IMG/VR virus record: IMGVR_UViG_2703719355_000022 | Span: 1-38,200 of that record | DNA: 38,200 nt | Direction: 5' to 3' (one strand) | Source of the DNA: a virus | Taxonomy: Duplodnaviria; Heunggongvirae; Uroviricota; Caudoviricetes | Notes under the pieces: model-generated | What the model saw: the letters and a program-made list of their open reading frames with translations, nothing else | Database searches by the model: none | What the model was told of the DNA's origin: nothing | Program-made: the position numbers and the translations under genes | Shown here: positions 1 to 38,200 of the stretch, in pieces | How positions within the stretch are numbered: position 1 is the stretch's first letter | Layout of the letters: each line of letters opens with the position of its first letter

Positions 1-124
1 TATCGAATCGTAATTATGTGCAGATGATTCGGCAGTCTATATCAGTTGTTAAAAATGACAACTTTTCGTTAACTGTAATTAAACCATCACCAGCGATAAC
101 TCTTTGCCAAGCGCCTTTGCCGCA

Positions 125-159
<35 letters not shown>

Positions 160-234
160 GTTAAATAGGCGAGTAATCTCCTGTTTAGGTTTGCCTAATA
201 TAATGCCCCCACAATAACACGAGGGGGTACAACA

Positions 235-507
235 ATGAACATCGGTAAAGCAATCATCAACTACGCAGCACGTCGCAACATGGACATTACCTTGATTGAC
301 GATGAGACCGTGGCGTTCTGGGAAGCGGATAACGATTGTGAATGGATGTTCTCCTACATGATTGGTAATGATGGTTTCCTCCACTTTAAAGGGAATGTGT
401 ATCTGCCGCAGGATATTAAAGAAGAATTACCAGCGTGCATCGATACAGACAAGAAGCTGAAAGAAGTAATCAACTTTATCGCTAAAGAGTTTATCAGCAA
501 GAAGTAA
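235..507 (+). CDS. hypothetical protein (90 aa)
   Basis: ORF with ATG at 235 preceded by GAGGGGG ribosome-binding motif; no recognisable domain. Confidence 0.5.
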   Translation: MNIGKAIINYAARRNMDITLIDDETVAFWEADNDCEWMFSYMIGNDGFLHFKGNVYLPQDIKEELPACIDTDKKLKEVINFIAKEFISKK

Positions 508-944
508 TGTCTAATTTGGCGGGTACTATTCCCGCCGATTTAAACGGAATACAGACAATGTTCAATATTATGACTCGTAAATTTGGTGAGATGACTTTCG
601 AGAAAGCTGGTGTTGCTCGTACCGAAGAAGAAGCAATGGCCTTAGTTCTGGTAGCACTGAGATCATCAACTGAGATTATCGACGCTGAATATGTAGCCGC
701 AGAAGGTGAGATTAACGAGGTTAAAGCGGTGGCTAAGGAATTAGGTGTTAAAGGTTTCCGTAAGCTGAGACTATCCCGCGAGTCATATGTAATTGGTAAG
801 CAAGGACAATACCTAGATGAGAATACCGTGATTGTTCTACTGAATAAGATTACCCGCTACGGTTGGAAGATTGAGCAATATAAAACGTGTTTCGAATTAT
901 ACGAAAAAGGTTTGCTGGATACTCTGACCATCGTTCGCGCTTAA
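507..944 (+). CDS. hypothetical protein (145 aa; true start may be ATG at 558)
   Basis: ORF whose ATG overlaps the upstream TAA (TAATG); a hairpin repeat element covers the first codons so a downstream start is possible; no recognisable domain. Confidence 0.45.
   Translation: MSNLAGTIPADLNGIQTMFNIMTRKFGEMTFEKAGVARTEEEAMALVLVALRSSTEIIDAEYVAAEGEINEVKAVAKELGVKGFRKLRLSRESYVIGKQGQYLDENTVIVLLNKITRYGWKIEQYKTCFELYEKGLLDTLTIVRA
510..536 (+). repeat. intercistronic hairpin repeat copy 1 (TCTAATTTGGCGGGTACTATTCCCGCC)
   Basis: Stem GGCGGG/CCCGCC with 7-nt loop directly after the TAA of ORF 235-507; near-identical copy at 951-977. Confidence 0.6.
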
Positions 945-950
945 TTAATT

Positions 951-977
951 TCTAATTTGGTGGGTGTAATTCCCGCC
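951..977 (+). repeat. intercistronic hairpin repeat copy 2 (TCTAATTTGGTGGGTGTAATTCCCGCC)
   Basis: Same 27-nt element with stem GGTGGG/CCCGCC, located directly after the TAA of ORF 507-944. Confidence 0.6.
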
Positions 978-1073
978 CTATTCAACCATGAAATTATTAG
1001 AGCTACTTATTCTTAGCATTTTAGCGCGTTTTTTCTCGCTGTTTATATTGTTGTTATTGTTTAGGAGAATCAA

Positions 1074-1199
1074 ATGAAACAGTTTCATGATGGTATTTCA
1101 TCTAAGACATTCAAGAAAGAATATAGCGGAGCGTGTATTAACTGGAGTGATTTAATTGGAGCGGTTGTGTTTGGTCTGGTAATTAGCATTAACTTTTAA
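1074..1199 (+). CDS. small hydrophobic peptide (41 aa, MKQFHDGISSKTFKKEYSGACINWSDLIGAVVFGLVISINF)
   Basis: Not in the ORF track (below its size cutoff); ATG at 1074 with AGGAG 6 nt upstream; C-terminal hydrophobic stretch LIGAVVFGLVISINF; followed by hairpin plus T-run at 1214-1250. Confidence 0.4.
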   Translation: MKQFHDGISSKTFKKEYSGACINWSDLIGAVVFGLVISINF

Positions 1200-1213
1200 T
1201 CTTTAATCACCTA

Positions 1214-1250
1214 GCCCCTATCGTTATAATACGCGGTAGGGGCGTTTTTG
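1214..1250 (+). terminator. putative rho-independent terminator (stem GCCCCTA/TAGGGGC then TTTTT)
   Basis: Inverted repeat 1214-1220 / 1237-1243 followed by T-run 1245-1249; the loop is large so strength is uncertain. Confidence 0.45.
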
Positions 1251-1262
1251 TTTGGAAATGGT

Positions 1263-2942
1263 ATGAAAACTAAACTGTATTCGTATATTCGCTTCTCTTC
1301 AATGAAGCAAGCGGATGGTAGTTCTTATGAACGCCAAAAGAGAACAGCCGCAGAGATAGCCGCAAAATATGACCTTGAACTGGTTACAAGCTATCAGGAT
1401 TTTGGTGTATCTGCATTCAAAGGGGCTAACAGTAGAACAGGTGCATTATCTCGTTTTCTGGATGAGATTGGTCGATCTATTCCGGTTGGTAGCTGGCTGG
1501 TTGTGGAAAACTTGGACCGTATCTCTCGCCAATCCATCATTGAAGCACAAGAGCTATTTCTCTCGATTATCCGTAGGGGAATAACTATCGTAACTGGCAT
1601 GGATGGTAAGGTCTATAGCAAGGAATCGGTTAATGCCAATCCTATTGATTTGCTATTGAGTGTCATGTTGTTTGCGAGAGCTAACGAGGAAAGCCAGACT
1701 AAGCGCAATCGTACTAACTCAAGCGCACTGATTAAGATTAAAGCTCATCAAGAAAATCCACAAAATCCGGCTGTTGCAATCGAGGAAATTGGAAAGAATA
1801 TGTGGTGGACTGATACCACTTCCGGTTATGTGTGTCCCGATCCGGTCTTCTTCCCTATTGTTCAGGAGGTTGTGGAATTACGCAGGAATGGACGGTCTAC
1901 CGCCGAGATACTGGATCACCTTAACGCGACATATACACCACCACCAGCCGCAAGTCACAAGAGGCATTCAAACTGGTCACGAGCAATGATTGAAAGGTTG
2001 TTCCATACCCGCGCTTTGATTGGTATCAAGGAAATCTCTGTAGATGGCGTTAAGTATGAGTTAAAGGATTATTACCCTCGTGTGCTAGATGACGCTGAGT
2101 TTTATCACCTTAAGAAAAGCATTGGTGTTAGAGCATGTAACTATGGAGACAAAGAAGAAGCTAAACCGATCCCCCTGCTTAGTGGTGTTAATCTGCTGAA
2201 ATGTGAACATTGCGGTTCCGCTATGGTTAAGGTGAAAGGAACTAACAAACGTCCTAACCAATATCGTTATTCATGCGATGCAATGCGCTCTAGTCGTATT
2301 GCATGTGTGCATACAAACTGGAGTTTTCGAGGTGATCAATTAGAGAAAGCTGTATTGCAATTGCTGGCTGATAAAATCTGGATTGCTGAGGATAAGGCTA
2401 ATCCGGTTCCGGCTTTGAAAGTACAGATTGATGAAATATCACGCAAGATTGATAACCTGATTACCCTTTCTGCTATGACAGGAGCAACGAAGGAGTTAGC
2501 CGACCAGATTACTACCCTCAATAGCGAGCGTGAAACACTCTACAATCAGATTAAGATGGCAGAAGAGGAAATGTATTCTGTGGACTCTCAAGGCTGGGAG
2601 AAGCTCGCAGAATTTGATTTAGAAGATGTTTATAACGAGGATCGCATTAAGGTCCGGTTTAAGATTAAGCAAGCTCTAAAACGGATCGGGTGTAGCAGGA
2701 TTGACAAATACAAAAACTTGTTTGTACTGGAATACATTGATGGTAAGACCCAGAGAGTTGTAATAGAAAATTCAAGAGGACCGAGGAAAGGCCGGATCTT
2801 CGTTGATTTGAAGACCATCAATGATAGGCAGATTCTGGAGAGTAACGGGCTTGTTTTGCATCCATGTTTAGACATGCTGACAGATAAGAACTGGAAACCA
2901 GAAGAGGAAATACCAGGTCCATTACAGGAATTTGGAATTTAA
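1263..2942 (+). CDS. large serine recombinase (integrase/resolvase family)
   Basis: N-terminal resolvase-type catalytic motif YSYIRFSSMKQ...RQ, about 560 aa, Cys-rich zinc-ribbon-like segment CEHCGS...YRYSCDAMRSSRIACVH, C-terminal coiled coil; first ATG at 1263 (track start at 1248 is TTG). Confidence 0.85.
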   Translation: MKTKLYSYIRFSSMKQADGSSYERQKRTAAEIAAKYDLELVTSYQDFGVSAFKGANSRTGALSRFLDEIGRSIPVGSWLVVENLDRISRQSIIEAQELFLSIIRRGITIVTGMDGKVYSKESVNANPIDLLLSVMLFARANEESQTKRNRTNSSALIKIKAHQENPQNPAVAIEEIGKNMWWTDTTSGYVCPDPVFFPIVQEVVELRRNGRSTAEILDHLNATYTPPPAASHKRHSNWSRAMIERLFHTRALIGIKEISVDGVKYELKDYYPRVLDDAEFYHLKKSIGVRACNYGDKEEAKPIPLLSGVNLLKCEHCGSAMVKVKGTNKRPNQYRYSCDAMRSSRIACVHTNWSFRGDQLEKAVLQLLADKIWIAEDKANPVPALKVQIDEISRKIDNLITLSAMTGATKELADQITTLNSERETLYNQIKMAEEEMYSVDSQGWEKLAEFDLEDVYNEDRIKVRFKIKQALKRIGCSRIDKYKNLFVLEYIDGKTQRVVIENSRGPRKGRIFVDLKTINDRQILESNGLVLHPCLDMLTDKNWKPEEEIPGPLQEFGI

Positions 2943-2978
2943 GCGGCCTAAATCGACGTATAACGAGCTAAAACAGTT

Positions 2979-3008
2979 AAGGGGTACAGATGTACCCCTT
3001 TTTAATTT
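2979..3008 (+). terminator. rho-independent terminator after the recombinase gene
   Basis: GGGGTAC-AGAT-GTACCCC hairpin followed by TTTTTAATTT. Confidence 0.65.
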
Positions 3009-3218
3009 AATTGCGTTAGGCAGCGTAAGCAAGTTTCATAGTAGTTTCCTCTAAAATAATAAGTTCACTACTATTTATCAGAGAAAATTGTCTTACTATT
3101 GCATTCTCTATCTGGATGTGGGTATAGGCGGGATTGAATACGGCAAAACTGAAACATTCCACTACTGCAATAAATCACTAAACAATATAAAGAATATTGC
3201 AAGTGTGGAGTGGAACTA

Positions 3219-4709
3219 ATGCAAGATATTAAAATTCATTTTCAAGATTACAGTTTCGTTAAGGTTGATTGCTCTCCTTCTATCGGAATGGAATTAAGAG
3301 ATTATTTCTCGTTTGAGGTTGAAGGGGCTAGGTTTAGCCCCCGTTACAAGTATTCTGGCTGGGATGGACGAATAAGACTGTTTACGCATGAAAACACCCT
3401 ACCAATTGGACTATTAAAAACGTTGGGTGTCTTTGTTAAAAATATGGGCTATTCAGTCTGGATTGACCCGCGATTGCTTGAGAAGGAAGATGTAACCAAA
3501 GACGCGATTAATGAATGGATTGATTCCCTAGAAGTGTATTCCGGTTCCAATAAAATCAATCCTTACTGGTATCAGCGTGAAGCAGTCTTTCTGGGTATTC
3601 ATAATCGCCGTAGAATGCTGGTTCTTCCTACCAGTGCCGGAAAGTCATTGATTGCTTGTATGCTGTCTCGCTGGTACTTAGAGCATTACACCGGAAAAAT
3701 TCTAATCATTGTTCCGACTACATCGCTAGTGGTTCAAATGAGGGATGATTTCATCGATTATAGGCTATTCCCTTATGAAGCAATTCATACAATGATGAGT
3801 GGTAGCGGGAAACATCCGGGAGATAGGCTAATCACTGTTTCAACATGGCAATCAGCTTGCAAGATGCCTCCTGAATGGTTCCGACAATATGGAATGTTGA
3901 TAGTTGATGAATCACATAAGGCTAGTGCCAAAAATATTACCAATATCATCAATGGAATGAATCATTGCCAGTTCAAAATCGGTATGACTGGTTCCCCGAA
4001 AGAATCAAAATGCCATTTAATGCAGTATGTCGGGCTTTTCGGTGATATTTCTAAGATCGTTAGCATTGACCGCCTGATGGAAGAAGGTCAAGTGACGAAA
4101 CTGAAAATCAACTGTCTTTTCCTTCGTTATACCGATGAGGAATGTAGCGCGGTTAAGGGTAGAGAATATGCGGAAGAGATCAAGTATATTACGTCTAACC
4201 CACGACGTAATAAGTTTGCTTGTAATTTGGCGCTAAAACTCGCTAAGAAGGGCGAAAACGTATTCCTGATGTTCCGCAATACTAAGCACGGAAAACTTAT
4301 GTATGATGCGTTACAGAAGGTACACGACAAGGTTTATTATATTGACGGTGGAGTTAAGACAGAAGAACGAGACGAGTTCAAAAAATTAGCGGAAGGGGAA
4401 ACAGGGATCATTTGCGTTGCATCCTATGGTGTGTTCTCTACTGGTGTTTCTATCAAGAACTTGCACCATGTTATTTTCGGGCATCCAGTTAAAGAATCAA
4501 CCATTGTTAGACAGAGTATCGGTCGTGCATTGCGCAAACATGGTTCTAAGGATATTGCTACCGTTTGGGATCTTATAGATCATCTGTGTATATTCGGTCG
4601 TAACGGAAAAATCAAGCATAAAAATTATGCGGTAAAACATGCACTTGAGAGAATCCGCTATTATTTGACCGACAAGTTCAGCTATGCAACTAAAACAATT
4701 GCTATATAA
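3219..4709 (+). CDS. uvsW: UvsW-like superfamily-2 DNA helicase
   Basis: N-terminus MQDIKIHFQDYSFVKVDCS...GWDGRIRL and motifs LVLPTSAGKS (Walker A-like), IVDESH (DExH), VASYGVFSTG, WDLIDH match my recollection of T4 UvsW along the whole length; ATG at 3219 with GGAG upstream. Confidence 0.85.
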   Translation: MQDIKIHFQDYSFVKVDCSPSIGMELRDYFSFEVEGARFSPRYKYSGWDGRIRLFTHENTLPIGLLKTLGVFVKNMGYSVWIDPRLLEKEDVTKDAINEWIDSLEVYSGSNKINPYWYQREAVFLGIHNRRRMLVLPTSAGKSLIACMLSRWYLEHYTGKILIIVPTTSLVVQMRDDFIDYRLFPYEAIHTMMSGSGKHPGDRLITVSTWQSACKMPPEWFRQYGMLIVDESHKASAKNITNIINGMNHCQFKIGMTGSPKESKCHLMQYVGLFGDISKIVSIDRLMEEGQVTKLKINCLFLRYTDEECSAVKGREYAEEIKYITSNPRRNKFACNLALKLAKKGENVFLMFRNTKHGKLMYDALQKVHDKVYYIDGGVKTEERDEFKKLAEGETGIICVASYGVFSTGVSIKNLHHVIFGHPVKESTIVRQSIGRALRKHGSKDIATVWDLIDHLCIFGRNGKIKHKNYAVKHALERIRYYLTDKFSYATKTIAI

Positions 4710-4744
4710 CAAAAAAAGCGCCCACTAGAGGCGCTTTAATTTTA
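4710..4744. terminator. bidirectional rho-independent terminator between convergent helicase and endolysin genes
   Basis: AGCGCC-7 nt loop-GGCGCT hairpin flanked by an A-run upstream and a T-rich run downstream. Confidence 0.6.
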
Positions 4745-5095
4745 TCCATGCCAGCGTGATTTTTTTGACCTGCTGTCGATGTGTGTAAAGGTTTTATATT
4801 TGCCTAAGCCGTATTGATTAGGATATTTCCCGTCAAGATAAGCATGGACAATATCAGGCGAGACGCCTTTCACTACAATATCAACCGCACGGCCTCGAAC
4901 ATGGTAGCTATTGGTTGCACCGCCTACATTCTTGTTATGAGTCGGACAACGGTTCCCGCTGTTAATAATTACTGGTTTCCCGAAGTGTTCGCGTACATCC
5001 TCAAGAATTACCAGCAGTTCAGCGTCGATAGTATCATAATCACATTTTCCGCATTTACATTTAAATTCCTTGCGAGAAAAATGCTTGCTTAACAT
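4742..5095 (-). CDS. peptidase M15-family cell-wall hydrolase (putative endolysin)
   Basis: Motifs HFSRKEF, SGNRCPTHN, SYHVRGRAVD and FTHID typical of zinc D-Ala-D-Ala carboxypeptidase-like phage lysins; first ATG at 5095 preceded by AAGGGGG (track start at 5131 is TTG). Confidence 0.6.
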   Translation of the reverse strand: MLSKHFSRKEFKCKCGKCDYDTIDAELLVILEDVREHFGKPVIINSGNRCPTHNKNVGGATNSYHVRGRAVDIVVKGVSPDIVHAYLDGKYPNQYGLGKYKTFTHIDSRSKKSRWHG

Positions 5096-5105
5096 ATTAC
5101 CCCCT

Positions 5106-5453
5106 TTAGATGTATTGCATAAGATACCCAATAAATCTGAGTCCCTTAATGTAATAAGGTGCTGTGCCTATGCATACCGCTCGTGCATCACCAATACAAT
5201 TGAAGTTGTAAGGGTTAACTACATCAATCTCCTGCCCTACACGGAAGCGGTATTTAGGACGTTTAGCGAGTGTCGCAACACAAAACACTAACCCATTACC
5301 ATCATCGCGGATCATTTGCTTGAATTGTTTATGCTTTACTCTCTTCGCCTCGTAATCAAGTGTCATTGATTCAGGGCTAATGCCATTGATAAAAATACCG
5401 GAAAGCTGGTCGACCGGATAAGTAGGAAATTCAGTGAAAATATTTTTAGCCAT
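5106..5453 (-). CDS. hypothetical protein (115 aa)
   Basis: ORF with GGGGG ribosome-binding motif 5 nt upstream of the ATG; no recognised domain. Confidence 0.45.
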   Translation of the reverse strand: MAKNIFTEFPTYPVDQLSGIFINGISPESMTLDYEAKRVKHKQFKQMIRDDGNGLVFCVATLAKRPKYRFRVGQEIDVVNPYNFNCIGDARAVCIGTAPYYIKGLRFIGYLMQYI

Positions 5454-5491
5454 GTTATACCCCCATAAGATTCTATGAGGGTATTTATGGA

Positions 5492-6097
5492 TTAAACGAA
5501 GTTGATTTTACCCATGAAGTGCTTTTTCATCTTCTTCTGGATATTCTTCTTCATCGTTTTCTCATTATCTTTCCAACTACCCATGATGTTACTACGGTCT
5601 GTTTTCTTCAACACTGCAACAAGTCGCTTCCCTAGCTTTTTCTTGTTCTTCATGTCGGCTTTAACGGATGGATCGAGAAGCAGTATTTTACCAGTCTTAG
5701 ATTTTGTGGTTACATACTTCCCTATTTTCTTACCGTTTCTGAGTTGTGGAATGTTACCAAACTGGTTAGTTCGGTCATCAGTTACAGGAACAAATTTCTC
5801 AATATTATTACCACCTTCAAAGTAATATTTTAAGTATTTTTCCTGATTCTTCATGATGAAAACACTATGGTAAGACGTTTTACCGCTTGAGCGTATCCGG
5901 TTGTATGAATTGACCGCTTTCTGTGTGAACTTGGTCGGTCGATCTATCCTTGAATTGACTTTCTTCTGCAACTTTACCCGCTCATCTATGACCGCTAAAC
6001 CCAAATCCCTATGAAAGCTATTACTAGCTTTCTGTTTCCAACTCTTGATATCTTTTTTTACTTTATCAATATTGGATGTGATTATTGGATTAGCCAT
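5492..6097 (-). CDS. hypothetical lysine-rich basic protein (201 aa)
   Basis: ORF with AGGGGG ribosome-binding motif; very Lys-rich composition; function unknown. Confidence 0.45.
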   Translation of the reverse strand: MANPIITSNIDKVKKDIKSWKQKASNSFHRDLGLAVIDERVKLQKKVNSRIDRPTKFTQKAVNSYNRIRSSGKTSYHSVFIMKNQEKYLKYYFEGGNNIEKFVPVTDDRTNQFGNIPQLRNGKKIGKYVTTKSKTGKILLLDPSVKADMKNKKKLGKRLVAVLKKTDRSNIMGSWKDNEKTMKKNIQKKMKKHFMGKINFV

Positions 6098-6098
6098 G

Positions 6099-6269
6099 TT
6101 AGCCCCCTAATAACGAAAAGACCCCCGCCAGTGTCCTGAGTAATTGTTCATCCACGGTCATAGCCGGGAGTTCAAGCCCAAAGGACGTAAGCAGAGGTCT
6201 AATTGCTACGTTATAAGTGAGGGCGATAATCAAGAGATAACCAAAATATTTCTTAAGTTTATTCTTCAT
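6099..6269 (-). CDS. small membrane protein (56 aa), possibly lysis-associated
   Basis: Internal ATG at 6269 with AAGGGGTG upstream; N-terminal hydrophobic helix YFGYLLIIALTYNVAI; no lipobox. Confidence 0.35.
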   Translation of the reverse strand: MKNKLKKYFGYLLIIALTYNVAIRPLLTSFGLELPAMTVDEQLLRTLAGVFSLLGG

Positions 6270-6288
6270 ATATTCACCCCTTTTATTA

Positions 6289-6567
6289 TTATTTTTGTCT
6301 AAGTAAATCGATAACTTGGTCAAATTTGGCGTCCATCGCAACCACTTTCTTCTCTATACCGTGTAGTGTTTGTTCCATTTGGTAAACACGTTCAGCAATC
6401 TGAGTATGGTTATTCTGCATCGTCTCAAACTTCTGGTTTAACAATGCGTCGCTGGATTCCAATTTCGACAATCTATTTTCAGTTGCTAATTGATTTCGGT
6501 GAAGTCTCCAAAGACCACCACAAATTAAGGCGATAACACCGATACCGCCATATATAATTTCAGTCAT
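6289..6567 (-). CDS. membrane protein with one N-terminal TM helix and a coiled coil (holin- or i-spanin-like)
   Basis: N-terminal IIYGGIGVIALICGGLW followed by heptad-like charged region; position between tail tip gene and lysin. Confidence 0.4.
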   Translation of the reverse strand: MTEIIYGGIGVIALICGGLWRLHRNQLATENRLSKLESSDALLNQKFETMQNNHTQIAERVYQMEQTLHGIEKKVVAMDAKFDQVIDLLRQK

Positions 6568-6672
6568 TACGCCCCCGATATTTTTATATAGTTTAATGGC
6601 AAAATTATTTAGATAAAAATAATCCCACCTAACCCAAAAGAATTAAGTGGGATTAATTATTAAAATTAAATT

Positions 6673-9600
6673 TTAAGAAACAGTAATACCAGTAGTGGCT
6701 TTTTTAGTTACCATTACTGTTAAATCACTGATCCATGTGCTAGGCGTCCAGTTGTTGATTGCGCTTGATTGCACTTCAAAGGTCAAGGTCACAGCACCTT
6801 TACCCGCTGGCATATCAATAACACCTGAGTAAAGACCAGTATTACCGCCATACGCCCTATTATACAACTCTGACCCATTCTTACGAACAATCAGGCGACA
6901 GGTGTCGTAATAGGTATTATTGTTCGACCCTTCACGCGCTCGCAATCCACCAAAACTAACAGCCGGAATAACGATTTGACGATCGAACTTGTGATCATCT
7001 TCAACGCGAACAGTGACCGTTCCCTGTGGATAACCAGCATAACCATTATCAACGTTAACATCACGATGCGGGAACTTACGTCCAATCACCTTAACGAAAT
7101 CACCCTTAACCTGAGTAGCTTCAAGCATACCCTTAATAACACAGCTAGAGTTAATCGTGACGTTGTTCAGAGTACCAGAATCAGCCGTGATATTACCTTT
7201 AACGGTAGCGTTCATGAACGTAGCGGACCCGTTCTTGTTGATATGCCATCCGGTCGATCCGTTCCAGTCGGAAGACTGGATATAGTTACCGATTTTAGCG
7301 TTATCAATTGCACCGTTTACGATCTTGGCATTGGTGATCGCGCCGTCTTGGATTTTCGCTGAATTGATCGCAGCATTGCCGATTTTAGCCGTGGTAATCG
7401 CCGCATCATTAATCTGGGCTGTACCAATTGCAGCATTACGAATCATCGCATTATCGAGATAAACCTTGTTACCTTCGATACCAAACGGGCATACTTCCGA
7501 TCCGTTCTGTGGAGCTACCGCGATTTTATCAGCATTAAAGATGATTCTCGTCGGTTGCGCCGGATCGTTGGTTGCGCTCATGTGAATACCAGCCACGCGA
7601 CCATCTGCATTAACTGCCAGATTATATTTGCTGTTAATGGTTCCTTTCAAAGCATCGATTTTTACATCTGCTTCCTGATTCACGCCAGCAATCTTGCCAT
7701 CCATTTCTACCCGAACTTGATCAATCTTGCTTGCGCTTGCTGCCTCACTGGTAGCAATTGCTTGTTTCAGGGTAGTAGCAGATGCGCTGACTTCGGATTT
7801 AATATCGCCTTTCAGTTCAGCTTTAACCTGATCAATCTTAGTGGAGCTAGCTTGCTCGCTGGTAGCAATCAGACTCTTTAAGGTATCGGCTGAGGCTTGA
7901 ACAGTTTTACCCGTCTCGGTAGTGATTTGCTTATGCATTGCATCAATTTTAGCATCGGCATTAGCGCCAGCTTGAGCAATAGCATCCGCGATAGTTTCAT
8001 CTAAGCGGTCTTGTAAACCAATCAGGTCTTCCAGTGCTTCTTTGTCCTGATCGTCCCAGCTAATTGTAGATCTCATTTGCATGAAATAAGGTTCAGACCA
8101 AACAGCATCATCCATACCGAAAATATCGTAATGTGCCGCACGAAGATAATAATCACCATCAGCCAAATCAAAGGAAGTATGGCTAACACTATTCGTGCTT
8201 ACTGCCCTTGCATCGGAGAAAGTGTTATCGGTTGCATACTGGATGATTGACCCTGCATAATCATGTTCTACGTCATCTGCCCAGCTAACAAACACACTAT
8301 TAAAGCCACCACGCGCACTAAAACCTTTCATTGGCTTATGTTGTGGGTTGATAGCCACTAAACGCGCTGGGGCGCTCTCTGAGTTGTTATAGCCCTTAGC
8401 CGATACTTCTACCGTCAGTTGACGCGAAAGGCCGTTAAACTGGTTCATATCAAGCGTATAAGTCCATGATTCAGGATCGCGGGTACGGTACTGAATAGAC
8501 TTACCAGCCTTGTTAGTCACCTTGATAATGTATGCTTCAAACAGGTCACTAAACTTGTTAGTTTCACCGTTGATCTCAACATCTAATTGTTGCTGATTTT
8601 CCCATTCGATAATCAGATCATTACCTTCGAAAGTCCCTGGCGTGCTACCCTGATTTTTGATTCGAATAACCGGAGTCGGCAATTCATAGGTAACAGTCGG
8701 ATTCTGGTTAATCAGTTCTACCCAATCGGATCGAGCGATGATACCGAAAGCACAAACTCGGTAATCGTAAGAGCGATCTTTTGCCAGTGCATTGACATTG
8801 AAGATTTGCTGTGAAGTCTGTCCCAGCTTAATCCAGTTAGGTGATCCGCTTACACGGTAATCAATCTGGAAACCATAACGGTTAAAATCTTCCGGTGCAT
8901 CCCATGTCAAAGTAACGTTTTTACCGTAAATCGTCTCGCCAGTTGCCTTAATTCTGAAATTAGTAGGCTTCTGTAATGTCATTGAATCCGGTAAACCACT
9001 TGGTCTATTGTCCGGTTTAGCCGCATAATCCAGATCTGTGTAAATCTGAGAATTATATTCTGTGGCGGTGATAGACAAAATACCAGCAATACCAGAATCA
9101 ATGCTACGCTCAATAGAGATAATACGCCAAAGTGAATTATTCAGTTTCAATTCATCGTGGGTAACGCTGATAACGTCCCAAACTTCCGCGCTGAATGCAT
9201 CGGTAGTAGTGAAGTTGATAACCTGAGTAATACGAGATTTATTTCGTTCAATGCTCGCTAATTTGTCAATCTGGTTTTCATCTTTAACAAAGCGATATTC
9301 TACGTCTTTAGCAATAATGCGCCCATCTTGACGGATAGTAGCATCATTTTCAGCATCAGCCGGATAACGTAGCATTTGCTCTGAATAGTCTAAAGATGGT
9401 TCCTGATAGATTGCGTTAATGGTATTGAAATAACCGTTAGTGCCACCTGTTTTCAGGTTAACTTTCCCCATCATTATATTGTCTTCATTGAAGGTATGTT
9501 TAACAATATCAGGAGCATCCAGTTTCAGTGTAATACGTCCAAAGGATTCAAACATTACCCCGCCGAAAGTCTGCATCAATCCGGTCAAGTTCTCTTTAAA

Positions 9601-10455
9601 GCTGGCGTTCGGATCACATGCACCGTTAGAGTGCAAATTCATCTGGCGAACTTGAGAACGTACTTTCAGGAATGAATCAACGTTAATGTTTTCAATTGGT
9701 ACTGATAAACCATATTTTTCATTTGTTAGGTAGTGGAAAATCTGGTCCACGCCGTTAGTGCTAGCCTCAATAGCATTGGTTTCAAGGTTACGAATCTTTA
9801 ATCCGCAAACGTCTACTGCTACCTGGCTATTTGGCTGGAGAATATCAACACCAGCAGCAAGAGATTTGTCATCACGACGTAACACAATACACATGGTTGC
9901 AATGCCGTTACCCTTGTAAGCATCGGTCCAGTCTGAGCCTAAATGAGTTTTTGCCAGTGACAATGCGGTGTTAGGATTCTTACCCGTGCGGAACTCGACT
10001 TCTAACACTTTACGGTATTCTTCTTTAATGTTGCCCTTATCGAGAATGCCATCACGGATCGTCATGTTTCGACCAATCAGCACGTTTTTATTATCGATGA
10101 ATAGTGCTTTGTAATGGTCAATTTCACCCTCGGCAATTGCGAAGATTTGCACTAACTTATTGTTTTCTTTCTTAGAAATTGCTTTGTAAACACAGATAGC
10201 ACCAGTTCGAGTAGTACCAAAAATAACTGGTAATACTGTTTTAGGATCGTTTGATGTTCCTAGTGTCACTGCGTTATCTGGGCTTTGTACCTTCGGTGTT
10301 TTCGGTGCGCCTACAGTGGAAGCAATCAAAGACAATGCACCAGCACCAATACCGATAGCAACAGCCGCTAATGTTGAAATTGCCGCCACGGAAGCAGCAG
10401 CCATCCCAGCCGACGCACCAGCAATAACCGCGCCGACCAATACTTCTACGCCCAT
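6673..10455 (-). CDS. tail tip central fiber / host specificity protein (lambda J-like), 1260 aa
   Basis: C-terminal ~150 aa match my recollection of lambda J (DDHKFDRQIVIPAVSFGG, VIDMPAGKGAVTLTFEV, ending GITVS); fibronectin-III-like central region; ATG overlaps the stop of the upstream gene. Confidence 0.85.
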   Translation of the reverse strand: MGVEVLVGAVIAGASAGMAAASVAAISTLAAVAIGIGAGALSLIASTVGAPKTPKVQSPDNAVTLGTSNDPKTVLPVIFGTTRTGAICVYKAISKKENNKLVQIFAIAEGEIDHYKALFIDNKNVLIGRNMTIRDGILDKGNIKEEYRKVLEVEFRTGKNPNTALSLAKTHLGSDWTDAYKGNGIATMCIVLRRDDKSLAAGVDILQPNSQVAVDVCGLKIRNLETNAIEASTNGVDQIFHYLTNEKYGLSVPIENINVDSFLKVRSQVRQMNLHSNGACDPNASFKENLTGLMQTFGGVMFESFGRITLKLDAPDIVKHTFNEDNIMMGKVNLKTGGTNGYFNTINAIYQEPSLDYSEQMLRYPADAENDATIRQDGRIIAKDVEYRFVKDENQIDKLASIERNKSRITQVINFTTTDAFSAEVWDVISVTHDELKLNNSLWRIISIERSIDSGIAGILSITATEYNSQIYTDLDYAAKPDNRPSGLPDSMTLQKPTNFRIKATGETIYGKNVTLTWDAPEDFNRYGFQIDYRVSGSPNWIKLGQTSQQIFNVNALAKDRSYDYRVCAFGIIARSDWVELINQNPTVTYELPTPVIRIKNQGSTPGTFEGNDLIIEWENQQQLDVEINGETNKFSDLFEAYIIKVTNKAGKSIQYRTRDPESWTYTLDMNQFNGLSRQLTVEVSAKGYNNSESAPARLVAINPQHKPMKGFSARGGFNSVFVSWADDVEHDYAGSIIQYATDNTFSDARAVSTNSVSHTSFDLADGDYYLRAAHYDIFGMDDAVWSEPYFMQMRSTISWDDQDKEALEDLIGLQDRLDETIADAIAQAGANADAKIDAMHKQITTETGKTVQASADTLKSLIATSEQASSTKIDQVKAELKGDIKSEVSASATTLKQAIATSEAASASKIDQVRVEMDGKIAGVNQEADVKIDALKGTINSKYNLAVNADGRVAGIHMSATNDPAQPTRIIFNADKIAVAPQNGSEVCPFGIEGNKVYLDNAMIRNAAIGTAQINDAAITTAKIGNAAINSAKIQDGAITNAKIVNGAIDNAKIGNYIQSSDWNGSTGWHINKNGSATFMNATVKGNITADSGTLNNVTINSSCVIKGMLEATQVKGDFVKVIGRKFPHRDVNVDNGYAGYPQGTVTVRVEDDHKFDRQIVIPAVSFGGLRAREGSNNNTYYDTCRLIVRKNGSELYNRAYGGNTGLYSGVIDMPAGKGAVTLTFEVQSSAINNWTPSTWISDLTVMVTKKATTGITVS

Positions 10456-10875
10456 AGATCACCCCCAAAGCGATAAGCATCGTTATAATCAATTTCGTAA
10501 ATCGGCTTGGTCGTCCAGATTCCATCTTCGGTAACGAGTCCATAGCCAGAATAATAAGGAGTCACGGAGTAATACTTACGGTTTCCTAATTTGTGATCGC
10601 GGATCAATAGGTCGCCGTCCTGTAAATCATCAGTAACTAATTTAAAATGTTCTTTGATAGGCTGGAGGATATTGGTATATCCGCTAAGTTCTTTACAGAC
10701 TTTCAAGCCTTCTTCTTTCGTTGAATATTTTTTATAAAGAGAATTATATAGGTCAGTGCCAGCGAGAATATCGATGATCTTACATGCAATTAAATTGCAA
10801 TCATTCTCGCCTTGAACGAACTCCTGACCTACTAATGAATTGATGTAATCAGTGATAAGCCTAGTTTTTAGCATG
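10446..10875 (-). CDS. tail tip assembly protein, NlpC/P60-like (lambda K-like), 143 aa
   Basis: Internal ATG at 10875 with GGAGG upstream (track N-terminus overlaps the neighbouring gene in another frame); Cys/His motifs ENDCNLIAC and GDLLIRDH; position in tail tip cluster. Confidence 0.45.
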
Positions 10876-10920
10876 TTGAATACCTCCATGCTGTTATTTA
10901 CTAGGCTTAGGGAGAAGGGA

Positions 10921-11574
10921 TTATTTCTTAGAAGAATGCCACTTGCTTTCCGCGTTCCAGCGACCCGCCCTTGAGAAGAATAGATCGTTCTCGTTTCCTG
11001 GGTATGAGCGATGAATACCATCAGAAGCATGACTACGAGCGTTTTTATCGAGAACTTCCCAGATACTATTAAGCTGGAACTCTGATTCGTTGGTACATTC
11101 TTTATCCTTGTAGTCAATAGAAATATTGATGTTATCGACTACACCACGGAAAACAGGGTAAGTGGTTTCAACCTTGCCCGTGTTGGGGTTCAAGAATACC
11201 ATTTCGATTTTCACATCTGATTTATCGAATTGCTTGTTTCGAATGAGAGTAATGTATTCTTCTCGAACGTTCGAAACGTTAACGGTGATCCCGTTGTTGT
11301 TGATTTCTTTTTCTTCGGAGTTGGAAGAAATATCAAGAAAGTCACCGCTAGCGAGATAGGTAAATCCGTTATAGTCTAAGTCAAAGTACCCATCTGTAAG
11401 CCGTAGAACGTCCCCTGACGCGGTAATCACTTCGATAATGTGAAACATCGATCCGGTGGAAAAAAGCTGCGGTAGCGTCAATCTGGTAACTTCCTGCCCC
11501 GTCTGGTCGTTGTATACCTCGATAAAGTCAATATTGGTACAGAGTTTATTAAATGCGTCTTGAATAGTAGCCAT
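10921..11574 (-). CDS. minor tail protein (lambda L-like position), 217 aa
   Basis: Translationally coupled to upstream gene (TAATG overlap at 11574); position between M-like and K-like genes. Confidence 0.45.
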   Translation of the reverse strand: MATIQDAFNKLCTNIDFIEVYNDQTGQEVTRLTLPQLFSTGSMFHIIEVITASGDVLRLTDGYFDLDYNGFTYLASGDFLDISSNSEEKEINNNGITVNVSNVREEYITLIRNKQFDKSDVKIEMVFLNPNTGKVETTYPVFRGVVDNINISIDYKDKECTNESEFQLNSIWEVLDKNARSHASDGIHRSYPGNENDLFFSRAGRWNAESKWHSSKK

Positions 11575-12170
11575 TATACATTCTCCACTAATTCAAATTT
11601 CATCTTGCCAATCTGGGCGATGTTCCAATCGATGTTTTCAGTAGTGAGAAGAAATTCACCTTCAACGTTCTGATACTTGATCACCTCACCCGCTAGGACG
11701 TTCTGACGCAAGTTAGGGAAGAGTTTCATTTCACCACCTGATTTCACGTCTTCGGTGATCGTGTAGATTTTCTTGTGGTTCTCAAACTGGATGATAGTTC
11801 CCGCTTTCAGTGTTCCGGTGAAGTTGGAGAGTCTCACCTTACGCCCACCGCGAGCAGTACCAGCAGCAGCCGTAACCATCTGGCGTACATCACCTGTATA
11901 TTTTGAAAAGTAAGACAGCGGAACAGTGAACGGACGACCAAAAAGGTGACGTGCTACAAATTCTTTTACTTCGTTAATATCCTGAGCCATGAAATTAGCT
12001 GTAAATTCTGCTTCATAGTAATGAATACCAGTAAAGCGACGCTGGAACTTACCAGAAATGGATTGCGCCTTGAAGAAAGGTTGTTTTGATTTAAGAGTAA
12101 AATCTGTGATTTTAATATTCTTGGATTTGAACATAGAAAAAGCCCCCATAGTTTTATGATTATTTATCAC
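11574..12170 (-). CDS. minor tail protein (distal tail, lambda M-like position), 198 aa
   Basis: First gene after the tape measure gene; size and position only. Confidence 0.4.
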   Translation of the reverse strand: MINNHKTMGAFSMFKSKNIKITDFTLKSKQPFFKAQSISGKFQRRFTGIHYYEAEFTANFMAQDINEVKEFVARHLFGRPFTVPLSYFSKYTGDVRQMVTAAAGTARGGRKVRLSNFTGTLKAGTIIQFENHKKIYTITEDVKSGGEMKLFPNLRQNVLAGEVIKYQNVEGEFLLTTENIDWNIAQIGKMKFELVENV

Positions 12171-12185
12171 TATGGGGGCTTTTAA

Positions 12186-14705
12186 TTACATTCTACGACG
12201 CTGGGCGTCTTCTACTGCTTGGGCAACAAGTTTCGGATGGCGTTTAATCGCTTCCATTACCATTGCATCAGAGCTATTAACGTTACCGCTAATTTGCAAA
12301 GGAGCATGTACCTCAATCGGCTGAGAGTTACCAGTGTTACCGGATTTCTGGTTAGCTAAGAAGTCTTTCAGATCGCCGTTAGTACGATCATCAACAACTC
12401 GTTCCCCTTTCTGTAACAGCCATGTACCCTCACGCGGGATGTTATCAATACCGTCATGCGCCATACCGTCAACAGAGATTGATTTCATCTGCGCAACACG
12501 AGCGATTGCAGAAGCATAGCTAGCAGCACCCATCGCAACACCCAACGGTCCAGGATACTTAGCCATAGCCTTAGTTGCGGCTTCGTGTGCGTTCATCATA
12601 CCCATTGCGATAGAAACGCCTTTCTGTGCTGCAAATAGTCCCTTAGTAACAGCGTTATTCTCTAAGCCAAATGCTTGTAACGCCTCACCAAATCCACCGA
12701 ACATATCCTGTGTATCTTGCAAGCGCATGTTATTGTATTTTAAGTCAATTTCACGCATTTTCTTTTGATGCGCTTCATTGAGTGCTTGCAGTGCTTTAAA
12801 TTGTTCAGCTTGAGGCAGTTTATCAATGTTGGCTTTATGGGTAGCGTAATCAGCATTAGCATTATCAACATCAACGGCTTTCATCTCGTCAATAGTCTGA
12901 TCACGTTCACCGAAGGAGTTAGCTAGACCACGAGATTTGATTTCTTGTAGTCCATCGGTCGCACCAGTACGGCCTTTGTAAGCATCTTCAATACGCTGTT
13001 TTTCTGCCAGATAATCCGCTAATTTGATGTTTTTATTCTGGTAGTTTTCTTCCAGATCTTTAAGGCTTTGTTCATAAACCTGTTTAGAAGCAGCCAACAT
13101 TTGCAGGGCTTCCATTGGATTTGCACCTAATACAGATTTACGGAAGTTTTCCGCGTTAGCATTAATTAGCTGGCGTCGTTTCTCTTCGTATTGTTCTTGC
13201 GTGATAATACCCTGTTTAAGAGCGTTATCTAACTTAGCAAGGTTTTCGGTAATCTGACGGTTAGAAGACGCCACAGCAGCTTGTGACGAGCTATACAAAG
13301 AGATATTGATGGCCTTCAAATCATTGTAGGCTTTTTCTCTTAATTTTTTGGCTTCGTCTGCGGCTTTCTTCGCTGCATCTTTAGCTTTCTTGGTTTCTGG
13401 ACAATCTGCGGCTGAATGCGCACCTTGCTTACATACAGGGCAAAGAGATTGAACACGGCGTTTATTCTCTTCTTCCTGTTTCTTTTTCAGTTCATCGGCT
13501 TGTGTTTGCAGTTCAGCAGCTTTGCGTTTGCGTTCTTGTTCTGCTAGATCTTCGAAGCTGGTTGCAGCACCGTTACTAACACCGCTTGCGATGGCTTCCT
13601 CTACCGCATCACCTAATCCTTGAGCGCCTTTCTTGATGTTATCGGTAGTCAATGCTGGGATTTCAAAATCAAGAAAATCGGCATCAGCACCAAACCAGCC
13701 AGCAATAGTTTTACCACCCTTGCGGATCGCATTCTGTACTTTAGCGATAATCTCGGCTAGTTTGTTGTACAGATTAATCATTGTTTCCTGTACAGTTTTA
13801 ACCGTCTTGATTATCGGGTTAATTGCTGTAAGTAGAGCATCCTTAGCTTTCTGGAATAACGGCGGGAGATTTTCGGTCACAAACTTACTAATAGCTTTCA
13901 TACTCAAATAGAAAGTAGTATTAGTAAAATCCTTGTTGAAATAATCATAGATTAAGTTGAATCCTTTCGGGAGGAACGAAAATACATCCGCGAAAGCACC
14001 CATTACCGTTTTACCTAAAGCGGTCAAATTAGAACTTGCGTTTGAATACGCGGTCGCTGTTTCTTCTGAGACATAAGCGGCTTGTTGTTGGAGCTTAACT
14101 TGATGTTCCCAATAGTCGTTTGATTCAGACAAAGCACCGATCATCTTACTGGAATCAGAAGCAATTCGTTCCATACCCGCGATAATTTCAGAATGGCTTA
14201 GTCCTGCGGCTTTAGCTTGGTAATACCACATTTCAGCAGCTTTGCGACCGCCTTCTGGATCATCGGTAAAGGCTGCATAATCCTTGATATCGCCTTTGAT
14301 CATTTTAAGCGCGGCTTGAAATTCCCCTGTGCCGTCTCGCCATGCTTCACCTAGTTTCTCGGCTGCATCCTTGTTAATATCAAGAACTTTTTCAGCATTC
14401 AGACCAAAGCCACTATAGACTTTTTCCATCTTCTGAATTTGTTCGATATTAACGCCAAATTCTTTCGACATATTGGCATATTCGATAGCCATTTTTGCGC
14501 CACCAGCAGCAAGGGCAGTAAGAGCACCCAAAGCAGCACCAGCAGCCATCCCCAATGGACCCAGCTTACCTAACAATCCACTGATAGAGCCAGTTAAATT
14601 ACCGACACCACCGGAGGCAAGACCATCAAGAATACCACTTGCTTTATCTGCGGCAGATTCAAGACCACCAGTAACGCCAGTAATATCAAATCTTAATTCT
14701 GACAT
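12186..14705 (-). CDS. tail tape measure protein, 839 aa
   Basis: Long Ala/Gly/Gln/Lys-rich predicted coiled-coil protein between chaperone-like and minor tail genes; AAGAGGT ribosome-binding motif. Confidence 0.85.
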   Translation of the reverse strand: MSELRFDITGVTGGLESAADKASGILDGLASGGVGNLTGSISGLLGKLGPLGMAAGAALGALTALAAGGAKMAIEYANMSKEFGVNIEQIQKMEKVYSGFGLNAEKVLDINKDAAEKLGEAWRDGTGEFQAALKMIKGDIKDYAAFTDDPEGGRKAAEMWYYQAKAAGLSHSEIIAGMERIASDSSKMIGALSESNDYWEHQVKLQQQAAYVSEETATAYSNASSNLTALGKTVMGAFADVFSFLPKGFNLIYDYFNKDFTNTTFYLSMKAISKFVTENLPPLFQKAKDALLTAINPIIKTVKTVQETMINLYNKLAEIIAKVQNAIRKGGKTIAGWFGADADFLDFEIPALTTDNIKKGAQGLGDAVEEAIASGVSNGAATSFEDLAEQERKRKAAELQTQADELKKKQEEENKRRVQSLCPVCKQGAHSAADCPETKKAKDAAKKAADEAKKLREKAYNDLKAINISLYSSSQAAVASSNRQITENLAKLDNALKQGIITQEQYEEKRRQLINANAENFRKSVLGANPMEALQMLAASKQVYEQSLKDLEENYQNKNIKLADYLAEKQRIEDAYKGRTGATDGLQEIKSRGLANSFGERDQTIDEMKAVDVDNANADYATHKANIDKLPQAEQFKALQALNEAHQKKMREIDLKYNNMRLQDTQDMFGGFGEALQAFGLENNAVTKGLFAAQKGVSIAMGMMNAHEAATKAMAKYPGPLGVAMGAASYASAIARVAQMKSISVDGMAHDGIDNIPREGTWLLQKGERVVDDRTNGDLKDFLANQKSGNTGNSQPIEVHAPLQISGNVNSSDAMVMEAIKRHPKLVAQAVEDAQRRRM

Positions 14706-14728
14706 ATTAACCTCTTATTCTTATTATA

Positions 14729-14760
14729 TAAAAAAGCCCCACCGATAAAGGCAGGGCTTA
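14729..14760 (-). terminator. rho-independent terminator (family AAGCCCTGCC-loop-GGTGGGGCTTTTT) upstream of the tape measure gene
   Basis: 9-bp stem with two G-T wobbles, 6-nt loop, T-run on minus strand; one of four near-identical copies. Confidence 0.6.
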
Positions 14761-14768
14761 TAATTCAA

Positions 14769-15116
14769 TTAATCTGCGGTCGCCCTTAACTTATTGACTA
14801 ACGCCGGATCAAACATGCTCAACATTGCAGCTTTGCGATCTTCTTCTTTCTTACGCTCGATTTCTTCCAGTTCTTCTTTAGTCTTGAAGATTTTCTCTTC
14901 TTTGATTAACTGGAATTGGCTAGGCTTAATTTTCTTAGCCATTTCTTTGGTCATTCCCTGAGAAGTCATATAAAGGGAATATTGAAGCATAGCGTTTTGC
15001 ATGTCATGAAATGCGGGGGATTGTGGTTCTAAGTAAGTGTCGAAAATATGCAGTGACCAAAAAAGTGTTACTGGCATATTATCCATTTCATCTTTACTCA
15101 ATCCACGCCGCATCAT
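14769..15116 (-). CDS. hypothetical protein, possibly tail assembly chaperone partner (lambda T-like position), 115 aa
   Basis: Lies in the -1 frame relative to the upstream chaperone-like gene, starts 30 nt after its stop, no ribosome-binding motif; Lys/Glu-rich. Confidence 0.35.
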   Translation of the reverse strand: MMRRGLSKDEMDNMPVTLFWSLHIFDTYLEPQSPAFHDMQNAMLQYSLYMTSQGMTKEMAKKIKPSQFQLIKEEKIFKTKEELEEIERKKEEDRKAAMLSMFDPALVNKLRATAD

Positions 15117-15145
15117 CTGGCGGAAGTAGAAAGTTAAGAGCGGGT

Positions 15146-15454
15146 TTACTTTACCGATTCTTCTACCTTACTCGGTTCCGGCATCATAGAAGCCAGAGCA
15201 ACCAGACCGATCAATTGTGCTTTAACAGTTGTGTAAAGGGCTTTAACTTGTTTAATATTAGTGAAAACTGGTTTACCGCTTTCATCTTCGATACATTTCA
15301 GAATAGTACGTTCGTCGCGGTCTTCTTTATTGTTATTCTGAATGTGCTCGTTAAATTCCTGTACGCTCATCGGACGGGCATAAAATTTAAAGCCGTTGAT
15401 TTCCATTGCTTCGCGTTTCGGGGAAAGAGCTTTCATTAAATCGTTGATATTCAT
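15146..15454 (-). CDS. putative tail assembly chaperone (lambda G-like position), 102 aa
   Basis: Small acidic protein immediately upstream of the T-like ORF and tape measure gene; position-based. Confidence 0.4.
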   Translation of the reverse strand: MNINDLMKALSPKREAMEINGFKFYARPMSVQEFNEHIQNNNKEDRDERTILKCIEDESGKPVFTNIKQVKALYTTVKAQLIGLVALASMMPEPSKVEESVK

Positions 15455-15488
15455 TTTTGTTTCCTCATTAACAATGATTACGATATAT

Positions 15489-15995
15489 TTATGTGATCTT
15501 TAAAGTCTGCTTAGTGCCAGTCTTCTTAATGTTGGTAAGGAAAGCAGCCGGAGGATTGCTTAACCAATAGTAATGAAAACCACTTTGCATACTGTTATAA
15601 GGAACAGTGACAGTAGCACCACCCAAATTAACGGTTATATTCCCCGCTCTACCGTTCTGGAGATATACAGCCATAGTAGGAGTACCGCCATTGAATTGAC
15701 CAACGATAACGCCAATCAGACGCCCTACGCCCACGTTTTCGGGGTTCTCCATAGATCCTTTACCGCGCATGTCAGTTACTGGATAGTTTGAAGCAGTCAC
15801 ACCCCAGTTATTACCCAATGAAGTAGACCACGCAGCAGTAGCTACAACCGTATCCATACCACGACCACACATCGCACTCATGTTAGCTGGGCGACTAACC
15901 TTTAATGCGTTCATTGCTGCGCTCATCCATCGTTGACCAGTTACAGAAACAGCAGATGACCCGACCCAGCCAGGCTTATTAACGACATTCGCCAT
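15489..15995 (-). CDS. hypothetical tail-module protein, 168 aa
   Basis: ORF with GGAGTAA ribosome-binding motif directly after a terminator; Gly/Ala/Ser-rich; function unknown. Confidence 0.4.
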   Translation of the reverse strand: MANVVNKPGWVGSSAVSVTGQRWMSAAMNALKVSRPANMSAMCGRGMDTVVATAAWSTSLGNNWGVTASNYPVTDMRGKGSMENPENVGVGRLIGVIVGQFNGGTPTMAVYLQNGRAGNITVNLGGATVTVPYNSMQSGFHYYWLSNPPAAFLTNIKKTGTKQTLKIT

Positions 15996-16009
15996 TTTGA
16001 TTACTCCAA

Positions 16010-16040
16010 TAAAAAAGCCCCACCATTAAGGCAGGGCTTA
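16010..16040 (-). terminator. rho-independent terminator (same family) after the tail tube gene and its extension
   Basis: AAGCCCTGCC-TTAATG-GTGGGGCTTTTTT on minus strand. Confidence 0.65.
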
Positions 16041-16043
16041 TAA

Positions 16044-16163
16044 TTAATCTTTAGCCTTGCGGCTTCGTTTAGCTGTGGCTTTCGCCGTAACTTCTTCTAC
16101 TTCTGGAATCACCACCGCTTCATGTTCCGGCTGTGGTTCCGGTTCGGGAAGTTCTTCGTTAGT
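16044..16163 (-). other. in-frame stop-free extension (39 codons) after the TGA of the tail tube gene; candidate readthrough domain
   Basis: Hand translation after TGA gives TNEELPEPEPQPEHEAVVIPEVEEVTAKATAKRSRKAKD then TAA at 16044-16046; shares 23-nt block with capsid extension. Confidence 0.45.
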
Positions 16164-16637
16164 TCATCCGGCAGTGAAGATTTGCTGTTTCAGCGGAGCA
16201 CCATCCACCGCGAAGGTAAACTCTTTGGTCACAACTTCTTCATCGCCACCGTTCATAGCAACTTTAGAAATGAAGCCGTTGAAAGCGGTGCGAATACCAG
16301 TCTGTTTTGCTGCGTCAACGTAATATTCTACTTTAATCTGAATACGAGTACCGTCTTCGGCAGCTTTGATCAGTTTTTCATGTACCGCATCGCCTGGGAT
16401 GTAGTTAACGGTCAGAGTCAGATCAGGAACGTTCAGCTTCCCTACCAGTTTACGGTTATACTGAGAAGAGAAGGATTTAACTTCTACAGTACCGCGCTCG
16501 ATACCAGTTTCAGGAAAACCAGCACACTCTTTAATTTCTTCGTATGCTTCATCAGCAAGATCGGTGTTAGTGGTATCAGCGTGATAGAACAGACTTACCA
16601 GACCACCAGTAAAAATATCTTTAAATTGTTGAGACAT
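16164..16637 (-). CDS. major tail tube protein candidate, 157 aa
   Basis: AAGGGG ribosome-binding motif; followed by a strong terminator as expected for an abundant structural gene; loose by-eye pattern similarity to the lambda V tube domain; ends in TGA. Confidence 0.45.
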   Translation of the reverse strand: MSQQFKDIFTGGLVSLFYHADTTNTDLADEAYEEIKECAGFPETGIERGTVEVKSFSSQYNRKLVGKLNVPDLTLTVNYIPGDAVHEKLIKAAEDGTRIQIKVEYYVDAAKQTGIRTAFNGFISKVAMNGGDEEVVTKEFTFAVDGAPLKQQIFTAG

Positions 16638-16693
16638 AGAATTACCCCTTAATTAAAATTGTTATTACGGGGGAACTAGTCCCCCGACTTTTA

Positions 16694-19600
16694 TTATTTA
16701 GTTGCTTTGAGTTCGGCAATCTCTTTAGTCAATGCTTCAATCTTAGCTTGATATTTGACGTCCATTTCCTGAATAGCTTTAATAATCAAGGCATTAACAG
16801 CAGAGTTAGAAATAGTCTTAATTGCTTCTGGATTTTCTGGATCTTCGGTGGATTGAATACCTACTGCTTCCGGCAATACTTCTTCCAGATCCTGAGCAAT
16901 AATACCGACTTCGCGTTTAATCACACTACGATCTTTAAGAGACTTAACTTTATCGTATGAGTAGACTTTCAGGGAGTTTACTTTCTCTAAAGCATCATCT
17001 TTTAATTCTTCCAGATTAACTTTCAGACGACGGTCCGAACGAATGTAAACATCGTTAAAGCTACCGTTACGACCTGCGGTAAAGTCACCAGCAGCGTTAA
17101 AGTCAAAGTTAGTATCATGAACATGGAGACGCACAAGAGCGTTACCGATAGTACCGCTAGGAACATGTACACCCATTGCTGCGATATGATATTTACCTTG
17201 ATGGGTTGCTTTCCATACGTTATGAGCGGAATCGGTTGATTGTTGACAGTCGACCTGAATACCAGAAGCACGATCACGCCAGCTAGCCCAACTACCACCA
17301 GCAACGCTACCACGAATAAGACCATTACCGCCACCGGATACAGTGCCCGTTTCAAGGTGAATCATCTTACCGCCGAATTTCCAGACTTCGGTTTGTTTCT
17401 CACCGCGCATACGCATAACGCCAGCATCATCGCAGTACAACAGACCCAATTCTAAGCCATTTGGATCTCTAAACCACAAATGCTTATTGCCACTGCGACG
17501 AAACTCAATATCAGCACCGTTAAGCGTGATATTACCGCCAGTGTGAATTGCTTTAGGTTTAACAGTACCGTTGATGGCAAACTCGATTAATTCAGTACCC
17601 GGACCGCCCGGTCGTTGTGTGTACCAGTGCCAACCGCTTTCGTCCGCACATTCGAATACTTGTTTACGAGCATCAGCACCCCACGCACGGATATTAAAGC
17701 TAGAAGTAGCTGTATTTTTGCCCCACGTTAATTTTCCTTCGGTAGTTAAATCCCCTCGGAAATGAGCAAGCAAACCACCAGATCCGTTACGTTCAGTGGT
17801 AAAGTGAGTTCCGCTAGTGTCCTGGAATTGCAAAACGTTATATCGGTTAGCGTTACTATTCCCCCAATGGTTAATCGTGAAAGAATCCATTGACTGATTC
17901 CCACCAGCAGAGAAAGTAAGCAATCCTTTTTCTAAGAATACGTTATTACTAAAGCGAGCAGCACGGCTATCTCTTTCAAGAATTAATGCACCTTCGTTAC
18001 CATCACCACCTAAAGTAACTTTACCATTTGTCAAATCGTAAATGAATGGTCGGTTTCCGTTCCACCCGCCCAATTTATCATTTTCGGCAGTAGAAAGAAG
18101 ATAAACTTTAGTGCCGTCATTACGCCAGAATGCACCATAATTACCGTAGATCATGCGGTAGGCGTCGCTATTCATTGAGATGAATTGAGCGTTAGTATAA
18201 ACTCGTTTTGTTCTACCAGTTGCAAGTTCGATCTGTCCGTCGATGTGGTGACGAATAGAAGTACCACCTACATCACTATACCATTCAAAAACGTTAGTAT
18301 CAGCATTACCATAACCGATCCACCCTTGACGGGTAATATCTCCAGTCCGATTATCTTGAAACGCAATATGGTTGGATTGACCAGCAGGACGCCGCAAGGT
18401 AATAACATTACTACCGCCACCTAACATCATTCGACCAGAAAGAATATTACCTTTATGAGTCCCAGCAATAGAGCTACTAGATTCAACGGTTAGAATCTCC
18501 TGAGCATCAGTGCTACCAGTAGCCAGACGATAACTGGAACCTTGAACCGTCTCATGCCAGATCATTTCATTATAGTTACTGCGGAATTTACGAATATATT
18601 TCCGACCAGTACCTTTATCATTACTTAGATGAACAATGTCATAGCTGTTTTGTGTGTTGTCGTCAAAACTCAACACACCACGTTTATTTTCTGTGTTAAA
18701 AAGAGTTACGTTGCGACCACCGATAACACCAACGGAAGGTTTAATTAACGTGGCTTCCGGCGTATCATAAACCGTCAAACTTACATAAACAGATTTCCCA
18801 TATTCGACAATAACGTTATCGGTATAACGCTGATATTTCACGTAGATATCATAGTTATCACCGGAAGTATTGACAGCAAATACCTCAAAATCTTTGTTTG
18901 TATTTCTACGGTATGCAATTACGTTAAGACCTTTAGGTCTATCGTTACCACTACGGAGAAGAATTTCTACTACATCAACTTGGTCATATGCCGTAACGTT
19001 GTAACCATTACCACCATGAATACGGAAAAACACACTACGCCCGTTTTGTGGAATTGTTGCGGTTGCCAATTTGAAATATGCAGATACGTTTTCGCTAGAA
19101 TTGGGAACAGACATAACGACGTTTTTAACAAACATCTTATCAACTTCGGCTTTGGTGTATGCACCAATCTCGCCAGGAGTCGGCTTATCACCTTCGTGAT
19201 ACATTTTATAGCTAAAGTCCTTCTGTCCTTCTCTATCAAAACCATAGGTTTCAACACGAGATCCACCAGACGCATAACGGAAAGTAAATCCGCGACCGTG
19301 CGCTTTACCGGCAGAATGAGGAACATTAAGAGTTAGATCTAAAAGACCATCTTGTTCATTAGTTCGGAAAGCACCAAAGTAATTAAGATCTCGTGATGTC
19401 TGGTCTTCCAGATAGTTAGCTGTCTTGCTTAACAGATACCCACCATGCTTAGTATTGGTATTCTTCTTGATGTAAAGAGCATCGTTGCTACCTTCAATAC
19501 CATCAATTCGACGGTTAGCGGCTGCAATCGCTGAATCAGTAGCTGATTTATTCTGGTCAACCTTGTTGTTAATGGCGGTGTGGTTGCTATTAACAGTGTT

Positions 19601-20305
19601 GGTTAAGTTGGTGATCTTCGTATCAGCATCGACCTTGTTATCGGATACAACCTTTTCGATTGCGGTCTTATTCGCCGCTACTGTCCCACTAAGGTTATTA
19701 ATTTTTGTGTCCGCGTCTTTCTTATTGGAAGTCACTGTAGCGGTTAAATTGCTAACGTTGGTGTTAGTGGTATTGACCTTGTTGTTTATTGCGGTATTGT
19801 TGTCCGCGACCGTCTTTGATAAAGCTGCGTGTTTACTATCGGCATCAGATTTATTCTGGTCGACCTTTGTGTTAATAGCGGTATGGTTGCTACTTACGGT
19901 CCCACTAAGATTATTAATTTTGGTGTCAGCATCGACCTTGTTATCACTAACCACTTTGGTCAAATTGCTAACGTTGGTATTAGTAGCATCAATGCGCTTA
20001 TTGGTCGCTGTATCTTTCGTGGTAATAGTCTGATTCAGTTCAGCTTTAGCACTAGCCAGATTATTAGCGGCCTCTTGTTTGTTGGAAGCAATAACACGGT
20101 CAGTGCTAGTTTTGTTATTGTCTACTTTCGTGTTTAAAGCATTATGACTTTCTGGGGAAACGCTGATTTGAACTACTGCGTTATTTTTGTCTTTGGTGTA
20201 AATTACATGGTCTGCCATCTGAATAGCGATTTCACCGACCTGTAATTGTTCTGGCGTTGGCTTTTTACCAGCCGTCTGTGTGCGTTTAAATTGGATAGAC
20301 TCCAT
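16694..20305 (-). CDS. tail fiber protein with C-terminal intramolecular chaperone (peptidase S74-like) domain, 1203 aa
   Basis: N-terminal tandem ~44-aa repeats (NTNVSNLT...DADTKINNLSGTV...); C-terminal segment DRRLKVNLEEL...VGIIAQDLEEVLPEAV resembles auto-cleaving chaperone domains of phage fibers. Confidence 0.8.
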   Translation of the reverse strand: MESIQFKRTQTAGKKPTPEQLQVGEIAIQMADHVIYTKDKNNAVVQISVSPESHNALNTKVDNNKTSTDRVIASNKQEAANNLASAKAELNQTITTKDTATNKRIDATNTNVSNLTKVVSDNKVDADTKINNLSGTVSSNHTAINTKVDQNKSDADSKHAALSKTVADNNTAINNKVNTTNTNVSNLTATVTSNKKDADTKINNLSGTVAANKTAIEKVVSDNKVDADTKITNLTNTVNSNHTAINNKVDQNKSATDSAIAAANRRIDGIEGSNDALYIKKNTNTKHGGYLLSKTANYLEDQTSRDLNYFGAFRTNEQDGLLDLTLNVPHSAGKAHGRGFTFRYASGGSRVETYGFDREGQKDFSYKMYHEGDKPTPGEIGAYTKAEVDKMFVKNVVMSVPNSSENVSAYFKLATATIPQNGRSVFFRIHGGNGYNVTAYDQVDVVEILLRSGNDRPKGLNVIAYRRNTNKDFEVFAVNTSGDNYDIYVKYQRYTDNVIVEYGKSVYVSLTVYDTPEATLIKPSVGVIGGRNVTLFNTENKRGVLSFDDNTQNSYDIVHLSNDKGTGRKYIRKFRSNYNEMIWHETVQGSSYRLATGSTDAQEILTVESSSSIAGTHKGNILSGRMMLGGGSNVITLRRPAGQSNHIAFQDNRTGDITRQGWIGYGNADTNVFEWYSDVGGTSIRHHIDGQIELATGRTKRVYTNAQFISMNSDAYRMIYGNYGAFWRNDGTKVYLLSTAENDKLGGWNGNRPFIYDLTNGKVTLGGDGNEGALILERDSRAARFSNNVFLEKGLLTFSAGGNQSMDSFTINHWGNSNANRYNVLQFQDTSGTHFTTERNGSGGLLAHFRGDLTTEGKLTWGKNTATSSFNIRAWGADARKQVFECADESGWHWYTQRPGGPGTELIEFAINGTVKPKAIHTGGNITLNGADIEFRRSGNKHLWFRDPNGLELGLLYCDDAGVMRMRGEKQTEVWKFGGKMIHLETGTVSGGGNGLIRGSVAGGSWASWRDRASGIQVDCQQSTDSAHNVWKATHQGKYHIAAMGVHVPSGTIGNALVRLHVHDTNFDFNAAGDFTAGRNGSFNDVYIRSDRRLKVNLEELKDDALEKVNSLKVYSYDKVKSLKDRSVIKREVGIIAQDLEEVLPEAVGIQSTEDPENPEAIKTISNSAVNALIIKAIQEMDVKYQAKIEALTKEIAELKATK

Positions 20306-20379
20306 TGAATCACCTCACTATAAAACAGGAATAAGGGAGGCGTTAACCTCCCCGCGTCATGTTTTATTTAGGAAGTGAA

Positions 20380-21213
20380 TCAATACTCCCCGAAATCGAC
20401 TCTATCAGTTTTAGCCACTGCCCCGATCTCGGCGGGAGTTGGCTTTTCATGTTCACTAAAAACCTTCACCCATCGAGATTGACCACCTTTCTGGATAGTT
20501 CGGACACGCAAACGAGGATCACCCGCAGTGGTACATGTTAGTTGCCAACCACCGTCTTCATTTGGCTGTAAATGCAATAGTGATGTATCGGATGAGAACG
20601 GGTTGCTACCAGCGGTTCCCTTGTAGGTTACGAAACGGTTTCCTGCTAATGCCTCGCTATCAATACCCCCTGTAAACGGGCTAATTCCAGCGCCTACGCC
20701 AAAGTCCCCTTGTCGAATGAGTTTTCCCTCGGTCGCTATACCCCTTGCTAGAATCCCGCCATCTGGTTCAAGTTTAAATTCCAGTGTTACAGCTTTGTTA
20801 TCTGCGCCACGGGTTTTGTGACTAGTGACATAAGCGTCATAGATGACATAGTAACCAGTGTTAGCAGCACTATAGCCAGAGTTCACAACATAGAACATAC
20901 GGAAGCGTAAAGGTGTTTTATCCTCTACCGCTTTCATCAACATTGCTTGATGTTCATCGTCAAGAACACGGTTTAATGTGAGTGTTGTCGGTTCCAGTCT
21001 ACGATAACCAGCAAGTTTCCCCGTAGCGTCCTGATCGTACTCTTCCAGAGTTTCAATCTCTGTGGATTCGGTTAGCGTAGGGAATGCTGCGACGTTCTCA
21101 ATAGAACTAAAACTAGGATCGAAAAAGTCGACCTGATTGTCTATCTGGTTAGAGATCGACACTTCAACATGTGATCCAGTGAAAATATCTAAGTTATCAT
21201 GTGTAATATTCAT
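20380..21213 (-). CDS. virion structural protein with fiber-like C-terminal motif, 277 aa
   Basis: Located between head-tail genes and the fiber gene; C-terminal HEKPTPAEIGAVAKTD motif also occurs twice in the fiber protein. Confidence 0.4.
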   Translation of the reverse strand: MNITHDNLDIFTGSHVEVSISNQIDNQVDFFDPSFSSIENVAAFPTLTESTEIETLEEYDQDATGKLAGYRRLEPTTLTLNRVLDDEHQAMLMKAVEDKTPLRFRMFYVVNSGYSAANTGYYVIYDAYVTSHKTRGADNKAVTLEFKLEPDGGILARGIATEGKLIRQGDFGVGAGISPFTGGIDSEALAGNRFVTYKGTAGSNPFSSDTSLLHLQPNEDGGWQLTCTTAGDPRLRVRTIQKGGQSRWVKVFSEHEKPTPAEIGAVAKTDRVDFGEY

Positions 21214-21222
21214 TATTACCCC

Positions 21223-21651
21223 TTAAAAACGCGCTAGATAAGAAAATTTAAGGCTAAGTGTCCCAACGATACCCCCATCACTAGAATCATCGTCATAATC
21301 GGTATTAGAAGCTACTGGAGTGATATCTGAAATAGAGAAGCCCAAATCTTTAAATCGTGGGTTATCCGGCTGAATCTGGATTATCTGGCAAATACCCTCA
21401 TGGATTTTTGTTTCATGAATCTGAGAATATAATTGCATTTCGATAACGCATTCAGCTTGCATTGCATTACCACCACGAACACGCGTATAAGTTTCATTCA
21501 TGCCAGTAATCCAACAAACCACGTCATCACTAAAGCCTTGCTGAGTTTGTTCTACGTTTAAAGCCAGACCTAGATCTTGTTCGATAATATCCTGTAAAGC
21601 ACGTTTAATCTTAAGACGTGGCATATTATTAACGGTAGCGAGCATGTGCAC
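21223..21651 (-). CDS. putative head-tail joining / tail completion protein, 142 aa
   Basis: Position downstream of capsid gene; overlaps upstream ORF by 23 nt; no motif confirmed. Confidence 0.35.
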   Translation of the reverse strand: MHMLATVNNMPRLKIKRALQDIIEQDLGLALNVEQTQQGFSDDVVCWITGMNETYTRVRGGNAMQAECVIEMQLYSQIHETKIHEGICQIIQIQPDNPRFKDLGFSISDITPVASNTDYDDDSSDGGIVGTLSLKFSYLARF

Positions 21652-21919
21652 CCCCTGCTAAAGTGATAAAGCAATCACTGGTATTGTCACCATTGCGCTT
21701 AATGTATTGAACTTTAAAACGCTGATTTTCTACAATGACAATATCACCCTGCTTTAAATCTCCCTCACGACAGAATAAGAATTCTGTTTCTGTCATTACC
21801 CCTTGTTCGTCGGTAGTAGTAATTTCATGGTAAGCACGAATTGATTTACCACCTTCCACCATAAAAACAGGAGCACTCTTAAACATTCGATTTAATTGTG
21901 ATTCTGATAATTTGAACAT
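21629..21919 (-). CDS. putative head-tail connector protein, 96 aa
   Basis: First gene after capsid gene terminator; position-based. Confidence 0.35.
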   Translation of the reverse strand: MFKLSESQLNRMFKSAPVFMVEGGKSIRAYHEITTTDEQGVMTETEFLFCREGDLKQGDIVIVENQRFKVQYIKRNGDNTSDCFITLAGGAHARYR

Positions 21920-21949
21920 AGTTACCCCCTTTTATGGAGTATTTACATA

Positions 21950-21980
21950 CAAAAAAGCCCCACCGATAAAGGCAGGGCTA
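21950..21980 (-). terminator. rho-independent terminator (same family) after the capsid gene and its extension
   Basis: TAGCCCTGCC-TTTATC-GGTGGGGCTTTTTT on minus strand. Confidence 0.65.
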
Positions 21981-21984
21981 ATTA

Positions 21985-22119
21985 TTATTTTGCTTTCGGT
22001 GGACGACCCACCTTTTTAGCTGTGGCTTTCGCCTTAACCGTCTGGGATTCTTCTTCCTGTGGTGGAATCGGATTTTCTTCCCCCAAATCGGGGGAAGGTT
22101 CAGAAGGTTCTACGTTATT
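21985..22119 (-). other. in-frame stop-free extension (44 codons) after the TGA of the capsid gene; candidate readthrough domain
   Basis: Hand translation after TGA gives NNVEPSEPSPDLGEENPIPPQEEESQTVKAKATAKKVGRPPKAK then TAA at 21985-21987. Confidence 0.45.
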
Positions 22120-24192
22120 TCAATCGCTTTTTTTCTGGACTACGGTCAGTGCGCTATGGTCCATAACAGCCCAATCCAAATCAGCCCATACACGGAAGTA
22201 CAGGTTGCCAGCCGCGCGACCTGTGGTGTCGTCGCAATCCAGTTCCAGCGATCCGAAGTCCGCAATTGCCAGAGAGCTAAAGTCACCAAACAGCATCGTA
22301 TCCTGAGCAATTACACCAGAGCCATAGATCGGACGGTTAACCAGTTTATCACCTTCTACCAGGAAGCCCGGAACGTTAGCGGCTTTCAGTTGCGCTGAAA
22401 GTTCAGCTTTAATAACACCACGAGTAGCAAATGCCAGATCAGATTCGTTAAAACCTTTGTCTGTTTGTTCAGCAACCAGTTTCAGGAACTCGGCATAGGT
22501 CCAATCAATCTGTTTAACTTTGCCAGCGTCGGTCAGGATCTTAGTCAGACCATCACGAGCGTTAGTGTTAGCAGCATTGGACAGGATCGCTTTTTCCAGA
22601 GCGATAGCACTGTGTTTCAGCATGTGCTCACCAACGATAGCACCGATGTTAGGCAGAGTGATAGCAGCCTGACGAGTTACAGGAACAATTCCATTGAATG
22701 TCTTAAGAGTCATCGGCTGTGCTGCAAACTTGATAGTACCTTCACCAGCGGATTGACCTTCTGCAACAAAACCGAAGTTTTCCAGATTGCTGGAAGTCAG
22801 AGACGGCAGAGATACCGGACCAGTTGCGTTAATGGTACGCACGCCCAATTTGCCCAGAATAGAACGTTCCATGATCATATCAACGAAGCAATCATGGCGG
22901 ATTTCTTCACCAACTACAGGTTTCAGAGATTCCATGTTCTGGCTAGCACGCAGAGCGGACGCCGGAATGAATACGGAGTTAGAACGCTGTGCACGACCAC
23001 GCGCTGCGGCTTTACGTGCTTCTTCCTGAGAATATTCAGCTTCTGCGCCAGTCAGTGCTTTACCCTCTGCGATTGCACGTACAGCTTTATTAAGATCGAA
23101 ACGAGATTCCAGAGTTTTAATGGTATCGGTCATGGTAATTTTTCCTTTAACAAAAGTTTTAGATTCGGTAGTATTTAGTGCGCGTGCTTTTTCTTTAAAA
23201 TTTTCAATAGTCACGGCACTATCTTTAATTGCGGCTTCAATTACGTCTTCGGAGATATTTAGATGTTTTCCGATAGCACGAATTTCGGCGGTATCTTCGC
23301 GAGAACGTTCAAACGGTTTTTCTTCGTCTTCAATCTTTTCTTCTTCGACTGGTTCGGATGTATTTTCCGTTTCGTCGTTCTCGTCTGTATCTTTATTTAG
23401 TTCTTCTGTTTCTTCCGGTTTAATTTCTTCTTCCGGTTCATCTTCGGAACGTTCTTCTTTTTCTTCTGGCGTTACTTCTTGCGGGTTTTCCACATCTTCG
23501 CCACTGTCAGCACTATTTCCAGAATCGGAATCAATTTCTTCATTTTCCTGTTCCTCTTTCTCTTCTTCGGAACGTTTTTCTTCATCTTCCGGTTTAATTT
23601 CTTCTACCGGAGTGTCTTTAATTTCGTCTTCCACTTGTTCACCCTCCAAAACAATCATTTCGTTGTCTGTATTTAGAGAGCGTCCAACACCCGCGTTAAA
23701 TGGATCTGCGGCACACGTTACAAGACTGCATTCGAAAGGTTGCCAGCGTGTAACGTAATAGATCCCTTTGTTAAAATCGGCTTTGCCATCAAGAACGTTA
23801 TAACCGACGCTAACTTGTGAAAGTGTTCCCTCTTTTACCTTCTCAAAGCATTCATTAGCCAGTTGGCCTACTTTGGAGAATTGGACAAGGCAACGACCTA
23901 CACGGTCTTCGTCAATACGAGCGGAGCCAGGAACAATCTTGCCGATATGAAGGTCCAGATTGTGATTAAACAGAAGACTTGCGTTAGTCTCGTTTAAAAC
24001 GGATAGATCAACCGCTGATTCATCGTGTACGAGAATCTCTTTTAATTCGACTTGCTCGCCGTCCTGATTCATGTAATAACGTGTATAAGGAGCCTCGCTT
24101 GAGAAAGCCAATTCAATAATTCGTTCGTCTTTTTCTTCGATAAAATCAGGGGTATCTACCGCAACACTACGACGGAATTGTTTTGTTGTCAT
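22120..24192 (-). CDS. prohead protease / acidic scaffold-like linker / HK97-fold major capsid protein fusion, 690 aa
   Basis: N-terminal ~170 aa resemble HK97-type prohead protease (LSQVSVGYNVLDG...WQPFECSLVTCAADPFNA); ~150-aa Glu-rich linker with internal repeats; C-terminal ~350 aa with HK97-fold capsid-like motifs (GNLYFRVWADLDWAV); ends in TGA. Confidence 0.8.
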   Translation of the reverse strand: MTTKQFRRSVAVDTPDFIEEKDERIIELAFSSEAPYTRYYMNQDGEQVELKEILVHDESAVDLSVLNETNASLLFNHNLDLHIGKIVPGSARIDEDRVGRCLVQFSKVGQLANECFEKVKEGTLSQVSVGYNVLDGKADFNKGIYYVTRWQPFECSLVTCAADPFNAGVGRSLNTDNEMIVLEGEQVEDEIKDTPVEEIKPEDEEKRSEEEKEEQENEEIDSDSGNSADSGEDVENPQEVTPEEKEERSEDEPEEEIKPEETEELNKDTDENDETENTSEPVEEEKIEDEEKPFERSREDTAEIRAIGKHLNISEDVIEAAIKDSAVTIENFKEKARALNTTESKTFVKGKITMTDTIKTLESRFDLNKAVRAIAEGKALTGAEAEYSQEEARKAAARGRAQRSNSVFIPASALRASQNMESLKPVVGEEIRHDCFVDMIMERSILGKLGVRTINATGPVSLPSLTSSNLENFGFVAEGQSAGEGTIKFAAQPMTLKTFNGIVPVTRQAAITLPNIGAIVGEHMLKHSAIALEKAILSNAANTNARDGLTKILTDAGKVKQIDWTYAEFLKLVAEQTDKGFNESDLAFATRGVIKAELSAQLKAANVPGFLVEGDKLVNRPIYGSGVIAQDTMLFGDFSSLAIADFGSLELDCDDTTGRAAGNLYFRVWADLDWAVMDHSALTVVQKKSD

Positions 24193-24235
24193 AGATCACC
24201 TTGAAAATTATTGGGGGCATTGCGCCCCCGTTGGG

Positions 24236-25759
24236 TTATTCATTTTGAGTATCAGGCGATTTTTCTTTTTCAGTCTCACCCTCACTCACTACGCATGTAT
24301 TTAGCATGTGTTTTTCTGCCTCAATTTCTTTAAAGACCTGAGACGGATCTTGACCCATTTCCATAATGACCTGAGCTTTAGACTTCAATCCGCTTTCTAT
24401 TAACAGAACTTCACTCTGAATATCTTTGATAGGTTCGATAGACGTAACGCGCGGCCTAATAATTGTCGTTGCATCCAAAATAGAATCGATCTGCGTCATG
24501 CGAACATTGATTTTTGAGTTAATTACCGCGTGACGTAAAAACGCCTCAAACAATGGAAGAATAACAGTATCAACTAAGCGATCTTGATGCGTCTTGAAGC
24601 GAGCGGATTCAATATTATGACCGAATTTTGCTGATGAGTAGTTAATAGAACTTGTATCTCCTGTAAGAGCTTGTTTAAAGCTAGACAGACCCATAGAAAT
24701 AGAAGTCAGCATTGCTTCATTGAATTTTTCGAAATCATCGCCGCCTTGAGTTGATTGTACCGTTTTAACGTCTTGCCCCGGTTCCAGTATATTGATAGTA
24801 CCTGGTTCGAAGTCAGTGATCATTGTTGGCGGTTGATAGTTTTCCGTGTCATCTTCACCAACATCAAATGAATCTTGATTTTCTTTATCGCTTGTGATAA
24901 AGGCCATACTACTTGCGTGCACGCGCTTACCGATTATTACAGTCTCGCGGAACGCTTCAAGATGAGCTATATCTTTGATTATTGGCAAGAAATCAGTAAT
25001 ACCACGTAATGCGTCGGCTGTACCAGGGATAAAGTAATGCAGCACTCTTTCCGCTGGGATTCGTACACGTTCGCCAGTAAAGGATTGAGTAAACAGGTCA
25101 CGACGCCTAAACCAATATGCAACGGGCTTTTCATCTTCATATTCGATGCCAGCGTAAACGACATTACCGTTATCTAAGGTGCGCTGATCTGACCAATCGA
25201 CACAATCCGCACCATAAATTGATACTTGCAGATCCTTACCATCTTCATGGAGTACCAGAAACGCATCACCACCCATCACGCGCTCTTTTTCCATCAACTT
25301 TAAGCATTCAAGGAAGTTAATCTTTCCGATGCGCGAGAATCGTTTCTGAGAGCTAGCCCAACGCCAAAAAGCATTCTCAATAGCGGTGTTAGTGGTTGCG
25401 TCCAGCTTTTCCCCTTTCATAACGAAGGTTCGAGGCTGTAAGCCAGTACCTACCACGGAATCAATAACGTGTTGGCAATAACGGGAGCCAATAGAGGTGT
25501 TTAACGCAAGATAACGGCCTTGATTGTATAGACGTGATGCGGACCCCTTAATCGTGCTGTTAATGCTGCCAGTGATGACATTACGCGCCATACTTCCTTC
25601 AATACGGTCGCTTTCAACCAATCCCAAAGAGCGTTTATGTAAGTCTTTGGTAAATTCTTCAATCTTGCGATCTACAAATAATTTGCGGTGCTGGCGAATA
25701 CCGATTTTCTTAACCGGATTCACGGGCATATCTTTTTTGCGTTTGAAAAAATTAAACAT
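24236..25759 (-). CDS. portal protein (putative), 507 aa
   Basis: Size and position between terminase and protease-capsid genes; no motif confirmed by eye. Confidence 0.6.
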   Translation of the reverse strand: MFNFFKRKKDMPVNPVKKIGIRQHRKLFVDRKIEEFTKDLHKRSLGLVESDRIEGSMARNVITGSINSTIKGSASRLYNQGRYLALNTSIGSRYCQHVIDSVVGTGLQPRTFVMKGEKLDATTNTAIENAFWRWASSQKRFSRIGKINFLECLKLMEKERVMGGDAFLVLHEDGKDLQVSIYGADCVDWSDQRTLDNGNVVYAGIEYEDEKPVAYWFRRRDLFTQSFTGERVRIPAERVLHYFIPGTADALRGITDFLPIIKDIAHLEAFRETVIIGKRVHASSMAFITSDKENQDSFDVGEDDTENYQPPTMITDFEPGTINILEPGQDVKTVQSTQGGDDFEKFNEAMLTSISMGLSSFKQALTGDTSSINYSSAKFGHNIESARFKTHQDRLVDTVILPLFEAFLRHAVINSKINVRMTQIDSILDATTIIRPRVTSIEPIKDIQSEVLLIESGLKSKAQVIMEMGQDPSQVFKEIEAEKHMLNTCVVSEGETEKEKSPDTQNE

Positions 25760-25768
25760 GTTAAATCC

Positions 25769-26266
25769 TTATCGAGTTAAGCGTACTTTAATCGGTGTAA
25801 TTGGTGAGTAATTGCCAGCCTTGCGCCGTTCTTGCTGAATGAGTTTTACGAGTTGTTTTTCGTAATCCTTTTTCAGTTGTTGTAAAACCGCAATTGACTC
25901 GTAGGTAAAAGAATTACCCTTTATAGTCATTGCGGATAACGCACTTTCATCATTGGCTAGGCGCGCATAGATGGTATTTTCGATTAAAGTAATCGTTTCG
26001 CGTAGATGGTCTTTTTTGGATTGTTTCTGGAATACTGGCAATACAGTTAATTCCTGCATAGAGATTAATTCATCGTCACGAGTAATAACGATGGTCATTT
26101 TTCCTTCTGGGAAGTCTAATGTTTTAATCTCGTGATTTTCCGGTGCATCATCAACCTGATATACAACGCCTTTGCTATTTCCGACCTGAATGGTTACACC
26201 CTCTTCATTCGCCAGCGTGATTTTTTCGCCTTTACGAATTACTAAGGGAATTAGTTCTAAACTCAT
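25769..26266 (-). CDS. hypothetical protein between terminase and portal, 165 aa
   Basis: ORF in packaging/head module; no recognisable domain. Confidence 0.4.
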   Translation of the reverse strand: MSLELIPLVIRKGEKITLANEEGVTIQVGNSKGVVYQVDDAPENHEIKTLDFPEGKMTIVITRDDELISMQELTVLPVFQKQSKKDHLRETITLIENTIYARLANDESALSAMTIKGNSFTYESIAVLQQLKKDYEKQLVKLIQQERRKAGNYSPITPIKVRLTR

Positions 26267-26337
26267 AATTACCCCTTATTTAATTGTTATTGGATTAACA
26301 ATATTTAGGGGGAGGCCGCCCCGAAGGACGGCATCAA

Positions 26338-28266
26338 TTAAAAGTTATTTACCCACCCACCACGACGCACAGGACGCGCCATAGGACGACGATTAGGTTT
26401 GTGATGAGTGATTGGCTTAGTTTCTTCGATTTGCTCGTTAGAATGTGATTTAGGAGCTTCTACGGTTGCTTCTGGTTCACGATTCAGCTTTTCTTTCATT
26501 GCAATGAGCTTATCCCATGACATTTTTGAAAGAACATAGCGAGAAGCCGCATAGCTATAAACCAGACAGTCGAGCGCCTCGTTTCGTGTCGCACCTGGAT
26601 TTTTTACCCAACGTGTTCCAGTAACAGTACGCTTGATGGATTCACTCAAAAGCTGATCGAGATAATCATCAGGAACGGTTTCTGATATCTCTAAACCAAT
26701 ATGAGGGTTTTCTTTCAAGTTGCGTGTTAATAGCTCACGAATAGCCGTTTTACCCACGTTAACGCCCAACATAAGCAACTCATGACCGCCCGTGGTAGTT
26801 GGTTTCACTGGAATGATTGGAGCAGTACCAGATGAACTACCTTTGATTGCGTGTAAGTTCTTCCACTTACCACCGCAAATACGGTATCCGGCTTGAGTGA
26901 ATCGACCGTTCGATGTATCAAGGAAGCTGGCGAGCATAGGAACACGATCACCCGATACAGTAGTAAATTTGGTTTTATGGAAGTTGATTAATCTGTCCCA
27001 TACAGGAGATTCATATCGTTCACAGTTATGGTCGTAAAAGCTGCGATGATCCAGAATATAAATCTTATCCTTTGCCACGCCCATGATCGTAGTTTCTGCG
27101 CGATCTAATTGCTGGTCAGTACCCGCACACAAGAAAATCACGTCATCAGGGATATTCTCGATAGAAACATCTGTTTTAAGTTCTTCCAGTTCGTTTACTT
27201 CTACTGCCGTTTCCTGATCATCGTATACAGTGCCGAGAACGGTATTATAAAAACTTTGTAAATCAAATGTTTGCCACGCTTGAGAGAAGTCAGAGACACA
27301 TGCTTTGATAGAGCTAAAAGGTGAATATAGACGGCTGATCCAGAATCCTGCTACATCACTTTCACGGGTAGCTCTCCATTCACCTTGTGCAACCGCTCTA
27401 ATGCGATCCCCTTCTGACCAATCAGTCTGGCAATGAGGACACACATAACGGGCGCTTTCAACACATGGCAGATTGCGACCATCCTGATTTTTCCACTCGA
27501 ACTTAACATTTTCCCACTCGATCACCTGGTGTTTCCCGCAATGCGGACAAGGAACAAAGAATTTACGCTGATCACTTGATAACCATTGTTGATTAATCGG
27601 TCCCAGCTTAGTGGTCGGGGTACTGGAAACGATAATTCTTGCTTCATCCCCGAAAGTGGTTGCGCGGTTAGCCGCAAGTGCAATCGGATCGCCCTCTTCA
27701 CTAGCACTGGCAGCATCACATTCATCGAGCAGAATCAACGGGCTGGTTTTTGAACGCAAGGTTGATGGGCTAGTAAGCGATACCATGTAAAGAAAATGAT
27801 TAGTCTTAAGCTGAATCTGACTATTGTTATTAACAGCGTTGCGATCATTCTTGTCGGTGATTGCTTCGCGTAATGCCGGACATGCTTCAATGGCTGGTCG
27901 GATCTTCCCGCTTAGGTACTGAGCGGTTTCCTTCGTGGTTGCTTGGCCTATGATGATATTGCTGGGATCGTTAGCTATCTTATTGAATAATATACCATTA
28001 AGGATGGAAGTTTTGCCGATCTGGGCACTTGTACAAAAAATGTACTTTTTCTTATTCTCTAAGAAAGGAGCATCAATCATGCCTTTCTGAAAGCTGGTTA
28101 ATTTAATTTTAGCGCCAGCTTGTGGTCCATCCACTAGGATCATGTTTTCCTCGCACCATTCAGATGGTAAACGCTTAATTGGCGGTCGGATATGTTTTGA
28201 TACTTCGTTAAAAATTCGCTTGAGTTTAAATTTATTTGAGAGTTTTTTCACCGTGATTATCCTCAT
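26338..28266 (-). CDS. terminase large subunit, lambda gpA family, 642 aa
   Basis: Motifs [29 protein letters not shown] and C-terminal RNEALDC recall lambda gpA; Walker A-like GKTS; first gene of the minus-strand operon. Confidence 0.9.
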
Positions 28267-28268
28267 AT

Positions 28269-28281
28269 CAACAATATGTTG
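28269..28281. promoter_or_regulatory. perfect palindrome CAACA-ATA-TGTTG in the 55-bp divergent intergenic region
   Basis: Inverted repeat between terminase start (28266) and the divergent plus-strand gene (28322); candidate operator. Confidence 0.3.
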
Positions 28282-28321
28282 TATTTAGATAAATACGGGT
28301 ATTAAGATTTAAGGGGGTTGT

Positions 28322-28924
28322 ATGCTAATTAATCAGCAACAAAGAGATGAATTAGAATTAGCCTTGTCTTGTACCGATCATGAATATCGTTTGCCAGTAA
28401 AACATAAGCACTTAAAGACTGATTACACAACATCCGGTTTTAGCCGTGAGGAAGCGAAAGAGATTTTAATAGAATTTTACCGTGATAATGGTTATACAGA
28501 CGTTCACAACTTCTTTAAGAAGCATAGAACATCACATACAGAGTTTCGGAGAGTCCGAGATTGGTTTGATTTTGATATCAAGCGTTATTATCGCATTGAT
28601 GACGGTCCTATCTATCGGTTGCAGTGGAAGCCGATCCGAGAAGTGTTGAAACAGAAGAGATTGAATCACGCAATTACACGCTATCGTAACGTGGCTTTCA
28701 AGAAAGGCTATGGTGATACAAGGGAACTATTCGTTGAACTAGCTAACGTGAAATATAGCCACTATTACAACGATCCTACAGGGTTCTTCGAAGTGCTTCG
28801 CAAGGTTGATATTAGTCGGGGTACATATTATTCACGGCTGAGGAAGTACGGGATTAAGGCAGAGTTCTTTATGTCGGTTGACGACTCACCCATGTTCAAG
28901 ATAAAATCTAAGTCCTCTAAATAA
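28322..28924 (+). CDS. hypothetical basic protein with two helix-turn-helix-like repeats, 200 aa
   Basis: AAGGGGG ribosome-binding motif; two internally similar segments (EILIEFYRDNGY...FRRVRDWF and ELFVELANVKY...YSRLRKYG); Arg/Lys/Tyr-rich. Confidence 0.4.
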   Translation: MLINQQQRDELELALSCTDHEYRLPVKHKHLKTDYTTSGFSREEAKEILIEFYRDNGYTDVHNFFKKHRTSHTEFRRVRDWFDFDIKRYYRIDDGPIYRLQWKPIREVLKQKRLNHAITRYRNVAFKKGYGDTRELFVELANVKYSHYYNDPTGFFEVLRKVDISRGTYYSRLRKYGIKAEFFMSVDDSPMFKIKSKSSK

Positions 28925-28959
28925 TATTGAGAAATCACTATTGTTTGGAGGAAACTACT

Positions 28960-29187
28960 ATGACTACTAAAGCTACTCGCGGTCGCCCTGCCCGTTTTAA
29001 CGCTGAACAGATGGCTGATATTGCCTACGCTTACTATACAGCGGATCGTGGTAAGGAAGCGAAAGAACAGATTCTTAGTGAACATGGGATCTCAATCGCC
29101 CAATTCTATAAGAATATGAAGAAGTTAGACATTAAATTCTATGTTCAGATCGGTGATGGTCAGATCGTAGAAGCAACAGGTTTTTGA
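28960..29187 (+). CDS. small DNA-binding protein with N-terminal GRP motif resembling small-terminase N-terminal domains, 75 aa
   Basis: GGAGG 7 nt upstream of ATG at 28960; N-terminus TRGRPARFNAEQMADI resembles the GRPxxYxPE start of some small-terminase DNA-binding domains; too short for a complete small terminase. Confidence 0.4.
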   Translation: MTTKATRGRPARFNAEQMADIAYAYYTADRGKEAKEQILSEHGISIAQFYKNMKKLDIKFYVQIGDGQIVEATGF

Positions 29188-29263
29188 TTCTCTTTGCCAC
29201 TCTTCGGAGTGGCTTTTTTGTATATAAAACAATCTGAGCAAAACTGCGCACATCTCCATATAC

Positions 29264-29291
29264 AAAAAGCCCCACCATTACGGCAGGGCTT
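29264..29291 (-). terminator. rho-independent terminator (same family) closing the minus-strand early operon
   Basis: AAGCCCTGCC-GTAATG-GTGGGGCTTTTT directly after the TGA at 29296. Confidence 0.6.
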
Positions 29292-29295
29292 CTAA

Positions 29296-29940
29296 TCAGA
29301 TTCCGAAGATAGCAAGGTCAATACAGTTTTCACTATCAAGCAAATCACCAAGACATTTCTTAGTCTTAGGCTTTCTAACACGCGTTTTAACGGCCTTAAT
29401 CTTAGCGGTAATGGGTTTGGCTTCCTGTACCTTGATTTTTGCTCTAATGGCCTCGGCAGCAGCCATAATTTCTTCTTCTACTCTATTTCTTTGTTCTTTC
29501 TCTCTTTGTGCTTGAAACAGTGCCAGCCTCATCCATTCTATCTTCTGGTGTTCTGGATCTGCATTAGCAAGAGCATCCTTCAAACGAAGATATTCAACCT
29601 TATCCGCATCACTCAAAGAATTATAGAAAGCAAGTTCTTTATTATTTCGTTGTTCTAGTTCCTCTTCCATACGGCGAATATCTTTGACGATCATGTAAGC
29701 GATGTTAGCACTTAATCCCATCATGATAATCAACACGGATCGCTTTCCACCTCTACCTTCAAAGACATAATCACCATCGGTCTTAGTTGGCTTTTCTTTT
29801 AATGCATCCCAACATCTAAGCAATTCCTCTTCCGCCCTCTGATATGACACCTCACATACAACAGCAACCTCGCTCAAAAGCATAGATTTAACGCTATCAT
29901 CACGCATAGCACGGGTAATATCTTCAATAGTCAGGTTCAT
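29296..29940 (-). CDS. hypothetical protein, 214 aa
   Basis: ORF downstream of the Rha-like gene; charged helical composition; no recognised domain. Confidence 0.45.
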   Translation of the reverse strand: MNLTIEDITRAMRDDSVKSMLLSEVAVVCEVSYQRAEEELLRCWDALKEKPTKTDGDYVFEGRGGKRSVLIIMMGLSANIAYMIVKDIRRMEEELEQRNNKELAFYNSLSDADKVEYLRLKDALANADPEHQKIEWMRLALFQAQREKEQRNRVEEEIMAAAEAIRAKIKVQEAKPITAKIKAVKTRVRKPKTKKCLGDLLDSENCIDLAIFGI

Positions 29941-29987
29941 AATATTCTATCCTCAAAAAGCCCCATATTTCAGGGGCAAAATAAAAA

Positions 29988-30860
29988 TTAAATTCCAAAG
30001 TGTTCCAGCGATCCGACGTTCTTACGAATCAGTGCGGCAGTATTATTGACGATTGCACGAGCATTGTTAGGCTGCGGTAATTTCAAAGTTGCTCGTTGTT
30101 CTTCTTCAATCAATCCCAATTTAACCAGCACAGGTAAACAGTCAGTTGTGAACTCAAGCTGACCATGTGCTGATTGTCGAGCGTACATGTAAGCAGGAGG
30201 AAGAACATCATAGCCGTTAGGCTTACCAGAAGCATCCAGACGACGCTCAATGTGTTTAGCCTCACACAATCCCTTAAGAATCATTTGTACCTTTGTAGAG
30301 CCTCGTTTTTCGCCCAATAAACGGGTTAAGCTGTGTGCATCAATAGCTTTACGAACATGGAGATCAACTAATTGTTGATTCTCGTGAAGCAATTGTTCTT
30401 TTTCTTCTTCAAGTTTAACCGCTTCGCGCATCCAGTCGAGCTTAGTCATCTTGCTTGCGTCTGGGAACGGATTAGCTTCTTTGTTTGCCAATTCTGTTAG
30501 TAAACGTGCGTTTTCTTCTTTCAGAATCTTCCATTCTTTAATTACACGATTACGAATCGGAGTGCTATATCCAGTGACAAGAGTCATGCAAAGTTCTTCA
30601 TTCAAATGACATACCGGATCTTTAACAACGATACCTAAGCCATTGATTTTCTCCACAAATCCAAAATTGGATTCCTGAGAAATACCCAATTCTTTATACA
30701 TCACGCGAATATCACGCAATACATGACAGTGTTTCTTTCCGGTAAACTCGGCAATCTGGAAAGAAGACATAGTTAATTCTTTTTCTACAGAGTCATTTGC
30801 AGCAACCAGAGACACAGAAGCAGTTTTAACAGCGGTATTCATTACAGAAATAGCATTCAT
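29988..30860 (-). CDS. Rha-family phage regulatory protein (antirepressor-like)
   Basis: N-terminal LTMSSFQIAEFTGKKHCHVLRDIR resembles the Rha signature; start assigned to ATG at 30860 with AAAGGGG upstream (track start at 30917 is GTG). Confidence 0.6.
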   Translation of the reverse strand: MNAISVMNTAVKTASVSLVAANDSVEKELTMSSFQIAEFTGKKHCHVLRDIRVMYKELGISQESNFGFVEKINGLGIVVKDPVCHLNEELCMTLVTGYSTPIRNRVIKEWKILKEENARLLTELANKEANPFPDASKMTKLDWMREAVKLEEEKEQLLHENQQLVDLHVRKAIDAHSLTRLLGEKRGSTKVQMILKGLCEAKHIERRLDASGKPNGYDVLPPAYMYARQSAHGQLEFTTDCLPVLVKLGLIEEEQRATLKLPQPNNARAIVNNTAALIRKNVGSLEHFGI

Positions 30861-30947
30861 AATTAAGTTCCCCTTTCGGTTTAGTGATATTGATCCTCCT
30901 AGTTCCGGCATCACCACCGGAACATTTTTATTTATGATAGAAATTTA

Positions 30948-31280
30948 TTACCAATCGATTTCTACTTGGTCTTCTTCATAATAAGGAATCGCATATTCAT
31001 AACGCCAGTTTTCGATGATTTCACGTTCTTCATTAGTAAGAAGGTGATTGCTAACTGGAGTCGCATTGTGATTACCAGCTTCGAATTGCTCGCGAACTTC
31101 CAGCATTGCATGAATACCAGTTAAAGACATCAGATCAAACGGAACATGCATACTACGGGAGATAGTTTCACGGGATACGCCCCAATCATTTTCTACATGG
31201 CTAGGGGTTACAGAAACGGTTTTGCCGGATATTTTAACAGTCCAGTCATACAGGGATTTAGTGATGGTAAATTCTTTCAT
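30948..31280 (-). CDS. hypothetical protein, 110 aa
   Basis: AGAGGA ribosome-binding motif; first gene after a strong promoter; no recognised domain. Confidence 0.45.
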   Translation of the reverse strand: MKEFTITKSLYDWTVKISGKTVSVTPSHVENDWGVSRETISRSMHVPFDLMSLTGIHAMLEVREQFEAGNHNATPVSNHLLTNEEREIIENWRYEYAIPYYEEDQVEIDW

Positions 31281-31336
31281 GTTACATCCTCTTTACAAAT
31301 CTAGGTCAAATAGGTTCAAAGTTGTCAAGTGCGATA

Positions 31337-31365
31337 ATCATAAAAAAGTCAGAAAATTTTGTCAA
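31337..31365 (-). promoter_or_regulatory. sigma70-type promoter (TTGACA-17-TATGAT) for the operon 31280 down to 29296
   Basis: -35 at 31360-31365 and -10 at 31337-31342 on minus strand; overlapped by TTGTCAA-N6-TTGACAA palindrome at 31359-31378. Confidence 0.5.
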
Positions 31366-31400
31366 TACCCCTTGACAAGACGCCAAAGGGTTGACCTAAC

Positions 31401-31868
31401 TTACAGCATGTCTAAGCCTTCATCGTAGCCGTAGAAGCCATTCTGAGAAGAGAAACAGATTGGCGCGTAGTCGTCGTCATCTTCGTCTTGTTCATCTTCT
31501 TCTGGGGCTTCCTGAGCGGTTTCTTTGCCGTAGTTAAACATTGCTTCATCCAGTTCATAGACAGTAACGAAGCTCCCCAGGTCAATGTCACCGGAACGGA
31601 CTTCAAACGGAAGATCATCACGAACAATAATTGCTGGTAGATTCTGGTACTTTAAGCGTTCTTCATCGGTGAAGACGTTAACAACAATGGTCGGCTTCTT
31701 ATTACGGCAAAACGCATACCATGCACTAGAGAAATGGGATTCATCAGAGTTGAAAAGGATGTTATAACCACGTTCACGGAACATCTTCATTAACTTGTCA
31801 TTGTGAAAGCTATCAGAATCCAGACCCAGAAGGATAAAAGGAGTAGTGGTAGTCATTTTATGGTTCAT
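31401..31868 (-). CDS. hypothetical acidic protein, 155 aa
   Basis: GAGGA ribosome-binding motif; C-terminal third very acidic (EEDEQDEDDDDY); no recognised domain. Confidence 0.45.
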   Translation of the reverse strand: MNHKMTTTTPFILLGLDSDSFHNDKLMKMFRERGYNILFNSDESHFSSAWYAFCRNKKPTIVVNVFTDEERLKYQNLPAIIVRDDLPFEVRSGDIDLGSFVTVYELDEAMFNYGKETAQEAPEEDEQDEDDDDYAPICFSSQNGFYGYDEGLDML

Positions 31869-32153
31869 AGTGGAAATCCTCTAAAAGAAAGTGAATCAAT
31901 CTAATATTATTTATAAAGAGAAAATTCTTGTTATTATGGAAAGAGTGGTCTGGTAGAGTCCAAAACTGGTCTGTACTTGAAAGGTGATTGGATTCAGTCG
32001 GGCTAGCCCTCCTTCATAGATTTGATTAAATCATCACCAAAACGAAGAAGTATCTTTATAATATAAGAATCTTTCTTTTGTAGAAATAATAATCGAACAA
32101 GATGGACGCTCCCTGAGCGTCTGCGAAGCATATCTAATTCCTTCCAGTATCAT

Positions 32154-32242
32154 CAAAGTGATCTAGAATCAGTTTGTTTTAAAGTGATTGTAATACCTTT
32201 ATCTTGGAAGTGATTTAACTACCATCTTCAAAGTGATCTTGA
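32154..32242 (+). repeat. four direct copies of AAGTGAT(Y)T spaced 24-26 bp
   Basis: GTGAT cores at 32158, 32184, 32209, 32233; outer copies are the near-identical 19-mers TCAAAGTGATCT(A/T)GAATCA. Confidence 0.6.
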
Positions 32243-32316
32243 ATCATCATGTTAAAATCCCTTCCTGAATGATTCGAAGCAGATTACTCGCGCCCCGCAG
32301 GGCGCATAATATCTTT

Positions 32317-32354
32317 GTAGGTATATTGGTTTGATGGTATGTAGGTATATTGGT
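32317..32354 (+). repeat. direct repeat GTAGGTATATTGGT x2 (24-bp period)
   Basis: Identical 14-mers at 32317-32330 and 32341-32354; preceded by palindrome GCGCCC-CGCA-GGGCGC at 32290-32305. Confidence 0.6.
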
Positions 32355-32408
32355 CTGTAGGTCTGGATCGCTTCTAAGCCCCGTCATTACTGGTTTCCCC
32401 ACTTTGAA

Positions 32409-32662
32409 ACGGGGACGGGAAAGAGACGGGGAAGGGATACCACGGGGACAGGTCGGGGATAACATGGGGATGATACGGGGACACCACGGGGAAAGCATTT
32501 AAAATCATATCCTTACATAAGAATACGCATCTAATACCGGGGATTTTACGCGGGGATGGCGGGGAAACTACCCTAATCCGGGGGATTTTGCTTCCAAAAC
32601 GGGGATGAACGCGGGGACGGTGACGGGGATACATCTTCTAAAGTGGGGATATCGCGGGGAAA
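32409..32662 (+). repeat. G-rich array of at least 16 same-orientation CGGGGA motifs, first seven largely phased at 11 bp
   Basis: GGGGA starts at 32411, 32428, 32444, 32455, 32466, 32477, 32488, 32539, 32552, 32561, 32581, 32601, 32613, 32625, 32645, 32656; flanked downstream by an AT-rich stretch. Confidence 0.8.
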
Positions 32663-32865
32663 CCTTTAAATTCATTCAAATATTTTGATAGAAAATTCTT
32701 GTATATTATTTAACCAAAAAATCATCAAAAATCGCTGTAACTTAATGATTTAAAAGGGATTATCAAAAGGTCGCCGTGCTATAATAGGTTATAAAGGTTG
32801 ATAATCATTATTCGCCATTTTCACACAAAAATTTTGATAGCCTTTTCTCGCTTGGGTCAAGTGTG

Positions 32866-32894
32866 TTGACTTCTGTCAAGGATTATTTTATACT
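32866..32894 (+). promoter_or_regulatory. sigma70-type promoter (TTGACT-17-TATACT) reading into the plus-strand early genes
   Basis: -35 at 32866-32871, -10 at 32889-32894; flanked by GTCAA/TTGAC half-sites at 32856-32879. Confidence 0.55.
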
Positions 32895-33029
32895 TTTTCT
32901 CGTTGGTAGGGGTTGAAATTTTCAAAACAGTCCCCATATAGATGATAAGCAAGATTTTCTCTCTACTAAATACATGTGAGAAATGATTGTTCACTTCTGA
33001 AAATCTCCTGATTCACTGTTAATTAATAC

Positions 33030-33058
33030 AGCACTGGTTAGATATACAGTGCTTTTTT
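33030..33058 (+). terminator. hairpin plus T-run (AGCACTG-N10-CAGTGCT-TTTTTT); terminator or attenuator
   Basis: 7-bp stem followed by six T; a similar hairpin CCACTG-N11-CAGTGG-TTTT at 33117-33145. Confidence 0.5.
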
Positions 33059-33236
33059 GGTTGAATAATGTACGAATTGATTAATTATTAATCTTCTCTT
33101 TAGCAATTCGTGCTCCCACTGATCGGATATACAGTGGTTTTACAGGGTTTTCTGAAATGACTTTTATAAATAGAAGTATCAAGGGCGAAAAGCTCTTTTT
33201 ATGAGAAAAAATAATCCACATTGTAGAGGATGTAAC

Positions 33237-33419
33237 ATGGCCAGAACTGTTAAATTTACTCGCGAGATTATGTTAGAGAAAGCAAAACGCTACTTTGAAC
33301 TGACGCCGGGAGTGAGGATTGAAGAGTGGTTTAAAAATGAAGGCATCGATAAATCAACCTTCCATAAACTCTTAAAGAAATATGAAATCAAGGTGAAGAT
33401 TGAAGCTACCGTTTGGTAA
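33237..33419 (+). CDS. hypothetical small protein, 60 aa
   Basis: ATG at 33237 with GAGGA upstream (track start 33201 has no ribosome-binding motif); basic helical protein. Confidence 0.4.
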   Translation: MARTVKFTREIMLEKAKRYFELTPGVRIEEWFKNEGIDKSTFHKLLKKYEIKVKIEATVW

Positions 33420-33518
33420 TCAACTTTGACTGAGAATTAAATTATGAAACTTTTAACCAATAAAAAAGCCCCCTTGCGGCAACAAGGAGGCTTCTACTTA
33501 ACATAAGGAATTACTACA

Positions 33519-34532
33519 ATGAAACAAAATAACTTCTCTATTACCGTTTACAGCAACACCGCAGACACCGCAAAATATCAGTACGATGCAGATATCGAAA
33601 TTCGTAACTATGGCAGCAACGAAGCCGACGAATTAACTATTGGCACTAATATTTATAAAGAAGAATCTATCGATTCTCTGTACACCACTCTCTATCATGC
33701 TGGTTCCGACTGGAAAAAAGAATACCGTGGTTTAGAGCGTAAGAAAGCTACTTTGAAAGCAATGGTTAAACCAGACCAGCGCGAAGTATATGCTATCGCT
33801 TACAAGAACGGCGACGAATCCTATGTAGTGTCTATCCTGCAAGATGAAGCTGGTAGCCTCTGGGGTAACATGATCCACGCTTCCCGCCGCGATGCTAAAG
33901 GCCGTTTCGTTAATGGTAAAGTTAAAAACTTTGCTCTGGCTTCTAGTGTTGTTGGTGCATGGTCTGATTGTGCTCACGGTGAGAAATTCAATATTTCTTT
34001 CTTCGTTTCCAACAAAGCTAAACTGAATGTTAACGCTGTTGATAAGGCAGTATGGAAAGAAACCACTAAAGAAAAAACCGTTTCCAACTACGAAGAAGAA
34101 TTACAGCAGCGTGATATTCAGATTCTGTCTGATGCGCATCGTGCTTTTGAGCAACGTCTTGCTGAGATGGAACGCAAATTCGCTATGCTGATGGAAGAAA
34201 ACATTAGTCTGAAAAAAGAAATTGAAGTTCTTGAAATCCGTGTAGAAGAACTGGAAGCAAAAGAAGTTAAAGCGCCGGAAGTTAAAGAAGTTGAAGCGGT
34301 AGCAGTAGTTCCGGCAGCTACCCAGGAAGAAGCGAAAGAAGAAAAAGAAGCACCGGAGGCGGTTACTGTTGATCAGCCGATTATCAAACCAGCGTTAACC
34401 GTAGTTTCTTGTGATATTTCTGATGCCAGCTTAAACAACCTTCTTGATGTAGAAGAAGGATATAAACCATATGTTCCAACCATTCCGGCTATGGATGAGA
34501 TGGACCGCGAATTACTTGATTTTGCAGCTTAA
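33519..34532 (+). CDS. hypothetical protein with central coiled coil and acidic C-terminal tail, 337 aa
   Basis: AAGGAA ribosome-binding motif; heptad-like region around residues 190-250; C-terminus MDEMDRELLDFAA; function unknown. Confidence 0.5.
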   Translation: MKQNNFSITVYSNTADTAKYQYDADIEIRNYGSNEADELTIGTNIYKEESIDSLYTTLYHAGSDWKKEYRGLERKKATLKAMVKPDQREVYAIAYKNGDESYVVSILQDEAGSLWGNMIHASRRDAKGRFVNGKVKNFALASSVVGAWSDCAHGEKFNISFFVSNKAKLNVNAVDKAVWKETTKEKTVSNYEEELQQRDIQILSDAHRAFEQRLAEMERKFAMLMEENISLKKEIEVLEIRVEELEAKEVKAPEVKEVEAVAVVPAATQEEAKEEKEAPEAVTVDQPIIKPALTVVSCDISDASLNNLLDVEEGYKPYVPTIPAMDEMDRELLDFAA

Positions 34533-34559
34533 TTTTTAATTTAAAAGAGGAATACTACT

Positions 34560-35561
34560 ATGAACATTTACGCAATCGACAACAAAAAACTCAACAAAGA
34601 AGAAACTGAATCACTGGTAAACGTTCGTCTGACCTCCACCTTTGACGGTGGAGTTACCGCAAACTTCAAATTCACCGATAATCTTAACGGCGGTGATTAT
34701 TATCAGGAATTGTTTTCTATTCAGAATCCCCGCGCTAAAGATTCTGAGAATGTCATTAAAGAAATCATGAAACACGGTATCAAGCTGACGGTAGAAGAAC
34801 ATACTATGATTAACAGCTTCATCAATAAAACTGGTGATCGTCTGGTTTATTCTGTGGTTGGTTATGAACTTAGTGGGTTTTACGATGAAGAGAAGAAAGG
34901 CGTTGCTATGGTTGTGATTAGCCGTGGTGGCGTCGCTACTGTCTTCGCTTTTGGTAATGTTGTTCAGGGTACGCCGAAAACATCAAACGTTTATACGATC
35001 CGCATTAAAGAAAATAGCTATTGCCGTTATAATCTGGCTTTGGTGTCTACCGACGATAACAGCGTTGAACTTAGCGACATGAAATCCTACACCTTCCCTA
35101 TCGATGTGGAAGGCAATTTAGGAAAAACTGTGTTTCAATTCTATGTGACAAAACCTAAAGTTCCAGCATGTATTGAAGACCACGACCATCAAGTTTGTGC
35201 ATATAAAGCCAATCTGGAAGCGATTAAGGCCAAAGAGAAAGCAGAGCAGGAAGAACGGGATCGCCCACGTAAAGAAGCAGAGGCACAAGCAAAACAGCTT
35301 CTAGGCCGATTTAACAGCATGAAGACTAAGATCAAGAATGCTAAAACGTGGGAAGATGCGGTTAAGTTCTATCATCAAGCTAATATTCTTTTGGTTGAAG
35401 TAGAAGAAGCGCGGGATCTGTGGGCTAGCTTAGATAAGAAGTACGCGCAACGTAGATCGCCAGCAACCTTACAGCCGATTGATGAACTGTGCAAACTTCC
35501 TAAGCCAGAAATTAAACATGAAATTAAGAAAGCAAGACCTACCCTTCGTTTGGTTGCTTAA
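34560..35561 (+). CDS. hypothetical protein, 333 aa
   Basis: AGAGGAA ribosome-binding motif; Lys/Glu-rich helical C-terminus; no recognised domain. Confidence 0.5.
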   Translation: MNIYAIDNKKLNKEETESLVNVRLTSTFDGGVTANFKFTDNLNGGDYYQELFSIQNPRAKDSENVIKEIMKHGIKLTVEEHTMINSFINKTGDRLVYSVVGYELSGFYDEEKKGVAMVVISRGGVATVFAFGNVVQGTPKTSNVYTIRIKENSYCRYNLALVSTDDNSVELSDMKSYTFPIDVEGNLGKTVFQFYVTKPKVPACIEDHDHQVCAYKANLEAIKAKEKAEQEERDRPRKEAEAQAKQLLGRFNSMKTKIKNAKTWEDAVKFYHQANILLVEVEEARDLWASLDKKYAQRRSPATLQPIDELCKLPKPEIKHEIKKARPTLRLVA

Positions 35562-35564
35562 GAC

Positions 35565-35608
35565 AATAAAAAAGGGAGTCCCCGACGAAAGAGACTCCCT
35601 TTTGATTT
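35565..35608. terminator. bidirectional terminator (AAGGGAGTC-loop-GACTCCCTT flanked by A-run and T-run)
   Basis: 9-bp stem between convergent gene blocks. Confidence 0.5.
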
Positions 35609-35869
35609 AGGATCAACACAACAAACAAATTAAGGATTCTAAGGAAATTATAATGAACACTACCGTTACATTATTCTTTAAAGCCAGAAAATAACCGCCC
35701 CCTTCGGGGCGGGAGGATTAACACTAATCTATACTTGTTATGTTTTTATGATGTATAGACCATCGACTATGAAAACACTGTACTGTATGTGTTTTTATGG
35801 CTTTTAATCGGGAATCCTCAAAGAAGACCCCCTGTTAATAACCATAAGGAGAAAAGGCAGATTACATTA

Positions 35870-36148
35870 TTATTTAGTATCCTTGTTACTTAACACAAGA
35901 AACACCAGATAAAACAGAATCAGGATAAAGCACGTTTTACCAAATCCTTCGGGGTTAACATCAAACAGAATCATAGAGATTAACGCTACCACAAAACTAA
36001 TCGCTTCGATGATAACTACGATAGCAGAATACCCGATAAACGCGCCTAAGAATAATTCGTACTTCTCTTTATTACTGTCAGAAAGACCGTAAGCGGTAAT
36101 CATGGAAAGCGCGGTAATGATTACGAGATAAGTCAGAAAAATAGTCAT
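35870..36148 (-). CDS. small integral membrane protein (three predicted TM helices), 92 aa
   Basis: GAGG ribosome-binding motif; hydrophobic segments LTYLVIITALSMITAYGL, LGAFIGYSAIVVIIEAISFVVALISMILF, CFILILFYLVFLVL. Confidence 0.4.
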   Translation of the reverse strand: MTIFLTYLVIITALSMITAYGLSDSNKEKYELFLGAFIGYSAIVVIIEAISFVVALISMILFDVNPEGFGKTCFILILFYLVFLVLSNKDTK

Positions 36149-36180
36149 TTGTATTTTGCCTCTAGTTAGACAAACATCCT

Positions 36181-36226
36181 CAAAAAATCAAATCAGAAAA
36201 ATTGGGAGGGGAGCATCTAACTCCCC
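36181..36226 (-). terminator. putative terminator after the Nu1-like gene (GGGGAG-loop-CTCCCC then U-rich tract on minus strand)
   Basis: 6-bp GC stem followed by a T-rich tract on the minus strand. Confidence 0.4.
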
Positions 36227-36278
36227 TTAGACGTTGACTCGTTCAACATCTTTCTCACTATTATTTAGTATCTAATTT

Positions 36279-36836
36279 TTACGACACATCAAATTCATCG
36301 TCTTCTTGTTCTTCTTCCGGTTCTTCCTGCTTCACTTCCTCATCTTCTGAGTATTCATCGTAGGCATCAAGATCCGGTGAAATCATAATATCCCCGATCT
36401 CATTCAAACGAGCGGAAATGATATCCTTCAATGTTTCTTTCAAAGTACGCTGATCCGTTGCAGCTTCCATAATTTTTAGAGTGTCTACCGTCGCCATCTG
36501 CATCATGGTCTGGCGTACATCACCACAAAATCCGGCTAGAACTGTTTCTACATAACCTACAGGAATCAGATCATTTAGTTCGGTGCGGTTCTTAAGTTCG
36601 ATGGCGTCCGCCTCCCCTCTCGCCTTTCTTAATCGTTCTTGTTGGATCTGCGCTTGTACATCAACTTCCCTAAGTGGGCTGATTATGTTTTCAATTACCC
36701 AGGTGATTGCTCTATCCCGTGGACAACGGCGGGTATTCGTATTATACGGAAGACCACGATCACGCCATTTCTGAACAGCCGGAAGGGAATACCCATACAT
36801 TTTAGATAATTCGGTTAAAGTTACTTCTTGCGTCAT
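36279..36836 (-). CDS. terminase small subunit, lambda Nu1-like, 185 aa
   Basis: N-terminal TLTELSKMYGYSLPAVQKWRDRGLPY and central ARGEADAIELKNR...YVETVLAGFCGDV match my recollection of lambda Nu1; ATG at 36836 with AGAGGA upstream; acidic C-terminus. Confidence 0.7.
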   Translation of the reverse strand: MTQEVTLTELSKMYGYSLPAVQKWRDRGLPYNTNTRRCPRDRAITWVIENIISPLREVDVQAQIQQERLRKARGEADAIELKNRTELNDLIPVGYVETVLAGFCGDVRQTMMQMATVDTLKIMEAATDQRTLKETLKDIISARLNEIGDIMISPDLDAYDEYSEDEEVKQEEPEEEQEDDEFDVS

Positions 36837-37169
36837 GAAACTATCCTCTGAGCTAAAAATATGCGTAATTGTATTTAGACGAAATACGCAATATAACGGC
36901 CTATAACGCAATTTAAGAAAATCCCATGTGACGGGGCGTTGAGAAGTGATTTAGCTCGTTGTAGGGCTTGTTTGGTGGCTTAACTAAACCAATTTGAAAA
37001 AGGCACAAGCGAGATTTAAACCGCGCCGGGCAAAACACGCCCTCTTTTACCACTTATCACAGCACCTTTCTGTTGTCAAGTCTTTTTTATCGAATATTTT
37101 AAATTTTTTCATCTTTTTTCTCGTGCATTCATCCGTTTTTTTCTCGGTCAAAATCAATGACTTGACCCG

Positions 37170-37197
37170 TTGACACTGATCCGGTCATCAATATAAT
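37170..37197 (+). promoter_or_regulatory. consensus sigma70 promoter (TTGACA-16-TATAAT) upstream of the lipoprotein gene
   Basis: -35 at 37170-37175, -10 at 37192-37197; GGAGG ribosome-binding motif before ATG at 37314. Confidence 0.6.
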
Positions 37198-37313
37198 CGG
37201 TCACACTTTGACCATGTAAGGTGTGTTTCAGATGTGAGGATTAACGATAGATATTTACATAAATAAAGATGTGGTTAATCCATTCATCAATTTAATTCTC
37301 TGGAGGATATTCT

Positions 37314-37886
37314 ATGTTTAAAAAGATTGGTGTTATTGCTGCGGTTGTTCTGTTATCTGGTTGTGCGTCTATGGCTGAACTTGAAAAGCGTAGTGATGGT
37401 CTTTCGGCTTATCCTGGCATCAAGTATGAACAGTTTCAGGGGTATGAGATTGTAAGTAGCTATACAACTACAAAGGCAACTCGCCCATATAACAAACTTA
37501 AAATGCAATCCTGTCTCTATGACACTGTGCGTAATGACATTATGGTGCATACTGACGCATTCAATGAGATTAAAGATTTAGAAACTGGTGGTCGTATTGT
37601 TGAACGCGCCCGTTCTAATAGTGCTATTTTTAGTGGCAACTTCGAGCAAACTATTACCTTGCGTACTATTGTAGGTGACACTCCCTATACTCAATATGTG
37701 AAGTATAAAGGTATTGCTTTACCGTCCGGTGATAAGACACAGTTCACATTTACCGGATTGAGTGTTAAGCCTAAATCTGGTGGCGAGCATCCACTATGGT
37801 CACGTAAAACAAATAGCCCAGAAGAAAGTATTAAAGAACTTGATAAGCTGGCGGATGAGATTGCCGATTGTCTTAATGATGAATAA
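37314..37886 (+). CDS. lipoprotein (signal peptide with lipobox LLSGC), 190 aa
   Basis: N-terminus MFKKIGVIAAVVLLSGCAS: basic n-region, hydrophobic core, lipobox Cys; no Asp at +2; own promoter and terminator. Confidence 0.7.
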   Translation: MFKKIGVIAAVVLLSGCASMAELEKRSDGLSAYPGIKYEQFQGYEIVSSYTTTKATRPYNKLKMQSCLYDTVRNDIMVHTDAFNEIKDLETGGRIVERARSNSAIFSGNFEQTITLRTIVGDTPYTQYVKYKGIALPSGDKTQFTFTGLSVKPKSGGEHPLWSRKTNSPEESIKELDKLADEIADCLNDE

Positions 37887-37903
37887 AGAATAACTGATTA
37901 TAT

Positions 37904-37929
37904 AGCCTCGCTAAATGCGGGGCTTTTTT
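37904..37929 (+). terminator. rho-independent terminator after the lipoprotein gene
   Basis: AGCCTCGC-TAAAT-GCGGGGCT hairpin followed by TTTTTT. Confidence 0.6.
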
Positions 37930-37969
37930 GTGTCTAAATACCATCAAGTTAATTGATGAGGAACACGAC

Positions 37970-38200
37970 ATGACCAAAGAAGAATTTTTGAAGCTGTCCG
38001 TTAAAGAGCAGAAGTCACTGGTTAACACCATGCTTAGTGAGCGTGGCTGGAAGCTGGTTGAAACAGAAGAGTATGGAACTGATTGGCATCAACGGATCAT
38101 GATCATCAATACTGGTGGTGATGAATGGCGTGATTGGTGTCTTCGTACTGTTACCCCGCTTTCCCTTGTTACTGGCGTTGGCTTTCTGGAAAGAGAGTAA
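37970..38200 (+). CDS. hypothetical small protein, 76 aa
   Basis: ATG at 37970 with GAGGAA upstream; stop TAA at the last three bases of the window. Confidence 0.4.
   Translation: MTKEEFLKLSVKEQKSLVNTMLSERGWKLVETEEYGTDWHQRIMIINTGGDEWRDWCLRTVTPLSLVTGVGFLERE

Follow-up and report, generated by a model that had tools for sequence, protein, structure and literature searches.

In phage HK97 the prohead protease (gp4) and the major capsid protein (gp5) are products of separate genes, lying in the order portal, protease, capsid. The protease is sub-stoichiometric, the capsid protein loses an N-terminal propeptide through a cut after Lys, and the gp5 gene ends in a normal stop with a terminator directly after. 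The catalytic residues of gp4 include H65 and S114. In a second described arrangement, protease and capsid form a single polypeptide; such fusions are catalogued as phrog_617 and as a second family, phrog_4523, which is named 'major head and protease protein', and 'capsid and protease fusion' is a standard label in actinophage genome reports.

The window analyzed here (38,200 nucleotides; positions 1 to 38,200 of the Caudoviricetes record IMGVR_UViG_2703719355_000022) shares the HK97 gene order, but the protease is fused upstream of the capsid protein through a 119-residue acidic spacer:

22120..24192, minus strand: fused precursor ORF, ATG start, 690 aa, TGA stop (22120-22122) included
23677..24150, minus strand: prohead serine protease domain of the MEROPS/Pfam S78 type, aa 15-172, candidate catalytic residues H77, S128 and E154
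23320..23676, minus strand: disordered acidic linker, aa 173-291, pLDDT below 50, internal repeats
22927..23319, minus strand: conserved helical module, aa 292-422, AlphaFold helices and conserved motifs, probable scaffold or propeptide
22123..22926, minus strand: HK97-fold major capsid domain, aa ~423-690, mature N-terminus placed by homology to R4C

The ORF is intact over its 690 codons, and the fusion noticed in the original prediction is borne out, with both Pfam domains above their cut-offs. Where three fused segments had been proposed, the gene comprises four, namely an S78 protease, an acidic linker, a helical module and an HK97-fold capsid domain; the helical module (aa 292-422), between linker and capsid domain, had been overlooked. 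The gene had also been called unusually complex. However, residues 12-687 match phrog_617 end to end (profile positions 15-623 of 626, E 2.3e-68), hundreds of proteins from prophages of E. coli and Salmonella have the same fused architecture, and distant relatives number 1640 50%-identity cluster representatives at E<=1e-10; the fusion is therefore not unusual. Over this locus, E. coli PE15, ETEC1703 and 39EVA match the window at 96.4%, 95.7% and 95.0% identity. Among the best 120 homologues listed, lengths run from 616 to 694 aa and both domains are annotated in 119, the lone exception (P0030) carrying only the Peptidase_S78 annotation. Nearly all of the top 150 cluster representatives are 565-700 aa long and match the ORF at both ends. 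The architecture also occurs in phages phiHAP-1, VP882, R4C, Mano and FoX2, and the domain order is identical in Dinoroseobacter phage R4C gp6 (PDB 8GTA), Halomonas phiHAP-1, Vibrio VP882, Achromobacter Mano and the actinophage fusions, although identity of the fused phage relatives to the ORF is only 27-36%; among sequenced phage isolates no match is closer than 36%. The gene is thus one more enterobacterial member, uncharacterized, of a large family already catalogued.

Profile searches support the two enzymatic and structural ends of the precursor. Peptidase_S78 (PF04586) matches aa 59-162 with 39.6 bits against a cut-off of 21, and the domain aligns by hhalign with HK97 gp4 (probability 85.8%, E 5e-6), pairing H77 with H65, S128 with S114 and E154 with E141; the proposed HK97-type protease-like N-terminus thus holds, with the protease family and the aligned catalytic His and Ser in common with gp4. 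Its predicted fold is of the assemblin-like type (herpesvirus, T4 gp21). Phage_capsid matches aa 433-686 with 50.2 bits against 24.2, and the C-terminal domain has the predicted HK97 fold that had been proposed, with A and P domains, E-loop and N-arm. In the AlphaFold model the protease, helical and capsid domains are confident and the linkers between them are of low confidence.

The linker is indeed acidic, with 38% Glu and 11% Asp (49% together) and a net charge of -46, but it is ~117-119 aa long (aa 173-291 by pLDDT below 50) rather than the ~150 first estimated. The repeats reported in it were recovered: EEIKPE occurs twice, at aa 197 (nt 23587-23604) and aa 255 (nt 23413-23430), within 43-nt direct repeats at 23387-23429, 23438-23480 and 23561-23603 that are 67-79% identical and have an exact 19-nt core in common. 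Tandem Repeats Finder reports nothing at these sites because the copies are dispersed, not tandem. Near-identical variants (98-99%) carry in-frame deletions of 41 aa (P0002), 58 aa (P0003) and 74 aa (P0004) whose end points fall exactly within the repeated units. Judged from these alignments the linker repeats are recombinogenic, and the deletions are useful natural experiments. The R4C linker, in contrast, is rich in Pro, Ala and Thr.

The helical module comprises six helices at aa 298-397 (pLDDT 80-95) and carries two conserved motifs, ERSxEDxxEIRxI and FDLNxAxRxIAxG, which are shared with R4C; it corresponds to no Pfam family. The equivalent stretch is missing from the R4C virion capsid chain, and the module is probably a scaffold or propeptide lost on maturation. 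Since hhalign detects no homology to the HK97 delta domain (probability 0.4%), this role is assigned from position and secondary structure; the module is not a detectable delta-domain member, but may work like one.

The R4C virion capsid (8gta_A, T=7) consists of residues 362-629 of a 629-aa fused precursor, and its alignment begins at residue 427 of our ORF. As the R4C virion capsid holds only these last 268 residues, processing is expected in the 690-aa precursor. The 268-residue chain of 8GTA could also reflect the modeled part, not the true N-terminus. Very probably, the gene encodes a self-processing head precursor, a four-part 76-kDa polypeptide of a widespread catalogued family. The basis for this reading is the domains, the predicted folds, the conservation of catalytic residues, the size of the family and the R4C virion capsid; the sequence of steps, the positions of the cuts and the role of the helical module as scaffold are inferred. 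A procapsid would form from the capsid and helical parts on the lambda-type portal of the neighboring gene, enclosing the protease and spacer; crowding would activate the protease (H77/S128/E154), which would remove roughly residues 1-420, so that a mature shell protein of ~268 residues beginning near residue 423 remains, and the fragments would exit and DNA be packaged. The dipeptide RS occurs seven times in the precursor against 2.1 expected, including a conserved GVGRS at the protease end and ERS in the helical module. We claim no Arg-Ser cleavage site, because the R4C chain begins after Ala and HK97 gp5 is cut after Lys.

A protease on every subunit would amount to 415 per T=7 shell, far above HK97 usage. 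The fusion had been said to enforce 1:1 stoichiometry, which does not follow, since a candidate start inside the gene could yield a protease-free capsid precursor:

23131..23147, minus strand: candidate internal ribosome-binding site AAGGA (23143-23147) and ATG of Met354 (23131-23133), predicted

The ATG follows the AGGA/AAGGA motif at a distance of 7-9 nt. Initiation here would make a nested gene, its 337-aa product a capsid precursor that keeps only a short propeptide; the majority of shell subunits would then be free of protease, which would come in on a minority of full-length chains. This model rivals the strict stoichiometry and not the fusion itself, and we regard it as a real but tentative possibility, somewhat short of probable. 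Met354 ends a low-confidence loop (aa 343-353) and is directly followed by a helix. The sequence AAAGGAAA is invariant in E. coli and Salmonella relatives while neighboring codons vary, and a second lineage (contexts IKDSK, NKEKN and NKEQI) keeps AAGGA 7 nt before the ATG. In ~20 of the closest 50%-cluster representatives, a Met lies 3-12 residues before [FY][DS]L, preceded by a stretch rich in Lys, Asn and Glu. However, in the remoter half of the family this position reads I-G-L/M-T without a conserved Met, R4C likewise lacks a Met at this place, AAGGA could simply follow from Lys-Gly or Lys-Glu/Asp codons, and the start of the full-length protein is itself preceded by a strong ribosome-binding site, AAGGTGATCT-ATG. 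There is documented precedent for nested protease/scaffold genes (bioRxiv 10.64898/2026.09.13.751334). As in lambda C/Nu3, HSV-1 UL26/UL26.5 and HFTV1 gp17/gp17.5, one frame would give a long form with the protease and an abundant shorter one, but here the C-terminal part common to both would be the capsid protein rather than a distinct scaffold, and the start is only predicted. The Met354 candidate suggests that the real protease stoichiometry may differ from one per subunit, and is relevant to the control of protease dosage.

The fusion by itself adds little; what follows its stop codon matters more. Gene callers stop both the capsid gene and a tail-tube gene of the window at TGA, leaving ~130 nt that seem empty, which is a practical caution for annotators, and both stretches contain an open in-frame tail:

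21982..22122, minus strand: candidate readthrough extension of the capsid protein (TGA-A, 44 codons, double stop)
22120-22122, minus strand: putatively leaky stop TGA-A of the capsid gene
21988-22119, minus strand: capsid tail, 44 in-frame codons, NNVEPSEPSPDLGEENPIPPQEEESQTVKAKATAKKVGRPPKAK
22077..22097, minus strand: 8-bp G+C-rich hairpin, 22 nt past the capsid UGA, possible readthrough stimulator
21982-21987, minus strand: double stop TAATAA after the capsid tail
21956..21979, minus strand: intrinsic terminator, placed after the tail end rather than after the TGA
16015..16637, minus strand: second copy of the cassette, including a lambda-like tail tube gene
16164-16637, minus strand: lambda-like tail tube gene, 157 aa, stop TGA-A at 16164-16166
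16047-16163, minus strand: tail-tube tail, 39 in-frame codons, TNEELPEPEPQPEHEAVVIPEVEEVTAKATAKRSRKAKD, homologous to the capsid tail
16044-16046, minus strand: TAA ending the tail-tube tail
16015-16039, minus strand: terminator homologous to that of the capsid copy

Readthrough would create the junctions ...VVQKKSD-W-NNVEPSEPSPDLGEENPIPPQEEESQTVK in the capsid protein and ...IFTAG-W-TNEELPEPEPQPEHEAVVIPEVEEVTAK in the tail tube. Engelberg-Kulka is said to have described UGA followed by A, in 1981, as the classic leaky context in E. coli. TGA is followed by A in 32 of 32 tail-bearing loci (25 capsid, 7 tail-tube), whereas all seven tail-less relatives end in TAA with a terminator directly after. 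Among the 36 genes of the window TAA is the usual stop (31/36, against 4/36 for TGA), yet TGA-A ends the genes of its two most abundant structural proteins, capsid and tail tube. The stop that closes the tail is doubled in capsid-copy cassettes, as TAATAA or TGATAA.

These ~130 nt could instead be a conserved 3' untranslated or terminator cassette that has no useful translation and whose open frame is incidental, for example a module-boundary sequence promoting recombination in mosaic phages, or a 3'UTR-derived small RNA. We consider this possible but unlikely. The cassette DNA is 88-95% identical between prophages whose capsid genes have diverged past blastn detection, and a mosaic joint falls at the stop codon; an 18-nt core, GTTAMGGCGAAAGCCACA, is kept in the two copies, third codon positions included, and both copies have the same terminator. 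These points favor the untranslated reading, as does the finding that among 5.8 billion proteins none carries a sense codon in place of the TGA, the sole match being a mis-called 33-aa ORF inside the tail. Against it, the alignments of the tails, with nine different lengths and eight gaps, vary only by multiples of three, and each of the 25 unique tails is open in frame 0, with 1-7 stops in frame 1 and likewise in frame 2. Synonymous and amino-acid variants in the tail-tube tails stand at 9:8 in frame 0 but 2:14 and 2:13 in the other frames, with one diverged pair giving 7:3 against 1:9 and 1:9. The frame-0 synonymous excess is weak in capsid-type tails (19:34 against 13:40 and 9:39), which favors the untranslated alternative. 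At least five different kinds of capsid C-terminus are joined in frame to the tail, and the tail tip is basic in each of its three C-terminal ending variants; both features, like the stop contexts above and the lack of an Rfam match, are awkward for an untranslated element.

Other ways of producing or using the tail were considered and set aside. The A7 run before the stop (CAG AAA AAA AGC GAT TGA) could invite frameshifting, but by eye the -1 and +1 frames stop within 5 codons, so the long extension is reached only by in-frame readthrough. No conserved start codon lies within the tail. Selenocysteine insertion, for which a SECIS element should follow the UGA, or another known RNA element is disfavored by the absence of Rfam matches at E<=1 (positions 15900-22300 of the window) and of a significant hairpin in the tail-tube copy, and a phage-encoded suppressor tRNA by the absence of tRNA genes from the window. 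Hairpin z-scores are -2.3, -3.5 and -2.0 for capsid-type tails, with none in the tail-tube copy (z -0.56); a universal stimulating hairpin is thus rejected, and the capsid hairpin may be an enhancer rather than a necessary element. The basic tip could be read as an AT-hook (KRGRKPK, VGRPPK), but one of the three variants, KQRKTKE, lacks the GRP core, and we do not claim it.

These comparative data support the readthrough tail that the original prediction mentioned in passing, and make programmed UGA readthrough likely but unproven. On balance, we favor low-frequency readthrough of the UGA-A, which would place a 44-residue acidic, proline-rich, basic-tipped spacer on a minority of capsid subunits, with the homologous cassette doing likewise for the tail tube. 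We also lean towards a portable recoding cassette in this E. coli and Salmonella prophage family, consisting of UGA-A, 28-44 codons for an acidic, proline-rich spacer with a basic tip (VTAKATAK-R/K-G/Q-R-K-x-K), a stop and a terminator, and carried on capsid and tail-tube genes alike. Low-level readthrough would give a small share of the subunits in head and tail the same flexible appendage, probably on the outer surface. In Q-beta the readthrough rate is a few per cent; at such a rate roughly 4-20 of 415 head subunits would be extended.

Two further readings of the fused precursor fare far worse. That the protease domain has degenerated to an inactive remnant and serves only as internal scaffold mass, with any cleavage made by another enzyme, is very improbable: its Pfam score is modest, but H77, S128 and E154, aligned with the gp4 catalytic residues, are invariant in 74 fusions at 24-73% identity; the head module shows no other protease gene, a point that can be taken for this reading or against it. 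We found nothing in favor of an assembly or sequencing artifact joining separate protease and capsid genes, which can practically be discounted, as no frameshift splits the ORF, the 120 listed homologues are all 616-694 aa long, and the same unbroken architecture occurs in complete PGAP-annotated E. coli chromosomes, hundreds of Salmonella genomes and isolated phages.

Known systems offer partial parallels to the probable self-processing precursor with its putatively recoded end. The HK97 gp5 gene, with its normal stop and adjacent terminator, differs from the capsid gene here. Records of phage isolates include none with the tail cassette and none with a close capsid relative; in DCP80, the single fused phage relative whose sequence was followed beyond the stop, the gene closes with TAA and another stop comes two codons later. 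Beside it in DCP80 starts an ORF of 28 codons in a different frame. Literature searches for capsid or tail readthrough in tailed phages returned nothing relevant and no precedent, and a review of recoding that covers the frameshifted extensions of Lactobacillus phage A2 and the Listeria phages mentions no tailed-phage readthrough example (Atkins et al. 2016; PMC5009743). A leaky stop and conserved tail common to capsid and tail-tube genes looks like an undescribed use of readthrough in tailed phages. If confirmed, it would bring programmed stop-codon readthrough to a dsDNA tailed phage, in a role otherwise filled by frameshifting (T7, PSA, A118, A2), would show that recoding signals can move between structural genes as a module, and would point to a novel type of minor appendage on the virions of prophages that are frequent in E. 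coli and Salmonella of clinical and livestock origin. As in T7 10A/10B, PSA, A118, A500, A2 and SPP1 gp17.1*, a minority of capsid or tail subunits would be extended by recoding at the end of the gene, but those phages use -1 or +1 frameshifts and their extensions are often folded (Ig-like), whereas here the extension would arise by in-frame readthrough. Q-beta A1 is alike in that the coat gene ends in a leaky UGA, whose low-frequency readthrough yields a minor coat variant with a C-terminal extension; however, Q-beta is an ssRNA levivirus with a folded extension of 196 residues, while the present system belongs to a dsDNA tailed prophage, its extension of 28-44 residues is probably disordered, and the same cassette is found on two different structural genes.

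The interval 22120..24192 on the minus strand of the window is an ATG-started, unbroken ORF of 690 codons, and no frameshift splits it. It sits in a head module whose order on the minus strand is terminase, joining-like protein, portal, fusion ORF, two small proteins and tail genes:

26338-28266, minus strand: large terminase, lambda gpA-type
between terminase and portal, minus strand: head-tail-joining-like protein, 165 aa
24236-25759, minus strand: portal, lambda-family
after the fusion ORF and before the tail genes, minus strand: proteins of 96 aa and 142 aa

Pfam matches well over the curated cut-offs are Peptidase_S78 (aa 59-162) and, further along the ORF, Phage_capsid (aa 433-686). An AlphaFold2 model of the 690-aa protein, built with 74 diverse homologues as input, comprises a confident globular domain (aa 15-172), a stretch with pLDDT below 50 (aa 173-291), a helical module of six helices (aa 298-397, pLDDT 80-95), a short low-confidence stretch (aa 418-430) and a confident domain up to residue 690. 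When 74 fusions sharing 24-73% identity with the query are aligned, E52, L54, H77, G84, S128, Y131 and E154 of the N-terminal domain are invariant, and profile-profile alignment with HK97 gp4 pairs H77 with H65, S128 with S114 and E154 with E141. In gp4, H65 and S114 are catalytic. The profile searches support the protease of the original prediction, whose protease-linker-capsid ORF is confirmed and whose interpretation was correct in outline.

This architecture is very common; the family is known, and the ORF is ordinary within it. The phrog_617 profile ('major head protein', length 626) matches end to end (aa 12-687), and phrog_4523 is annotated 'major head and protease protein'. The best 120 homologues in a collection of 5.8 billion proteins span 616-694 aa, with both domains annotated in all but one; most belong to Salmonella enterica or E. 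coli and bear the name 'phage major capsid protein'. When 1.84 billion cluster representatives were scanned exhaustively with HMMER, 1640 scored E<=1e-10, and among the top 150 almost every one is 565-700 aa long and matched at both ends. The same fusion occurs in the phage isolates phiHAP-1, VP882, R4C, Mano and FoX2 (none above 36% identity), genome reports on actinophages routinely use the label 'capsid and protease fusion', and the prophage itself is present in 55-57 of 5426 complete E. coli genomes. What is notable beyond this ordinary fusion is a tail cassette with a TGA-A stop, shared by the two virion genes of highest abundance, together with a possible nested start.

In E. coli HCP5S3_I4 (match H53; NZ_CM149869.1 2468144-2471752) the capsid region is matched in two pieces, with an IS2 element listed under the match; the prophage is probably defective in this strain. 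Among phage-database relatives, Escherichia phage DCP80 (locus L011; PQ671644.1, record 1734-10859) comes closest, at 36% and 44% identity. This 141-kb record, classed as Straboviridae/Tevenvirinae, has a module of lambda-type terminase, portal, protease-capsid fusion and tail tube, all labelled hypothetical proteins. The capsid gene there stops at TAA, and a separate 28-codon ORF lies ahead of the terminator; the record may be chimeric or mis-assembled.

The linker is acidic as predicted (38% Glu, 11% Asp; net charge -46), at about 119 residues rather than the proposed ~150. The EEIKPE repeats, at aa 197 and aa 255, are real, and their DNA copies share a 19-nt exact core within 43-nt repeats. 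Three natural variants in the protein collection, 98-99% identical elsewhere, carry in-frame linker deletions:

P0003: lacks 58 residues between both EEIKP units
P0002: lacks 41 residues between both E-(K/E)-R-S-E units
P0004: lacks 74 residues between two EEEK units

Since these natural deletions fall in frame between repeat units, large changes in spacer length are tolerated, and the repeats drive them.

The sole sequence relative in the PDB is a capsid chain from the T=7 virion of R4C, 8gta_A, whose 268 residues are exactly residues 362-629 of the 629-residue fused precursor and align from query residue 427. Judged by this homology, the mature capsid protein of the query would start near residue 423. 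The helical module is presumably removed, because it lies upstream of the mature N-terminus. R4C and the query share two motifs within it, AERRRAEEIGAI (R4C) with FERSREDTAEIRAI (query) and YSLVNAVRVL (R4C) with FDLNKAVRAI (query); neither a Pfam match nor homology to the HK97 delta domain was detected for this module, which may act in a scaffold-like manner and is not assignable to the class 'delta domain'.

The fusion had also been proposed to enforce a 1:1 ratio of protease to capsid, a point on which a candidate internal start at Met354 urges caution. This residue follows a low-confidence loop and precedes a helix, and its ATG has an AAGGA motif 7-9 nt upstream. Among relatives from E. coli and Salmonella the string AAAGGAAA is invariant, in contrast to the variable codons on either side, and a second lineage, different in amino-acid sequence around this point, also has AAGGA 7 nt ahead of an ATG. 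In about 20 of the cluster representatives nearest the query, a Met comes after a purine-rich (Lys/Asn/Glu) stretch at this place, a feature absent from the more distant half of the family. Internal initiation at Met354, which would yield a 337-aa protease-free precursor, is possible, if on balance somewhat doubtful. Such a nested start would resemble lambda C/Nu3, HSV-1 UL26/UL26.5 and HFTV1 gp17/gp17.5, nested protease/scaffold arrangements of the kind described previously (bioRxiv 10.64898/2026.09.13.751334).

The capsid ORF stops at TGA followed by A, and the next 44 codons are open in frame, encoding NNVEPSEPSPDLGEENPIPPQEEESQTVKAKATAKKVGRPPKAK and closing with TAATAA; a strong intrinsic terminator (21979-21956) begins three bases further on. 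We refer to these codons as the tail, as distinct from the virion tail, and to the tail with its stops and terminator as the cassette. One such open stretch alone is unremarkable; the weight rests on comparative data. The capsid-type tail recurs in 25 related loci from E. coli, Salmonella and metagenomes, where the capsid proteins fall to 41% identity with the query and have at least five different C-termini. A further copy follows a tail tube gene about 5.9 kb away in the window:

16164-16637, minus strand: tail tube gene, lambda-like, 157 aa (phrog_158, E 2e-21; PF16460)
16015-16637, minus strand: second cassette copy with the tail tube gene

Here 39 in-frame codons (TNEELPEPEPQPEHEAVVIPEVEEVTAKATAKRSRKAKD) come after TGA-A, and then TAA and a terminator. 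Because this tail and terminator are homologous to those of the capsid gene, a recoding-like cassette is present on two structural genes. The tail-tube arrangement is found on six other contigs, and both copies occur together on L023, L031 and SKEV01000268.1. All 32 tail-bearing loci have TGA-A, whereas seven tail-less relatives (five capsid genes, two tail-tube genes) have TAA with the terminator directly after. The 36 likely genes of the window stop at TAA (31), TGA (4) or TAG (1); the capsid and tail tube genes account for the TGA-A stops, the other two being TGA-T with in-frame extensions of 3 and 5 codons.

Several observations concern the surroundings of these genes. Tail-less capsid genes ending in TAA (loci L007, L008, L062 and L063) encode short basic C-termini (AAAAKSK, ETRVKK, AAAVKAK, APAGRSK) that resemble the tail tip, as if a basic end were wanted on all subunits or on few. 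The end of P0272, a 68-aa protein with NCBI, JGI and Logan sources (...VEAKATAKRGRKAQREGN), is close to the tail tip, a weak match at E about 7. Some Salmonella prophages of this family carry, between the capsid terminator and the head-tail genes, a 345-348-aa DUF723 gene with a weak CapR-like match and its own upstream region (L007 3686-4723, L062 9201-10247), which looks like a moron at the module boundary where E. coli phages have the tail cassette. Two minus-strand genes in the region 15489-21213 lie within a siphovirus-type tail operon, with the tail tube gene between them: one for the distal subunit of a T-even-type long tail fibre (16694-20305) and one for a gp38-like adhesin (15489-15995; Gp38_N, phrog_1121). 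Over about 2.7 kb the fibre gene shares 80% nucleotide identity with gp37 of Phi1 and ECD7, which are RB49-like (Krischvirus) phages. It looks as though a host-range module has passed between virulent T-even phages and a temperate prophage. Of the two tail-tube-like genes (20380-21213 and 16164-16637, both minus strand), the former encodes a 277-aa protein that matches the same major-tail profile, phrog_158, in its first 154 residues and has an extra C-terminal half ending in KPTPAEIGA, a motif also in the tail fibre; it may anchor the side fibre. Also on the minus strand, 14769-15454 encodes a 102-aa tail assembly chaperone (Phage_TAC_13) and a 115-aa protein with a weak Phage_tail_T match, upstream of the 839-aa tape measure gene, the usual place of the G/GT -1 frameshift.

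Is the tail translated? The tails have nine lengths, and the eight gap runs in their alignment (54, 6, 27, 9, 3, 3, 6 and 3 nt) are all multiples of three. None of the 25 unique tails has a stop in frame 0, the other frames do contain stops, and the tail has no conserved start codon. Synonymous to amino-acid variants stand at 9:8 in frame 0 of the tail-tube tails versus 2:14 and 2:13 in the other frames (7:3 versus 1:9 and 1:9 for the most diverged pair), with a weak lean to frame 0 in the capsid tails (19:34 versus 13:40 and 9:39). Three C-terminal tips (KVGRPPKAK, RGRKPKE, KQRKTKE) occur, each basic. These patterns suggest functional readthrough of UGA-A, which we regard as fairly probable. 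Other features count against it: conservation of an 18-nt core extends to third positions, at the DNA level the cassette acts like a mosaic unit with its joint at the stop codon, no variant with a sense codon in place of TGA was found among the 5.8 billion proteins, and a hairpin follows the UGA in capsid copies and is lacking in the tail-tube copy. An untranslated cassette is the less likely reading. SECIS and suppressor-tRNA explanations were tested and are unsupported.

UGA-A is a classic leaky context in E. coli, and Q-beta A1 is made by leaky UGA readthrough. The simplest account of the tail is that tRNA-Trp reads UGA-A at a low level, which would give a minority of capsid and tail-tube subunits a flexible spacer, acidic and rich in proline, that ends in a basic tip. 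The tail would lie outside the particle, by analogy with T7 10B, encapsulin C-termini and the C-terminal domain of lambda gpV. No tailed-phage example of readthrough was found in Atkins et al. (2016; PMC5009743) or in the literature searched; a functional parallel to the readthrough proposed here is the frameshifting, described in the same work, by which Listeria phages and Lactobacillus phage A2 make long forms of their capsid and tail proteins.

Follow-up and report, generated by a model that had tools for sequence, protein, structure and literature searches.

The window, a stretch of 38,200 nucleotides, is a temperate siphophage of approximately 40 kb that entered E. coli hicB through the action of a large serine recombinase. 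The prophage splits hicB, and the recombinase gene lies at the other prophage end from the terS gene described below. Related DNA was present in 63 of 5426 complete E. coli genomes (~1%), and 37 related loci from E. coli, Salmonella, Providencia and IMG/VR were used for comparison. Together they form a clade of enterobacterial temperate phages without a characterised isolate. The phage also carried T-even-derived genes, namely uvsW and a gp38-like domain. The first gene of the late operon (terL, 26338–28266, minus strand) encoded a large terminase subunit matching PF05876 GpA_ATPase (2.1e-59, residues 55–297), PF20454 GpA_nuclease (3.8e-45, residues 306–577) and phrog_15 (8.9e-142). The protein thus combined the N-terminal ATPase and C-terminal endonuclease domains of the gpA type, in agreement with the original prediction from the sequence. 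Translation of terL probably begins at the GTG at position 28251, because PGAP calls a TerL of 637 aa in a locus that is 97% identical (L007) and GAGGA stands just upstream of this codon.

The small terminase gene (terS, 36279–36836, minus strand) encoded a protein of 185 aa that matched phrog_57 'terminase small subunit' (5.5e-18, residues 2–172), the family also matched by Nu1 of phage phi80 (1.1e-71). A profile of the TerS family aligned with phi80 TerS over 107 columns (hhalign, probability 96%, E 4.3e-9). A PDB profile search returned 6hn7_B (3.1e-4) and 1j9i_A (7.2e-4), the latter being the DNA-binding domain of lambda Nu1. In the AF2 model (pLDDT 76), the best Foldseek match was again 6hn7_B (probability 0.99), the N-domain of phage 80 TerS (PMC6739421), followed by MerR-family regulators. 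The predicted architecture is an N-terminal MerR-like winged helix-turn-helix (HTH), found by both the PDB profile and AF2/Foldseek, then a long helix, and finally an acidic, disordered tail whose last residues are DDEFDVS. Its identity to Nu1 was low (27–31%), the score against Pfam Phage_Nu1 (PF07471) was 22.3 bits, under the 30-bit cut-off, and the NCBIfam search was without a match. A gpA-type large subunit was encoded in the same genome, and gpA-type TerL and Nu1-type TerS co-occurred in all 37 related loci. Family, profile and fold matches support the Nu1-like identity that had been proposed. The gene also formed a short unit of its own, as predicted, with a ribosome-binding site (GAGGA, 8 nt ahead of the ATG) and a terminator-like hairpin, AGGGGAGTTAGATGCTCCCCT, followed by a T-run 52 nt past the stop codon (36207–36227, minus strand).

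The two terminase genes, both on the minus strand, were separated by 8,012 bp (28267–36278) holding four transcription blocks on alternating strands (+ 28322–29187, − 29296–31868, + 33201–35561, − 35870–36148), which bears out the predicted 8-kb separation by bidirectional genes. Next to terL, and antisense to it and to the leftward early operon on its other side, were genes for a 200-aa protein (28322–28924) and a 75-aa winged-helix protein (28960–29187), followed by a terminator (29196–29213). Both genes were conserved in all relatives, always beside terL. The leftward early operon encoded 155-aa, 110-aa, Rha/Ant-like (29988–30917) and 214-aa proteins in a conserved order, with matches to PF09669 (8.3e-12) and phrog_63 (1.7e-17). 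A non-coding hub of 1.3 kb (31869–33200) was followed by a rightward unit for a 72-aa protein, a paralogue of the 75-aa protein (30% identity, E 3e-6), and for two proteins of unknown function (337 aa and 333 aa). A 92-aa membrane protein, encoded downstream of terS past its terminator, was variably present in relatives. The split order was found in 37 of 37 related loci, with 6.3–8.6 kb from terS start to terL start on the same strand. Since the order is the same in all of them, the split is not an accident of a single genome. The adjacency and co-transcription typical of Nu1-type genes were thus absent clade-wide, with opposite-strand genes and terminators intervening; this is a feature of gene order and not of the proteins. 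In no relative did another small subunit lie beside terL. The alleles of terS and terL were reassorted among relatives.

The 75-aa protein had been singled out for a small-terminase-like 'GRP' motif, and this likeness did not hold up. Its AF2 model (pLDDT 79) showed three helices and a beta-hairpin, a winged helix whose best fold matches, regulators of the ArgR/AhrC and DtxR type, were non-significant (E > 0.3). No similarity to terminases was found in Pfam, PHROG, NCBIfam or PDB sequences, and the 200-aa protein likewise lacked a terminase match. It was rejected as a small terminase, being a generic winged helix without an oligomerisation or TerL-binding region; neither it nor the 200-aa protein is a terminase subunit. 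As for the protein at 36279–36836, excisionases and recombination directionality factors are small, single-domain and tied to an integrase, and it was rejected as a member of this group.

A broader form of this idea, which we regard as improbable, holds that the Nu1-like protein is a MerR- or excisionase-type regulator (a serine integrase directionality factor or a transcription factor), and that TerL works by itself or is joined by some partner not yet recognised, for instance the adjoining 75-aa or 200-aa protein. The sub-threshold Pfam score and the MerR regulators and excisionases that follow the best fold match would fit a regulator, yet the Nu1-family match spans the full length, beyond the HTH, and the best matches in sequence and fold are the small terminases of phage 80 and lambda. 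Relatives weakly matched phrog_66 'excisionase and transcriptional regulator'; on the other hand, the protein, with its 185 aa, its long helix and its acidic tail, is unlike the excisionases of 50–80 aa. Although terS lies about 1.5 kb from attL, it and the recombinase gene occupy opposite ends of the prophage, and a homologue occurs in a distant relative of ~30 kb in which no integrase was detected. The constant position of the 75-aa and 200-aa genes beside terL would suit a role as partner, against which stand the missing terminase similarity and interaction regions of the 75-aa protein.

The hub contained two clusters of CGGGGA repeats (about 32390–32670), approximately 20 copies on an 11-bp phase, flanked by divergent TATAAATA/sigma-70-like promoters. 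Such a phased array between both terminase genes looks like DNA that TerS could wrap around its oligomer, which would place the packaging site between terS and terL. This reading is highly improbable and was largely refuted by comparison, as the repeats change by lineage (TCCCCG, TTGCCCCT, ATCCCTAG, ACCTACACT) independently of the TerS allele. One locus (L028) had the repeats of the window and 333-aa and 337-aa proteins 99% identical to those of the window, yet its TerS was 54% identical; another (L016) had a 98%-identical TerS, yet mostly other repeats. The same TerS type was found with TTGCCCCT or with CCTACACT arrays, while the TerS DNA-binding domain was strongly conserved across all repeat types. 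The 337-aa and 333-aa proteins travelled with the CGGGGA repeats (L028, L007, L002). The suggestion that the repeat hub is the target of TerS was thus not supported, and the hub is probably an origin or a regulatory array.

A box of the form [A/C]TAAATA[A/C] preceded the start codons of both terS and terL by 30–42 nt. The predicted 55-bp divergent region ahead of terL was present (28267–28321) and contained the palindrome GTATTTATCTAAATAC, composed of two back-to-back promoter-like boxes, CTAAATAC facing terL (28281–28288, minus strand) and ATAAATAC facing the 200-aa gene (28289–28296, plus strand). Both boxes were found in all lineages, with a variable spacer; the region has space for these two boxes only. 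The 8-mer CTAAATAC occurred 8 times against 1.8 expected, a number reached in 0 of 100 shuffles. The 7-mer TAAATAC, with 11 copies against 7.9 expected, was not over-represented by count alone; only the 8-mer form and the positions of the box are unusual. In the independently annotated L007, 6 of 12 TAAATAC copies ended 18–33 nt before a PGAP start codon, compared with a mean of 0.43 copies for permuted 7-mers. The genes terS and terL were among these six in every lineage, and boxes also stood ahead of head and lysis genes. No −35 element or activator was identified for the boxes, whose positions suggest that they act as promoters.

Upstream of terS, approximately 260 bp of non-coding DNA were conserved. 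Identity between lineages was 46–58% from −260 to −1, compared with 26% further upstream and ~61% in the terS coding sequence; similarity stopped at about −260, and the flanking genes were wholly different. The terS-proximal part (36862–36911, minus strand) contained TTGCGTTA (36911–36904), TTGCGTA (36891–36885), the promoter-like box CTAAATAC (36878–36871) and an inverted TTACGCA (36868–36862), and may be a cosB-like site bound by TerS, an operator or both. The arrangement TTGCGTA-N9-[A/C]TAAATA-N3-4-TTACGCA was kept in the E. coli, Salmonella and Providencia lineages. The distal block (36980–37096, minus strand), a candidate cosN region by its conservation and its phi80-like layout, contained TTGACA (37079–37074), AGGTGCTGT (37067–37059) and a GC-rich dyad, GAGGGCGTGTTTTGCCCGGCGCGG (37044–37021, −185 to −208 from the terS ATG). 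The sequence of the dyad was only loosely conserved, and a search for special folding of it was negative. In an outlier lineage (L017), the distal block was kept and the proximal repeats were absent. In phi80, the cohesive end is at 1–12, inverted repeats are at 109–118 and 156–165, and the Nu1 ATG is at 190, so that the cohesive end lies 178–189 nt ahead of the ATG. The TTGCGTA/TACGCAA repeats of the clade (−26 to −75) and its GC-rich dyad stand at lambda-like distances before terS. By position and analogy, the block is a candidate cos. A region at 36900–37150 had been proposed for binding of the Nu1-like protein; it overlaps the conserved cos-like block (36862–37096), and the packaging-site question thereby narrows to a specific candidate.

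The same block might instead be no more than the promoter and operator of terS, possibly autoregulatory, with the packaging site inside terS, beside terL or past the lysis genes, which we consider unlikely. In many pac phages the packaging site lies inside terS. In that case TerS and TerL would work at a site that the position of neither gene reveals. The placement of TTGCGTA/TACGCAA repeats on both sides of the box is exactly that expected of an operator, and the Nu1 fold resembles that of MerR regulators, which bind palindromes within promoters. However, conservation reaches as far as −260, ~200 bp past the putative promoter, and covers a GC-rich dyad that stands at the phi80 cosN distance from the ATG; the 55 bp upstream of terL, filled by two boxes, argue against a site there. 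The gpA/Nu1 enzymes that have been studied belong to the cos type, and their small subunit binds beside the nick site, as established for lambda.

We therefore favour, with moderate confidence, a lambda-type two-subunit terminase in which the cos-terS unit has been kept together and terL has been displaced and co-regulated. DNA would be packaged by the Nu1-like TerS and the gpA-like TerL, whose genes flank an early, regulatory and replication module. On this proposal, terS stays with ~260 bp of upstream cos, the GC-rich dyad ~190–200 bp upstream would be the nicking site, and the direct and inverted TTGCGTA repeats just ahead of terS would bind TerS in the manner of cosB. The small-subunit gene forms its own unit of promoter-like box, ribosome-binding site, gene and terminator, and 8 kb away the late operon starts with terL, which a box of this kind also precedes. 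Since this box precedes both genes, we propose that the subunits are switched on together from separate promoters; the control of subunit stoichiometry, which the original prediction had left unclear, thus narrows to a shared promoter-like box as a candidate. Contact between the subunits may be made by the acidic tail of TerS (DDEFDVS) and the basic N-terminus of TerL (MKxISNKxKLKKI); the tail, ending in EFDVS or EFDLS, and the basic N-terminus were both conserved across reassorted terS/terL alleles.

Since the terS box lies between TerS-type repeats, binding of TerS to them may also limit its own synthesis. In a stronger version that we rate as quite unlikely, the cosB-forming repeats bracket the terS promoter box such that the packaging site also serves as operator of terS, at which free TerS would turn off its own expression. 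If true, autoregulation by TerS would make up for the loss of translational and transcriptional coupling on separation, leaving the alleles of terS and terL free to reassort. A bolder variant starts from the likeness of the [A/C]TAAATA[A/C] boxes to the T4-type late promoter, TATAAATA (PMC2984593). Given this likeness and the presence of uvsW and a gp38-like domain in the phage, a superinfecting T-even phage might be able to read the late genes of the prophage with its late-transcription machinery.

The gene order of the clade is unusual yet explainable, and does not amount to a new mechanism. In textbooks, Nu1/gpA terminases exemplify packaging genes that are adjacent, overlap and are transcribed together right behind cos. 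The clade breaks this linkage, with the early region in between. It offers a natural system for studying how subunit supply is balanced without coupling, whether cos must stay with the small-subunit gene and how much allele mixing the TerS-TerL interface tolerates. Prophage annotators and packaging-type predictors that seek terS beside terL miss the terS of this clade.

Compared with lambda and phi80, the clade shares a Nu1-type TerS with an N-terminal winged HTH, and a gpA-type TerL with ATPase and nuclease domains. Its non-coding layout ahead of the small-subunit gene is similar, with repeats, one of them inverted, within ~80 bp of the ATG, and a GC-rich element ~190 bp upstream. The terminase genes of lambda and phi80 overlap, and a single late transcript running across cos covers both. 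Those of the clade are separated by 8 kb that hold the entire early region, terS is equipped with a promoter-like box and a terminator of its own, and the alleles reassort. The nearest sequenced relative is a distantly related phage of ~30 kb (TerL 45%, TerS 28% identity), which is embedded in the 'Escherichia phage DCP80' record and also occurs by itself in metagenome contigs. The DCP80 record itself is apparently a scrambled scaffold. This relative shares the set of head and tail genes with the clade, and an opposite-strand early region and a long non-coding stretch likewise lie between its terS and terL. It differs in being smaller, in having no detected integrase, in the position of terS, which closes the late strand immediately behind the lysis genes, and in the absence of TTGCGTA repeats and a TAAATAC box ahead of terS. 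Two of its contigs share their first base, 205 nt ahead of terS, which a drop in coverage at a GC hairpin explains equally well. For the co-regulation of split terminase genes, the closest precedent by analogy is phage P2, in which the small (gpM) and large (gpP) subunits are encoded in separate units with the same promoter class and a shared activator site, and cos is not between the two genes. The small subunit of P2 is unrelated (phrog_74, not phrog_57), and its terminase genes are just 2.2 kb apart with head genes, not an early region, between them. P2 nevertheless shows that separate, co-activated terminase operons work.

The exact TerS protein of the window, product of the Nu1-like small terminase gene terS, was found on chromosomal contigs of E. 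coli flanked by ydcO-sutR-rlhA-yncJ-hicA-hicB, and in the copy of strain RMDEC332 (GCF_058153575.1; 97% identical to the window) hicB was annotated as two pieces with 40 kb between them. We conclude that the window is a temperate siphophage of ~40 kb that has inserted into hicB. At first, uvsW (80–87% nucleotide identity to RB49-like phages) and a match to the DCP80 record had suggested a phage residing within the genome of a T4-like phage. That idea was rejected on the basis of the E. coli flanks, the split hicB and the apparently scrambled state of the DCP80 record (see below). The insertion point lies inside the hicB antitoxin gene, whose fragments around the prophage are at 5594–5905 and 46324–46443 of L007 (a PGAP-annotated locus 97% identical to the window); the adjoining hicA toxin gene is intact.

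The late operon ran head-to-tail on the minus strand from 28266 down to ~5100. Its first gene was terL, encoding the gpA-type large terminase (26338–28266, minus; PF05876, 2.1e-59; PF20454, 3.8e-45; phrog_15, 8.9e-142), after which the operon encoded head-tail joining and lambda-B-type portal proteins and a fusion of protease, scaffold and capsid (690 aa). Further on came a lambda-like tail tube, a gpT-like chaperone, the tape measure and DUF2163, DUF6950 and tail-tip proteins, then an adhesin domain resembling gp38 and an M15 endolysin. To the left of the operon lay genes for a uvsW-type helicase and for a large serine recombinase. The helicase gene of this temperate prophage (3210–4709, plus; PF21241 UvsW_N, 1.4e-34) showed 79–87% nucleotide identity to RB49-like T-even phages, which suggests that a temperate siphophage and virulent T4-like phages have recently exchanged genes; the gp38-adhesin N-domain (15489–15995) points in the same direction. 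For two small ORFs past the recombinase (235–944, plus; phrog_6147, 2.7e-33; phrog_14908, 1.4e-19), most homologues were from virulent phages, among them Campylobacter phages and large lytic coliphages, both T4-like and others.

TerS (36279–36836, minus; 185 aa) matched PHROG 57 'terminase small subunit' along almost the full protein (5.5e-18), and phi80 Nu1 matched the same family (1.1e-71). A profile of 17 TerS family members gave as best specific matches in the PDB the N-domain of phage 80 TerS (6hn7_B, 3.1e-4; structure 6HN7 described in PMC6739421) and the DNA-binding domain of lambda Nu1 (1j9i_A, 7.2e-4). With hhalign, the family aligned to phi80 TerS over 107 columns (probability 96%, E 4.3e-9), covering the helix-turn-helix and extending into the next helix. 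In the AlphaFold model (pLDDT 76), a winged helix-turn-helix was followed by a helix of 49 residues, more helices and an acidic tail that is disordered; 6hn7_B again ranked first among the fold matches (probability 0.99), ahead of MerR-family regulators. The Pfam Nu1 model scored 22.3 bits, below its 30-bit threshold. On the PHROG, profile, hhalign and fold matches, together with the sub-threshold Pfam score, the protein is predicted to be a divergent Nu1-type small terminase. That it is a regulator or excision factor and no terminase subunit is quite improbable, given the full-length family match, small terminases as top structural matches, the protein's size and location, and its occurrence in a ~30-kb relative in which an integrase was looked for and none detected.

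The original prediction had placed a Nu1-like TerS about 8 kb from a gpA-like terL, as a unit with its own ribosome-binding site and downstream terminator. This was confirmed: family matches agreed with both assignments, the gap between the genes was 8,012 bp, and the intervening genes lay on alternating strands. GAGGA was present 8 nt ahead of the terS ATG and a terminator-like hairpin at 36207–36227, as proposed, and the divergent region ahead of terL measured the predicted 55 bp. The true start of terL is probably the GTG at 28251.

The gene order of the window was compared with that of 37 related loci, which came from E. coli (some at hicB, others at a second site on the chromosome), from Salmonella and Providencia, and from 25 IMG/VR entries. 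The two terminase genes were separate in 37/37 relatives, with no other small subunit beside terL in any of them; in these loci and the window, both genes lay on one strand, the start of terS 6.3–8.6 kb upstream of that of terL. The order was constant. After terS, in some loci with a 92-aa gene next to it, came a unit on the opposite strand that ended in a 59–72-aa protein, and then a non-coding hub of 1.2–1.4 kb. Beyond the hub lay a 155-aa-like gene and a Rha-like gene, in some loci with a 110-aa gene between the two and in some with a 214-aa gene after them. Opposite-strand 75-aa and 200-aa genes came last before terL; the 200-aa gene was not detected in Providencia L014. Of 5426 complete E. 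coli genomes, 63 carried related DNA; no relative was found among the GTDB species representatives scanned. Public contigs were rejected as a source of virion ends, because the IMG/VR entries are prophage cut-outs and not virion genomes, and cultured phages gave no near match.

The nearest sequenced phage, with a genome of ~30 kb, was contained in the 'DCP80' record and also occurred on its own as metagenome contigs (30,478 and 29,973 bp); its TerL was 45% and its TerS 28% identical to those of the window. Its terS came after the lysis genes, where the late strand ends, and between it and the terL operon lay small opposite-strand genes (~4.4 kb) and 1.4 kb of non-coding DNA. The constant order in the 37 loci and the window, together with this early region between terS and terL in the 30-kb relative, indicates that the split is a clade trait and not a local rearrangement. 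The DCP80 record itself (L001; PQ671644.1 'Escherichia phage DCP80', a 141-kb 'Gaprivervirus' record) holds at ~1–30,400 the complete genome of this ~30-kb phage (also L043 and L044), which is unrelated to the rest of the record. With its T4 genes in jumbled order and its protein accessions out of order, the record appears to be a scrambled, mis-scaffolded mixture. Two contigs of the 30-kb relative (L045 and L048), from the independent sequencing runs SRR30884460 and SRR22355887, had an identical first position, 205 nt ahead of terS and immediately after the GC hairpin CCGGGGGCCCCCTCCCCGGG. This shared start is suggestive of a physical genome end, and is equally well explained by a coverage gap or drop.

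Upstream of terS, ~260 bp were conserved in every lineage, and the genes beyond differed completely: identity between lineages was ~61% in terS, 46–58% from −260 to −1 and 26% further out. At −26 to −75 the block had TTGCGTTA and TTGCGTA in direct orientation together with an inverted TTACGCA; the GC-rich dyad GAGGGCGTGTTTTGCCCGGCGCGG lay at −185 to −208, and a conserved T-rich/GGTT.AGTT segment separated the repeats from the dyad. This is the layout of phi80, in which the cohesive end lies 178–189 nt and inverted Nu1-site repeats lie 25–81 nt before the Nu1 ATG. From the conservation of the block and its phi80-like layout, we infer by analogy that cos has stayed with terS. The block might instead be promoter and operator only, with cos or pac elsewhere, which we consider unlikely. 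No special single-strand fold was found in the block, and an Rfam search of the window found nothing. The GGTCA/TGACC repeats at 37150–37215 were rejected as cosB, since they overlap a perfect sigma-70 promoter (37170–37197) and are absent from other lineages. Five such repeats surround this consensus, TTGACA-16-TATAAT, from which a lipoprotein gene at the end of the prophage (37314–37886, plus) is transcribed, likely a lysogenic-conversion or exclusion moron specific to the window's lineage.

The non-coding hub between terS and terL (31869–33200) carried ~20 CGGGGA repeats in 11-bp phase at ~32390–32670, and other lineages had arrays of different units at this position (TTGCCCCT, ATCCCTAG, ACCTACACT). 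Phased arrays were located at L008:13062–13257, L011:13420–13691 and L014:14200–14340, the units differing by lineage (CGGGGA in the window; TTTTGCCCC, TATCCCTAG, ACCTACACTA). Locus L028 had the window's repeats and 99%-identical 333/337-aa proteins, yet its TerS was only 54% identical; in L016, TerS was 98% identical to the window's and the repeats were mostly different. One TerS type was paired with two different arrays, and the TerS DNA-binding domain was almost invariant over all lineages. Since repeat type did not track the TerS allele and this domain hardly varied, the hub was rejected as the TerS site; binding of TerS to it is largely refuted by the allele comparison and highly improbable. 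The window's repeat type travelled with the 333/337-aa proteins. Judged from these pairings, the hub behaves like an origin or regulator array matched to the neighbouring 315–337-aa proteins, and array and 333/337-aa proteins together look like an origin plus matched initiator module, although the proteins of this putative module belong to no recognisable family.

A 75-aa protein (28960–29187, plus) had been put forward as a second small-terminase-like protein, a reading for which we found nothing in support: it had no terminase match in Pfam, PHROGs, NCBIfam or PDB sequences. Its homologues were confined to this prophage family. The model (pLDDT 79) consisted of three helices and a beta-hairpin, with ArgR/AhrC and DtxR-type winged helices as best, non-significant fold matches. 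The protein was a weak paralogue of the 72-aa protein at 33201–33419 (30% identity, E 3e-6) and may share ancestry with the C-terminal part of the 200-aa protein encoded next to it (28322–28924, plus; hhalign 58%). Its winged-helix model predicts a small DNA-binding protein, probably a regulator.

The 8-mer CTAAATAC occurred 8 times in the window against 1.8 expected, a count reached in 0/100 shuffles, and all 11 copies of its core TAAATAC were oriented with the downstream genes. Copies were found 26–42 nt ahead of the start codons of terS (box at 36871–36878), terL (28281–28288), the 200-aa gene (28289–28296, forming the palindrome GTATTTATCTAAATAC with the terL box), the 76-aa moron, a head-tail gene (start at 21919) and the 115-aa gene in front of the endolysin. 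The cTAAATAC boxes were at 5250–5257, 5481–5487, 21939–21945, 23171–23178, 23669–23676, 24297–24304, 28281–28296, 32966–32973, 36871–36878 and 37934–37941. In the independent PGAP annotation of L007, 6/12 copies ended 18–33 nt before a PGAP start; permuted 7-mers averaged 0.43, with a maximum of 2 apart from the overlapping CTAAATA. As [A/C]TAAATA[A/C], the box preceded both terS and terL in all lineages. We read it as a putative −10-like element of one phage promoter class; neither a −35 element or activator for the box nor a sigma factor or activator in the phage was identified. More copies preceded internal starts in the capsid fusion gene. In this single 690-aa ORF (22120–24192, minus), a protease-like N-part is fused to a scaffold-like, very acidic middle and to the major capsid domain, and TAAATAC boxes with ribosome-binding sites ahead of in-frame starts near 23630 and 23129 suggest nested scaffold and capsid products. 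The cTAAATAC motif closely resembles the T4-type late promoter TATAAATA (PMC2984593), exact copies of which were located at 31908–31915 (minus) and 33165–33172 (plus), ahead of the two hub-divergent units.

If the box is a promoter, terS and terL would be separate units under common control. In P2, the split terminase genes gpM and gpP have divergent promoters with a shared activator site, and the likeness lies in this common control. More speculatively, TerS may repress its own gene, because TTGCGTA/TACGCAA repeats bracket the terS box.

Alleles of the two genes were reassorted, one TerS type occurring with TerL variants 55–57% or 80–87% identical to the window's. All E. coli and Salmonella TerS proteins had an acidic tail ending in EFDVS/EFDLS, and all TerL variants an N-terminal basic motif, M-K-x-(I/L)-(S/T)-N-K-x-K-L-(K/R)-x-I. 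Lambda Nu1 binds the N-terminus of gpA through its C-terminus; by analogy, the conserved tail and N-terminus are a likely subunit contact. No specific literature was found on split terS/terL in lambda-like (Nu1/gpA) phages or on this prophage family. Split terminase genes are already known in P2, and occur also in T7-like phages and some mycobacteriophages. The terminase proteins of the window are of the Nu1/gpA kind, as in lambda; unlike in lambda, the early region lies between terS and terL, and terS is its own unit. What sets this Nu1/gpA system apart is its gene order; its protein families are known ones.

Follow-up and report, generated by a model that had tools for sequence, protein, structure and literature searches.

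The window, i.e., the whole stretch of 38,200 nucleotides that was analysed, covers most of an E. coli prophage of about 40 kb. A near-identical copy of this prophage, inserted in hicB and carrying a large serine recombinase, is present in strain RMDEC332, accession NZ_CM177021.1. The minus-strand block at 4742–28251 codes for the large terminase, a lambda-type portal, a protease-capsid fusion, and tail and lysis proteins. The terminase gene, terL (26338–28251, minus strand), is the first gene of this 22-kb head-tail-lysis block and encodes a protein of the GpA family (Pfam GpA_ATPase and GpA_nuclease, with matches to PF05876 at 2.1e-59 and PF20454 at 3.8e-45; phrog_15 at 8.9e-142). As the original prediction had recognized, terL stands beside a divergent gene for a basic protein of 200 aa, termed here ORF-A (28322–28924, plus strand, pI 9.6), which is followed by a gene for a 75-aa protein, ORF-B (28960–29187, plus strand, 8.5 kDa, pI 9.0), with its ribosome-binding site GGAGG at 28947–28951. 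The divergent order of terL and ORF-A is invariant across all relatives, the Proteus one included, and ORF-A occupies the identical position in every related locus. The terL start had been placed at an ATG (28264–28266), leaving a spacer of 55 bp. However, the N-termini of homologues (MKLISNK...) align with VKKLSNK, so that the true start is the GTG at 28249–28251, in agreement with PGAP. The CAT taken for a start codon sits in a conserved CCTCAT, which corresponds to the GAGG ribosome-binding site of terL (GAGGA, 28260–28264, minus strand), and the ATGAGGGTAAT/ATGAGGATAAT block is conserved in all relatives 8–11 nt before the terL start. Therefore, the spacer measures 70 bp (28252–28321).

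The ORF-A/B region is carried by 54 of 5426 complete E. coli genomes. A DNA search of GenBank phages returned none with similarity to the surrounding 5-kb region, and no relative of ORF-A was found either in GenBank phages by tblastn or in a scan of GTDB species representatives. No Rfam family matched in the window, and a literature search found nothing on this type of prophage. This prophage group spans E. coli, Salmonella and Proteus, and no cultured phage is similar to it in the ORF-A/B region. Among the relatives, the alleles of terL, ORF-A, ORF-B, the paralogue ORF-C and the small terminase gene terS (both described below) assort independently, and ORF-B is missing in two Salmonella loci. 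A moron nature of the A-B unit was rejected, since the unit is universally present in related loci and its GC content is 0.40 vs. 0.416 for the window. Besides, the closest cultured TerL (45% identity) belongs to Escherichia phage DCP80; its record, of 141 kb and classified as T4-like, looks chimeric and was left out of use.

The flagged palindrome and the divergent TAAATA boxes

The spacer had been proposed to hold a palindromic operator, CAACA-ATA-TGTTG, by which ORF-A or ORF-B would control the late operon. The sequence CAACAATATGTTG is present at 28269–28281 (exact match), as a perfect 5-3-5 dyad between terL and ORF-A, and in RNA it could join a leader fold over the terL ribosome-binding site. 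However, its occurrence is at chance level: 51% of dinucleotide-shuffled spacers hold a palindrome with 5-bp arms and a loop of 0–6 nt, and a 2-mismatch palindrome search of the window gave a count at expectation. When the spacers of 42 related loci (26 distinct spacers) were compared, this lineage-specific palindrome was restricted to the window and its two nearest relatives (L001 and L031); the other relatives, 39 of the 42 loci, lack it and read CTTCATATTTCGT at this position. Moreover, it lies downstream of the conserved box described below, within the predicted terL 5′ leader. The two marks of a dimeric-repressor operator, a dyad beyond chance and its conservation together with the same genes, are thus both absent, and an operator function of this palindrome appears highly improbable. 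A role as an RNA hairpin was rejected as well: the element folds, but it is not conserved, and a transcription start about 7 nt past the box would probably cut it.

Two oppositely oriented TAAATA boxes were found in the spacer of all 42 loci. In the window, a CTAAATA box at 28282–28288 (minus strand), 30 nt before the GTG, is the putative core of a terL promoter, and an ATAAATA box at 28289–28295 (plus strand), 26 nt before the ORF-A ATG, is the putative core of a promoter of the A-B operon. In 41 loci, the terL box lies 29–31 nt before the start of its gene, and in the remaining one 18 nt. Similarly, the ORF-A box lies 24–27 nt from the ATG in 39 loci and 15–18 nt from it in three, two of these three being put down to uncertain mapping of the start. 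Across loci, 0, 2, 20–21, 28 or 36 bp separate the two boxes. Such a fixed box-to-gene spacing, combined with a free inter-box distance, points to a pair of divergent signals that are independent of each other, and not to a single dyad operator. In the window, 2 bp separate the boxes, which form a 7-2-7 dyad, GTATTTA-GA-TAAATAC (28281–28296); the boxes of some Salmonella relatives overlap, as ATATTTATAAATAT, which reads TATAAATA on both strands. Across the 38 kb, there are two copies of the pattern GTATTT-N0-6-AAATAC, one before terL and one before terS, for an expected number of 0.02, and none of 300 shuffles reached two copies. Just downstream of the ORF-A box, a further dyad, AATAC-GG-GTATT (28292–28303, plus strand), may be an autoregulatory site or a leader element. 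It is conserved across ORF-A alleles of 45–100% identity, replaced by AATAT-TG-ATATT in two loci (L010 and L011) and lost in two others (L004 and L008). The original prediction described a real and conserved gene arrangement but misplaced both the cis element and the start codon: the palindrome it flagged is not meaningful, and the divergent TAAATA pair is the conserved feature of the spacer.

The earlier remark that the spacer offers no good sigma70 promoter for terL was confirmed by a scan, and no conserved sigma70 promoter was found in the spacer among the relatives. Sigma70 promoters need a T at position –7. The TAAATA box has an A at this position and comes without a –35 partner. Two candidates were discarded. 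Reading TAAATA as a shifted sigma70 –10 element (AATANT) requires a T that only 41% of the sites provide, and a sigma70 candidate for ORF-A (TTGAGA-16-TATCCT, 28236–28263) is located within terL and lacks conservation among the relatives. On the other side of the A-B unit, an intrinsic terminator of its transcript is predicted at 29196–29219 (plus strand, –13 kcal/mol, z –5.7), the stem of which differs among relatives yet stays paired. It is followed by a convergent intrinsic terminator of the upstream minus-strand genes, i.e., Rha and a 214-aa ORF (29262–29293, minus strand, –18.4 kcal/mol, z –3.85, then UUUUU), which is predicted to isolate terL from upstream transcription. With strong predicted terminators closing both the A-B unit and the upstream genes, a signal that starts terL transcription has to lie between 28252 and about 29190. 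The sequence thus argues for terL transcription beginning in the spacer and not far upstream.

TAAATA boxes across the prophage and the late promoters of phage T4

An unbiased hexamer count over the non-coding sequences ahead of 30 genes, read in the sense orientation, placed TAAATA first, above the Shine-Dalgarno hexamers. It occurred in 16 copies distributed over 15 of these 30 regions, for 0.94 expected from its genome frequency, together with 3 antisense copies. Dinucleotide shuffles of the same regions gave a mean of 3.4 copies (sd 1.8), with a maximum of 11 in 2000 shuffles. Conversely, only one antisense box was observed inside genes vs. 13.0 ± 3.4 in shuffles that ignore codon structure. 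When 11 relatives were ranked with independent crude gene calls, the hexamer came first in 10 of them, diverged loci of Proteus and Salmonella included, and seventh in L041. The genes terS, terL, ORF-A, ORF-C and Rha each have a box 20–70 nt upstream of their start, and boxes are also found ahead of several tail and lysis genes and of the genes that follow terL and the capsid gene; those at 21940 (after the capsid gene) and 26302 (after terL) follow hairpins. Putative early units, regulator genes and late genes are preceded by the box alike. From its enrichment, strand bias and fixed spacing we infer that the TAAATA box serves as a promoter, while it could instead be an RNA-level signal or a signal for a nucleoid protein.

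In phage T4, late promoters are read by gp55 together with gp33 and the gp45 clamp. They consist of an 8-bp TATA box located about one helical turn upstream of the transcription start, without a –35 element (PMC2988020). The prophage box shares the TAAATA core of the T4 late promoter TATAAATA, and TATAAATA itself is present in many relatives. As in T4, the boxes have no –35 partner and are found before many genes, on either strand and 20–40 nt upstream of start codons. The two systems differ in that the boxes described here belong to a siphovirus-like, temperate prophage roughly 40 kb long, precede apparent early and regulator genes as well, and show a variable nucleotide (A, C or T) before TAAATA. 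No gp55 homologue was found in the window (best E-value of 9 for T4 gp55 by tblastn), nor any sigma-type PHROG or Pfam match among about 35 ORFs scanned, and the PGAP annotation of the near-identical prophage contains no gene for gp33 or the gp45 clamp. ORF-A was also considered as a gp55-like sigma factor and rejected (hhalign of gp55 against the ORF-A profile, 0.1%). Because the box is devoid of the T at –7 and of a –35 element and resembles T4 late promoters, transcription from it probably depends on a modified polymerase or on a factor made by the phage.

The ORF-A, ORF-B and ORF-C proteins

ORF-A consists of a conserved N-terminal helix followed by two tandem repeats, which had been noticed from its sequence. 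Indeed, the two halves are homologous (hhalign E 1.6e-5) and show an equal order of helices and strands in the AF2 model (pLDDT 76), where each repeat is made of three helices and a beta-hairpin. The protein has 42 homologue clusters, all from E. coli, Salmonella and Proteus prophages and all annotated as hypothetical, and its alleles are diverse (40–98% identity). ORF-B is a single-unit paralogue of the ORF-A repeats (hhalign to repeat 1, 94%, E 1e-7), modelled as an RGRP arm, a three-helix HTH and a beta-hairpin (AF2 pLDDT 80). In ORF-B alignments, the mean column identity is 79%, and there is no variation in the RGRP arm or in helix three, the putative recognition helix (ISIAQFYK), which suggests that all these phages should share the target sequence of ORF-B. 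A third paralogue, ORF-C (60 aa, MARTVKFTRE..., 33237–33419, plus strand; hhalign to ORF-B 98%, E 5e-14, and to ORF-A 95%), heads a plus-strand operon with ORFs of 337 and 333 aa, both of no known family. It is preceded by an ATAAATA box (33166–33172) and then by a hairpin with a U-tract (33181–33200), and both elements are conserved, with compensatory changes in the stem. The GRP-type arm reads (A/G)(R/K)P in ORF-C and is absent from the ORF-A repeats.

A search of 1.84 billion representatives with the ORF-B HMM returned one close cluster, one distant relative of 71 aa and one LysM false positive. The contig of the distant relative, L048, also has ORF-A-like and ORF-C-like genes; the A-B-C trio thus recurs there, and the ORF-C-like gene is again preceded by CTAAATAC and a hairpin. 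Searches of PDB sequences with the ORF-A and ORF-B profiles gave noise only. The best fold matches of the two models are the DNA-bound HTH domains of Myb, CENP-B, Hin, Tc3 and SpoIIID and sigma region 4. The suggestion that ORF-A and ORF-B look like DNA-binding HTH proteins is thus upheld by the AF2 models and by these generic HTH folds. Judged by their alignments and models, ORF-A, ORF-B and ORF-C are a phage-specific orphan family of basic domains with a predicted three-helix HTH and beta-hairpin, and they would act as sequence-specific DNA-binding regulators.

The GRP motif of ORF-B had been read as a sign of a small terminase. The motif is real, as the invariant RGRP, but it is no small-terminase signature, and a predicted HTH of three helices follows it, as happens in the Hin DNA-binding domain, a basic arm of GRP type before helix 1 being a likeness to the Hin and homeodomain-like tri-helical HTH. 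Neither ORF-A nor ORF-B has a TerS profile match in Pfam, PHROG or NCBIfam, both are divergent from terL and not co-oriented with it, and the AF2 model of ORF-B, limited to arm, helices and hairpin, has no oligomerisation domain. Nor is ORF-B the only TerS candidate in the genome: a Nu1-like small terminase gene, terS, is located 8 kb from terL (36279–36836, minus strand; phrog_57 at 5.5e-18, a weak PF07471 match, and the PGAP name). Since this Nu1-like TerS is encoded there, ORF-B is not the small terminase. Lambda Nu1 is comparable as a DNA-binding HTH protein that goes with a GpA terminase; however, the Nu1-like protein of the prophage is a separate gene product, and ORF-A and ORF-B show neither a TerS match nor an oligomerisation region. 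The terS gene has its own CTAAATA box (36872–36878), 35 nt upstream and within GTATTTC-GTC-TAAATAC. This box is flanked by TGCGTA/TACGCA inverted repeats, which might, speculatively, form a cosB-like binding region.

Other small phage proteins offer functional comparisons. T4 DsbA, a protein of about 10 kDa, is reported to bind double-stranded DNA at A/T-rich sites overlapping late promoters (PMC2988020). As a small basic protein encoded beside late-transcription genes, it may be a functional analogue of ORF-B, the RGRP arm of which is AT-hook-like. However, DsbA is non-essential and of low affinity, and the two are likened by function, not by sequence or fold. Late-operon activators such as RinA/ArpU/Ltr of Gram-positive phages, Mu C and P2 Ogr have their genes just upstream of those for the terminase. 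In these systems, as proposed for the prophage, a small DNA-binding regulator stands at the head of a packaging and morphogenesis operon, the promoter of which has no normal sigma70 signature (for RinA, PMC3152322). In contrast to them, ORF-A and ORF-B are divergent from terL and not co-directional with it, and the terL box overlaps the promoter core instead of occupying an upstream activator position. No Pfam or PHROG match of ORF-A or ORF-B to RinA/ArpU, Mu C/Mor, P2 Ogr or lambda Q was obtained at E ≤ 0.1.

Possible roles of ORF-A and ORF-B at the spacer

Taken together, these results favor, with about as much doubt as confidence, a compact divergent promoter region accompanied by ORF-A and ORF-B as phage-specific DNA-binding regulators. 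In this model, the spacer would consist of two oppositely oriented promoter-like (A/C/T)TAAATA boxes of the kind that fronts most transcription units of the prophage. The terL box, 30 nt upstream of its gene, would start the head-tail-lysis operon, while the ORF-A box, 26 nt upstream, would drive a short A-B operon ending at its own terminator. RNA polymerase would probably occupy one direction at a time. ORF-A and ORF-B could act at or beside the spacer boxes, and the three paralogues may regulate the promoter set. Regulation of transcription, rather than another DNA transaction, is the most likely function of ORF-A and ORF-B, and the proposal that one of them is the late-gene activator describes a possible role. 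Because the same box precedes putative early units, regulator genes and late genes, the three proteins would not easily be the sole box-reading factor. A stronger version, which makes the orphan family or one of its members a new promoter-specificity or polymerase-redirecting factor allowing host RNA polymerase to initiate at TAAATA boxes, with the abutting boxes switching between production of this factor and of virions, seems to us distinctly unlikely. If true, this family of temperate enterobacterial phages would run most of their genome from T4-late-like boxes without a gp55 homologue.

Other roles were weighed against this regulatory model. ORF-A and ORF-B could be lysogeny-phase genes, for immunity repression or exclusion, with one of the proteins binding the dyads that overlap the terL box and keeping the late operon shut. 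The A-B unit indeed runs against the lytic genes on either side and ends at a terminator of its own, a scan of ORFs turned up no CI/Cro-like repressor, the dyads overlap the box cores, and the allelic diversity of ORF-A is like that of immunity proteins. In L010 and L011, moreover, a divergent ORF-A allele goes with the swapped dyad. However, the promoter box of ORF-A is the same non-sigma70 box as that of the late genes, with no sigma70 promoter; AATACGGGTATT is kept across ORF-A alleles of just 45–56% identity; and an inter-box gap ranging from 0 to 36 bp leaves no single operator geometry conserved. On balance, a lysogeny-phase function is rather unlikely.

The packaging cofactor envisaged in the original prediction would bind a cos or pac accessory site next to terL and aid the terminase. 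The conserved order of terL and ORF-A, maintained even in Proteus, is compatible with this role, and with terS 8 kb off, a local DNA-binding helper is conceivable. It is nevertheless made less likely by the independent assortment of ORF-A and ORF-B alleles relative to those of terL and terS, and by the third paralogue heading an unrelated operon. Also against it, ORF-A and ORF-B match no terminase profile, the prophage already has a Nu1-like TerS, and repeated GCGT/ACGC sites, possibly cosB-like, are found upstream of the terS gene; we regard this role as decidedly improbable. A similarly low likelihood is given to a role of one of the three proteins as the directionality factor of the large serine integrase, or in replication or partition by binding the GGGGA array at 32380–32660. 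Small basic HTH proteins can act as directionality factors, and the prophage has a serine recombinase for which no directionality factor was identified. The array has an 11-bp period and lies 600 bp upstream of ORF-C, and on L048 a different iteron array is found directly upstream of the ORF-A-like gene. However, directionality factors of serine integrases usually act via the integrase and not via DNA, nothing ties ORF-A, ORF-B or ORF-C to the GGGGA array or to integrase sites, and the spacer beside ORF-A holds no GGGGA repeats.

A regulator pair divergent from a phage late operon is by itself an ordinary arrangement. The three-gene orphan family found here has essentially no relatives among 1.8 billion representative proteins, and the prophage group appears to use a box of its own, similar to the T4 late promoter, for almost all of its transcription units. 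If these boxes are true promoters, host polymerase would read them in a temperate phage that does not have the T4 recognition protein.

The ORF-C leader and its upstream region

In the leader of ORF-C (33237-33419, +), which encodes a predicted helix-turn-helix protein and heads a plus-strand operon, a hairpin with a U-tract begins no more than about 10 nt downstream of the TAAATA-core box, a putative promoter element (33166-33200), an arrangement also found in L048 (2975-3025), a distant relative contig. Across relatives, the stem of this hairpin carries compensatory changes (AGAGC/GCTCT, GAGCG/CGCTC, AGGGC/GCCCT). Such a promoter-proximal terminator suggests that ORF-C is controlled by attenuation or antitermination. 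Two further hairpins lie upstream (33025-33058 and 33117-33141). Among the regions examined within the window, the two best sigma70-type promoters were TTGACT-17-TATACT (32866-32894, +), directed toward the ORF-C leader, and the perfect TTGACA-16-TATAAT (37170-37197, +). The former, as a predicted promoter, may give rise to a short transcript that stops at the terminator at 33058. The latter stands ahead of a gene for a 190-aa lipoprotein with a weak Cor-like match, a gene that the prophage probably expresses.

The minus-strand regulatory genes and the ORF-C operon are separated by 1.4 kb of non-coding DNA, in which about 17 short repeats of the GGGGA type are closely packed (32380-32660). The variants ACGGGGA, CGCGGGGA and ATGGGGA occur among them, and part of the array shows an 11-bp periodicity. 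This array looks like iterons, making it a candidate origin, partition site or other protein-binding array. The ORFs called in this region (32247-32498 and 32374-32634) are probably spurious.

Terminase genes in the window and in related loci

The Nu1-like small terminase gene terS (36279-36836, -) and the GpA-family large terminase gene terL (26338-28251, -) are 8 kb apart, and the operons between them point in opposite directions. This separation is unusual for lambda-type terminases, in which the two subunit genes normally adjoin each other. Around the terS box, inverted repeats of the form TGCGTA(A)...(T)TACGCA (36840-36930) have equivalents in three related loci (L018, L026 and L008), and their arms reach 9 bp in relatives (TTTGCGTAA-N15-TTACGCAAA); additional GCGT repeats lie upstream. 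TerS might bind at these repeats, which would then be cosB-like, or they might serve as an operator for autoregulation.

In L048, six copies of a TC(A/G)GATGC(C/T)A-type repeat (1-200) take the place of a terL gene ahead of the ORF-A-like gene, and two AP2/HNH-like homing-endonuclease genes separate the B-like and C-like genes. The record of Escherichia phage DCP80 (L047, PQ671644.1; 141 kb), classified as a T4-like Gaprivervirus, carries at its start a module (1-9611) for portal, capsid and a GpA terminase 45% identical to the prophage terL; this record may be an assembly chimera. The recombinase and UvsW-like helicase genes, adjoining in the window (1248-4709), are separated by two additional genes (391 aa and 185 aa) in the otherwise near-identical RMDEC332 prophage (L003 6687-11829), where IS911 adjoins the recombinase gene.

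Box classes and antisense boxes

Within genes of the window, a single antisense TAAATA was observed versus 13 expected from dinucleotide shuffles, a control that ignores codon structure; this scarcity fits selection against antisense initiation. In a sub-class of boxes, the consensus is extended by a preceding TTCTC(G/T)-N1-3, and TAGTG or a near variant usually follows one base after the box. Boxes of this type occur in the window at 3072 (-), 31908 (-), 32966 (+) and 36262 (-), and in relatives at L004 7830, L005 8779, L010 8827 and L018 13058. Their position ahead of putative early or regulatory units suggests that the boxes fall into two classes.

Follow-up and report, generated by a model that had tools for sequence, protein, structure and literature searches.

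The prophage and its predicted early promoters

The window analysed here, 38,200 nt in length, is an entire prophage inserted in hicB, and its integrase is a serine recombinase. The prophage was present in 58 of 5426 complete E. coli genomes (~1%), with hosts that include O55:H7, STEC and ETEC strains, and relatives are carried in Salmonella and Proteus. No close relative was identified among deposited phages by megablast, and the sole blastn match to these phages was 74 nt in T4-like phages. No matches were obtained by tblastn of p200 and p60 against these phages or by scanning the GTDB species representatives for p110, no plasmid match to the prophage was found, and a literature search for hicB-inserted prophages returned nothing relevant. 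The element is an uncharacterised E. coli prophage of an unstudied temperate family. A CI/Cro-type protein (HTH_3 + S24) was not detectable in the scanned ORFs using Pfam, PHROGs and NCBIfam, nor does the RefSeq annotation of the closest prophage include such a repressor, and we therefore argue that an unrecognised regulator must exist. The genes, predicted promoters and promoter-proximal elements are listed below.

28322-28924, plus strand: p200, two tandem p60-like domains with a disordered linker between them
28960-29187, plus strand: p75, a p60 paralog
31304-31309, minus strand: TTGACC, direct copy at +22 to +27 of P(-)
31323-31328, minus strand: TTGACA (TGTCAA on the plus strand), direct copy at +3 to +8 of P(-)
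31337-31365, minus strand: P(-), predicted sigma-70 promoter, TTGACA (31365 to 31360)-N17-TATGAT (31342 to 31337), 11/12 consensus positions
31346-31402, minus strand (transcript): conserved stem-loop, inner stem 31361-31395
31360-31365: -35 hexamer of P(-), TGTCAA on the plus strand, part of a palindrome
31372-31377: inverted copy of this -35, TTGACA on the plus strand, at -47 to -42 of P(-)
31391-31396: distal inverted copy, GGTCAA in promoter orientation, at -66 to -61, in the 5' arm of the hairpin
31401-31868, minus strand: p155, 155 aa, between the two promoters, acidic with a poly-D/E tail
32855-32860: GGTCAA upstream of P(+), not conserved
32866-32894, plus strand: P(+), predicted sigma-70 promoter, TTGACT-N17-TATACT, 10/12 consensus positions
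32874-32879: inverted copy TGTCAA in the P(+) spacer, at -27 to -22
33237-33419, plus strand: p60, first gene of the P(+) operon, basic, three predicted helices
37146-37213, plus strand: P3, a third predicted promoter of the same motif family, around ~37170

P(-) and P(+) were the best sigma-70 matches in an 8-kb promoter scan (28000-36000). Transcription from P(-) is inferred to start at ~31330 and would serve an operon of p110, a Rha/Ant-like gene and p214; that from P(+) is inferred to start at ~32901, with a leader of ~336 nt ahead of p60, p337 and p333. The original prediction termed these promoters divergent, which holds in that they are on opposite strands, but only loosely, as they are 1.5 kb apart with p155 between them, together with ~1 kb of repeat-rich non-coding DNA. 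By its position p155 was considered as a CI analogue and was rejected as a binder, as it is strongly acidic (32 D/E, 13 K/R) with no predicted HTH. It has no family match, its identity among relatives ranges from 33 to 97%, and it is more likely to be a DNA mimic or early anti-defence protein.

P3 has the layout GGTCAA (37146)-N10-TTGACC (37162)-cg-TTGACA (-35, 37170)-N16-TATAAT (37192), with GGTCAT in its spacer and the palindrome GGTCAC-N3-TTGACC (37199-37213) across the start site, and lies upstream of a gene for a 190-aa lipoprotein-like cargo protein. STEC1575 retains these elements although overall identity is 74%, and partial versions are present in Salmonella and Proteus. When P3 relatives were retrieved from viral contigs through TerS, a single locus was obtained, as the right prophage arm is mosaic.

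Hexamer copies and their conservation

Each of the three promoters carries extra copies of its own -35 hexamer. The original prediction described operator-like palindromes of TTGACAA/TTGTCAA over P(-) and P(+), and every string that it named lies where it was placed (its half-site at 31322 is the direct copy at 31323-31328). It overlooked GGTCAA at 31304 and TTGACC at 31391, as well as the whole of the P3 cluster. These motifs are not enriched in the window as a whole, with seven TTGACAA found for 8.5 expected and 42 TTGAC(A/C) for 43.5 simulated, and a single palindrome with two or fewer mismatches is unsurprising (27 of 100 shuffles). The clustering of TTGAC(A/C) is non-random: five copies occur within 93 bp at P(-) (31304-31396), and, of 500 Markov simulations, 0.2% had a maximum of at least five per 100 bp. 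The copies at P3 (37146-37213, four in 63 bp) make up a second cluster, and a maximum of at least four was reached in 0.6% of the simulations.

At P(-), the -35 and its inverted copy form a perfect palindrome, TTGTCAA-N6-TTGACAA (31359-31378). Both promoter hexamers are invariant in 25 of 26 sequences, the exception being L024 with TTGGCA. The spacer of the palindrome varies in sequence (GGGGTA, GGTGTG, GGGGTG or GGTATA) and in length (6-7 nt) beside an invariant hexamer. Salmonella lineages L026 and L029/30 keep (A/T)GTCAA-N6/7-TTGACA, and another, L027/28, has direct repeats here. The distal copy and both direct copies are invariant in E. coli; in Salmonella the distal copy is missing, that at 31323-31328 is retained in L026 and L029/30, and that at 31304-31309 is kept in L026 and missing from L029/30. 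The copy at 31323-31328 lies in a non-coding site that ranks second in the window for similarity to TTGACAnnTGTCAA (2 mismatches) and whose right half is not conserved. Across the 26 sequences, one of 30 hexamer columns is variable compared to 38 of 90 others (Fisher p=2e-5), which supports purifying selection on the extra hexamers over and above the needs of a promoter. The entire P(-) intergenic region is unusually conserved, even beside different downstream genes, so hitch-hiking contributes to this pattern.

The -35 of P(+) is TTGACT in the window (32866-32871) and TTGACA in all 15 relatives of the same type. With the spacer copy it forms TTGAC-N4-GTCAA in the window and a perfect 14-bp palindrome, TTGACA-NN-TGTCAA, in those relatives (15/15), where the central NN is TC, AC, TG or AG. 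The spacer TGTCAA is invariant in 16/16 same-type sequences, while the flanks and even the -10 vary. This inverted repeat is also kept in three Salmonella lineages despite flanks that cannot be aligned (as TTGACAagAGTCAA and TTGACCatcTGTCAA), with N5 rather than the N4 core in L027/28. As its loop would be only 2 nt, the 6+2+6 palindrome TTGACAnnTGTCAA cannot be an RNA hairpin. The GTCAA upstream of P(+), which had been proposed as a further element, was set aside: the site reads GGTCAA, GATCAA, GGTCAT or GATCAT, is degenerate in eight of the 16 sequences (GTCAA is kept in the other eight) and is missing from Salmonella.

The window-type P(+) module is absent from 27 of the 58 E. coli genomes. 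In all eight other-module relatives that were fetched there is no inverted copy at P(+) and P(-) is still intact; joint control of the two operons is accordingly not a constant feature of this family. The tandem-promoter type of E. coli has two genuine tandem promoters, with the second TTGACA abutting the first -10. The Proteus relative also has no inverted copy at P(+).

The arrangement of the copies differs between the two promoters. At P(-) the copy is upstream of the -35 and points away from it (TGTCAA-N6/7-TTGACA), and at P(+) it is downstream and points toward it (TTGACA-N2/3-TGTCAA). A single symmetric operator common to both was rejected on this geometry, and the shared palindromic operator originally proposed is borne out only in part. 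Antisense or divergent promoters using the inverted hexamers as -35 elements were also considered and rejected, as there is no usable -10 at 16-19 nt. A literature search for a TTGACA/TGTCAA operator returned nothing relevant.

The p60/p75/p200 proteins

p75 is paralogous to p60 (E=3e-6), and in alignments p200 comprises two copies of the domain that they share. These domains are basic and are predicted to comprise three helices and a beta-hairpin, and the linker in p200 is predicted to be disordered over ~25 residues. Helix 3 of p60 (STFHKLLKKY) is invariant across all lineages and is a putative recognition helix; p60 itself is a candidate DNA binder. This helix is also identical in the loci that have no inverted copy at P(+) (other-module E. 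coli and Proteus). Fold searches with p60 and p200 gave no significant matches. The p200-p75 cassette (28322-29187) is transcribed against both neighbouring operons and by position is a candidate lysogeny regulator. This new paralogous family provides the best regulator candidates in the window.

The Rha-like protein, which the original prediction put forward as a possible regulator, is not supported as the binder, as its identity is 36-97% beside an invariant P(-) and it is absent from L027/28 and Proteus. Assignment of the regulator by covariation was attempted and failed: the presence of the palindrome tracks none of p60, p75, p200, p155, p110, Rha or the iteron type.

Proposed binding by a regulator and the alternatives

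From the observed motifs, their clustering, selective conservation and positions we infer that the extra hexamers are very probably bound by protein. All three promoters, P(-), P(+) and P3, come close to the sigma-70 consensus, and their additional copies of TTGAC(A/C) are found in inverted orientation ahead of the -35, within the spacer or where transcription would begin. Such copies would most readily be the recognition elements of a sequence-specific DNA-binding regulator. The -35/spacer, +3 to +8 and P3 start-site locations are positions of the repressor type, and a protein bound on or beside the -35 and across the start site would exclude RNA polymerase, so that the promoters would be silent in the lysogen. 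As the hexamers differ in orientation (direct or inverted) and in spacing (N2, N3, N6 or N7), a rigid symmetric dimer is unlikely; a better fit would be a protein whose domains, joined flexibly or oligomerising separately, read one hexamer each, and p200, with two predicted domains on a disordered linker, would suit this. That the palindrome arms at P(-) are constant while the spacer varies freely also counts in favour of this explanation. We give roughly even chances to the explanation in this form, in which a flexible reader represses the three promoters and p60, p75 and p200 are the candidates. The narrower proposal, that these proteins maintain lysogeny in place of a CI-type repressor by reading TTGAC(A/C) flexibly and competing with sigma region 4 at all strong prophage promoters, P(-), P(+) and P3, is considered unlikely.

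Several observations run against this explanation. The half-site is the -35 consensus, so that part of its conservation reflects plain promoter function; the geometry differs among P(-), P(+), P3 and lineages; the inverted copy at P(+) is missing from the other-module E. coli relatives and Proteus although helix 3 of p60 is unchanged in them; the palindrome tracks no protein of the loci; hitch-hiking contributes at P(-); and the palindrome at P(-) overlaps a conserved hairpin. This last point raises the possibility, which we hold tentatively, that the P(-) palindrome is mainly an RNA-level signal, in which the stem-loop terminates or attenuates read-through from p155 into the Rha operon and the -35 sits in its 3' arm by chance; such a signal would be compatible with protein binding. 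The stem-loop begins 6 nt past the stop codon of p155, its 3' arm holds GTCAAGGGG and the TTGAC of the -35, and it is stable (MFE -23.9 kcal/mol, z=-3.8). In the alignment of 15 distinct sequences, 94.7% of cells are paired, with two compensatory pairs, and three of 500 shuffles attained the score of the alignment; L002 has one compensatory change (C-G to A-U) and L025 two wobble-compatible changes. Salmonella L029/30 has another stem, C5-TGTCAA-G5, in the same place, and L026 retains the E. coli stem with a different loop. The stem-loop may be a terminator or attenuator. However, most of its pairs never vary, which leaves the covariation test with low power, and pairs are broken in L011/12 (two) and L014 (one). 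It was not called by the terminator scan, and the inner stem is followed by AAAAUUUU (A4U4) rather than a U-tract, only a weak outer helix abutting a run of six U. GTCAA is conserved in the stem in E. coli and in the loop in L029/30, which points to sequence rather than pairing, and the elements at P(+) and P3 and the copies at +3 and +22 would be left unexplained.

Control of the P(+) operon might instead be exerted mainly after initiation, by termination/antitermination in the leader or by an RNA-binding or antisense factor, with the promoter-proximal repeats secondary. The leader has three terminator-like hairpins: AGCACUG-N10-CAGUGCU-U6 (33030-33059), its second copy (33116-33141) and one directly before the ribosome-binding site. 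It also contains a 17-nt motif, CTTTAGCAATTCGTGCT (33098-33114), which is exactly conserved in 23 of 30 loci, among them Salmonella and E. coli of either promoter type, and is present in duplicate in L026, and the leader is kept in relatives that lack the palindrome. Nevertheless this is doubtful, as none of the hairpins was called by the terminator scan, their loops are 10 nt, the fold improves only modestly on that of shuffles (z=-2.1), and the only Rfam match in 31200-33600 was a sub-threshold ctRNA. It is also silent on P(-) and P3. A simpler alternative is that there is no dedicated regulator, and that the hexamers are -35 elements or decayed tandem promoters in a slowly diverging, recently spread module, with polymerase as the sole ligand. 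The identity of half-site and -35 consensus, the lack of global enrichment, the genuine tandem promoters in one E. coli type and the conservation of P(-) beside different genes agree with this. It is nonetheless rather improbable: no extra copy has a usable -10, substitutions specifically avoid the hexamers, and the P(+) spacer TGTCAA varies less than the -10 and persists where the surrounding sequence can no longer be aligned. Strong unregulated promoters before an anti-repressor-like gene would also be hard to square with stable lysogeny in 58 genomes. Lastly, P(+) could be bound by a host transcription factor, either a CRP/FNR-family dimer or a TetR-type, RutR-like protein, coupling the prophage to host physiology. 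The FNR consensus is TTGAT-N4-ATCAA, and the P(+) element has this spacing in most lineages and matches four of five positions per half-site; it is present in Escherichia and Salmonella, is missing from the Proteus relative and shows no covariation with any phage protein. FNR sites are usually centred near -41.5 or further upstream for activation, whereas this element is centred at ~-28.5, has N5 spacing in L027/28 and is arranged oppositely to the half-sites of P(-) and P3. The RutR-like box is TTGACCAnnTGGTCAA, and its N6 spacing is not matched. A host factor is regarded as very unlikely.

One of the nearest precedents for the regulator explanation is lambdoid immunity (CI/Cro, with OR/OL over PR, PRM and PL), where a temperate phage likewise has strong early promoters, at the head of operons in opposite orientation, whose -35, spacer and start site are covered by repeated operator-like elements. 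p60, with its three predicted helices, is first in one early operon, like Cro. In contrast to lambda, the prophage has no detectable protein of the CI (HTH_3 + S24) or Cro type, its promoters are not back to back, and lambdoid operators are 17-bp pseudo-palindromes with fixed spacing whereas the units here are 6 bp, vary in orientation and spacing and are the -35 hexamer itself. P2 Cox and 186 Apl, small proteins from early operons, bind short repeats in arrays and serve both in repression and in excision. They resemble the present case in that the first gene of the early operon codes for a small basic protein and the candidate sites consist of several short repeats instead of a single dyad, with no need of a symmetric operator. 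They share no sequence or significant fold similarity with the proteins described here; the repeats in this prophage are not helically phased direct repeats, its integrase is of the serine type, and the function of its proteins is putative. The PrfA box is TTAACAnnTGTTAA, and the P(+) element has the same 14-bp 6+2+6 architecture, as it has the N4 core spacing of an FNR site. It differs from CRP/FNR/PrfA sites in its repressing position at -28.5 and its N5 in one lineage; the arrangements at P(-) and P3 are unrelated, and the prophage has no gene for a factor of this kind.

Should the hexamers be operators, they would mark out the regulon and the genetic switch of a family of temperate phages that is still unstudied. 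Reading of the -35 hexamer itself by a regulator would offer a simple, portable means to shut off consensus promoters, and would give a role to a protein family (p60/p75/p200) that at present has no assigned function. As an example of regulatory repeats that overlap promoters the finding is solid but ordinary, and is mainly an experimental starting point.

The repeat-rich DNA between the promoters also includes a GGGGA array, which is outside the TTGAC motif family. No Rep, O-like, ParR or ParM homolog was recognised. The array resembles plasmid and phage iteron origins or R1 parC-type centromeres, as its short same-orientation repeats form two clusters with 11-bp phasing and an AT-rich gap of ~40 bp between them, and the repeat sequence swaps as a module among relatives.

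Hexamer copies at three promoters

A consensus scan of 28000-36000 ranked the minus-strand promoter, P(-), first and the plus-strand promoter, P(+), joint second. The original prediction had placed shared operator-like palindromes over these two, and all of the strings it quoted were found at their positions. At P(-), with the start site set 7 nt past the -10, the -35-like hexamer TTGAC(A/C) or its inverted form (TGTCAA, GGTCAA) is present five times; three copies had been spotted previously, and two further copies had been missed. P(-) and P(+) do not adjoin: a gene (p155) and repeats lie between them.

31337-31365, minus strand: P(-), TTGACA(31365..31360)-N17-TATGAT(31342..31337), 11/12 consensus
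31391-31396: P(-) copy GGTCAA (promoter orientation), -66 to -61
31372-31377: P(-) copy TGTCAA, -47 to -42
31365..31360: P(-) copy that is the -35 hexamer itself, -35 to -30
31328..31323: P(-) copy TTGACA, +3 to +8
31309..31304: P(-) copy TTGACC, +22 to +27
31401-31868, minus strand: p155, a 155-aa acidic gene
32866-32894, plus strand: P(+), TTGACT(32866-32871)-N17-TATACT(32889-32894), 10/12 consensus
32855-32860: P(+) copy GGTCAA
32874-32879: P(+) copy TGTCAA in the spacer, -27 to -22
37170-37192 (first bases of the two hexamers): P3, TTGACA(37170)-N16-TATAAT(37192)

Across the window there is no enrichment of either the TTGACAA heptamer (7 observed versus 8.5 expected) or the TTGAC[AC] hexamer (42 versus 43.5 simulated), and a single palindrome with two or fewer mismatches is unremarkable, being seen in 27/100 shuffles. 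The P(-) cluster holds 5 copies in 93 bp, and at least 5 per 100 bp occurred in just 0.2% of simulations; a second cluster, at 37146-37213, holds 4 copies in 68 bp, with at least 4 reached in just 0.6%. This second cluster encloses P3, a near-consensus promoter absent from the original prediction; it serves a lipoprotein-like cargo gene located at the end of the prophage. GGTCAA-N10-TTGACC lies immediately upstream of P3, GGTCAT is in its spacer, and the palindrome GGTCAC-N3-TTGACC spans its start site. The same hexamer is used at three promoters. Of 5426 E. coli genomes, only 2 have this exact P3 module.

Conservation and geometry of the copies

The P(-) comparison drew on IMG/VR contigs and E. 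coli genomes and covered 26 sequences, 23 of them distinct. The flanking p155 in this set shares only ~75% DNA identity in most relatives and 55-97% protein identity. Variable columns make up 1/30 of the hexamer positions versus 38/90 of the other intergenic positions (Fisher one-sided p=2e-5). The sole hexamer change is a -35 of TTGGCA in L024 (E. coli C325), which also breaks the palindrome and may mark a naturally attenuated or decaying copy. The palindrome spacer varies in sequence (GGGGTA, GGTGTG, GGGGTG or GGTATA) and length (6 or 7 nt), and the region is intact even where a 48-50-aa ORF replaces p110 as the first downstream gene. Salmonella loci retain AGTCAA-N6-TTGACA(-35)...TTGACA...TTGACC (L026) or TGTCAA-N7-TTGACA(-35)...TTGACA (L029/30), and L027/28 have the direct repeats TTGACA(-35)-N7-TTGACC instead.

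The window-type P(+) module is present in 31 of the 58 E. coli genomes that carry the prophage. In an alignment of 16 window-type sequences (L004 and L019 being the same contig), the perfect 14-bp palindrome TTGACA-NN-TGTCAA occurs in all 15 relatives, and variation is seen in its centre (TC, AC, TG or AG), in the 3' part of the spacer (GGATT or GAACT) and in the -10 (TATACT, TATGCT or TATCCT). The element is also retained in three Salmonella lineages despite unalignable flanks, as TTGACAagAGTCAA in two and TTGACCatcTGTCAA in the third. The GTCAA upstream of P(+), which had been counted as part of the operator, did not hold up, being kept in only 8/16 sequences and absent in Salmonella.

Two explanations other than protein binding bear on this conservation. 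Constraint by polymerase alone would account for a -35, but the spacer hexamer at P(+) is better conserved than the -10, which is hard to attribute to polymerase alone. At P(+) a 6+2+6 palindrome is unable to form an RNA hairpin. At P(-) the palindrome does double as part of a hairpin: the minus-strand transcript folds into a stem-loop of -23.9 kcal/mol (z=-3.8), which starts 6 nt past the stop codon of p155, with GGUCAACCCUUUGGC pairing with GUCAAGGGGU..UUGAC. An alignment of 15 distinct sequences has 94.7% of its cells paired and includes two compensatory changes; its covariation score was matched by only 3/500 shuffles. Most pairs are invariant, and three sequences break pairs. Because the stem-loop is stable and conserved, a putative terminator or attenuator probably overlaps the P(-) promoter. 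In L029/30 the stem is another one, C5/G5, and TGTCAA falls in its loop; GTCAA is thus retained both paired and unpaired, which argues that the sequence itself matters. The additional -35-like hexamers very probably serve as sites of protein binding, at repressing positions.

They are not one palindromic operator common to the promoters. The inverted copy at P(-) lies upstream of the -35 and points away from it at N6-7, whereas that at P(+) lies downstream and points toward it at N2-3; P3 has GGTCA-N5-TGACC and GGTCAA-N10-TTGACC. No single rigid symmetric dimer could therefore read every site alike. The best non-coding matches to TTGACAnnTGTCAA in the window are at P(+) (1 mismatch) and P(-) +3 (2 mismatches), and the right half of the latter is not conserved. 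What the original prediction saw is thus confirmed and extended, and its reading holds in part: the promoters have conserved extra hexamers in common, not one palindrome, and the conserved unit is the single hexamer.

Co-regulation of the promoters is lineage-specific. In eight relatives the P(+) module is of another type, a tandem pair of consensus promoters accompanied by GTGTAGG repeats and CAGGGGCAAAA iterons; none of the eight has the inverted copy there, and P(-) is still intact. A Proteus promoter clearly homologous to P(+), TTGACA-aa-AAGCAA-GGATTATTT-TAAAAT, has no inverted half, and in this relative the P(-)/Rha operon is wholly absent.

The P(+) leader and the DNA between the promoters

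The predicted P(+) leader is ~336 nt (32901-33236) and contains the following elements.

33030-33059: terminator-like hairpin
33116-33141: terminator-like hairpin
Directly before the ribosome-binding site: a further terminator-like hairpin
33098-33114: 17-nt motif CTTTAGCAATTCGTGCT

The motif is exact in 23/30 loci, which span Salmonella and the two promoter types of E. coli, and is duplicated in one Salmonella relative; it may act in antitermination or attenuation. Given the hairpins and the conserved motif, post-initiation control of the P(+) operon is likely, and it may outweigh the promoter repeats. The first genes of the two divergent operons begin with an identical 15-nt ribosome-binding site and start codon, AGAGGATGTAACATG (31278-31292, minus; 33225-33239, plus), and its position places the true start of p60, the first P(+) gene, at ATG 33237 and not 33201.

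Between the promoters are ~400 bp with AAGTGATCT repeats.

32316-32362: three TGTAGGT repeats
32411-32660: 16 same-strand GGGGA units in two blocks, with an AT-rich gap of ~40 bp

The GGGGA array holds 16/25 of the window's units on that strand, largely phased at exactly 11 bp. Relatives differ in the unit, which is exchanged as a module (CGGGGA, CAGGGGCAAAA, or CTAGGGATG in Proteus); p337/p333 homologs accompany the CGGGGA type. A replication origin or centromere-like protein-array site is probable. The control region has a second family of conserved motifs, the TGTAGGT/GTGTAGG repeats: tandem-promoter relatives (L001 etc.) have one copy in the first promoter's spacer, where the window type has TGTCAA, and copies flank P(+) in Salmonella L029/30. 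A 74-nt non-coding stretch (32021-32094) matches an intergenic segment of T4-type phages of the RB49-like group (Krischvirus) at ~80% identity; genes on either side are unrelated. Three AAGTGAT(C/T)T repeats (32156-32239) precede a GC-rich hairpin (GCGCCCCGCAGGGCGC, ~32292-32307), and together may be a small RNA or protein-binding array. Resembling a Fur box, TGATAATCATTAT (32799-32811) precedes the P(+) -35 by ~55 bp and shows no more than moderate conservation among relatives.

Candidate regulators and the prophage family

No CI- or Cro-type repressor is annotated or detectable in the prophage, and palindrome presence co-varies with none of the proteins of the loci. The small proteins p60, p75 and both halves of p200 are paralogous basic domains (predicted as three helices and a beta-hairpin).

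33237-33419: p60, first gene of the P(+) operon
28960-29187: p75, p60 paralog (BLASTP E=3e-6)
28322-28924: p200, aligning as two further copies of the p60/p75 basic domain

Transcription of the p200/p75 cassette opposes both adjoining operons. Of these families, p60 and p200 were searched: members were found only in Escherichia, Salmonella and Proteus prophages and none in deposited phages, and neither family has a Pfam domain. The AF2 model of p60 has three helices (pLDDT 69); that of p200 has a disordered linker between two units, each of three helices and a beta-hairpin (core pLDDT 85-93). Helix 3 of p60 (STFHKLLKKY) is invariant across all lineages, even those without the P(+) palindrome, and p60 cannot therefore be attributed to it. 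Strongly acidic p155 (32 D/E versus 13 K/R, with a poly-D/E stretch) is conserved to Proteus at 33% identity, has no family match, and may be a DNA mimic or early anti-defence protein.

The window is an essentially complete prophage of ~38 kb, which also encodes a helicase, an M15 endolysin and a minus-strand tail/head module.

1248-2942: serine integrase
26338-28266: gpA-type TerL
36279-36836: Nu1-like TerS

Close relatives number 0 among 50,697 deposited phages and 0 among plasmids; chromosomal copies are present in 58 of 5426 complete E. coli genomes, the nearest, in strain RMDEC332, interrupting hicB. Most fetched E. coli copies are attached in hicB, and those of STEC1575, Salmonella and Proteus in ycdX, so the element is a mosaic family that uses two attachment sites. 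The control described is of a familiar kind, in a new example from an unstudied prophage family. The TerS gene is 8 kb from TerL, across the early region; the palindrome TGCGTA-N17-TACGCA (36862-36890) lies directly upstream of its ribosome-binding site, and a lone TGTCAAGTCTTTTTT element (37074-37088) upstream is kept in most lineages.

Follow-up and report, generated by a model that had tools for sequence, protein, structure and literature searches.

The DNA analyzed here, a stretch of 38,200 nucleotides referred to as the window, corresponds to a ~37-kb E. coli prophage that is uncharacterized and without a cultured relative, is integrated in ycdX, and encodes a large serine integrase, a gpA-type terminase, and tail genes. 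The family is present in 58 of 5426 complete E. coli genomes (~1%) and is also found in Salmonella. No replication initiator, helicase loader, or repressor is recognizable among the genes of this prophage, whose sole helicase is UvsW-like and absent from the relative TO6; therefore, the origin and its initiator must hide among the orphan early genes. The repeats and palindromes considered here are located in a non-coding intergenic gap of ~1.33-1.37 kb between divergent early operons, with the following features from left to right.

31401-31868, minus strand: gene for a 155-aa orphan protein, which opens the leftward early operon, forms the left border of the intergenic region, and is present in all relatives
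32000-32009, unstranded: GGGCTAGCCC hairpin, inside the conserved word CAGTCGGGC-loop-GCCCTCCT
32105-32129, plus strand: two adjacent mini-hairpins, GACGCTC-CCT-GAGCGTC (32105-32121) and GC-GAA-GC (32123-32129)
32136-32144, minus strand: AATTCCTTC, an inverted variant of the motif RAAGKGATY, in which C.AAT.CCTT is invariant in the nine-way alignment
32153-32246, plus strand: four direct copies of AAGTGAT, starting at 32156, 32182, 32208, and 32231 (spacing 26, 26, and 23 bp)
32255-32264, minus strand: AAATCCCTTC, an inverted motif copy that closes the cluster
32290-32305, unstranded: GCGCCC-CGCA-GGGCGC hairpin at the left edge of a type-specific cassette, present in all G-type loci and in L028
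32316-32362, plus strand: three copies of TGTAGGT, including GTAGGTATATTGGT twice, between this hairpin and the main array
32396-32662, plus strand: G-rich array of ~18 CGGGGA-type units (13 exact copies) at ~11-bp spacing
32665-32860, unstranded: conserved AT-rich block (25-33% GC) with two copies of AAAWATTTTGATAG and the extended -10 element TGCTATAAT
32866-33236, plus strand: conserved rightward promoter TTGACT-17-TATACT (32866-32894) and its leader
33237-33419, plus strand: gene for a 60-aa HTH-like protein (p60), the right border of the gap, whose alleles reassort independently of array type
33519-34532, plus strand: gene for a 337-aa orphan protein, the putative array-binding protein as judged by covariation

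Sequence searches of the PDB with the 60-, 155-, and 200-aa proteins gave no match, nor did a scan of representative genomes with p60. Three small minus-strand ORFs (32003-32131, 32247-32498, and 32374-32634) were considered as genes and rejected for lack of conservation, which results from the swapping of this DNA between relatives.

About 45 related prophages were compared, and nine loci were placed in a nine-way alignment (A1). The comparison divides the repeat-bearing stretch (32100-32360) in two: the left part, 32100-32275, is a family-wide skeleton of two mini-hairpins and a short motif that is common to all specificity types, and the right part, 32275-32360, belongs with the G-rich array to a type-specific specificity cassette. 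Only 18% of the positions in 32100-32360 are invariant, and the sole invariant islands are AAATCCCTT, the first AA.TGAT, and the CGAAG of the mini-hairpin site. The variable middle of the region is bracketed by a 13-bp direct repeat at 31919 and 32690. Searches for DNA similarity to phages and plasmids found nothing in near mode and, in distant mode, short chance-like T4-type matches. At least three independent element classes are present, each with a different conservation pattern, which fits binding by several factors. The original prediction of a multi-protein regulatory or replication-origin region is partly borne out in that the region is non-coding, lies between divergent operons, and combines these classes with an array matched to one protein, but the elements do not form one unit.

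The four AAGTGAT copies had been predicted from the sequence at intervals of 24-26 bp; all are present on the plus strand, at the slightly different spacing listed above. Four same-strand copies within 100 bp were not reproduced in any of 500 dinucleotide shuffles of 31869-32400 (maximum 3), and three is also the maximum same-strand clustering of any 7-mer in the remaining 31.9 kb. The word itself is not enriched window-wide, since nine copies are observed against 7.1 expected. As predicted, the outer two copies lie in near-identical 19-mers, TCAAAGTGATCTAGAATCA (32153-32171) and TCAAAGTGATCTTGAATCA (32228-32246), which agree at 18 of 19 positions and have TGAT-N5-ATCA symmetry; the outer copies also share a 30-nt direct repeat, 83% identical at a distance of 75 bp, as a tandem duplication would probably leave behind. 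Consensus sequences for CRP, Fur, TrpR, LexA, and the oriC 13-mer were compared by eye with the 19-mers and rejected, CRP because only the left half fits a CRP half-site (GTGA) and the right half is out of register. Among the relatives, the first copy is nearly invariant (as AA.TGAT in A1), and just three of about 45 loci (the window, TO6, and L032) carry the further ones. Since relatives have anywhere from 0 to 4 copies, irregularly spaced, a phased tandem cannot be indispensable. The entire 261-bp stretch occurs in 1 of the 5426 complete E. coli genomes, and the four-copy tandem is, on this comparison, best described as a rare and recent duplication, most relatives having just one such site. 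Neither copy number nor allele shows a pattern of covariation with the candidate binders examined, namely Rha, the 155-aa protein, p60, or the second gene (333 aa).

What is shared more widely is a longer motif, RAAGKGATY or its inverse AATCCCTTC, which occurs in both orientations at six sites ~20-26 bp apart. The inverted copy that closes the cluster contains AATCCCTTC at 32256-32264 and is the best-conserved word of the stretch: all nine aligned loci have AAATCCCTT unchanged, and AATCCCTT is found in eight of nine specificity types, Salmonella loci included. Within the window, 7 of the 15 copies of AAGKGAT fall in the 1.37-kb intergenic region, a 23-fold higher density, and the intergenic region of every relative, again including the Salmonella loci, carries two to six. 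Conservation among relatives, proposed originally as the check on these repeats, therefore extends to the motif, the hairpin positions, and AAATCCCTT, but not to the four-copy tandem or the palindrome sequences. The predicted recurrence of GAAGTGATTTA near the Nu1-like gene exists at 36943-36953; it is not conserved there in relatives, and we estimate the chance recurrences at ~0.07. This copy is probably unrelated to the repeats discussed here.

All three perfect palindromes of the original prediction lie where they had been placed (32000-32009, 32105-32121, and 32290-32305), and GCGAAGC at 32123-32129, directly after GACGCTC-CCT-GAGCGTC, is an addition to them. Perfect GC-rich hairpins with stems of at least 5 bp number ~15 in 38 kb, two of them within 200 bp here, and none of 200 shuffles folds as well as the 271-nt stretch on either strand (z = -4.1 and -3.4). 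At the mini-hairpin site, other alleles carry two hairpins with unrelated stems in which pairing is kept, namely GCAACC-GAA-GGTTGC with ATCCC-GAA-GGGAT, GGATGC-GTA-GCATCC with TCCGC-GAA-GCGGA, and GGACAC-GTA-GTGTCC with TCCAC-GAA-GTGGA. The last two pairs differ by compensatory stem changes (GGATGC/GCATCC versus GGACAC/GTGTCC, and TCCGC/GCGGA versus TCCAC/GTGGA), and point variation in about 40 loci spares the stems. G-T wobble variants, which would tell the hairpin strand, were not found because the stems are invariant within alleles. Replacement is seen at the other two positions as well: relatives have GGGC-TAAA-GCCC, GGGC-AAA-GCCC, or GGC-TTC-GCC in place of the 32000-32009 hairpin, and CGCC-GTA-GGCG, GCCAC-GCA-GTGGC with CGTC-GCA-GACG, or GCGGC-GTA-GCCGC in place of the 32290-32305 hairpin. 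Thus, the palindromes appear to be conserved as hairpin-forming positions, not as sequences. The word CAGTCGGGC-loop-GCCCTCCT occurs again immediately before the array in C and S types.

Many of these hairpins share a G-N-A triloop. Across 10 intergenic regions, 23 such hairpins were counted on the plus and 10 on the minus strand, compared with 4 and 6 in the other 36.8 kb of the window. The signature is weak in the window itself, which has one GCGAAGC with a 2-bp stem and one CGCA-loop hairpin, and GCGAAGC-type heptamers are not rare there. In relatives, hairpins are found on both strands, with GNA loops on the plus strand at the left and on the minus strand beside the array. Mini-hairpins of the GCGAAGC and CCGAAGG kind have been reported at replication initiation sites of phages and plasmids, including G4 oric and RSF1010 ssiA (PMC13037366). 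An Rfam search of both strands matched no family and gave only a sub-threshold ctRNA match outside the region. Counter to a role in single-stranded DNA, hairpins of this sort could act in RNA instead.

The right part leads into the array. Here GTAGGTATATTGGT occurs twice, at 32317-32330 and 32341-32354, which agrees with the predicted direct repeat, and a third TGTAGGT follows from 32356. In E. coli these repeats are specific to the G type, and the equivalent place is occupied by two TGTAGGT in L027 and seven AAGCART in L028; the TGTAGGT core resembles the GTGTAGG array of the commonest type. The G-rich array itself consists of two blocks around an AT-rich spacer (32493-32537), with GGGACA-16-TAAAAT detected at 32478-32505 in a promoter scan, and is replaced in relatives by at least five other repeat types. 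Classical iterons measure 17-22 bp, unlike the ~18 units of this array with their 6-bp core and 11-bp spacing, an observation counter to an origin; the array resembles centromere or operator arrays equally well.

To the right of the array, the AT-rich stretch (32650-32850) is conserved in all relatives; the repeat-bearing stretch has a GC content of 30-40% at 32130-32260. The array ends ~200 bp upstream of the -35 element of the rightward promoter, whose leader of ~330 nt contains three hairpin-plus-T-run elements. In the window, as in types G, T, and C, this promoter (32866-32894) is free of type-specific repeats; such repeats are found there only in L027 and L028, in which extra array units flank or follow it, as expected of an autoregulated initiator. 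Neither the promoter scan nor A1 revealed a convincing and conserved sigma-70 promoter inside 32100-32360 on either strand. Consensus IHF sites are absent from 31869-33236, and the repeat-bearing stretch has no perfect DnaA box, the only near-DnaA box being TAATCCACA at 33212. Such host-factor sites are not universal in iteron origins, as lambda ori and SaPI ori are not known to have DnaA boxes.

The array is matched to the 337-aa protein, encoded ~850 bp away. The N-terminal domain of this protein is variable and of alpha+beta type; a coiled coil (residues ~190-250), an acidic linker, and a C-terminus with the final residues -AA follow. The type of the N-terminal domain equals the array type in 37 of 37 loci across five types (G, T, C, S, and the L028 type), with a sixth array type in L027 accompanied by protein P0013. 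The 60-aa gene between the two reassorts, one p60 allele being shared by loci with T, C, and S arrays and a second by those with G and S, and no covariation with array type was observed for TerS, TerL, Rha, or the 155-, 110-, 200-, and 74-aa proteins. Since the array tracks one protein perfectly, it behaves like an origin or an operator, and the covariation suggests that the 337-aa protein binds the adjacent array. The protein has no match in Pfam, PHROGs, NCBIfam, or PADLOC, none to known Rep, O, or helicase families, and none to phages and plasmids by tblastn, and a word-indexed search and an exhaustive HMMER search retrieved prophage relatives only. Two AlphaFold runs reached pLDDT values of 54 and 58, and Foldseek against BFVD returned nothing at E ≤ 0.001. 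Many specificity types among near-identical phages are also seen in immunity regions, a further observation counter to an origin.

From the elements, their enrichment and conservation, and the array-protein match, we infer, at somewhat under an even chance, that this temperate E. coli phage has a composite origin or control region in which the repeat-bearing stretch forms the accessory half, the one without iterons. The 337-aa protein would bind the 11-bp-phased array through its variable N-terminal domain, oligomerize through the coiled coil, and, in complex with the array, destabilize the neighboring AT-rich DNA. The 32100-32275 module would supply two accessory functions to every specificity type. 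Its RAAGKGATY and AATCCCTTC sites may be bound by a factor common to all family members, for which a conserved phage HTH-like protein (the 200-, 74-, or 60-aa product) or a host protein is a candidate, and this binding would shape the DNA. Its GC-rich mini-hairpins, mostly with c-GNA-g triloops and predicted to be very stable, would extrude when the region is single-stranded and serve as signals for priming or loading, in the manner of the ssi hairpins in RSF1010 oriV or of the complementary-strand origin of G4. The hairpin and TGTAGGT repeats at 32275-32360 would form the left end of the type-specific cassette and travel with the array.

Several features of iteron origins are present, including a direct-repeat array adjoining the stretch, a protein that is its likely cognate by covariation, and an adjacent AT-rich segment, to which the stretch adds a second, looser set of sites (RAAGKGATY) beside the array; DnaA or IHF sites and an initiator of a known Rep, O, or helicase family are absent. 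In lambda, the origin comprises four 19-bp iterons inside the O gene next to an AT-rich stretch and a palindrome, O has an N-terminal domain that determines specificity, joined through a flexible acidic linker to a C-terminal part for interactions, and related phages exchange the specificities of origin and initiator together. The window resembles this arrangement in that its array adjoins an AT-rich stretch and a palindrome, its 337-aa protein has a variable N-terminal domain and an acidic linker, and the two are exchanged together. In contrast, its repeats lie ~850 bp upstream of the gene instead of within it, ~18 units of a 6-bp core take the place of four 19-bp iterons, the family has no conserved P-like helicase loader, and the 337-aa protein shares neither sequence nor fold similarity with O. 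The combination of iterons with stable GC-rich mini-hairpins of the CCGAAGG/GCGAAGC type recalls RSF1010 oriV (iterons plus ssiA and ssiB) and G4, whereas the window has no RepB'-type or other dedicated primase, its hairpins have no sequence similarity to ssiA or ssiB, and it carries only the minimal GCGAAGC and the CGCA-loop hairpin. The origins of SaPI and P4 contain short iterons in two sets around an AT-rich segment and depend on an island-specific Rep or alpha, which are helicases or primases with NTPase motifs. The two sets of repeats around an AT-rich segment, the strict one-to-one relation of repeat type and element-encoded protein, and the several specificities per family are found here too, but the 337-aa protein has no NTPase motifs and no family match.

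The same array and hairpins could instead constitute a transcriptional control or immunity region, which we consider somewhat unlikely. The 337-aa protein would then be a type-specific repressor or autoregulator with the array as its operator bank, AAGTGAT and AATCCCTTC would be operator or upstream sites of a second conserved regulator acting on the divergent early promoters, and the hairpins would contribute to stability, processing, or antitermination of the leftward mRNA from within its long 5' leader. This is in line with a position between divergent early operons, a strong conserved promoter whose leader has three terminator-like hairpins directly to the right, and array units that flank or follow that promoter in L027 and L028. 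Interchangeable specificities in phages otherwise ~90% identical are typical of immunity modules, three paralogous HTH-like proteins are on hand as binders, and two hairpins 0-1 nt apart may recall cis-acting antitermination RNAs such as HK022 put. Against it, the conserved promoters of the window and of G, T, and C types are not overlain by type-specific repeats, 32100-32360 is without a convincing conserved sigma-70 promoter, Rfam offers no family on either strand, and c-GNA-g loops located mostly on one strand are a signature of DNA stability rather than of RNA.

It is improbable that the DNA is largely neutral mosaic, with the tandem a product of recent slippage or duplication, the shared words recombination joints from cassette swapping, and the copies lacking functions of their own. 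The rarity of the four-copy arrangement (3 of about 45 loci, 1 of 5426 genomes), the variable number and irregular spacing of AAGTGAT, the 30-nt repeat around the outer copies, the low fraction of invariant positions, and the 13-bp repeat (31919 and 32690) around the variable middle all agree with such a history. However, the motif is 23-fold enriched and no relative lacks it, not even the distant Salmonella types; AAATCCCTT and the first AA.TGAT are conserved, and hairpin positions survive complete stem replacement and compensatory changes, so that the neutral reading can account for the extra copies but not for the conserved skeleton. A site for DNA packaging or partition, in which an oligomeric protein would wrap the array and accessory sites to permit terminase recognition or DNA positioning, is highly improbable. 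Repeats phased at 11 bp in two blocks are known from R1 parC and some small-terminase recognition sites, and the window's array may resemble them, its blocks flanking an AT-rich, promoter-like spacer; in addition, TerS is 8 kb away from TerL, an unusual separation of terminase genes. Yet TerS and TerL alleles do not follow array type, as seen in TO6, a G-type relative whose TerS is 90% identical to that of T and C types and 55% identical to that of the window, and a site upstream of TerS (~37150), which has a perfect IHF consensus, is a better candidate for cos. Furthermore, no motor gene (ParA, ParM, or TubZ) is present, the element is integrated as a prophage, and the 337-aa protein is large with a coiled coil, unlike ParR, a small ribbon-helix-helix protein.

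Together with the 337-aa protein, the intergenic region is the only site in this genome that behaves like a specificity-determining protein-DNA pair and therefore provides a handle on how these phages replicate or are controlled. The type-independent part of it, composed of two hairpins, one direct AAGTGAT, and one inverted AATCCCTTC, is compact and testable. If the module were an origin, it would represent a new initiator family working without a DnaA box or a phage-encoded helicase loader, and if its hairpins were single-stranded DNA signals in a double-stranded DNA temperate phage, a mechanism known from single-stranded DNA phages and RSF1010 would be extended; ordinary promoter-operator DNA would limit its value to the annotation of one prophage family. 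A bolder and rather unlikely proposal is that the family carries a previously undescribed three-part origin or control module, comprising an orphan-fold protein that reads 11-bp-phased repeats in at least six interchangeable specificities, a type-independent enhancer of strand-biased c-GNA-g mini-hairpins and RAAGKGATY sites, and TGTAGGT as possible cross-type sites. The few TGTAGGT units beside the G array may, in that case, allow a co-resident phage of the commonest (GTGTAGG) type to communicate with this one.

The 261 bp at 32100-32360 lie within a long non-coding gap of a nearly complete prophage of ~37 kb. After the serine recombinase come a UvsW-like helicase, an endolysin, the tail and head genes and a gpA-type large terminase, and a Rha-family gene and a Nu1-like small terminase round off the recognisable gene set:

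1248-2942, large serine recombinase gene
3210-4709, UvsW-like helicase gene (UvsW_N, ResIII and Helicase_C domains), adjoining the integrase
26338-28266, gpA-type large terminase gene
31869-33236, non-coding gap, ~1.33-1.37 kb, containing 32100-32360
32866-32894, conserved promoter TTGACT-17-TATACT, right of the G-rich array
within 32866-33236, leader of ~330 nt between this promoter and the 60-aa gene
36279-36911, Nu1-like small terminase gene

Because the UvsW-like helicase is missing from the otherwise collinear prophage of strain TO6, it is regarded as accessory cargo rather than the replicative helicase. The same element splits ycdX in TO6 and hicB in other copies. The DNA of the region is unmatched among 50,697 phage records and 72,556 plasmids; it is carried by 58 of 5426 complete E. 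coli genomes, as well as by 14 IMG/VR contigs, 14 metagenome contigs and Salmonella assemblies. Two operons diverge from the gap, one running leftward with the genes for the 155-aa, 110-aa and Rha proteins, the other rightward with those for the 60-aa, 337-aa and 333-aa proteins, and every relative has an equivalent gap of 1.27-1.5 kb. When nine prophages are aligned, a mosaic middle appears between conserved flanks (31869-32100 and 32680-33236). The leader, without a match in Rfam, holds three hairpin-plus-T-run elements (~33026-33055, 33113-33140 and 33180-33198) and resembles a multi-terminator leader that would require antitermination.

All elements listed in the original prediction are present in the sequence. 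The palindromes are exact (GGGCTAGCCC at 32000-32009, GACGCTC-CCT-GAGCGTC at 32105-32121 and GCGCCC-CGCA-GGGCGC at 32290-32305), and the direct repeat GTAGGTATATTGGT occurs at 32317 and 32341, with a third TGTAGGT beginning beyond the pair at 32356. Four copies of AAGTGAT stand on the + strand at 32156, 32182, 32208 and 32231, at spacings of 26, 26 and 23 bp rather than the 24-26 bp first given. The outer 19-mers (32153-32171 and 32228-32246) are identical at 18 of 19 positions, and the outer copies have in common a 30-nt direct repeat (75 bp apart, 83% identity), which we read as a tandem duplication. Across the whole window the word is not enriched (9 observed, 7.1 expected), but the cluster is: none of 500 dinucleotide shuffles put four same-strand copies into 100 bp, and the remaining 31.9 kb hold no cluster of that density. 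Perfect GC-rich hairpins are scarce in the window, two of them falling within 32100-32360, and each strand of 32095-32365 folds better than all shuffles.

AAGTGAT is one form of a wider motif, RAAGKGATY, the inverted form of which, AATCCCTTC, differs by one mismatch from the reverse complement of GAAGTGATT. With both strands counted, 7 of the 15 copies of AAGKGAT in the window fall within the gap (a 23-fold enrichment), and the gap of every relative contains two to six. Sites at 32136 (inverted), 32156, 32182, 32208, 32231 and 32257 (inverted) follow one another at ~20-26 bp in the window; among relatives, neither copy number nor spacing is conserved, and the whole 261-bp stretch recurs in one other complete genome of the 5426. 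In most relatives a single direct copy is accompanied by a single inverted one. The four-copy tandem does not hold as a conserved feature; by these comparisons, a conserved site has recently been expanded. The 60-aa (33237-33419), 74-aa (28960-29187) and 200-aa (28322-28924, two internal repeats) proteins have a common HTH-like motif, FTRE..A..Y...EGI..S.F.KL.KKY.IK, and no database match. They make up a small paralogous family, likely of DNA-binding proteins, and are candidate binders of the AAGTGAT-type sites.

The elements had been presented as a single region, which proves to consist of two modules of different history. The part at 32100-32275 belongs to a module present with every array type, with these invariant islands in the nine-way alignment:

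32124-32128, CGAAG
32134-32143, C.AAT.CCTT
32156-32162, AA.TGAT
32255-32263, AAATCCCTT

The remainder, 32275-32360, is the left end of a type-specific cassette. In all loci with the G-rich array, the GCGCCC-CGCA-GGGCGC hairpin is followed by TGTAGGT repeats; in the other types this position holds different hairpins (CGCC-GTA-GGCG; GCCAC-GCA-GTGGC plus CGTC-GCA-GACG; GCGGC-GTA-GCCGC), followed by further short repeats, such as AAGCART x7 in locus L028. The first palindrome (32105-32121) and GCGAAGC together make up one allele of a two-hairpin module, for which relatives carry, at the same site:

GCAACC-GAA-GGTTGC with ATCCC-GAA-GGGAT
the GCAACC/ATCCC pair again, its first hairpin having a GCA loop
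GGATGC-GTA-GCATCC with TCCGC-GAA-GCGGA
GGACAC-GTA-GTGTCC with TCCAC-GAA-GTGGA

Compensatory changes distinguish the final two alleles of this list from each other, and point differences among ~40 loci lie beside the hairpin stems, none within. C-G-closed GNA triloop hairpins are strongly enriched: ten gaps together contain 23 on the + strand and another 10 on the - strand, compared with 4 and 6 in the rest of the window (36.8 kb), with those on the + strand placed at the left and those on the - strand adjoining the array. According to Hirao and colleagues, c-GNA-g and GCGNAGC reportedly form unusually stable DNA mini-hairpins. According to a recent review, such mini-hairpins are found at phage replication initiation sites, in RSF1010 ssiA (CCGAAGG) and in N4 early promoters (PMC13037366).

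In relatives, other repeat types take the place of the G-rich array (32396-32662), with the following units:

GTGTAGG, in C325, H2 and others
CAGGGGCAAAA, in 266917_2, PEC41 and others
GGAATCYNGGGG, in STEC1575 and Salmonella loci L029 and L031
ATCGCAAACAC, in L027
CCTCCTAC, in L028

Array type agrees with the N-terminal domain of the 337-aa protein (33519-34532) in 37 of the 37 loci in which both are readable, and this swappable pair comprises at least six repeat types, between which the domain is only 25-35% identical. Simple linkage does not explain the match, because ~850 bp separate the array from the 337-aa gene and the intervening 60-aa gene reassorts: one of its alleles is found with three array types. 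Array type is not tracked by the terminase subunits, Rha or the 155-, 110-, 200- and 74-aa proteins, and from these observations together we infer that the 337-aa protein reads the array. It is predicted to have an alpha+beta N-domain, a 60-residue coiled coil and an acidic linker; comparison with protein families, with folds both solved and predicted, with plasmids and with cultured phages gave no match. Most specificity types end in -AA (FAA, IAA, LAA, KAA, EAA, YAA; window 34500-34532), resembling ssrA-like ClpXP degradation tags, and the protein may hence be unstable. The GTGTAGG-type homologue of strain C325 (9169-10224 of its locus) ends with ~11 YA dipeptides, a hexanucleotide repeat in the gene.

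The observation is borne out and refined: the region is real, structured and under selection. The multi-protein regulatory or origin region originally proposed is supported in part, with the four-fold tandem set aside; its function we infer. On the best-supported reading, a tentative one, it may be an iteron-type origin or control region, of which 32100-32360 would be the type-independent accessory part, providing sites for a common factor and hairpins usable as single-strand signals, while type-specific DNA binding would fall to the 337-aa protein. This reading draws on the mini-hairpin parallels, the two blocks of the G-rich array around an AT-rich spacer, the low GC of the conserved flank (25-33%) and the lack of any other candidate initiator encoded in the genome. 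It is held tentatively because 32100-32360 contains neither a DnaA box nor an IHF consensus, homology cannot tie the 337-aa protein to replication, the 11-bp-phased 6-bp cores equally suit an operator or a centromere, and the GNA signature is weak in the window's own hairpins. An iteron-like array with accessory sites and hairpins next to it is a known kind of arrangement; here, the putative central DNA-binding protein is an orphan.

The main rival, a transcriptional or immunity control region, is somewhat less likely; it would suit the conserved promoter and the leader with terminator-like hairpins immediately to the right, and in two types array units occur at that promoter. Neutral mosaic DNA explains the observations in part, accounting for the extra AAGTGAT copies but not for the conserved skeleton. 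Packaging is an unlikely role, since neither terminase subunit varies together with array type. The sequence upstream of the small terminase gene, which has a perfect IHF consensus, makes a better cos candidate.

The small terminase gene is 8 kb from that of the large subunit, across the early region. Upstream of it, 36912-37300 varies between relatives, bears the IHF consensus (AATCAATGACTTG, 37152-37164) and is likely the cos region. The AAGTGAT-type copy noted there, GAAGTGATTTA, is present at 36943-36953 and is not kept in relatives: the homologous position reads GAAGGATGTTTTA in the closest small-terminase relative and has no copy in TO6, and two others have AAGTGAT in non-homologous context. 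We regard this copy as unproven, and chance is enough to account for it.

Several further features were observed in the gap and the rightward operon. A 13-bp exact direct repeat, AGAAAATTCTTGT (31919-31931 and 32690-32702), flanks the variable middle, and two copies of AAAWATTTTGATAG lie in the conserved right part (32676-32688 and 32824-32836) as small palindromes, TCAAA-TAT-TTTGA; both are possible operators for a conserved regulator. A 34-bp insertion upstream of the 155-aa gene (31945-31978), with the internal repeat AGTGGTCTGGTA / AACTGGTCTGTA, is shared by the window, TO6 and C325 alone. The 20-nt word CAGTCGGGC-loop-GCCCTCCT is single in the window (31995-32013) and double in C- and S-type loci (L011, L012, L029 and L031), with one copy close to the 155-aa gene and the other immediately ahead of the array, so that it brackets their shared module as a direct repeat. 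The 333-aa gene (34560-35561; L028 5058-5978; L012 10331-11191) is present in some relatives only, and its product is likewise modular: the N-terminal part varies, and the C-terminus, which ends in RPTLRLVA, is conserved.

What the first reader, a model, noticed from the sequence alone, without database searches (positions are those of the whole stretch)
32409..32662. Array of 16 same-orientation CGGGGA repeats, partly phased at 11 bp, G-quadruplex-prone
Inside a 1.3-kb non-coding hub lie 16 copies of (C/T)GGGGA, all on the plus strand. The first seven form GGGG tracts separated by 2-8 nt (mostly 7-nt) loops, and five of the six spacings are exactly 11 bp. This fits a canonical G-quadruplex motif and also places sites on one helix face. 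An AT-rich stretch (32660-32830) follows. It resembles an iteron-type origin or a multi-site protein-binding array. I cannot match it to a known site, and it is compositionally unlike the rest of the window.
Basis: seen in the sequence. Interest (0 to 1): 0.75.

Follow-up and report, generated by a model that had tools for sequence, protein, structure and literature searches.

The report
Prophage iteron array matched to its protein
The CGGGGA repeats are real and are most likely the docking sites, probably the replication origin, for an uncharacterised protein encoded just downstream in an E. coli prophage, because related prophages swap the repeat sequence and that protein's front end together.

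Summary
The repeat cluster is real: 15 exact YGGGGA plus one CGGGGGA, all on the + strand, lie in 32410-32660, against 2 other + strand copies in 38 kb (Poisson P about 6e-41). The window is an E. coli siphovirus-like prophage with a serine recombinase that integrates in ycdX. Related prophages occur in 57 of 5,426 complete E. coli genomes and in Salmonella.

At the same position, directly 5' of a conserved AT-rich block, relatives carry same-orientation arrays of different motifs. These include ATCGCAAA, GTGTAGGT, TTTCAGGGGCAAA, GGAATCTTGGGG and others, mostly spaced 11 or 21-23 bp. Motif type tracks only the roughly 190-residue N-terminal domain of the protein at 33519-34532, an orphan family. 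Flanking genes reassort freely, including the small terminase subunit and a 60-aa HTH-like protein. Among type-A relatives the hexamer cores vary far less than the spacers (2/97 against 27/154 columns).

Best reading (about 0.5): an iteron-type origin with a cognate modular initiator. Binding and replication are inferred, not shown. The main rival is a multi-site operator for a regulator or repressor. The G-quadruplex motif is genuine but confined to this repeat type, so it is probably incidental. Packaging-site and partition-site readings are disfavoured. Verdict: new variant of a known kind, moderate interest.

The parts
32410..32492 (+). Repeat cluster 1. Seven YGGGGA copies start at 32410, 32427, 32443, 32454, 32465, 32476 and 32487, the last five at exact 11-bp spacing. 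Two degenerate copies are present (CGGGAA at 32416, AGGGAT at 32433). The cluster contains the window's only canonical G4 motif (32428-32491).
32493..32537 (.). 45-bp AT-rich spacer (73% A+T) between the two clusters. It holds a near-consensus IHF-like site, AATCATATCCTTA, at 32503-32515. The distant relative L132 has an exact IHF consensus at the equivalent place.
32538..32660 (+). Repeat cluster 2. Nine copies start at 32538, 32551, 32560, 32579 (CGGGGGA), 32600, 32612, 32624, 32644 and 32655, with spacings of 9-21 bp.
32661..32830 (.). AT-rich segment (74% A+T) that abuts the array in every E. coli relative. It is a candidate DNA-unwinding element and contains two ATTTTGATAG motifs (32682, 32831).
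32866..32894 (+). Best sigma-70-like promoter of the hub (TTGACT-17-TATACT). Its -35 lies in a TTGAC-N4-GTCAA palindrome. It is conserved in all repeat types and presumably drives the operon containing orf60, the first protein and the second protein.
32895..33236 (+). Conserved ~340-nt leader with three hairpin-plus-T-run elements. It is part of the 89-92% identical block that separates the array from its cognate gene.
33237..33419 (+). 60-aa HTH-like ORF. It is conserved, and identical alleles occur with different repeat types, so it is not the specificity partner.
   Evidence: WP_021515494 occurs with types B and C
33519..34532 (+). 'First protein' (337 aa), the proposed array-binding protein and candidate initiator. 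It has a neutral-to-basic N-terminal domain of about 190 aa that changes with the repeat motif, then a coiled coil, an acidic region and a C-terminus ending ...FAA.
34560..35561 (+). 'Second protein' (333 aa). It is an optional partner, present in types A and D and reduced to 69-80 aa or absent in types B and C. It has a coiled coil and a conserved ...RPTLRLVA C-terminus.

Best explanation
The array is a set of about 16 binding sites (iterons) for the N-terminal domain of the 337-aa protein encoded 860 bp downstream (33519-34532). Together with the AT-rich DNA inside it (32493-32537) and next to it (32661-32830), it most likely forms the vegetative replication origin of this temperate E. coli siphovirus-like prophage.

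Proposed mechanism:
1. After induction, the conserved rightward promoter (32866-32894) expresses orf60, the first protein and, where present, the second protein.
2. Coiled-coil dimers or oligomers of the first protein load cooperatively onto the phased repeats and wrap the DNA.
3. This destabilises the adjoining AT-rich DNA.
4. The acidic C-terminal half recruits host replication machinery, either through the second protein or directly.
5. The phage UvsW-like helicase (3210-4709) may also take part.

Shown here: the array, its conservation pattern, its strict co-variation with the protein's N-domain, and the modular architecture of the protein. Inferred: physical binding, DNA melting, and replication starting at this site.
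For: 1. The cluster is far beyond chance and strictly single-stranded in orientation.

2. At the same position, directly 5' of a conserved AT-rich block, relatives carry same-orientation arrays of unrelated motifs:
   - type A: CGGGGA, 15-20 copies
   - L132: ATCG(C/T)AAA, about 18 copies, 8 of them at exact 11-bp phase
   - type B: GTGTAGGT, 8 copies
   - type C: TTTCAGGGGCAAA, 9 copies
   - type D: GGAATCTTGGGG, GGAATCTAGGGG, GGAATCCGGGGG or GGAATCTTCCAAG, 4-5 copies at 21-23 bp
.

3. Motif type tracks only the N-terminal domain of the first protein. There is no BLAST similarity between types. Within type D, 58-65% protein identity goes with 1-2 nt motif changes.

4. Of 5,426 E. coli genomes, exactly the same 6 carry the A-type array and the A-type N-domain, out of 57 with the prophage family.

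5. Flanking genes reassort across repeat types. The same TerS allele (WP_052915405) occurs with types B and C. The same orf60 allele (WP_021515494) occurs with B and C. The same 155-aa allele (WP_000611125) occurs with A and C. The 560-bp block between array and gene is 89-92% identical across types. So the pairing is maintained despite opportunity to recombine.

6. Within type A, 2 of 97 core columns vary against 27 of 154 spacer columns (Fisher 7.6e-5). Copy number changes by duplication.

7. The architecture matches iteron origins: 11- and 21-23-bp spacings, adjacent or central AT-rich DNA, and an IHF-like site. The gene order, a small HTH protein, then the modular binder, then an optional partner in an early rightward operon, parallels lambda cro-O-P (my knowledge).

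8. No other replication initiator is detectable in the 38-kb element.

9. Hexanucleotide iterons flanking an AT-rich centre are documented for SaPI origins (PMC9371898). A non-helicase initiator with non-coding-region iterons in a serine-recombinase element is documented for PLE (PMC7145576).

10. The N-domains are neutral to basic (pI 7.7-10.0) and the C-terminal halves acidic.

11. In L132, two extra motif copies sit just after the -10 of the operon promoter, an arrangement like the autoregulation seen in iteron replicons.
Against: - The first protein has no detectable homology to any known initiator or DNA-binding family by Pfam, PHROGs, PDB sequence search or Foldseek.
- The structural model is only moderate (pTM 0.65).
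- No conserved DnaA box lies near the array.
- All copies point one way, whereas SaPI origins have opposed iterons on the two sides.
- In the Salmonella relatives L128 and L133 the DNA after the array is not markedly AT-rich.
- GC-skew minima coincide with the switch in gene orientation, so they are uninformative.
- Co-variation proves a functional pairing, or at least tight linkage. It does not prove replication, and a regulator with its operators would give the same pattern.
Confidence: 0.5

Rival explanations
1. The array is a multi-site operator, and the first protein is a type-specific transcription regulator. It could be an immunity repressor of the Mu c kind, which has an N-terminal DNA-binding domain, a coiled coil and a ClpXP-sensitive C-terminus and binds clusters of repeats separated by an IHF site. 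It could also be an activator or autoregulator of the early operons. Repeat-type swapping would then define heteroimmunity groups.
For: - The same co-variation and core conservation apply.
- The protein has an N-domain, a coiled coil and a C-terminal ...AA tail.
- No repressor has been identified elsewhere in the element.
- An Ant/Rha-like protein is present.
- An IHF-like site lies between the two clusters.
- A weak promoter-like match (GGGACA-16-TAAAAT, 32478-32505) lies inside the array.
- L132 has motif copies directly after the -10 of the operon promoter.
Against: - The only strong, conserved promoter is 200 bp downstream of the array. It carries its own conserved palindromes (TTGAC-N4-GTCAA, and GGGG..CCCC at +10 to +40) that do not change with repeat type. 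Its control therefore looks type-independent.
- The gene sits inside the rightward early-type operon, not divergent from it.
- Sixteen to twenty same-orientation sites over 250 bp that overlap no strong promoter are unusual for an operator.
- ssrA-like termini suggest unstable proteins, which is atypical for a maintenance repressor (inference).
Confidence: 0.25
2. The element acts at the single-strand or RNA level. The G-rich + strand could form a G-quadruplex or stabilise an R-loop, for example as a primer for replication later resolved by the UvsW-like helicase. Alternatively, a transcript carrying the repeats could be a decoy for an RNA- or ssDNA-binding first protein.
For: - A canonical G4 motif lies at 32428-32491 and is unique in the window.
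- All repeats of all types lie on the same strand, and most are G-rich on the + strand.
- A UvsW-type helicase is encoded at 3210-4709.
- The weak Foldseek matches include the ssDNA/RNA-binding Pur-alpha fold, at probability 0.2 only.
Against: - No canonical G4 motif occurs in the hubs of any other repeat type, and L132's ATCGCAAA repeat is not G-rich.
- No convincing promoter is found upstream of the array.
- There is no Rfam match.
- The fold matches are not significant.
Confidence: 0.07
3. The array is a packaging recognition site (cosB or pac) bound by the small terminase subunit.
For: - The phage has lambda-type TerL and Nu1-like TerS.
- TerS proteins bind repeated sites (my knowledge).
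- The hub lies between the TerS and TerL genes.
Against: - An identical TerS allele (WP_052915405) occurs with type B and type C arrays.
- A more conventional candidate cosB lies directly upstream of TerS: three ACGCAAT-like repeats at 36860-36915.
Confidence: 0.03
4. The array is a plasmid-type centromere (parC/parS-like), or another chromosome-organising site bound by the first protein, with no role in replication initiation or transcription.
For: - Arrays of short direct repeats at 11-bp phase are known for type II and type Ib centromeres (my knowledge).
- The co-variation fits any cognate binder.
Against: - No ParA, ParM or TubZ-type NTPase is encoded in the window.
- The element integrates by a serine recombinase. 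All 59 matches in complete E. coli genomes are chromosomal and none is on a plasmid.
Confidence: 0.05

Closest known systems
Lambda-type origin module (ori iterons, O initiator, P helicase loader)
   Same: - Same-orientation, helically phased repeats sit next to AT-rich DNA.
- The initiator is modular: an N-terminal domain sets iteron specificity and a C-terminal part contacts a partner encoded immediately downstream.
- The module lies in the early rightward operon after a small HTH protein.
- Specificity modules are exchanged among relatives.
- The proteins look unstable, given their ClpX-type termini.
(My knowledge of lambda; features here.)
   Different: - Lambda has four ~19-bp iterons inside the O coding sequence. 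Here there are 4-20 sites with 6-14-bp cores in non-coding DNA, 860 bp upstream of the gene.
- There is no sequence or fold similarity to O or P.
SaPI/PICI origins with Rep initiators
   Same: - SaPI iterons are very short, penta- or hexanucleotide, with 6-12 copies.
- They are split by an AT-rich region.
- Each island's Rep recognises only its own iterons (PMC9371898).
   Different: - SaPI Rep is a self-loading helicase with a C-terminal winged helix. Its origin lies just 3' of rep, and the iterons on the two sides point in opposite directions.
- Here the protein has no ATPase domain, all copies point one way, and the array lies upstream of the gene.
Vibrio PLE replicon (RepA_N initiator plus iterons in a non-coding region)
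   Same: - The initiator has no helicase or primase domain, a DNA-binding N-terminal domain and an uncharacterised C-terminal domain.
- The iterons lie in a large non-coding region.
- The element uses a large serine recombinase.
- Replication depends on accessory helicases (PMC7145576).
   Different: - PLE is a satellite, whereas this is a complete phage.
- There is no RepA_N match.
- The predicted fold is mainly beta with one long helix.
Phage Mu repressor c with operators O1-O3
   Same: - The protein has an N-terminal DNA-binding domain, a coiled coil and a C-terminal tail that governs ClpXP sensitivity.
- About ten repeated sites form clusters separated by an IHF site.
(My knowledge.)
   Different: - Mu operators overlap the divergent early and repressor promoters, and the repressor gene is adjacent to them.
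- Here the array overlaps no strong promoter, and the gene is distal and co-oriented with the early operon.
- There is no homology.

Membership tests
Iteron-type replication origin | Several direct repeats in one orientation, spaced at about one or two helical turns | tested here: met
   There are 16 same-strand copies, four consecutive spacings of 11 bp in cluster 1, and spacings of 11, 12, 20 and 21 bp in cluster 2. Relatives show 11-bp (L132) and 21-23-bp (types C and D) spacing. For this array alone the phasing statistic is weak (7 of 15, p about 0.1).
Iteron-type replication origin | AT-rich DNA-unwinding region adjacent to the repeats | tested here: inconclusive
   The 45-bp spacer is 73% A+T and the 170 bp after the array are 74% A+T, against 58% for the window. 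This holds in the E. coli relatives and L129 but is weak in L128 and L133. Actual unwinding cannot be tested.
Iteron-type replication origin | A cognate initiator is encoded nearby and its DNA-binding specificity matches the repeats | tested here: met
   Co-variation of motif and N-domain is strict across at least 8 specificities and in 6 of 6 against 0 of 51 E. coli genomes. Physical binding cannot be tested here.
Iteron-type replication origin | The initiator belongs to a known Rep, O or RepA_N family | tested here: not met
   No Pfam, PHROG or PDB sequence hit falls outside the coiled coil. There is no Foldseek hit at E<0.001. The family has only 8 representatives among 1.84 billion proteins.
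Iteron-type replication origin | Host-factor sites (DnaA boxes, IHF) | tested here: not met
   No DnaA box with one mismatch or fewer lies near the array in any relative. Only near-consensus IHF-like sites are present. Lambda-type origins also lack DnaA boxes (my knowledge), so this is not disqualifying.
Iteron-type replication origin | Replication initiates at the site and depends on it | not testable with these tools
   This needs marker-frequency analysis, a mini-replicon test or a deletion.
Canonical G-quadruplex motif | Four or more G3+ tracts with loops of 1-7 nt on one strand | tested here: met
   The motif spans 32428-32491 on the + strand and is the only match in the window.
Canonical G-quadruplex motif | The motif is conserved at the orthologous site in relatives, as expected if G4 is the function | tested here: not met
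   It is absent from the hubs of types B, C and D and of L132. It is present only within type A.
Terminase recognition site (cosB/pac) | The repeats co-vary with, and lie next to, the small terminase gene | tested here: not met
   An identical TerS allele occurs with different arrays. TerS is 3.6 kb away and has its own upstream repeats.
Mu-type repressor and operator | The repeats overlap the early and repressor promoters, and the repressor gene is adjacent and divergent | tested here: not met
   The strong conserved promoter is 200 bp downstream and only a 9/12 promoter-like match lies inside the array. The gene is 860 bp away and co-oriented. Promoter calls are consensus scans only.
Plasmid partition centromere (parC/parS) | An adjacent partition NTPase gene and an extrachromosomal lifestyle | tested here: not met
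   No ParA, ParM or TubZ domain is found. All 59 E. coli matches are chromosomal.

The most novel reading that the evidence does not exclude
The first protein represents a previously unrecognised family of phage origin-binding initiators, or at least sequence-specific array binders. It would have a new, mainly beta N-terminal DNA-recognition fold able to read cores as short as 6 bp. This domain is exchanged as a cassette together with its repeat array across a conserved 560-bp spacer. That would create a series of at least eight mutually orthogonal protein-array specificities in enterobacterial prophages, coupled to ClpX-type C-terminal tags and an optional partner protein.
Probability: 0.35. 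Interest if true: 0.65.

Novelty: new variant of a known kind. Interest (0 to 1): 0.55.

Why it matters
This prophage family occurs in about 1% of complete E. coli genomes and in Salmonella. One copy carries ISApl1-mcr-1. I found no description of the family in the searchable literature, and it has no recognisable replication initiator or repressor. The array-protein pairing points to a concrete candidate for its origin and initiator. It also offers a natural set of orthogonal short-motif DNA-binding modules from an orphan fold. If confirmed, the result would add a new initiator family to the small list known for temperate phages. It would also give simple, testable rules for incompatibility or immunity between co-resident prophages.

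Tried and rejected
- **DNA searches of the hub.** Searching phage and plasmid collections found nothing useful. There was no megablast hit, and the only hits were 70-80-bp matches to T-even intergenic DNA.
- **IMG/VR pattern scan.** Scanning for phased CGGGGA returned 110 loci. Apart from the window's own contig these were chance matches in GC-rich genomes or small clusters.
- **Closest cultured phage.** The closest phage by TerL is DCP80 (45% identity). Its record is T4-like, with no equivalent hub.
- **Representative genomes.** A scan with the 155-aa neighbour found nothing.
- **Homology searches.** Searches with the first protein, as a single sequence and as a profile, and with the second protein found only close prophage relatives. 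P0021 was a false positive, a glycosyl hydrolase with repeats.
- **Paralogy.** Paralogy between the first and second proteins was not supported by BLAST.
- **Rfam.** The hub gave no match.
- **GC skew.** It is confounded by gene orientation.
- **DnaA boxes.** None are conserved.
- **Literature.** Searches for the integration site and prophage found nothing relevant.
- **Rejected readings.**
  - A coding region across the array, because indels among relatives break any ORF.
  - A cos or pac site, because TerS does not co-vary.
  - A CsrA-type GGA decoy, because the other repeat types lack GGA.

Full report
**1. Observation**

The sequence at 32409-32662 contains 15 exact YGGGGA and one CGGGGGA, all on the + strand. 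They form two clusters.
- Cluster 1 spans 32410-32492 and has seven copies.
- Cluster 2 spans 32538-32660 and has nine copies.
- A 45-bp spacer of 73% A+T separates them.

Only two further + strand copies occur in the remaining 38 kb. The Poisson probability of at least 15 copies in 254 bp at the background rate is about 6e-41. Shuffling the 254 bp themselves never gives more than 5 copies.

The first six spacings are 17, 16, 11, 11, 11, 11, so four of six are 11 bp, not five. One copy has an extra G. Over the whole array only 7 of 15 spacings are in helical phase.

The G4 pattern (G3+ N1-7, four or more tracts) is present at 32428-32491 and is the only one in the window. The following 170 bp are 74% A+T against 58% overall.

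The hub 31869-33236 carries no annotated CDS in any RefSeq relative. 1-bp indels and a 44-bp duplication among close relatives exclude a conserved reading frame over the array.

**2. Context**

The window is nearly all of IMG/VR contig UViG_2778261515_000019, which is 38,450 bp. It is a temperate siphovirus-like E. coli prophage. Its recognisable genes are:
- a large serine recombinase (1248-2942) and a UvsW-type helicase (3210-4709);
- an endolysin, tail fibres, a tape-measure protein, major tail proteins, a protease-capsid fusion, a lambda-type portal and TerL, all on the minus strand;
- a Nu1-like small terminase at 36279-36836 on the minus strand.

In complete genomes the element sits in ycdX.

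The hub lies between a leftward group and a rightward group of genes.
- Leftward: a 155-aa protein, a 110-aa protein, a Rha/Ant-like protein and a 214-aa protein.
- Rightward: a 60-aa HTH-like protein, a 337-aa 'first' protein and a 333-aa 'second' protein.

No replication initiator, primase, polymerase or CI-type repressor is recognisable anywhere in the window.

**3. Comparative evidence**

Related prophages occur in 57 of 5,426 complete E. coli genomes, always on the chromosome, and in Salmonella.

In every relative examined, a same-orientation repeat array sits at the same place. In the E. coli relatives this is immediately 5' of a conserved AT-rich block that begins ...TTTTGATAGAAAATTCTTGTAT. 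The repeated motif, however, differs:

| Type | Motif | Copies |
|---|---|---|
| A (7 loci) | CGGGGA | 15-20 |
| L132 | (ACAC)ATCG(C/T)AAA | eight at exact 11-bp phase, an AT-rich spacer with an exact IHF consensus, then a looser second cluster |
| B | GTGTAGGT | 8 |
| C | TTTCAGGGGCAAA | 9 |
| D | GGAATCTTGGGG, GGAATCTAGGGG, GGAATCCGGGGG or GGAATCTTCCAAG | 4-5 at 21-23 bp |

Between types the array aligns at chance level, about 50%. The 560-bp block that follows it is 89-92% identical, which is more than the neighbouring coding genes.

**4. What co-varies with the motif**

Only the first protein co-varies with the motif. Its N-terminal domain of about 190 residues shows no BLAST similarity between types A, B, C and D. 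The coiled-coil and acidic half is shared or shuffled. Within type D, 58-65% identity goes with one or two base changes in the motif. The A-like protein of L132 (48% identity) goes with a completely different motif.

A megablast search with the A-type array and another with the A-type N-domain coding sequence each found exactly the same six genomes.

Neighbouring genes, in contrast, reassort across types:
- an identical TerS allele occurs with types B and C;
- an identical orf60 allele occurs with types B and C;
- an identical 155-aa allele occurs with types A and C.

The pairing therefore persists despite recombination on both sides, and despite a long, highly similar recombination substrate between the two partners.

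Within type A, 2 of 97 hexamer-core columns vary against 27 of 154 spacer columns (Fisher 7.6e-5). I conclude with fairly high confidence (about 0.8) that the array is a set of recognition sites for the N-domain of the first protein. This rests on inference from co-variation and constraint, not on a binding assay.

**5. The protein**

The family is an orphan. It has 8 representatives at E<=0.001 among 1.84 billion proteins, one of them a false positive. Pfam, PHROG and PDB sequence searches match only the coiled coil.

AlphaFold on the N-domain gave pTM 0.65. The model is a mainly beta domain with one long helix. It had no significant Foldseek match in PDB or BFVD.

The N-domains are neutral to basic (pI 7.7-10.0) and the remainder is strongly acidic.

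Most first proteins end in ...FAA...YAA...KAA or ...EAA. All second proteins end in ...LR(L/I)VA or ...SVA. These endings resemble ssrA-like ClpX recognition motifs (my knowledge, untested).

The second protein is also an orphan. It is full length only in types A and D. It is reduced to a 69-80-aa coiled coil with the same tail in type B and in the type-D-like Salmonella relative L128, and it is absent in type C.

**6. Mechanism proposed**

The best-fitting known kind is an iteron-type origin with a modular initiator. The evidence is:
- same-orientation repeats at one or two helical turns;
- AT-rich DNA within and beside the array;
- an IHF-like site;
- an initiator-like protein whose N-domain sets specificity and whose C-terminal part pairs with an optional downstream partner;
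- placement in an early-type rightward operon after a small HTH protein, as in lambda cro-O-P (my knowledge);
- extra motif copies at the operon promoter in L132, an arrangement like autoregulation;
- the absence of any other initiator candidate.

Short hexanucleotide iterons split by an AT-rich centre are documented for SaPI origins (PMC9371898). A helicase-less initiator acting on non-coding-region iterons in a serine-recombinase element is documented for PLE (PMC7145576). I put this reading at about 0.5.

Its weaknesses are:
- no homology to known initiators;
- no DnaA boxes;
- weak AT-richness after the array in two Salmonella relatives;
- no independent replication signal, because the GC skew is confounded by gene orientation.

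**7. Rivals**

1. **Multi-site operator for a type-specific regulator or Mu-like repressor (0.25).** The same co-variation would be expected and no repressor is otherwise identified. Against it, the only strong conserved promoter lies 200 bp downstream. That promoter carries its own palindromes, which do not change with repeat type. The gene is also co-oriented with the early operon.
2. **A single-strand or RNA-level role such as G4, R-loop or decoy (0.07).** The G4 motif is confined to type A, and L132's repeat is not G-rich.
3. **cosB or pac site (0.03).** TerS does not co-vary, and a triple ACGCAAT-like repeat directly upstream of TerS is a better candidate cosB.
4. **Partition centromere or other organiser (0.05).** No NTPase partner is encoded, and all E. 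coli copies are chromosomal.

**8. Novelty and verdict**

The feature is a new variant of a known kind. It is an iteron-like array with very short cores, matched to an orphan, modular binding protein. Array and protein are exchanged as a pair across a conserved spacer in an undescribed enterobacterial prophage family. The function as an origin remains to be shown. Induction coverage profiling, a mini-replicon test and type-swapped gel shifts would settle it.

Noticed in passing
window 32661-33236: The non-coding block between the array and orf60 is 89-92% identical across repeat types, more conserved than the flanking ORFs. It holds a promoter whose -35 lies in a TTGAC-N4-GTCAA palindrome, a GGGG-TTGAAATTTTCAA-CCCC palindrome at 32908-32936, and three hairpin-plus-T-run elements (33028-33058, 33112-33141, 33183-33205). 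This could be a leader or attenuator, or a small RNA. There is no Rfam match.
   Followed up: partly
window 33464-33495 (minus strand): A strong intrinsic terminator for leftward transcription lies between orf60 and the first gene. It is conserved in all repeat types (also L117 4960-4991, L120 5094-5123, L132 3942-3973). It could end an antisense transcript that covers the first gene's start.
   Followed up: no
window 36279-36915: The Nu1-like small terminase gene (36279-36836, minus strand) is separated by about 8 kb from TerL (26338-28266). Three ACGCAAT-like repeats at 36860-36915, directly upstream of TerS, look like a cosB.
   Followed up: partly
window 34510-34532 and 35540-35561; relatives: First proteins mostly end in ...FAA...YAA...KAA or ...EAA. 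All second proteins end in ...LRLVA...LRIVA or ...SVA. These resemble ssrA-like ClpX degradation tags.
   Followed up: partly
L116 about 6060-6122, compared with L117: The type-B first protein carries a C-terminal (Tyr-Ala)n run that is about 10 repeats long in strain C325 and 2-3 in strain H2. This is a length-variable coding repeat at the putative degradation tag.
   Followed up: no
window 32316-32365: Three TGTAGGT copies lie just upstream of the CGGGGA array and resemble the type-B repeat GTGTAGGT. Similar copies precede the array in L132. They may be vestiges of an exchanged array or secondary sites.
   Followed up: no
window 32104-32306: The left half of the hub holds four AAAGTGAT-containing repeats interspersed with GC-rich hairpins (32104-32123, 32291-32306). 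This part is length-variable and mosaic among relatives.
   Followed up: no
L120 6511-8123 (E. coli PE15, NZ_CP041628.1): ISApl1 and mcr-1.1 (colistin resistance) are inserted in this prophage family immediately downstream of the first gene.
   Followed up: no
window 28322-29187 and 33237-33419: The 60-aa ORF, a 75-aa ORF (28960-29187) and both halves of a 200-aa ORF (28322-28924) share an HTH-like motif (...GI.....F.K..KK..IK...). The 200-aa and 75-aa pair is transcribed against the surrounding genes and could be the missing repressor.
   Followed up: no
L001, L002 and L131 (phage DCP80, PQ671644.1): The closest cultured-phage TerL (45% identity) and a TerS homologue lie in a 141-kb record otherwise annotated with T4-like genes (motA, rIIA, ndd). 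This is either a striking mosaic or a chimeric assembly.
   Followed up: partly
L125 8960-9080 (E. coli OkiPb01713): One type-A prophage is flanked by a truncated hicB rather than ycdX, which suggests a second integration site for the serine recombinase.
   Followed up: no

Follow-up and report, generated by a model that had tools for sequence, protein, structure and literature searches.

The two hairpin-forming palindromes in the leader of a prophage operon of E. coli are most likely LexA binding sites, and they adjoin a predicted site for the host stress activators Rob, MarA and SoxS. Host stress, rather than antitermination, probably switches the operon on, and we lean, with modest confidence, towards the view that the predicted LexA operators make this three-gene orphan operon SOS-inducible. 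LexA binding, the promoter that it would control and the role of an adjoining activator box were inferred from the nucleotide sequence of a 38.2-kb stretch of DNA (the window) and its relatives. The LexA reading is based on the match of the sites to the SOS box, their ranking in the window, their clustering and their substitution pattern. A preliminary description of the same region had proposed either a small RNA ending at the first hairpin or an early operon dependent on antitermination. The anatomy on which it was built was borne out (a strong promoter P1, a leader without another consensus promoter, and repeated palindromes with T-runs), while its terminator/antitermination mechanism proved to be the weaker reading. 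With these three features together, it is very probable that transcription across the leader is under regulation.

Prophage, host and operon

The window is an E. coli prophage. Among 5,426 complete chromosomes of E. coli, 35 matched the leader region (750 bases), within the prophage and with 81–97% identity; no plasmid did. No DNA-level match to the element was obtained in the sequenced-phage collection (near and distant search modes) or in the plasmid collection, and the leader element was restricted to E. coli/Shigella chromosomes. The prophage was present in less than 1% of the complete E. coli genomes, the strains being ETEC, STEC, O55:H7 and commensal. Its gene content includes a serine integrase, a helicase, and lysis, tail and head genes, with a large terminase of the lambda-GpA type on the minus strand of the prophage. 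In ETEC4090, the prophage ended inside ycdX, right after a gene for a Nu1-like small terminase.

The promoter and the hairpins are located in a 1.37-kb non-coding stretch (31869–33236). To its left are minus-strand genes, including one for a Rha-family regulator, and to its right is the plus-strand operon. The first gene (33237–33419, plus strand), annotated as a hypothetical protein, encodes a small helix-turn-helix-like protein of 60 aa and is preceded by the ribosome-binding site GAGGA (33226–33230, plus strand). The other two genes code for orphan proteins of 337 aa (33519–34532, plus strand) and 333 aa (34560–35561, plus strand). The operon proteins belonged to no Pfam or PHROG family, and their homologues were found only in E. 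coli/Shigella; species-representative genomes queried with the 60-aa protein yielded no relatives in other species. An AlphaFold model had a mean pLDDT of 54, too low for a fold search. The window gave no recognisable CI-type repressor, and the prophage codes for several small helix-turn-helix-like proteins along with the Rha-family regulator.

Upstream of P1, 16 same-orientation copies of (C)GGGGA form an array with partly 11-bp spacing (32406–32660, plus strand), which holds 16 of the 25 plus-strand GGGGA motifs of the window. It is probably a binding array of a phage DNA-binding protein and is separate from the hairpins. A 46-aa minus-strand open reading frame within the leader (33081–33221) was rejected as coding on account of frame-breaking indels in relatives.

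For comparison, 34 unique relatives were assembled from E. coli genomes, IMG/VR and metagenomes; at about 90% or more identity, they give the comparison low power. The metagenome scan yielded 10 loci, seven of them new.

Promoter P1 and the leader hairpins

P1 is a sigma-70 promoter (TTGACT-17-TATACT, 32866–32894, plus strand) that matches the consensus at 10 of 12 positions. Its earlier placement was confirmed: with 14.8 bits it was the top sigma-70 match in 32700–33260, where the runner-up on the plus strand scored 8.3 bits. Most relatives carry TTGACA-17-TATACT, and P1 is kept in both of the leader alleles described below. Transcription is predicted to start near 32901, and the leader from P1 to the first gene is approximately 335 nt long. 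The preliminary description had found no convincing promoter after the hairpins, and this holds for promoters of the sigma-70 consensus: no site in 33060–33236 exceeded 7.5 bits, a score reached 419 times across the window.

The 5′ end of the P1 transcript contains a GGGG...CCCC stem with a 19-nt loop (32909–32935, plus strand). The alternative allele keeps this stem and the length of its loop, but not the loop sequence. Enclosed by this stem is the palindrome TTGAAATTTTCAA (TTGAAA-T-TTTCAA, 32913–32925), which had been noticed before; it is present but not conserved, position 32924 taking all four bases among the relatives.

Hairpin 1 (33030–33058, plus strand) consists of the stem AGCACTG/CAGTGCT (33030–33036/33047–33053), a 10-nt loop and a T-run at 33054–33058. 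Stem, loop and coordinates agreed with the preliminary description; only the T-run differed, having five T after the stem (six when the last stem base is included). Hairpin 2 (33116–33141, plus strand) has the stem CCACTG/CAGTGG (33116–33121/33132–33137) and a 10-nt loop, followed by TTTT (33138–33141) and then A. This hairpin is real, but it had been placed one base too far to the right, with a loop of 11 nt and an end at 33145. The two hairpins are identical at 21 of 25 positions (84%), T-run included. They share the 20-mer CACTGNNNNGATATACAGTG, of which these are the only two copies in the window (0.01 expected), as well as the extended palindrome CACTG-N10-CAGTG and the 3′ loop half GATATA. 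Three features were absent from the preliminary description: a third CTG-N10-CAG, an invariant 17-mer between the hairpins, and hairpin 3 (33181–33201, plus strand). The latter has a 6-bp stem, a GAAAA loop and a T-run (−6.7 kcal/mol), and lies approximately 35 nt before the start codon, just 5′ of the ribosome-binding site, at the mosaic boundary between leader and gene.

Probable LexA boxes in the leader

As the leader is found in E. coli chromosomes, the E. coli LexA motif, with the consensus TACTGTATATATATACAGTA (PMC8072944), can be applied to it. Three sites in the leader have the CTG-N10-CAG layout of E. coli SOS boxes. Box 0 (CACTGTTAATTAATACAGCA, CTGT-N8-ACAG) is at 33014–33033, box 1 (CACTGGTTAGATATACAGTG) at 33032–33051 as the core of hairpin 1, and box 2 (CACTGATCGGATATACAGTG) at 33117–33136 as the core of hairpin 2. 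Boxes 0 and 1 overlap by 2 bp. The right half of the consensus, ATATACAG, is perfect in both box 1 and box 2.

The sites were ranked by the heterology index (HI), whose values are approximate, the matrix having been rebuilt from a set of 25 LexA sites of E. coli. In a scan of the 38.2 kb, the three best sites were box 1 (HI 4.85), box 0 (7.6) and box 2 (11.1), all inside 123 bp. When the window was shuffled 50 times, the best-site HI had a mean of 10.1 and a minimum of 6.0, and box 1 beat every shuffle. Published functional LexA boxes have HI values of about 1.5–13; the peak for sequences that bind LexA in K-12 is at 7.3, and the mean for SOS-dependent prophages is 7.5. Box 2, with HI about 11, is a weak site.

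The position of the boxes is unusual. They are at +113 to +235 relative to P1, the only strong promoter. SOS boxes usually overlap the −35/−10 elements of a promoter, and no promoter of at least 9 bits overlaps the boxes here. A local promoter over boxes 0 and 1 (TTAATA-16-TACAGT) was considered and rejected, its −35 element varying among the relatives. LexA boxes distant from the start codon are known, that of tisB being 236 bp away; we know of no established mechanism in which LexA acts as a roadblock. The T-run that follows both hairpin boxes also speaks against the LexA reading, being dispensable for LexA and required by a terminator.

Substitutions among the relatives

Neither box 1 nor box 2 had any change in its CTG or CAG among the 34 relatives. 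HI ranged from 4.4 to 8.6 for box 1 and, with one exception, from 9.6 to 11.2 for box 2. Box 0 had HI 6.4–10.6 in most relatives, and its CAG was changed to CGG in 5 of 35 sequences. The flanking CA and TG vary among the relatives, unlike these two trinucleotides of boxes 1 and 2. The segment 33070–33149 was the most conserved in the leader, far above the downstream coding sequence.

Outside the LexA core, uncompensated stem breaks were found in five sequences for hairpin 1 and in three for hairpin 2, and two further stem changes were G-U-compatible transitions. The sole compensatory pair, 33030/33053 at the base of hairpin 1, went from A-U to G-C through G-U. This double change lengthens the hairpin 1 stem while destroying the CAG of box 0, which counts against the LexA reading. 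RNAalifold and pair counts, applied to 30 unique leaders of low variation, gave no informative covariation. Taken together, the substitution pattern fits a DNA site with a CTG/CAG core better than an RNA stem, although it is not decisive.

The mar/sox/rob-type box and a candidate promoter

A 20-mer resembling a mar/sox/rob box (GGAGCACGAATTGCTAAAGA, 33097–33116, minus strand) directly adjoins SOS box 2. Its 17-mer core, CTTTAGCAATTCGTGCT (33098–33114), was invariant in all relatives, those with the second leader allele included. The reverse complement of the 17-mer, AGCACGAATTGCTAAAG, matches the mar/sox/rob consensus AYNGCACNNWNNRYYAAAYN (PMC2064960). Both recognition elements, GCAC and YAAA, are present with their spacing intact, and the core matches GCAC-N7-GCTAAA of the consensus. 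The window marbox departs from the consensus three times, in each case at an outer position (1, 2 and 19), compared with one mismatch in the copies of T1-like phages, and its orientation is reverse relative to the operon.

Downstream of the 17-mer, TATAAA (33165–33170, plus strand) lies inside TTATAAATA and is a candidate −10 element of a promoter, P3. It is conserved in both alleles and has no −35 element. TTATAAATA follows the 17-mer after 50 nt in this allele and after 60 nt in the other, one helical turn more. According to Martin et al. 1999, as cited in PMC6900184 and PMC10268841, class I marboxes are reverse, centred 53–73 bp upstream of the start, and accompanied by a good −35 element. 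If transcription from P3 started 7 nt after TATAAA, the marbox would be centred at about −71 (−81 in the other allele) and box 2 would span −60 to −41. With such a start, the layout would resemble mar/sox/rob class I promoters in the orientation and distance of its box. It differs from them in that no −35 element is recognisable, a LexA box fills the gap between marbox and core promoter, and the binding of Rob, MarA or SoxS is a prediction. TATAAA may mark a putative activator-dependent promoter.

A second leader allele

A second allele, with an otherwise unalignable leader, was present at loci L017, L178 and L179 and on many contigs of viruses. Its strong promoter, equivalent to P1, is preceded by CAGGGGCAAAA repeats in place of those of CGGGGA. 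When scanned for LexA sites it gave none, the best HI being 14; it contains two good marboxes and one weak one. The 60-aa protein encoded after it is 92% identical to that of the window, so the palindromes are not autoregulatory operators of this protein. At the position of hairpin 1, the second allele has a different small hairpin followed by U5, which counts against the LexA reading. Hairpin 3 is retained with T6, its stem and loop sequence being changed, and T5–6 follows it across both alleles. The hairpin with U5 and the retained hairpin 3 keep alive an RNA-level role for some of the elements. The two leader alleles would be interchangeable, one offering LexA boxes and one marbox, the other marboxes only.

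Competing explanations

In the reading of the preliminary description, the hairpins are intrinsic terminators or attenuators: most RNA from P1 would end at hairpin 1 (approximately 155 nt), hairpin 2 or hairpin 3, and the operon would need read-through or an antitermination factor of the phage. We regard this as unlikely. The strong P1 with no consensus promoter after it agrees with such an arrangement, as do the folding z-score of the whole leader (−2.0), the A-U to G-C change at the base of hairpin 1, and the presence in the second allele of a hairpin with U5 at the same place and of hairpin 3 with its T-run. The hairpins themselves are poor terminators. Their stems, of 7 bp (hairpin 1) and 6 bp (hairpin 2) with four G-C pairs each, reach −9.5 and −6.4 kcal/mol, where the clear terminators of the window have −14 to −21 kcal/mol; both loops, at 10 nt, exceed the 3–8 nt of a typical terminator. 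On a classical terminator discriminant, which serves for ranking only, the clear terminators scored +34 to +36 and hairpin 2 −30.8. Hairpin 1, with its 5–6 U, was marginally positive (+4.4) in the window, but negative (−7.4) in the commoner version found in most relatives. A terminator would have a run of at least 5–6 U directly after its stem; for hairpin 1 the run is 4–5 T long in most relatives, some of the others having TTATT or a stem with a mismatch, and hairpin 2 has only 4 T. A terminator scan of the window listed neither hairpin, and Rfam gave no match to the whole window at gathering thresholds and only chance-level matches (E above 2) to 32700–33300. The tRNA/tmRNA search found nothing, and the leader held no nut-like, put-like, boxA/boxB or Q-binding element. 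Termination would also leave unexplained why a perfect LexA half-site lies in the loops and why a CTG-N10-CAG without a T-run overlaps hairpin 1. As RNA, the hairpins with their U-runs are at most weak attenuators. A short RNA of approximately 155 nt may still end at hairpin 1, given its T-run and marginal score in the window and the hairpin with U5 at its place in the second allele.

Alternatively, CACTG-N10-CAGTG could be the operator of a dimeric repressor encoded by the phage, its likeness to the SOS box being coincidence or mimicry. Such a repressor might be sought among the several small helix-turn-helix-like proteins and the Rha-family regulator of this prophage; the window showed no CI-type repressor, and the sites do share CACTG/CAGTG and GATATA. 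This explanation is nevertheless quite improbable, because the variable CA/TG flanks around a fixed CTG/CAG are the pattern of LexA, the top three ranks were assigned by a LexA matrix built independently of the phage, and the small protein of the operon is nearly unchanged in the allele that lacks the boxes. It is more improbable still, to the point that we give it very little credence, that the repeats are the remnant of a duplication without any regulatory role and that the operon is expressed constitutively from P1. The near-identity of the hairpins, which extends into the T-run, and the lack of both repeats in the second allele are what a duplication would predict, but 33070–33149 would then hardly be the most conserved part of the leader, nor would a low HI be kept across all relatives. 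An unregulated near-consensus promoter in front of early-type prophage genes also seems unlikely.

Proposed regulation by LexA

According to the LexA reading, LexA dimers bound to the boxes would hold expression of the operon low in the lysogen. Repression could take the form of a roadblock to P1, bound LexA obstructing RNA polymerase that arrives from this promoter, or of occlusion, both of the adjoining activator box and of the DNA upstream of a weak promoter nearby. In the latter case, LexA at box 2 may cover the marbox together with the upstream region of P3 (−10 element TATAAA, 33165–33170). After DNA damage, RecA-stimulated self-cleavage of LexA would allow the operon to be expressed. 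If this is true, an unusual operator layout puts an orphan three-gene operon under the direct control of the SOS repressor of the host.

A more elaborate version, which we consider doubtful, makes the leader an integrator of host stress. The palindromes would then have a dual use, as LexA operators in the DNA and as weak terminators in the P1 RNA, and LexA at box 2 would compete with an activator of the Rob/MarA/SoxS type. Were this so, the early operon would fire only under SOS, oxidative, bile or antibiotic stress would raise its expression further, and each of the two alleles would couple induction to a different stress regulon of the host. As the identical activator box serves as a class II promoter element throughout the T1-like virulent phages, a general regulator exploited by phages would then be found in Rob/MarA/SoxS or in a factor that the phages share.

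Relation to known systems

LexA-controlled modules are known from several prophages, such as tum (p95) of coliphage 186, antC of N15, the antirepressors of Gifsy/Fels-2, and rstA of CTXphi, and in GIL01 LexA itself maintains lysogeny. The leader resembles these modules in having boxes of the E. coli type ahead of a small operon, within the regulatory DNA of a prophage, and in the predicted SOS-inducible expression without cleavage of a phage repressor. It differs in several respects. In the known modules the box overlaps the promoter, whereas here three boxes lie 113–235 nt downstream of P1, the hairpin boxes are followed by T-runs, and a mar/sox/rob-type box is interleaved with them. The operon proteins, moreover, are orphans without likeness to known antirepressors. 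'SOS-dependent prophages' with LexA boxes have been described as a class (PMC12527982). LexA control of prophage modules is thus already known, and the present arrangement varies it by placing three boxes far inside a leader, next to a marbox, and by having an allele in which marboxes replace the LexA boxes. If the LexA reading is correct, sites for host stress regulators (LexA, Mar/Sox/Rob) would be exchangeable cassettes in the regulatory leaders of phages. In leaders of enterobacterial phages, AT-rich palindromes with T-runs should be checked against the SOS box before a terminator is called.

Colicin operons have double 20-bp LexA boxes that overlap by 1–2 bp and are located immediately after the −10 hexamer. 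The overlapping boxes at 33014–33033 and 33032–33051, downstream of a promoter, are similar, except that they are more than 110 nt downstream of it. With the lambda PR′-tR′/Q and N/nut systems and HK022 put, the leader shares a strong promoter, terminator-like hairpins before the genes and the possibility of a short leader RNA. Unlike in lambda and HK022, there is no Q-binding element, boxA/boxB, put-like pair of stem-loops or Rfam match. Compared with lambda tR′, the hairpins are much weaker and the genes downstream are not late genes.

The 17-mer in other phages

The exact 17-mer was found in 81 IMG/VR stretches, with several copies per genome, mostly of T1-like virulent Drexlerviridae. In approximately 30 distinct intergenic contexts, the 20-mer ended 18–19 bp (mostly 18) upstream of a −10 hexamer (TATAGT, TATTAT, TATATT or TATAAT), with a variable spacer sequence and no −35 element. 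Shigella phage Sd1 had eight sites, against 0.09 expected, and seven of these had a −10 hexamer at 18–19 bp. Class II marboxes are forward, centred near −41 and without a −35 element (PMC10268841), and the boxes of the T1-like phages show this geometry (forward, about −41, no −35). In species-representative genomes (596 Gb), the 17-mer occurred 66 times, with 69 expected by chance, and it is therefore not a host chromosomal motif. A literature search found neither the 17-mer nor a link between Drexlerviridae and Rob/MarA/SoxS. Instead of Rob/MarA/SoxS, a phage-encoded protein, e.g. of the Rha family, is a possible binder of the 17-mer; the Rha-family proteins of Sd1 and of the prophage are 38% identical in the Rha domain.

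Two other identities of the 17-mer were discarded. A promoter of a T7/T3-type polymerase, suggested by a resemblance to CACTAAAG, was rejected because the carriers, T1-like siphoviruses, have no annotated polymerase of this type and a sigma-70 −10 element follows at a fixed 18 bp. A boxA/boxB reading of TTCTCTTTAGCAA with its hairpin of 5 bp and 5 nt was dropped, since the motif occurs in both orientations to the genes and usually upstream of the start site. The T1-like phages, a very common phage family, carry several promoters of the class II marbox type per genome.

Promoter region and upstream repeat array

The -35 hexamer of P1 (TTGACT), the strong sigma-70 promoter ahead of the leader and the three-gene orphan operon, stood back to back at 32855-32880 with a second, leftward -35 (TTGACC), whose -10 (CAAAAT) is at 32836-32831. 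The P1 -35 was contained in the 14-bp palindrome TTGACAACTGTCAA in most relatives. P1 and the leftward elements may form a divergent promoter pair with an operator.

Upstream of P1, an array of 16 (C)GGGGA repeats (32406-32660) was observed, all in one orientation and some at exact 11-bp spacing; it holds 16 of the 25 plus-strand GGGGA occurrences of the whole window. The second leader allele (loci L017, L178, and L179) has CAGGGGCAAAA repeats in place of this array. The (C)GGGGA array has the look of iterons or of a centromere-like array that a phage-specific protein would bind, and may be the real control of lysogeny or replication.

Hairpins flanking the first gene

A small hairpin followed by T5-6 is located at 33181-33201, approximately 35 nt 5' of the start codon, with equivalents in L017, L178, and L179. 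Both leader alleles keep this hairpin, each with its own stem and loop sequence, and it lies exactly where the relatives pass from a conserved leader into a gene that is highly divergent. Among the conserved RNA features of the leader, this hairpin is the most terminator-like.

Between the first (33237-33419) and second (33519-34532) genes of the plus-strand operon, a strong terminator was identified on the minus strand (33464-33495; 14-bp stem, -20.6 kcal/mol, T6). It is predicted to function for leftward transcription only, the plus strand having no U-run, which suggests that it would be the end point of an antisense transcript.

Terminase genes, paralogues, and lipoprotein unit

The large-terminase gene (26338-28266, minus strand) and the Nu1-like small-terminase gene (36279-36911, minus strand) are 8 kb apart, with the regulatory region and the orphan operon in between; the latter gene sits at the prophage end, adjoining the attachment site. 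The 60-aa product of the first operon gene has paralogues elsewhere in the prophage (28322-29187): an 86-aa paralogue is ~30% identical to it, and a GI-x-STFYxxLKKYxIK-type motif is common to it and a 200-aa protein.

The unit at 37170-37924 comprises a gene for a 190-aa lipoprotein with a weakly Cor-like N-terminus, driven by a promoter of perfect consensus (TTGACA-16-TATAAT), and a clean terminator after the gene. In E. coli strain ETEC4090 the prophage stops short of this unit, which may therefore be a moron or flanking DNA.

Mar/sox/rob-type boxes in T1-like phages

The near-perfect mar/sox/rob box ATAGCACGAATTGCTAAAG occurs in multiple copies per genome in T1-like virulent phages (Drexlerviridae). 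The loci with this type of box were L019-L099 and L177 (Shigella phage Sd1, positions 3948, 8009, 11758, 14191, 36969, 40938, 43254, and 44616); the window copy is at 33098-33114 (minus strand). No paper on marbox-type promoters in T1-like phages was found in the literature. In these phages, a strong -10 hexamer lies 18-19 bp (mostly 18 bp) downstream of the box and the -35 is absent, as in class II marbox promoters. The arrangement suggests that many T1-like phage promoters would be served by host Rob, MarA, or SoxS, or by a phage factor of the same specificity, for which the Rha-family protein of T1-like phages is suggested as a candidate.
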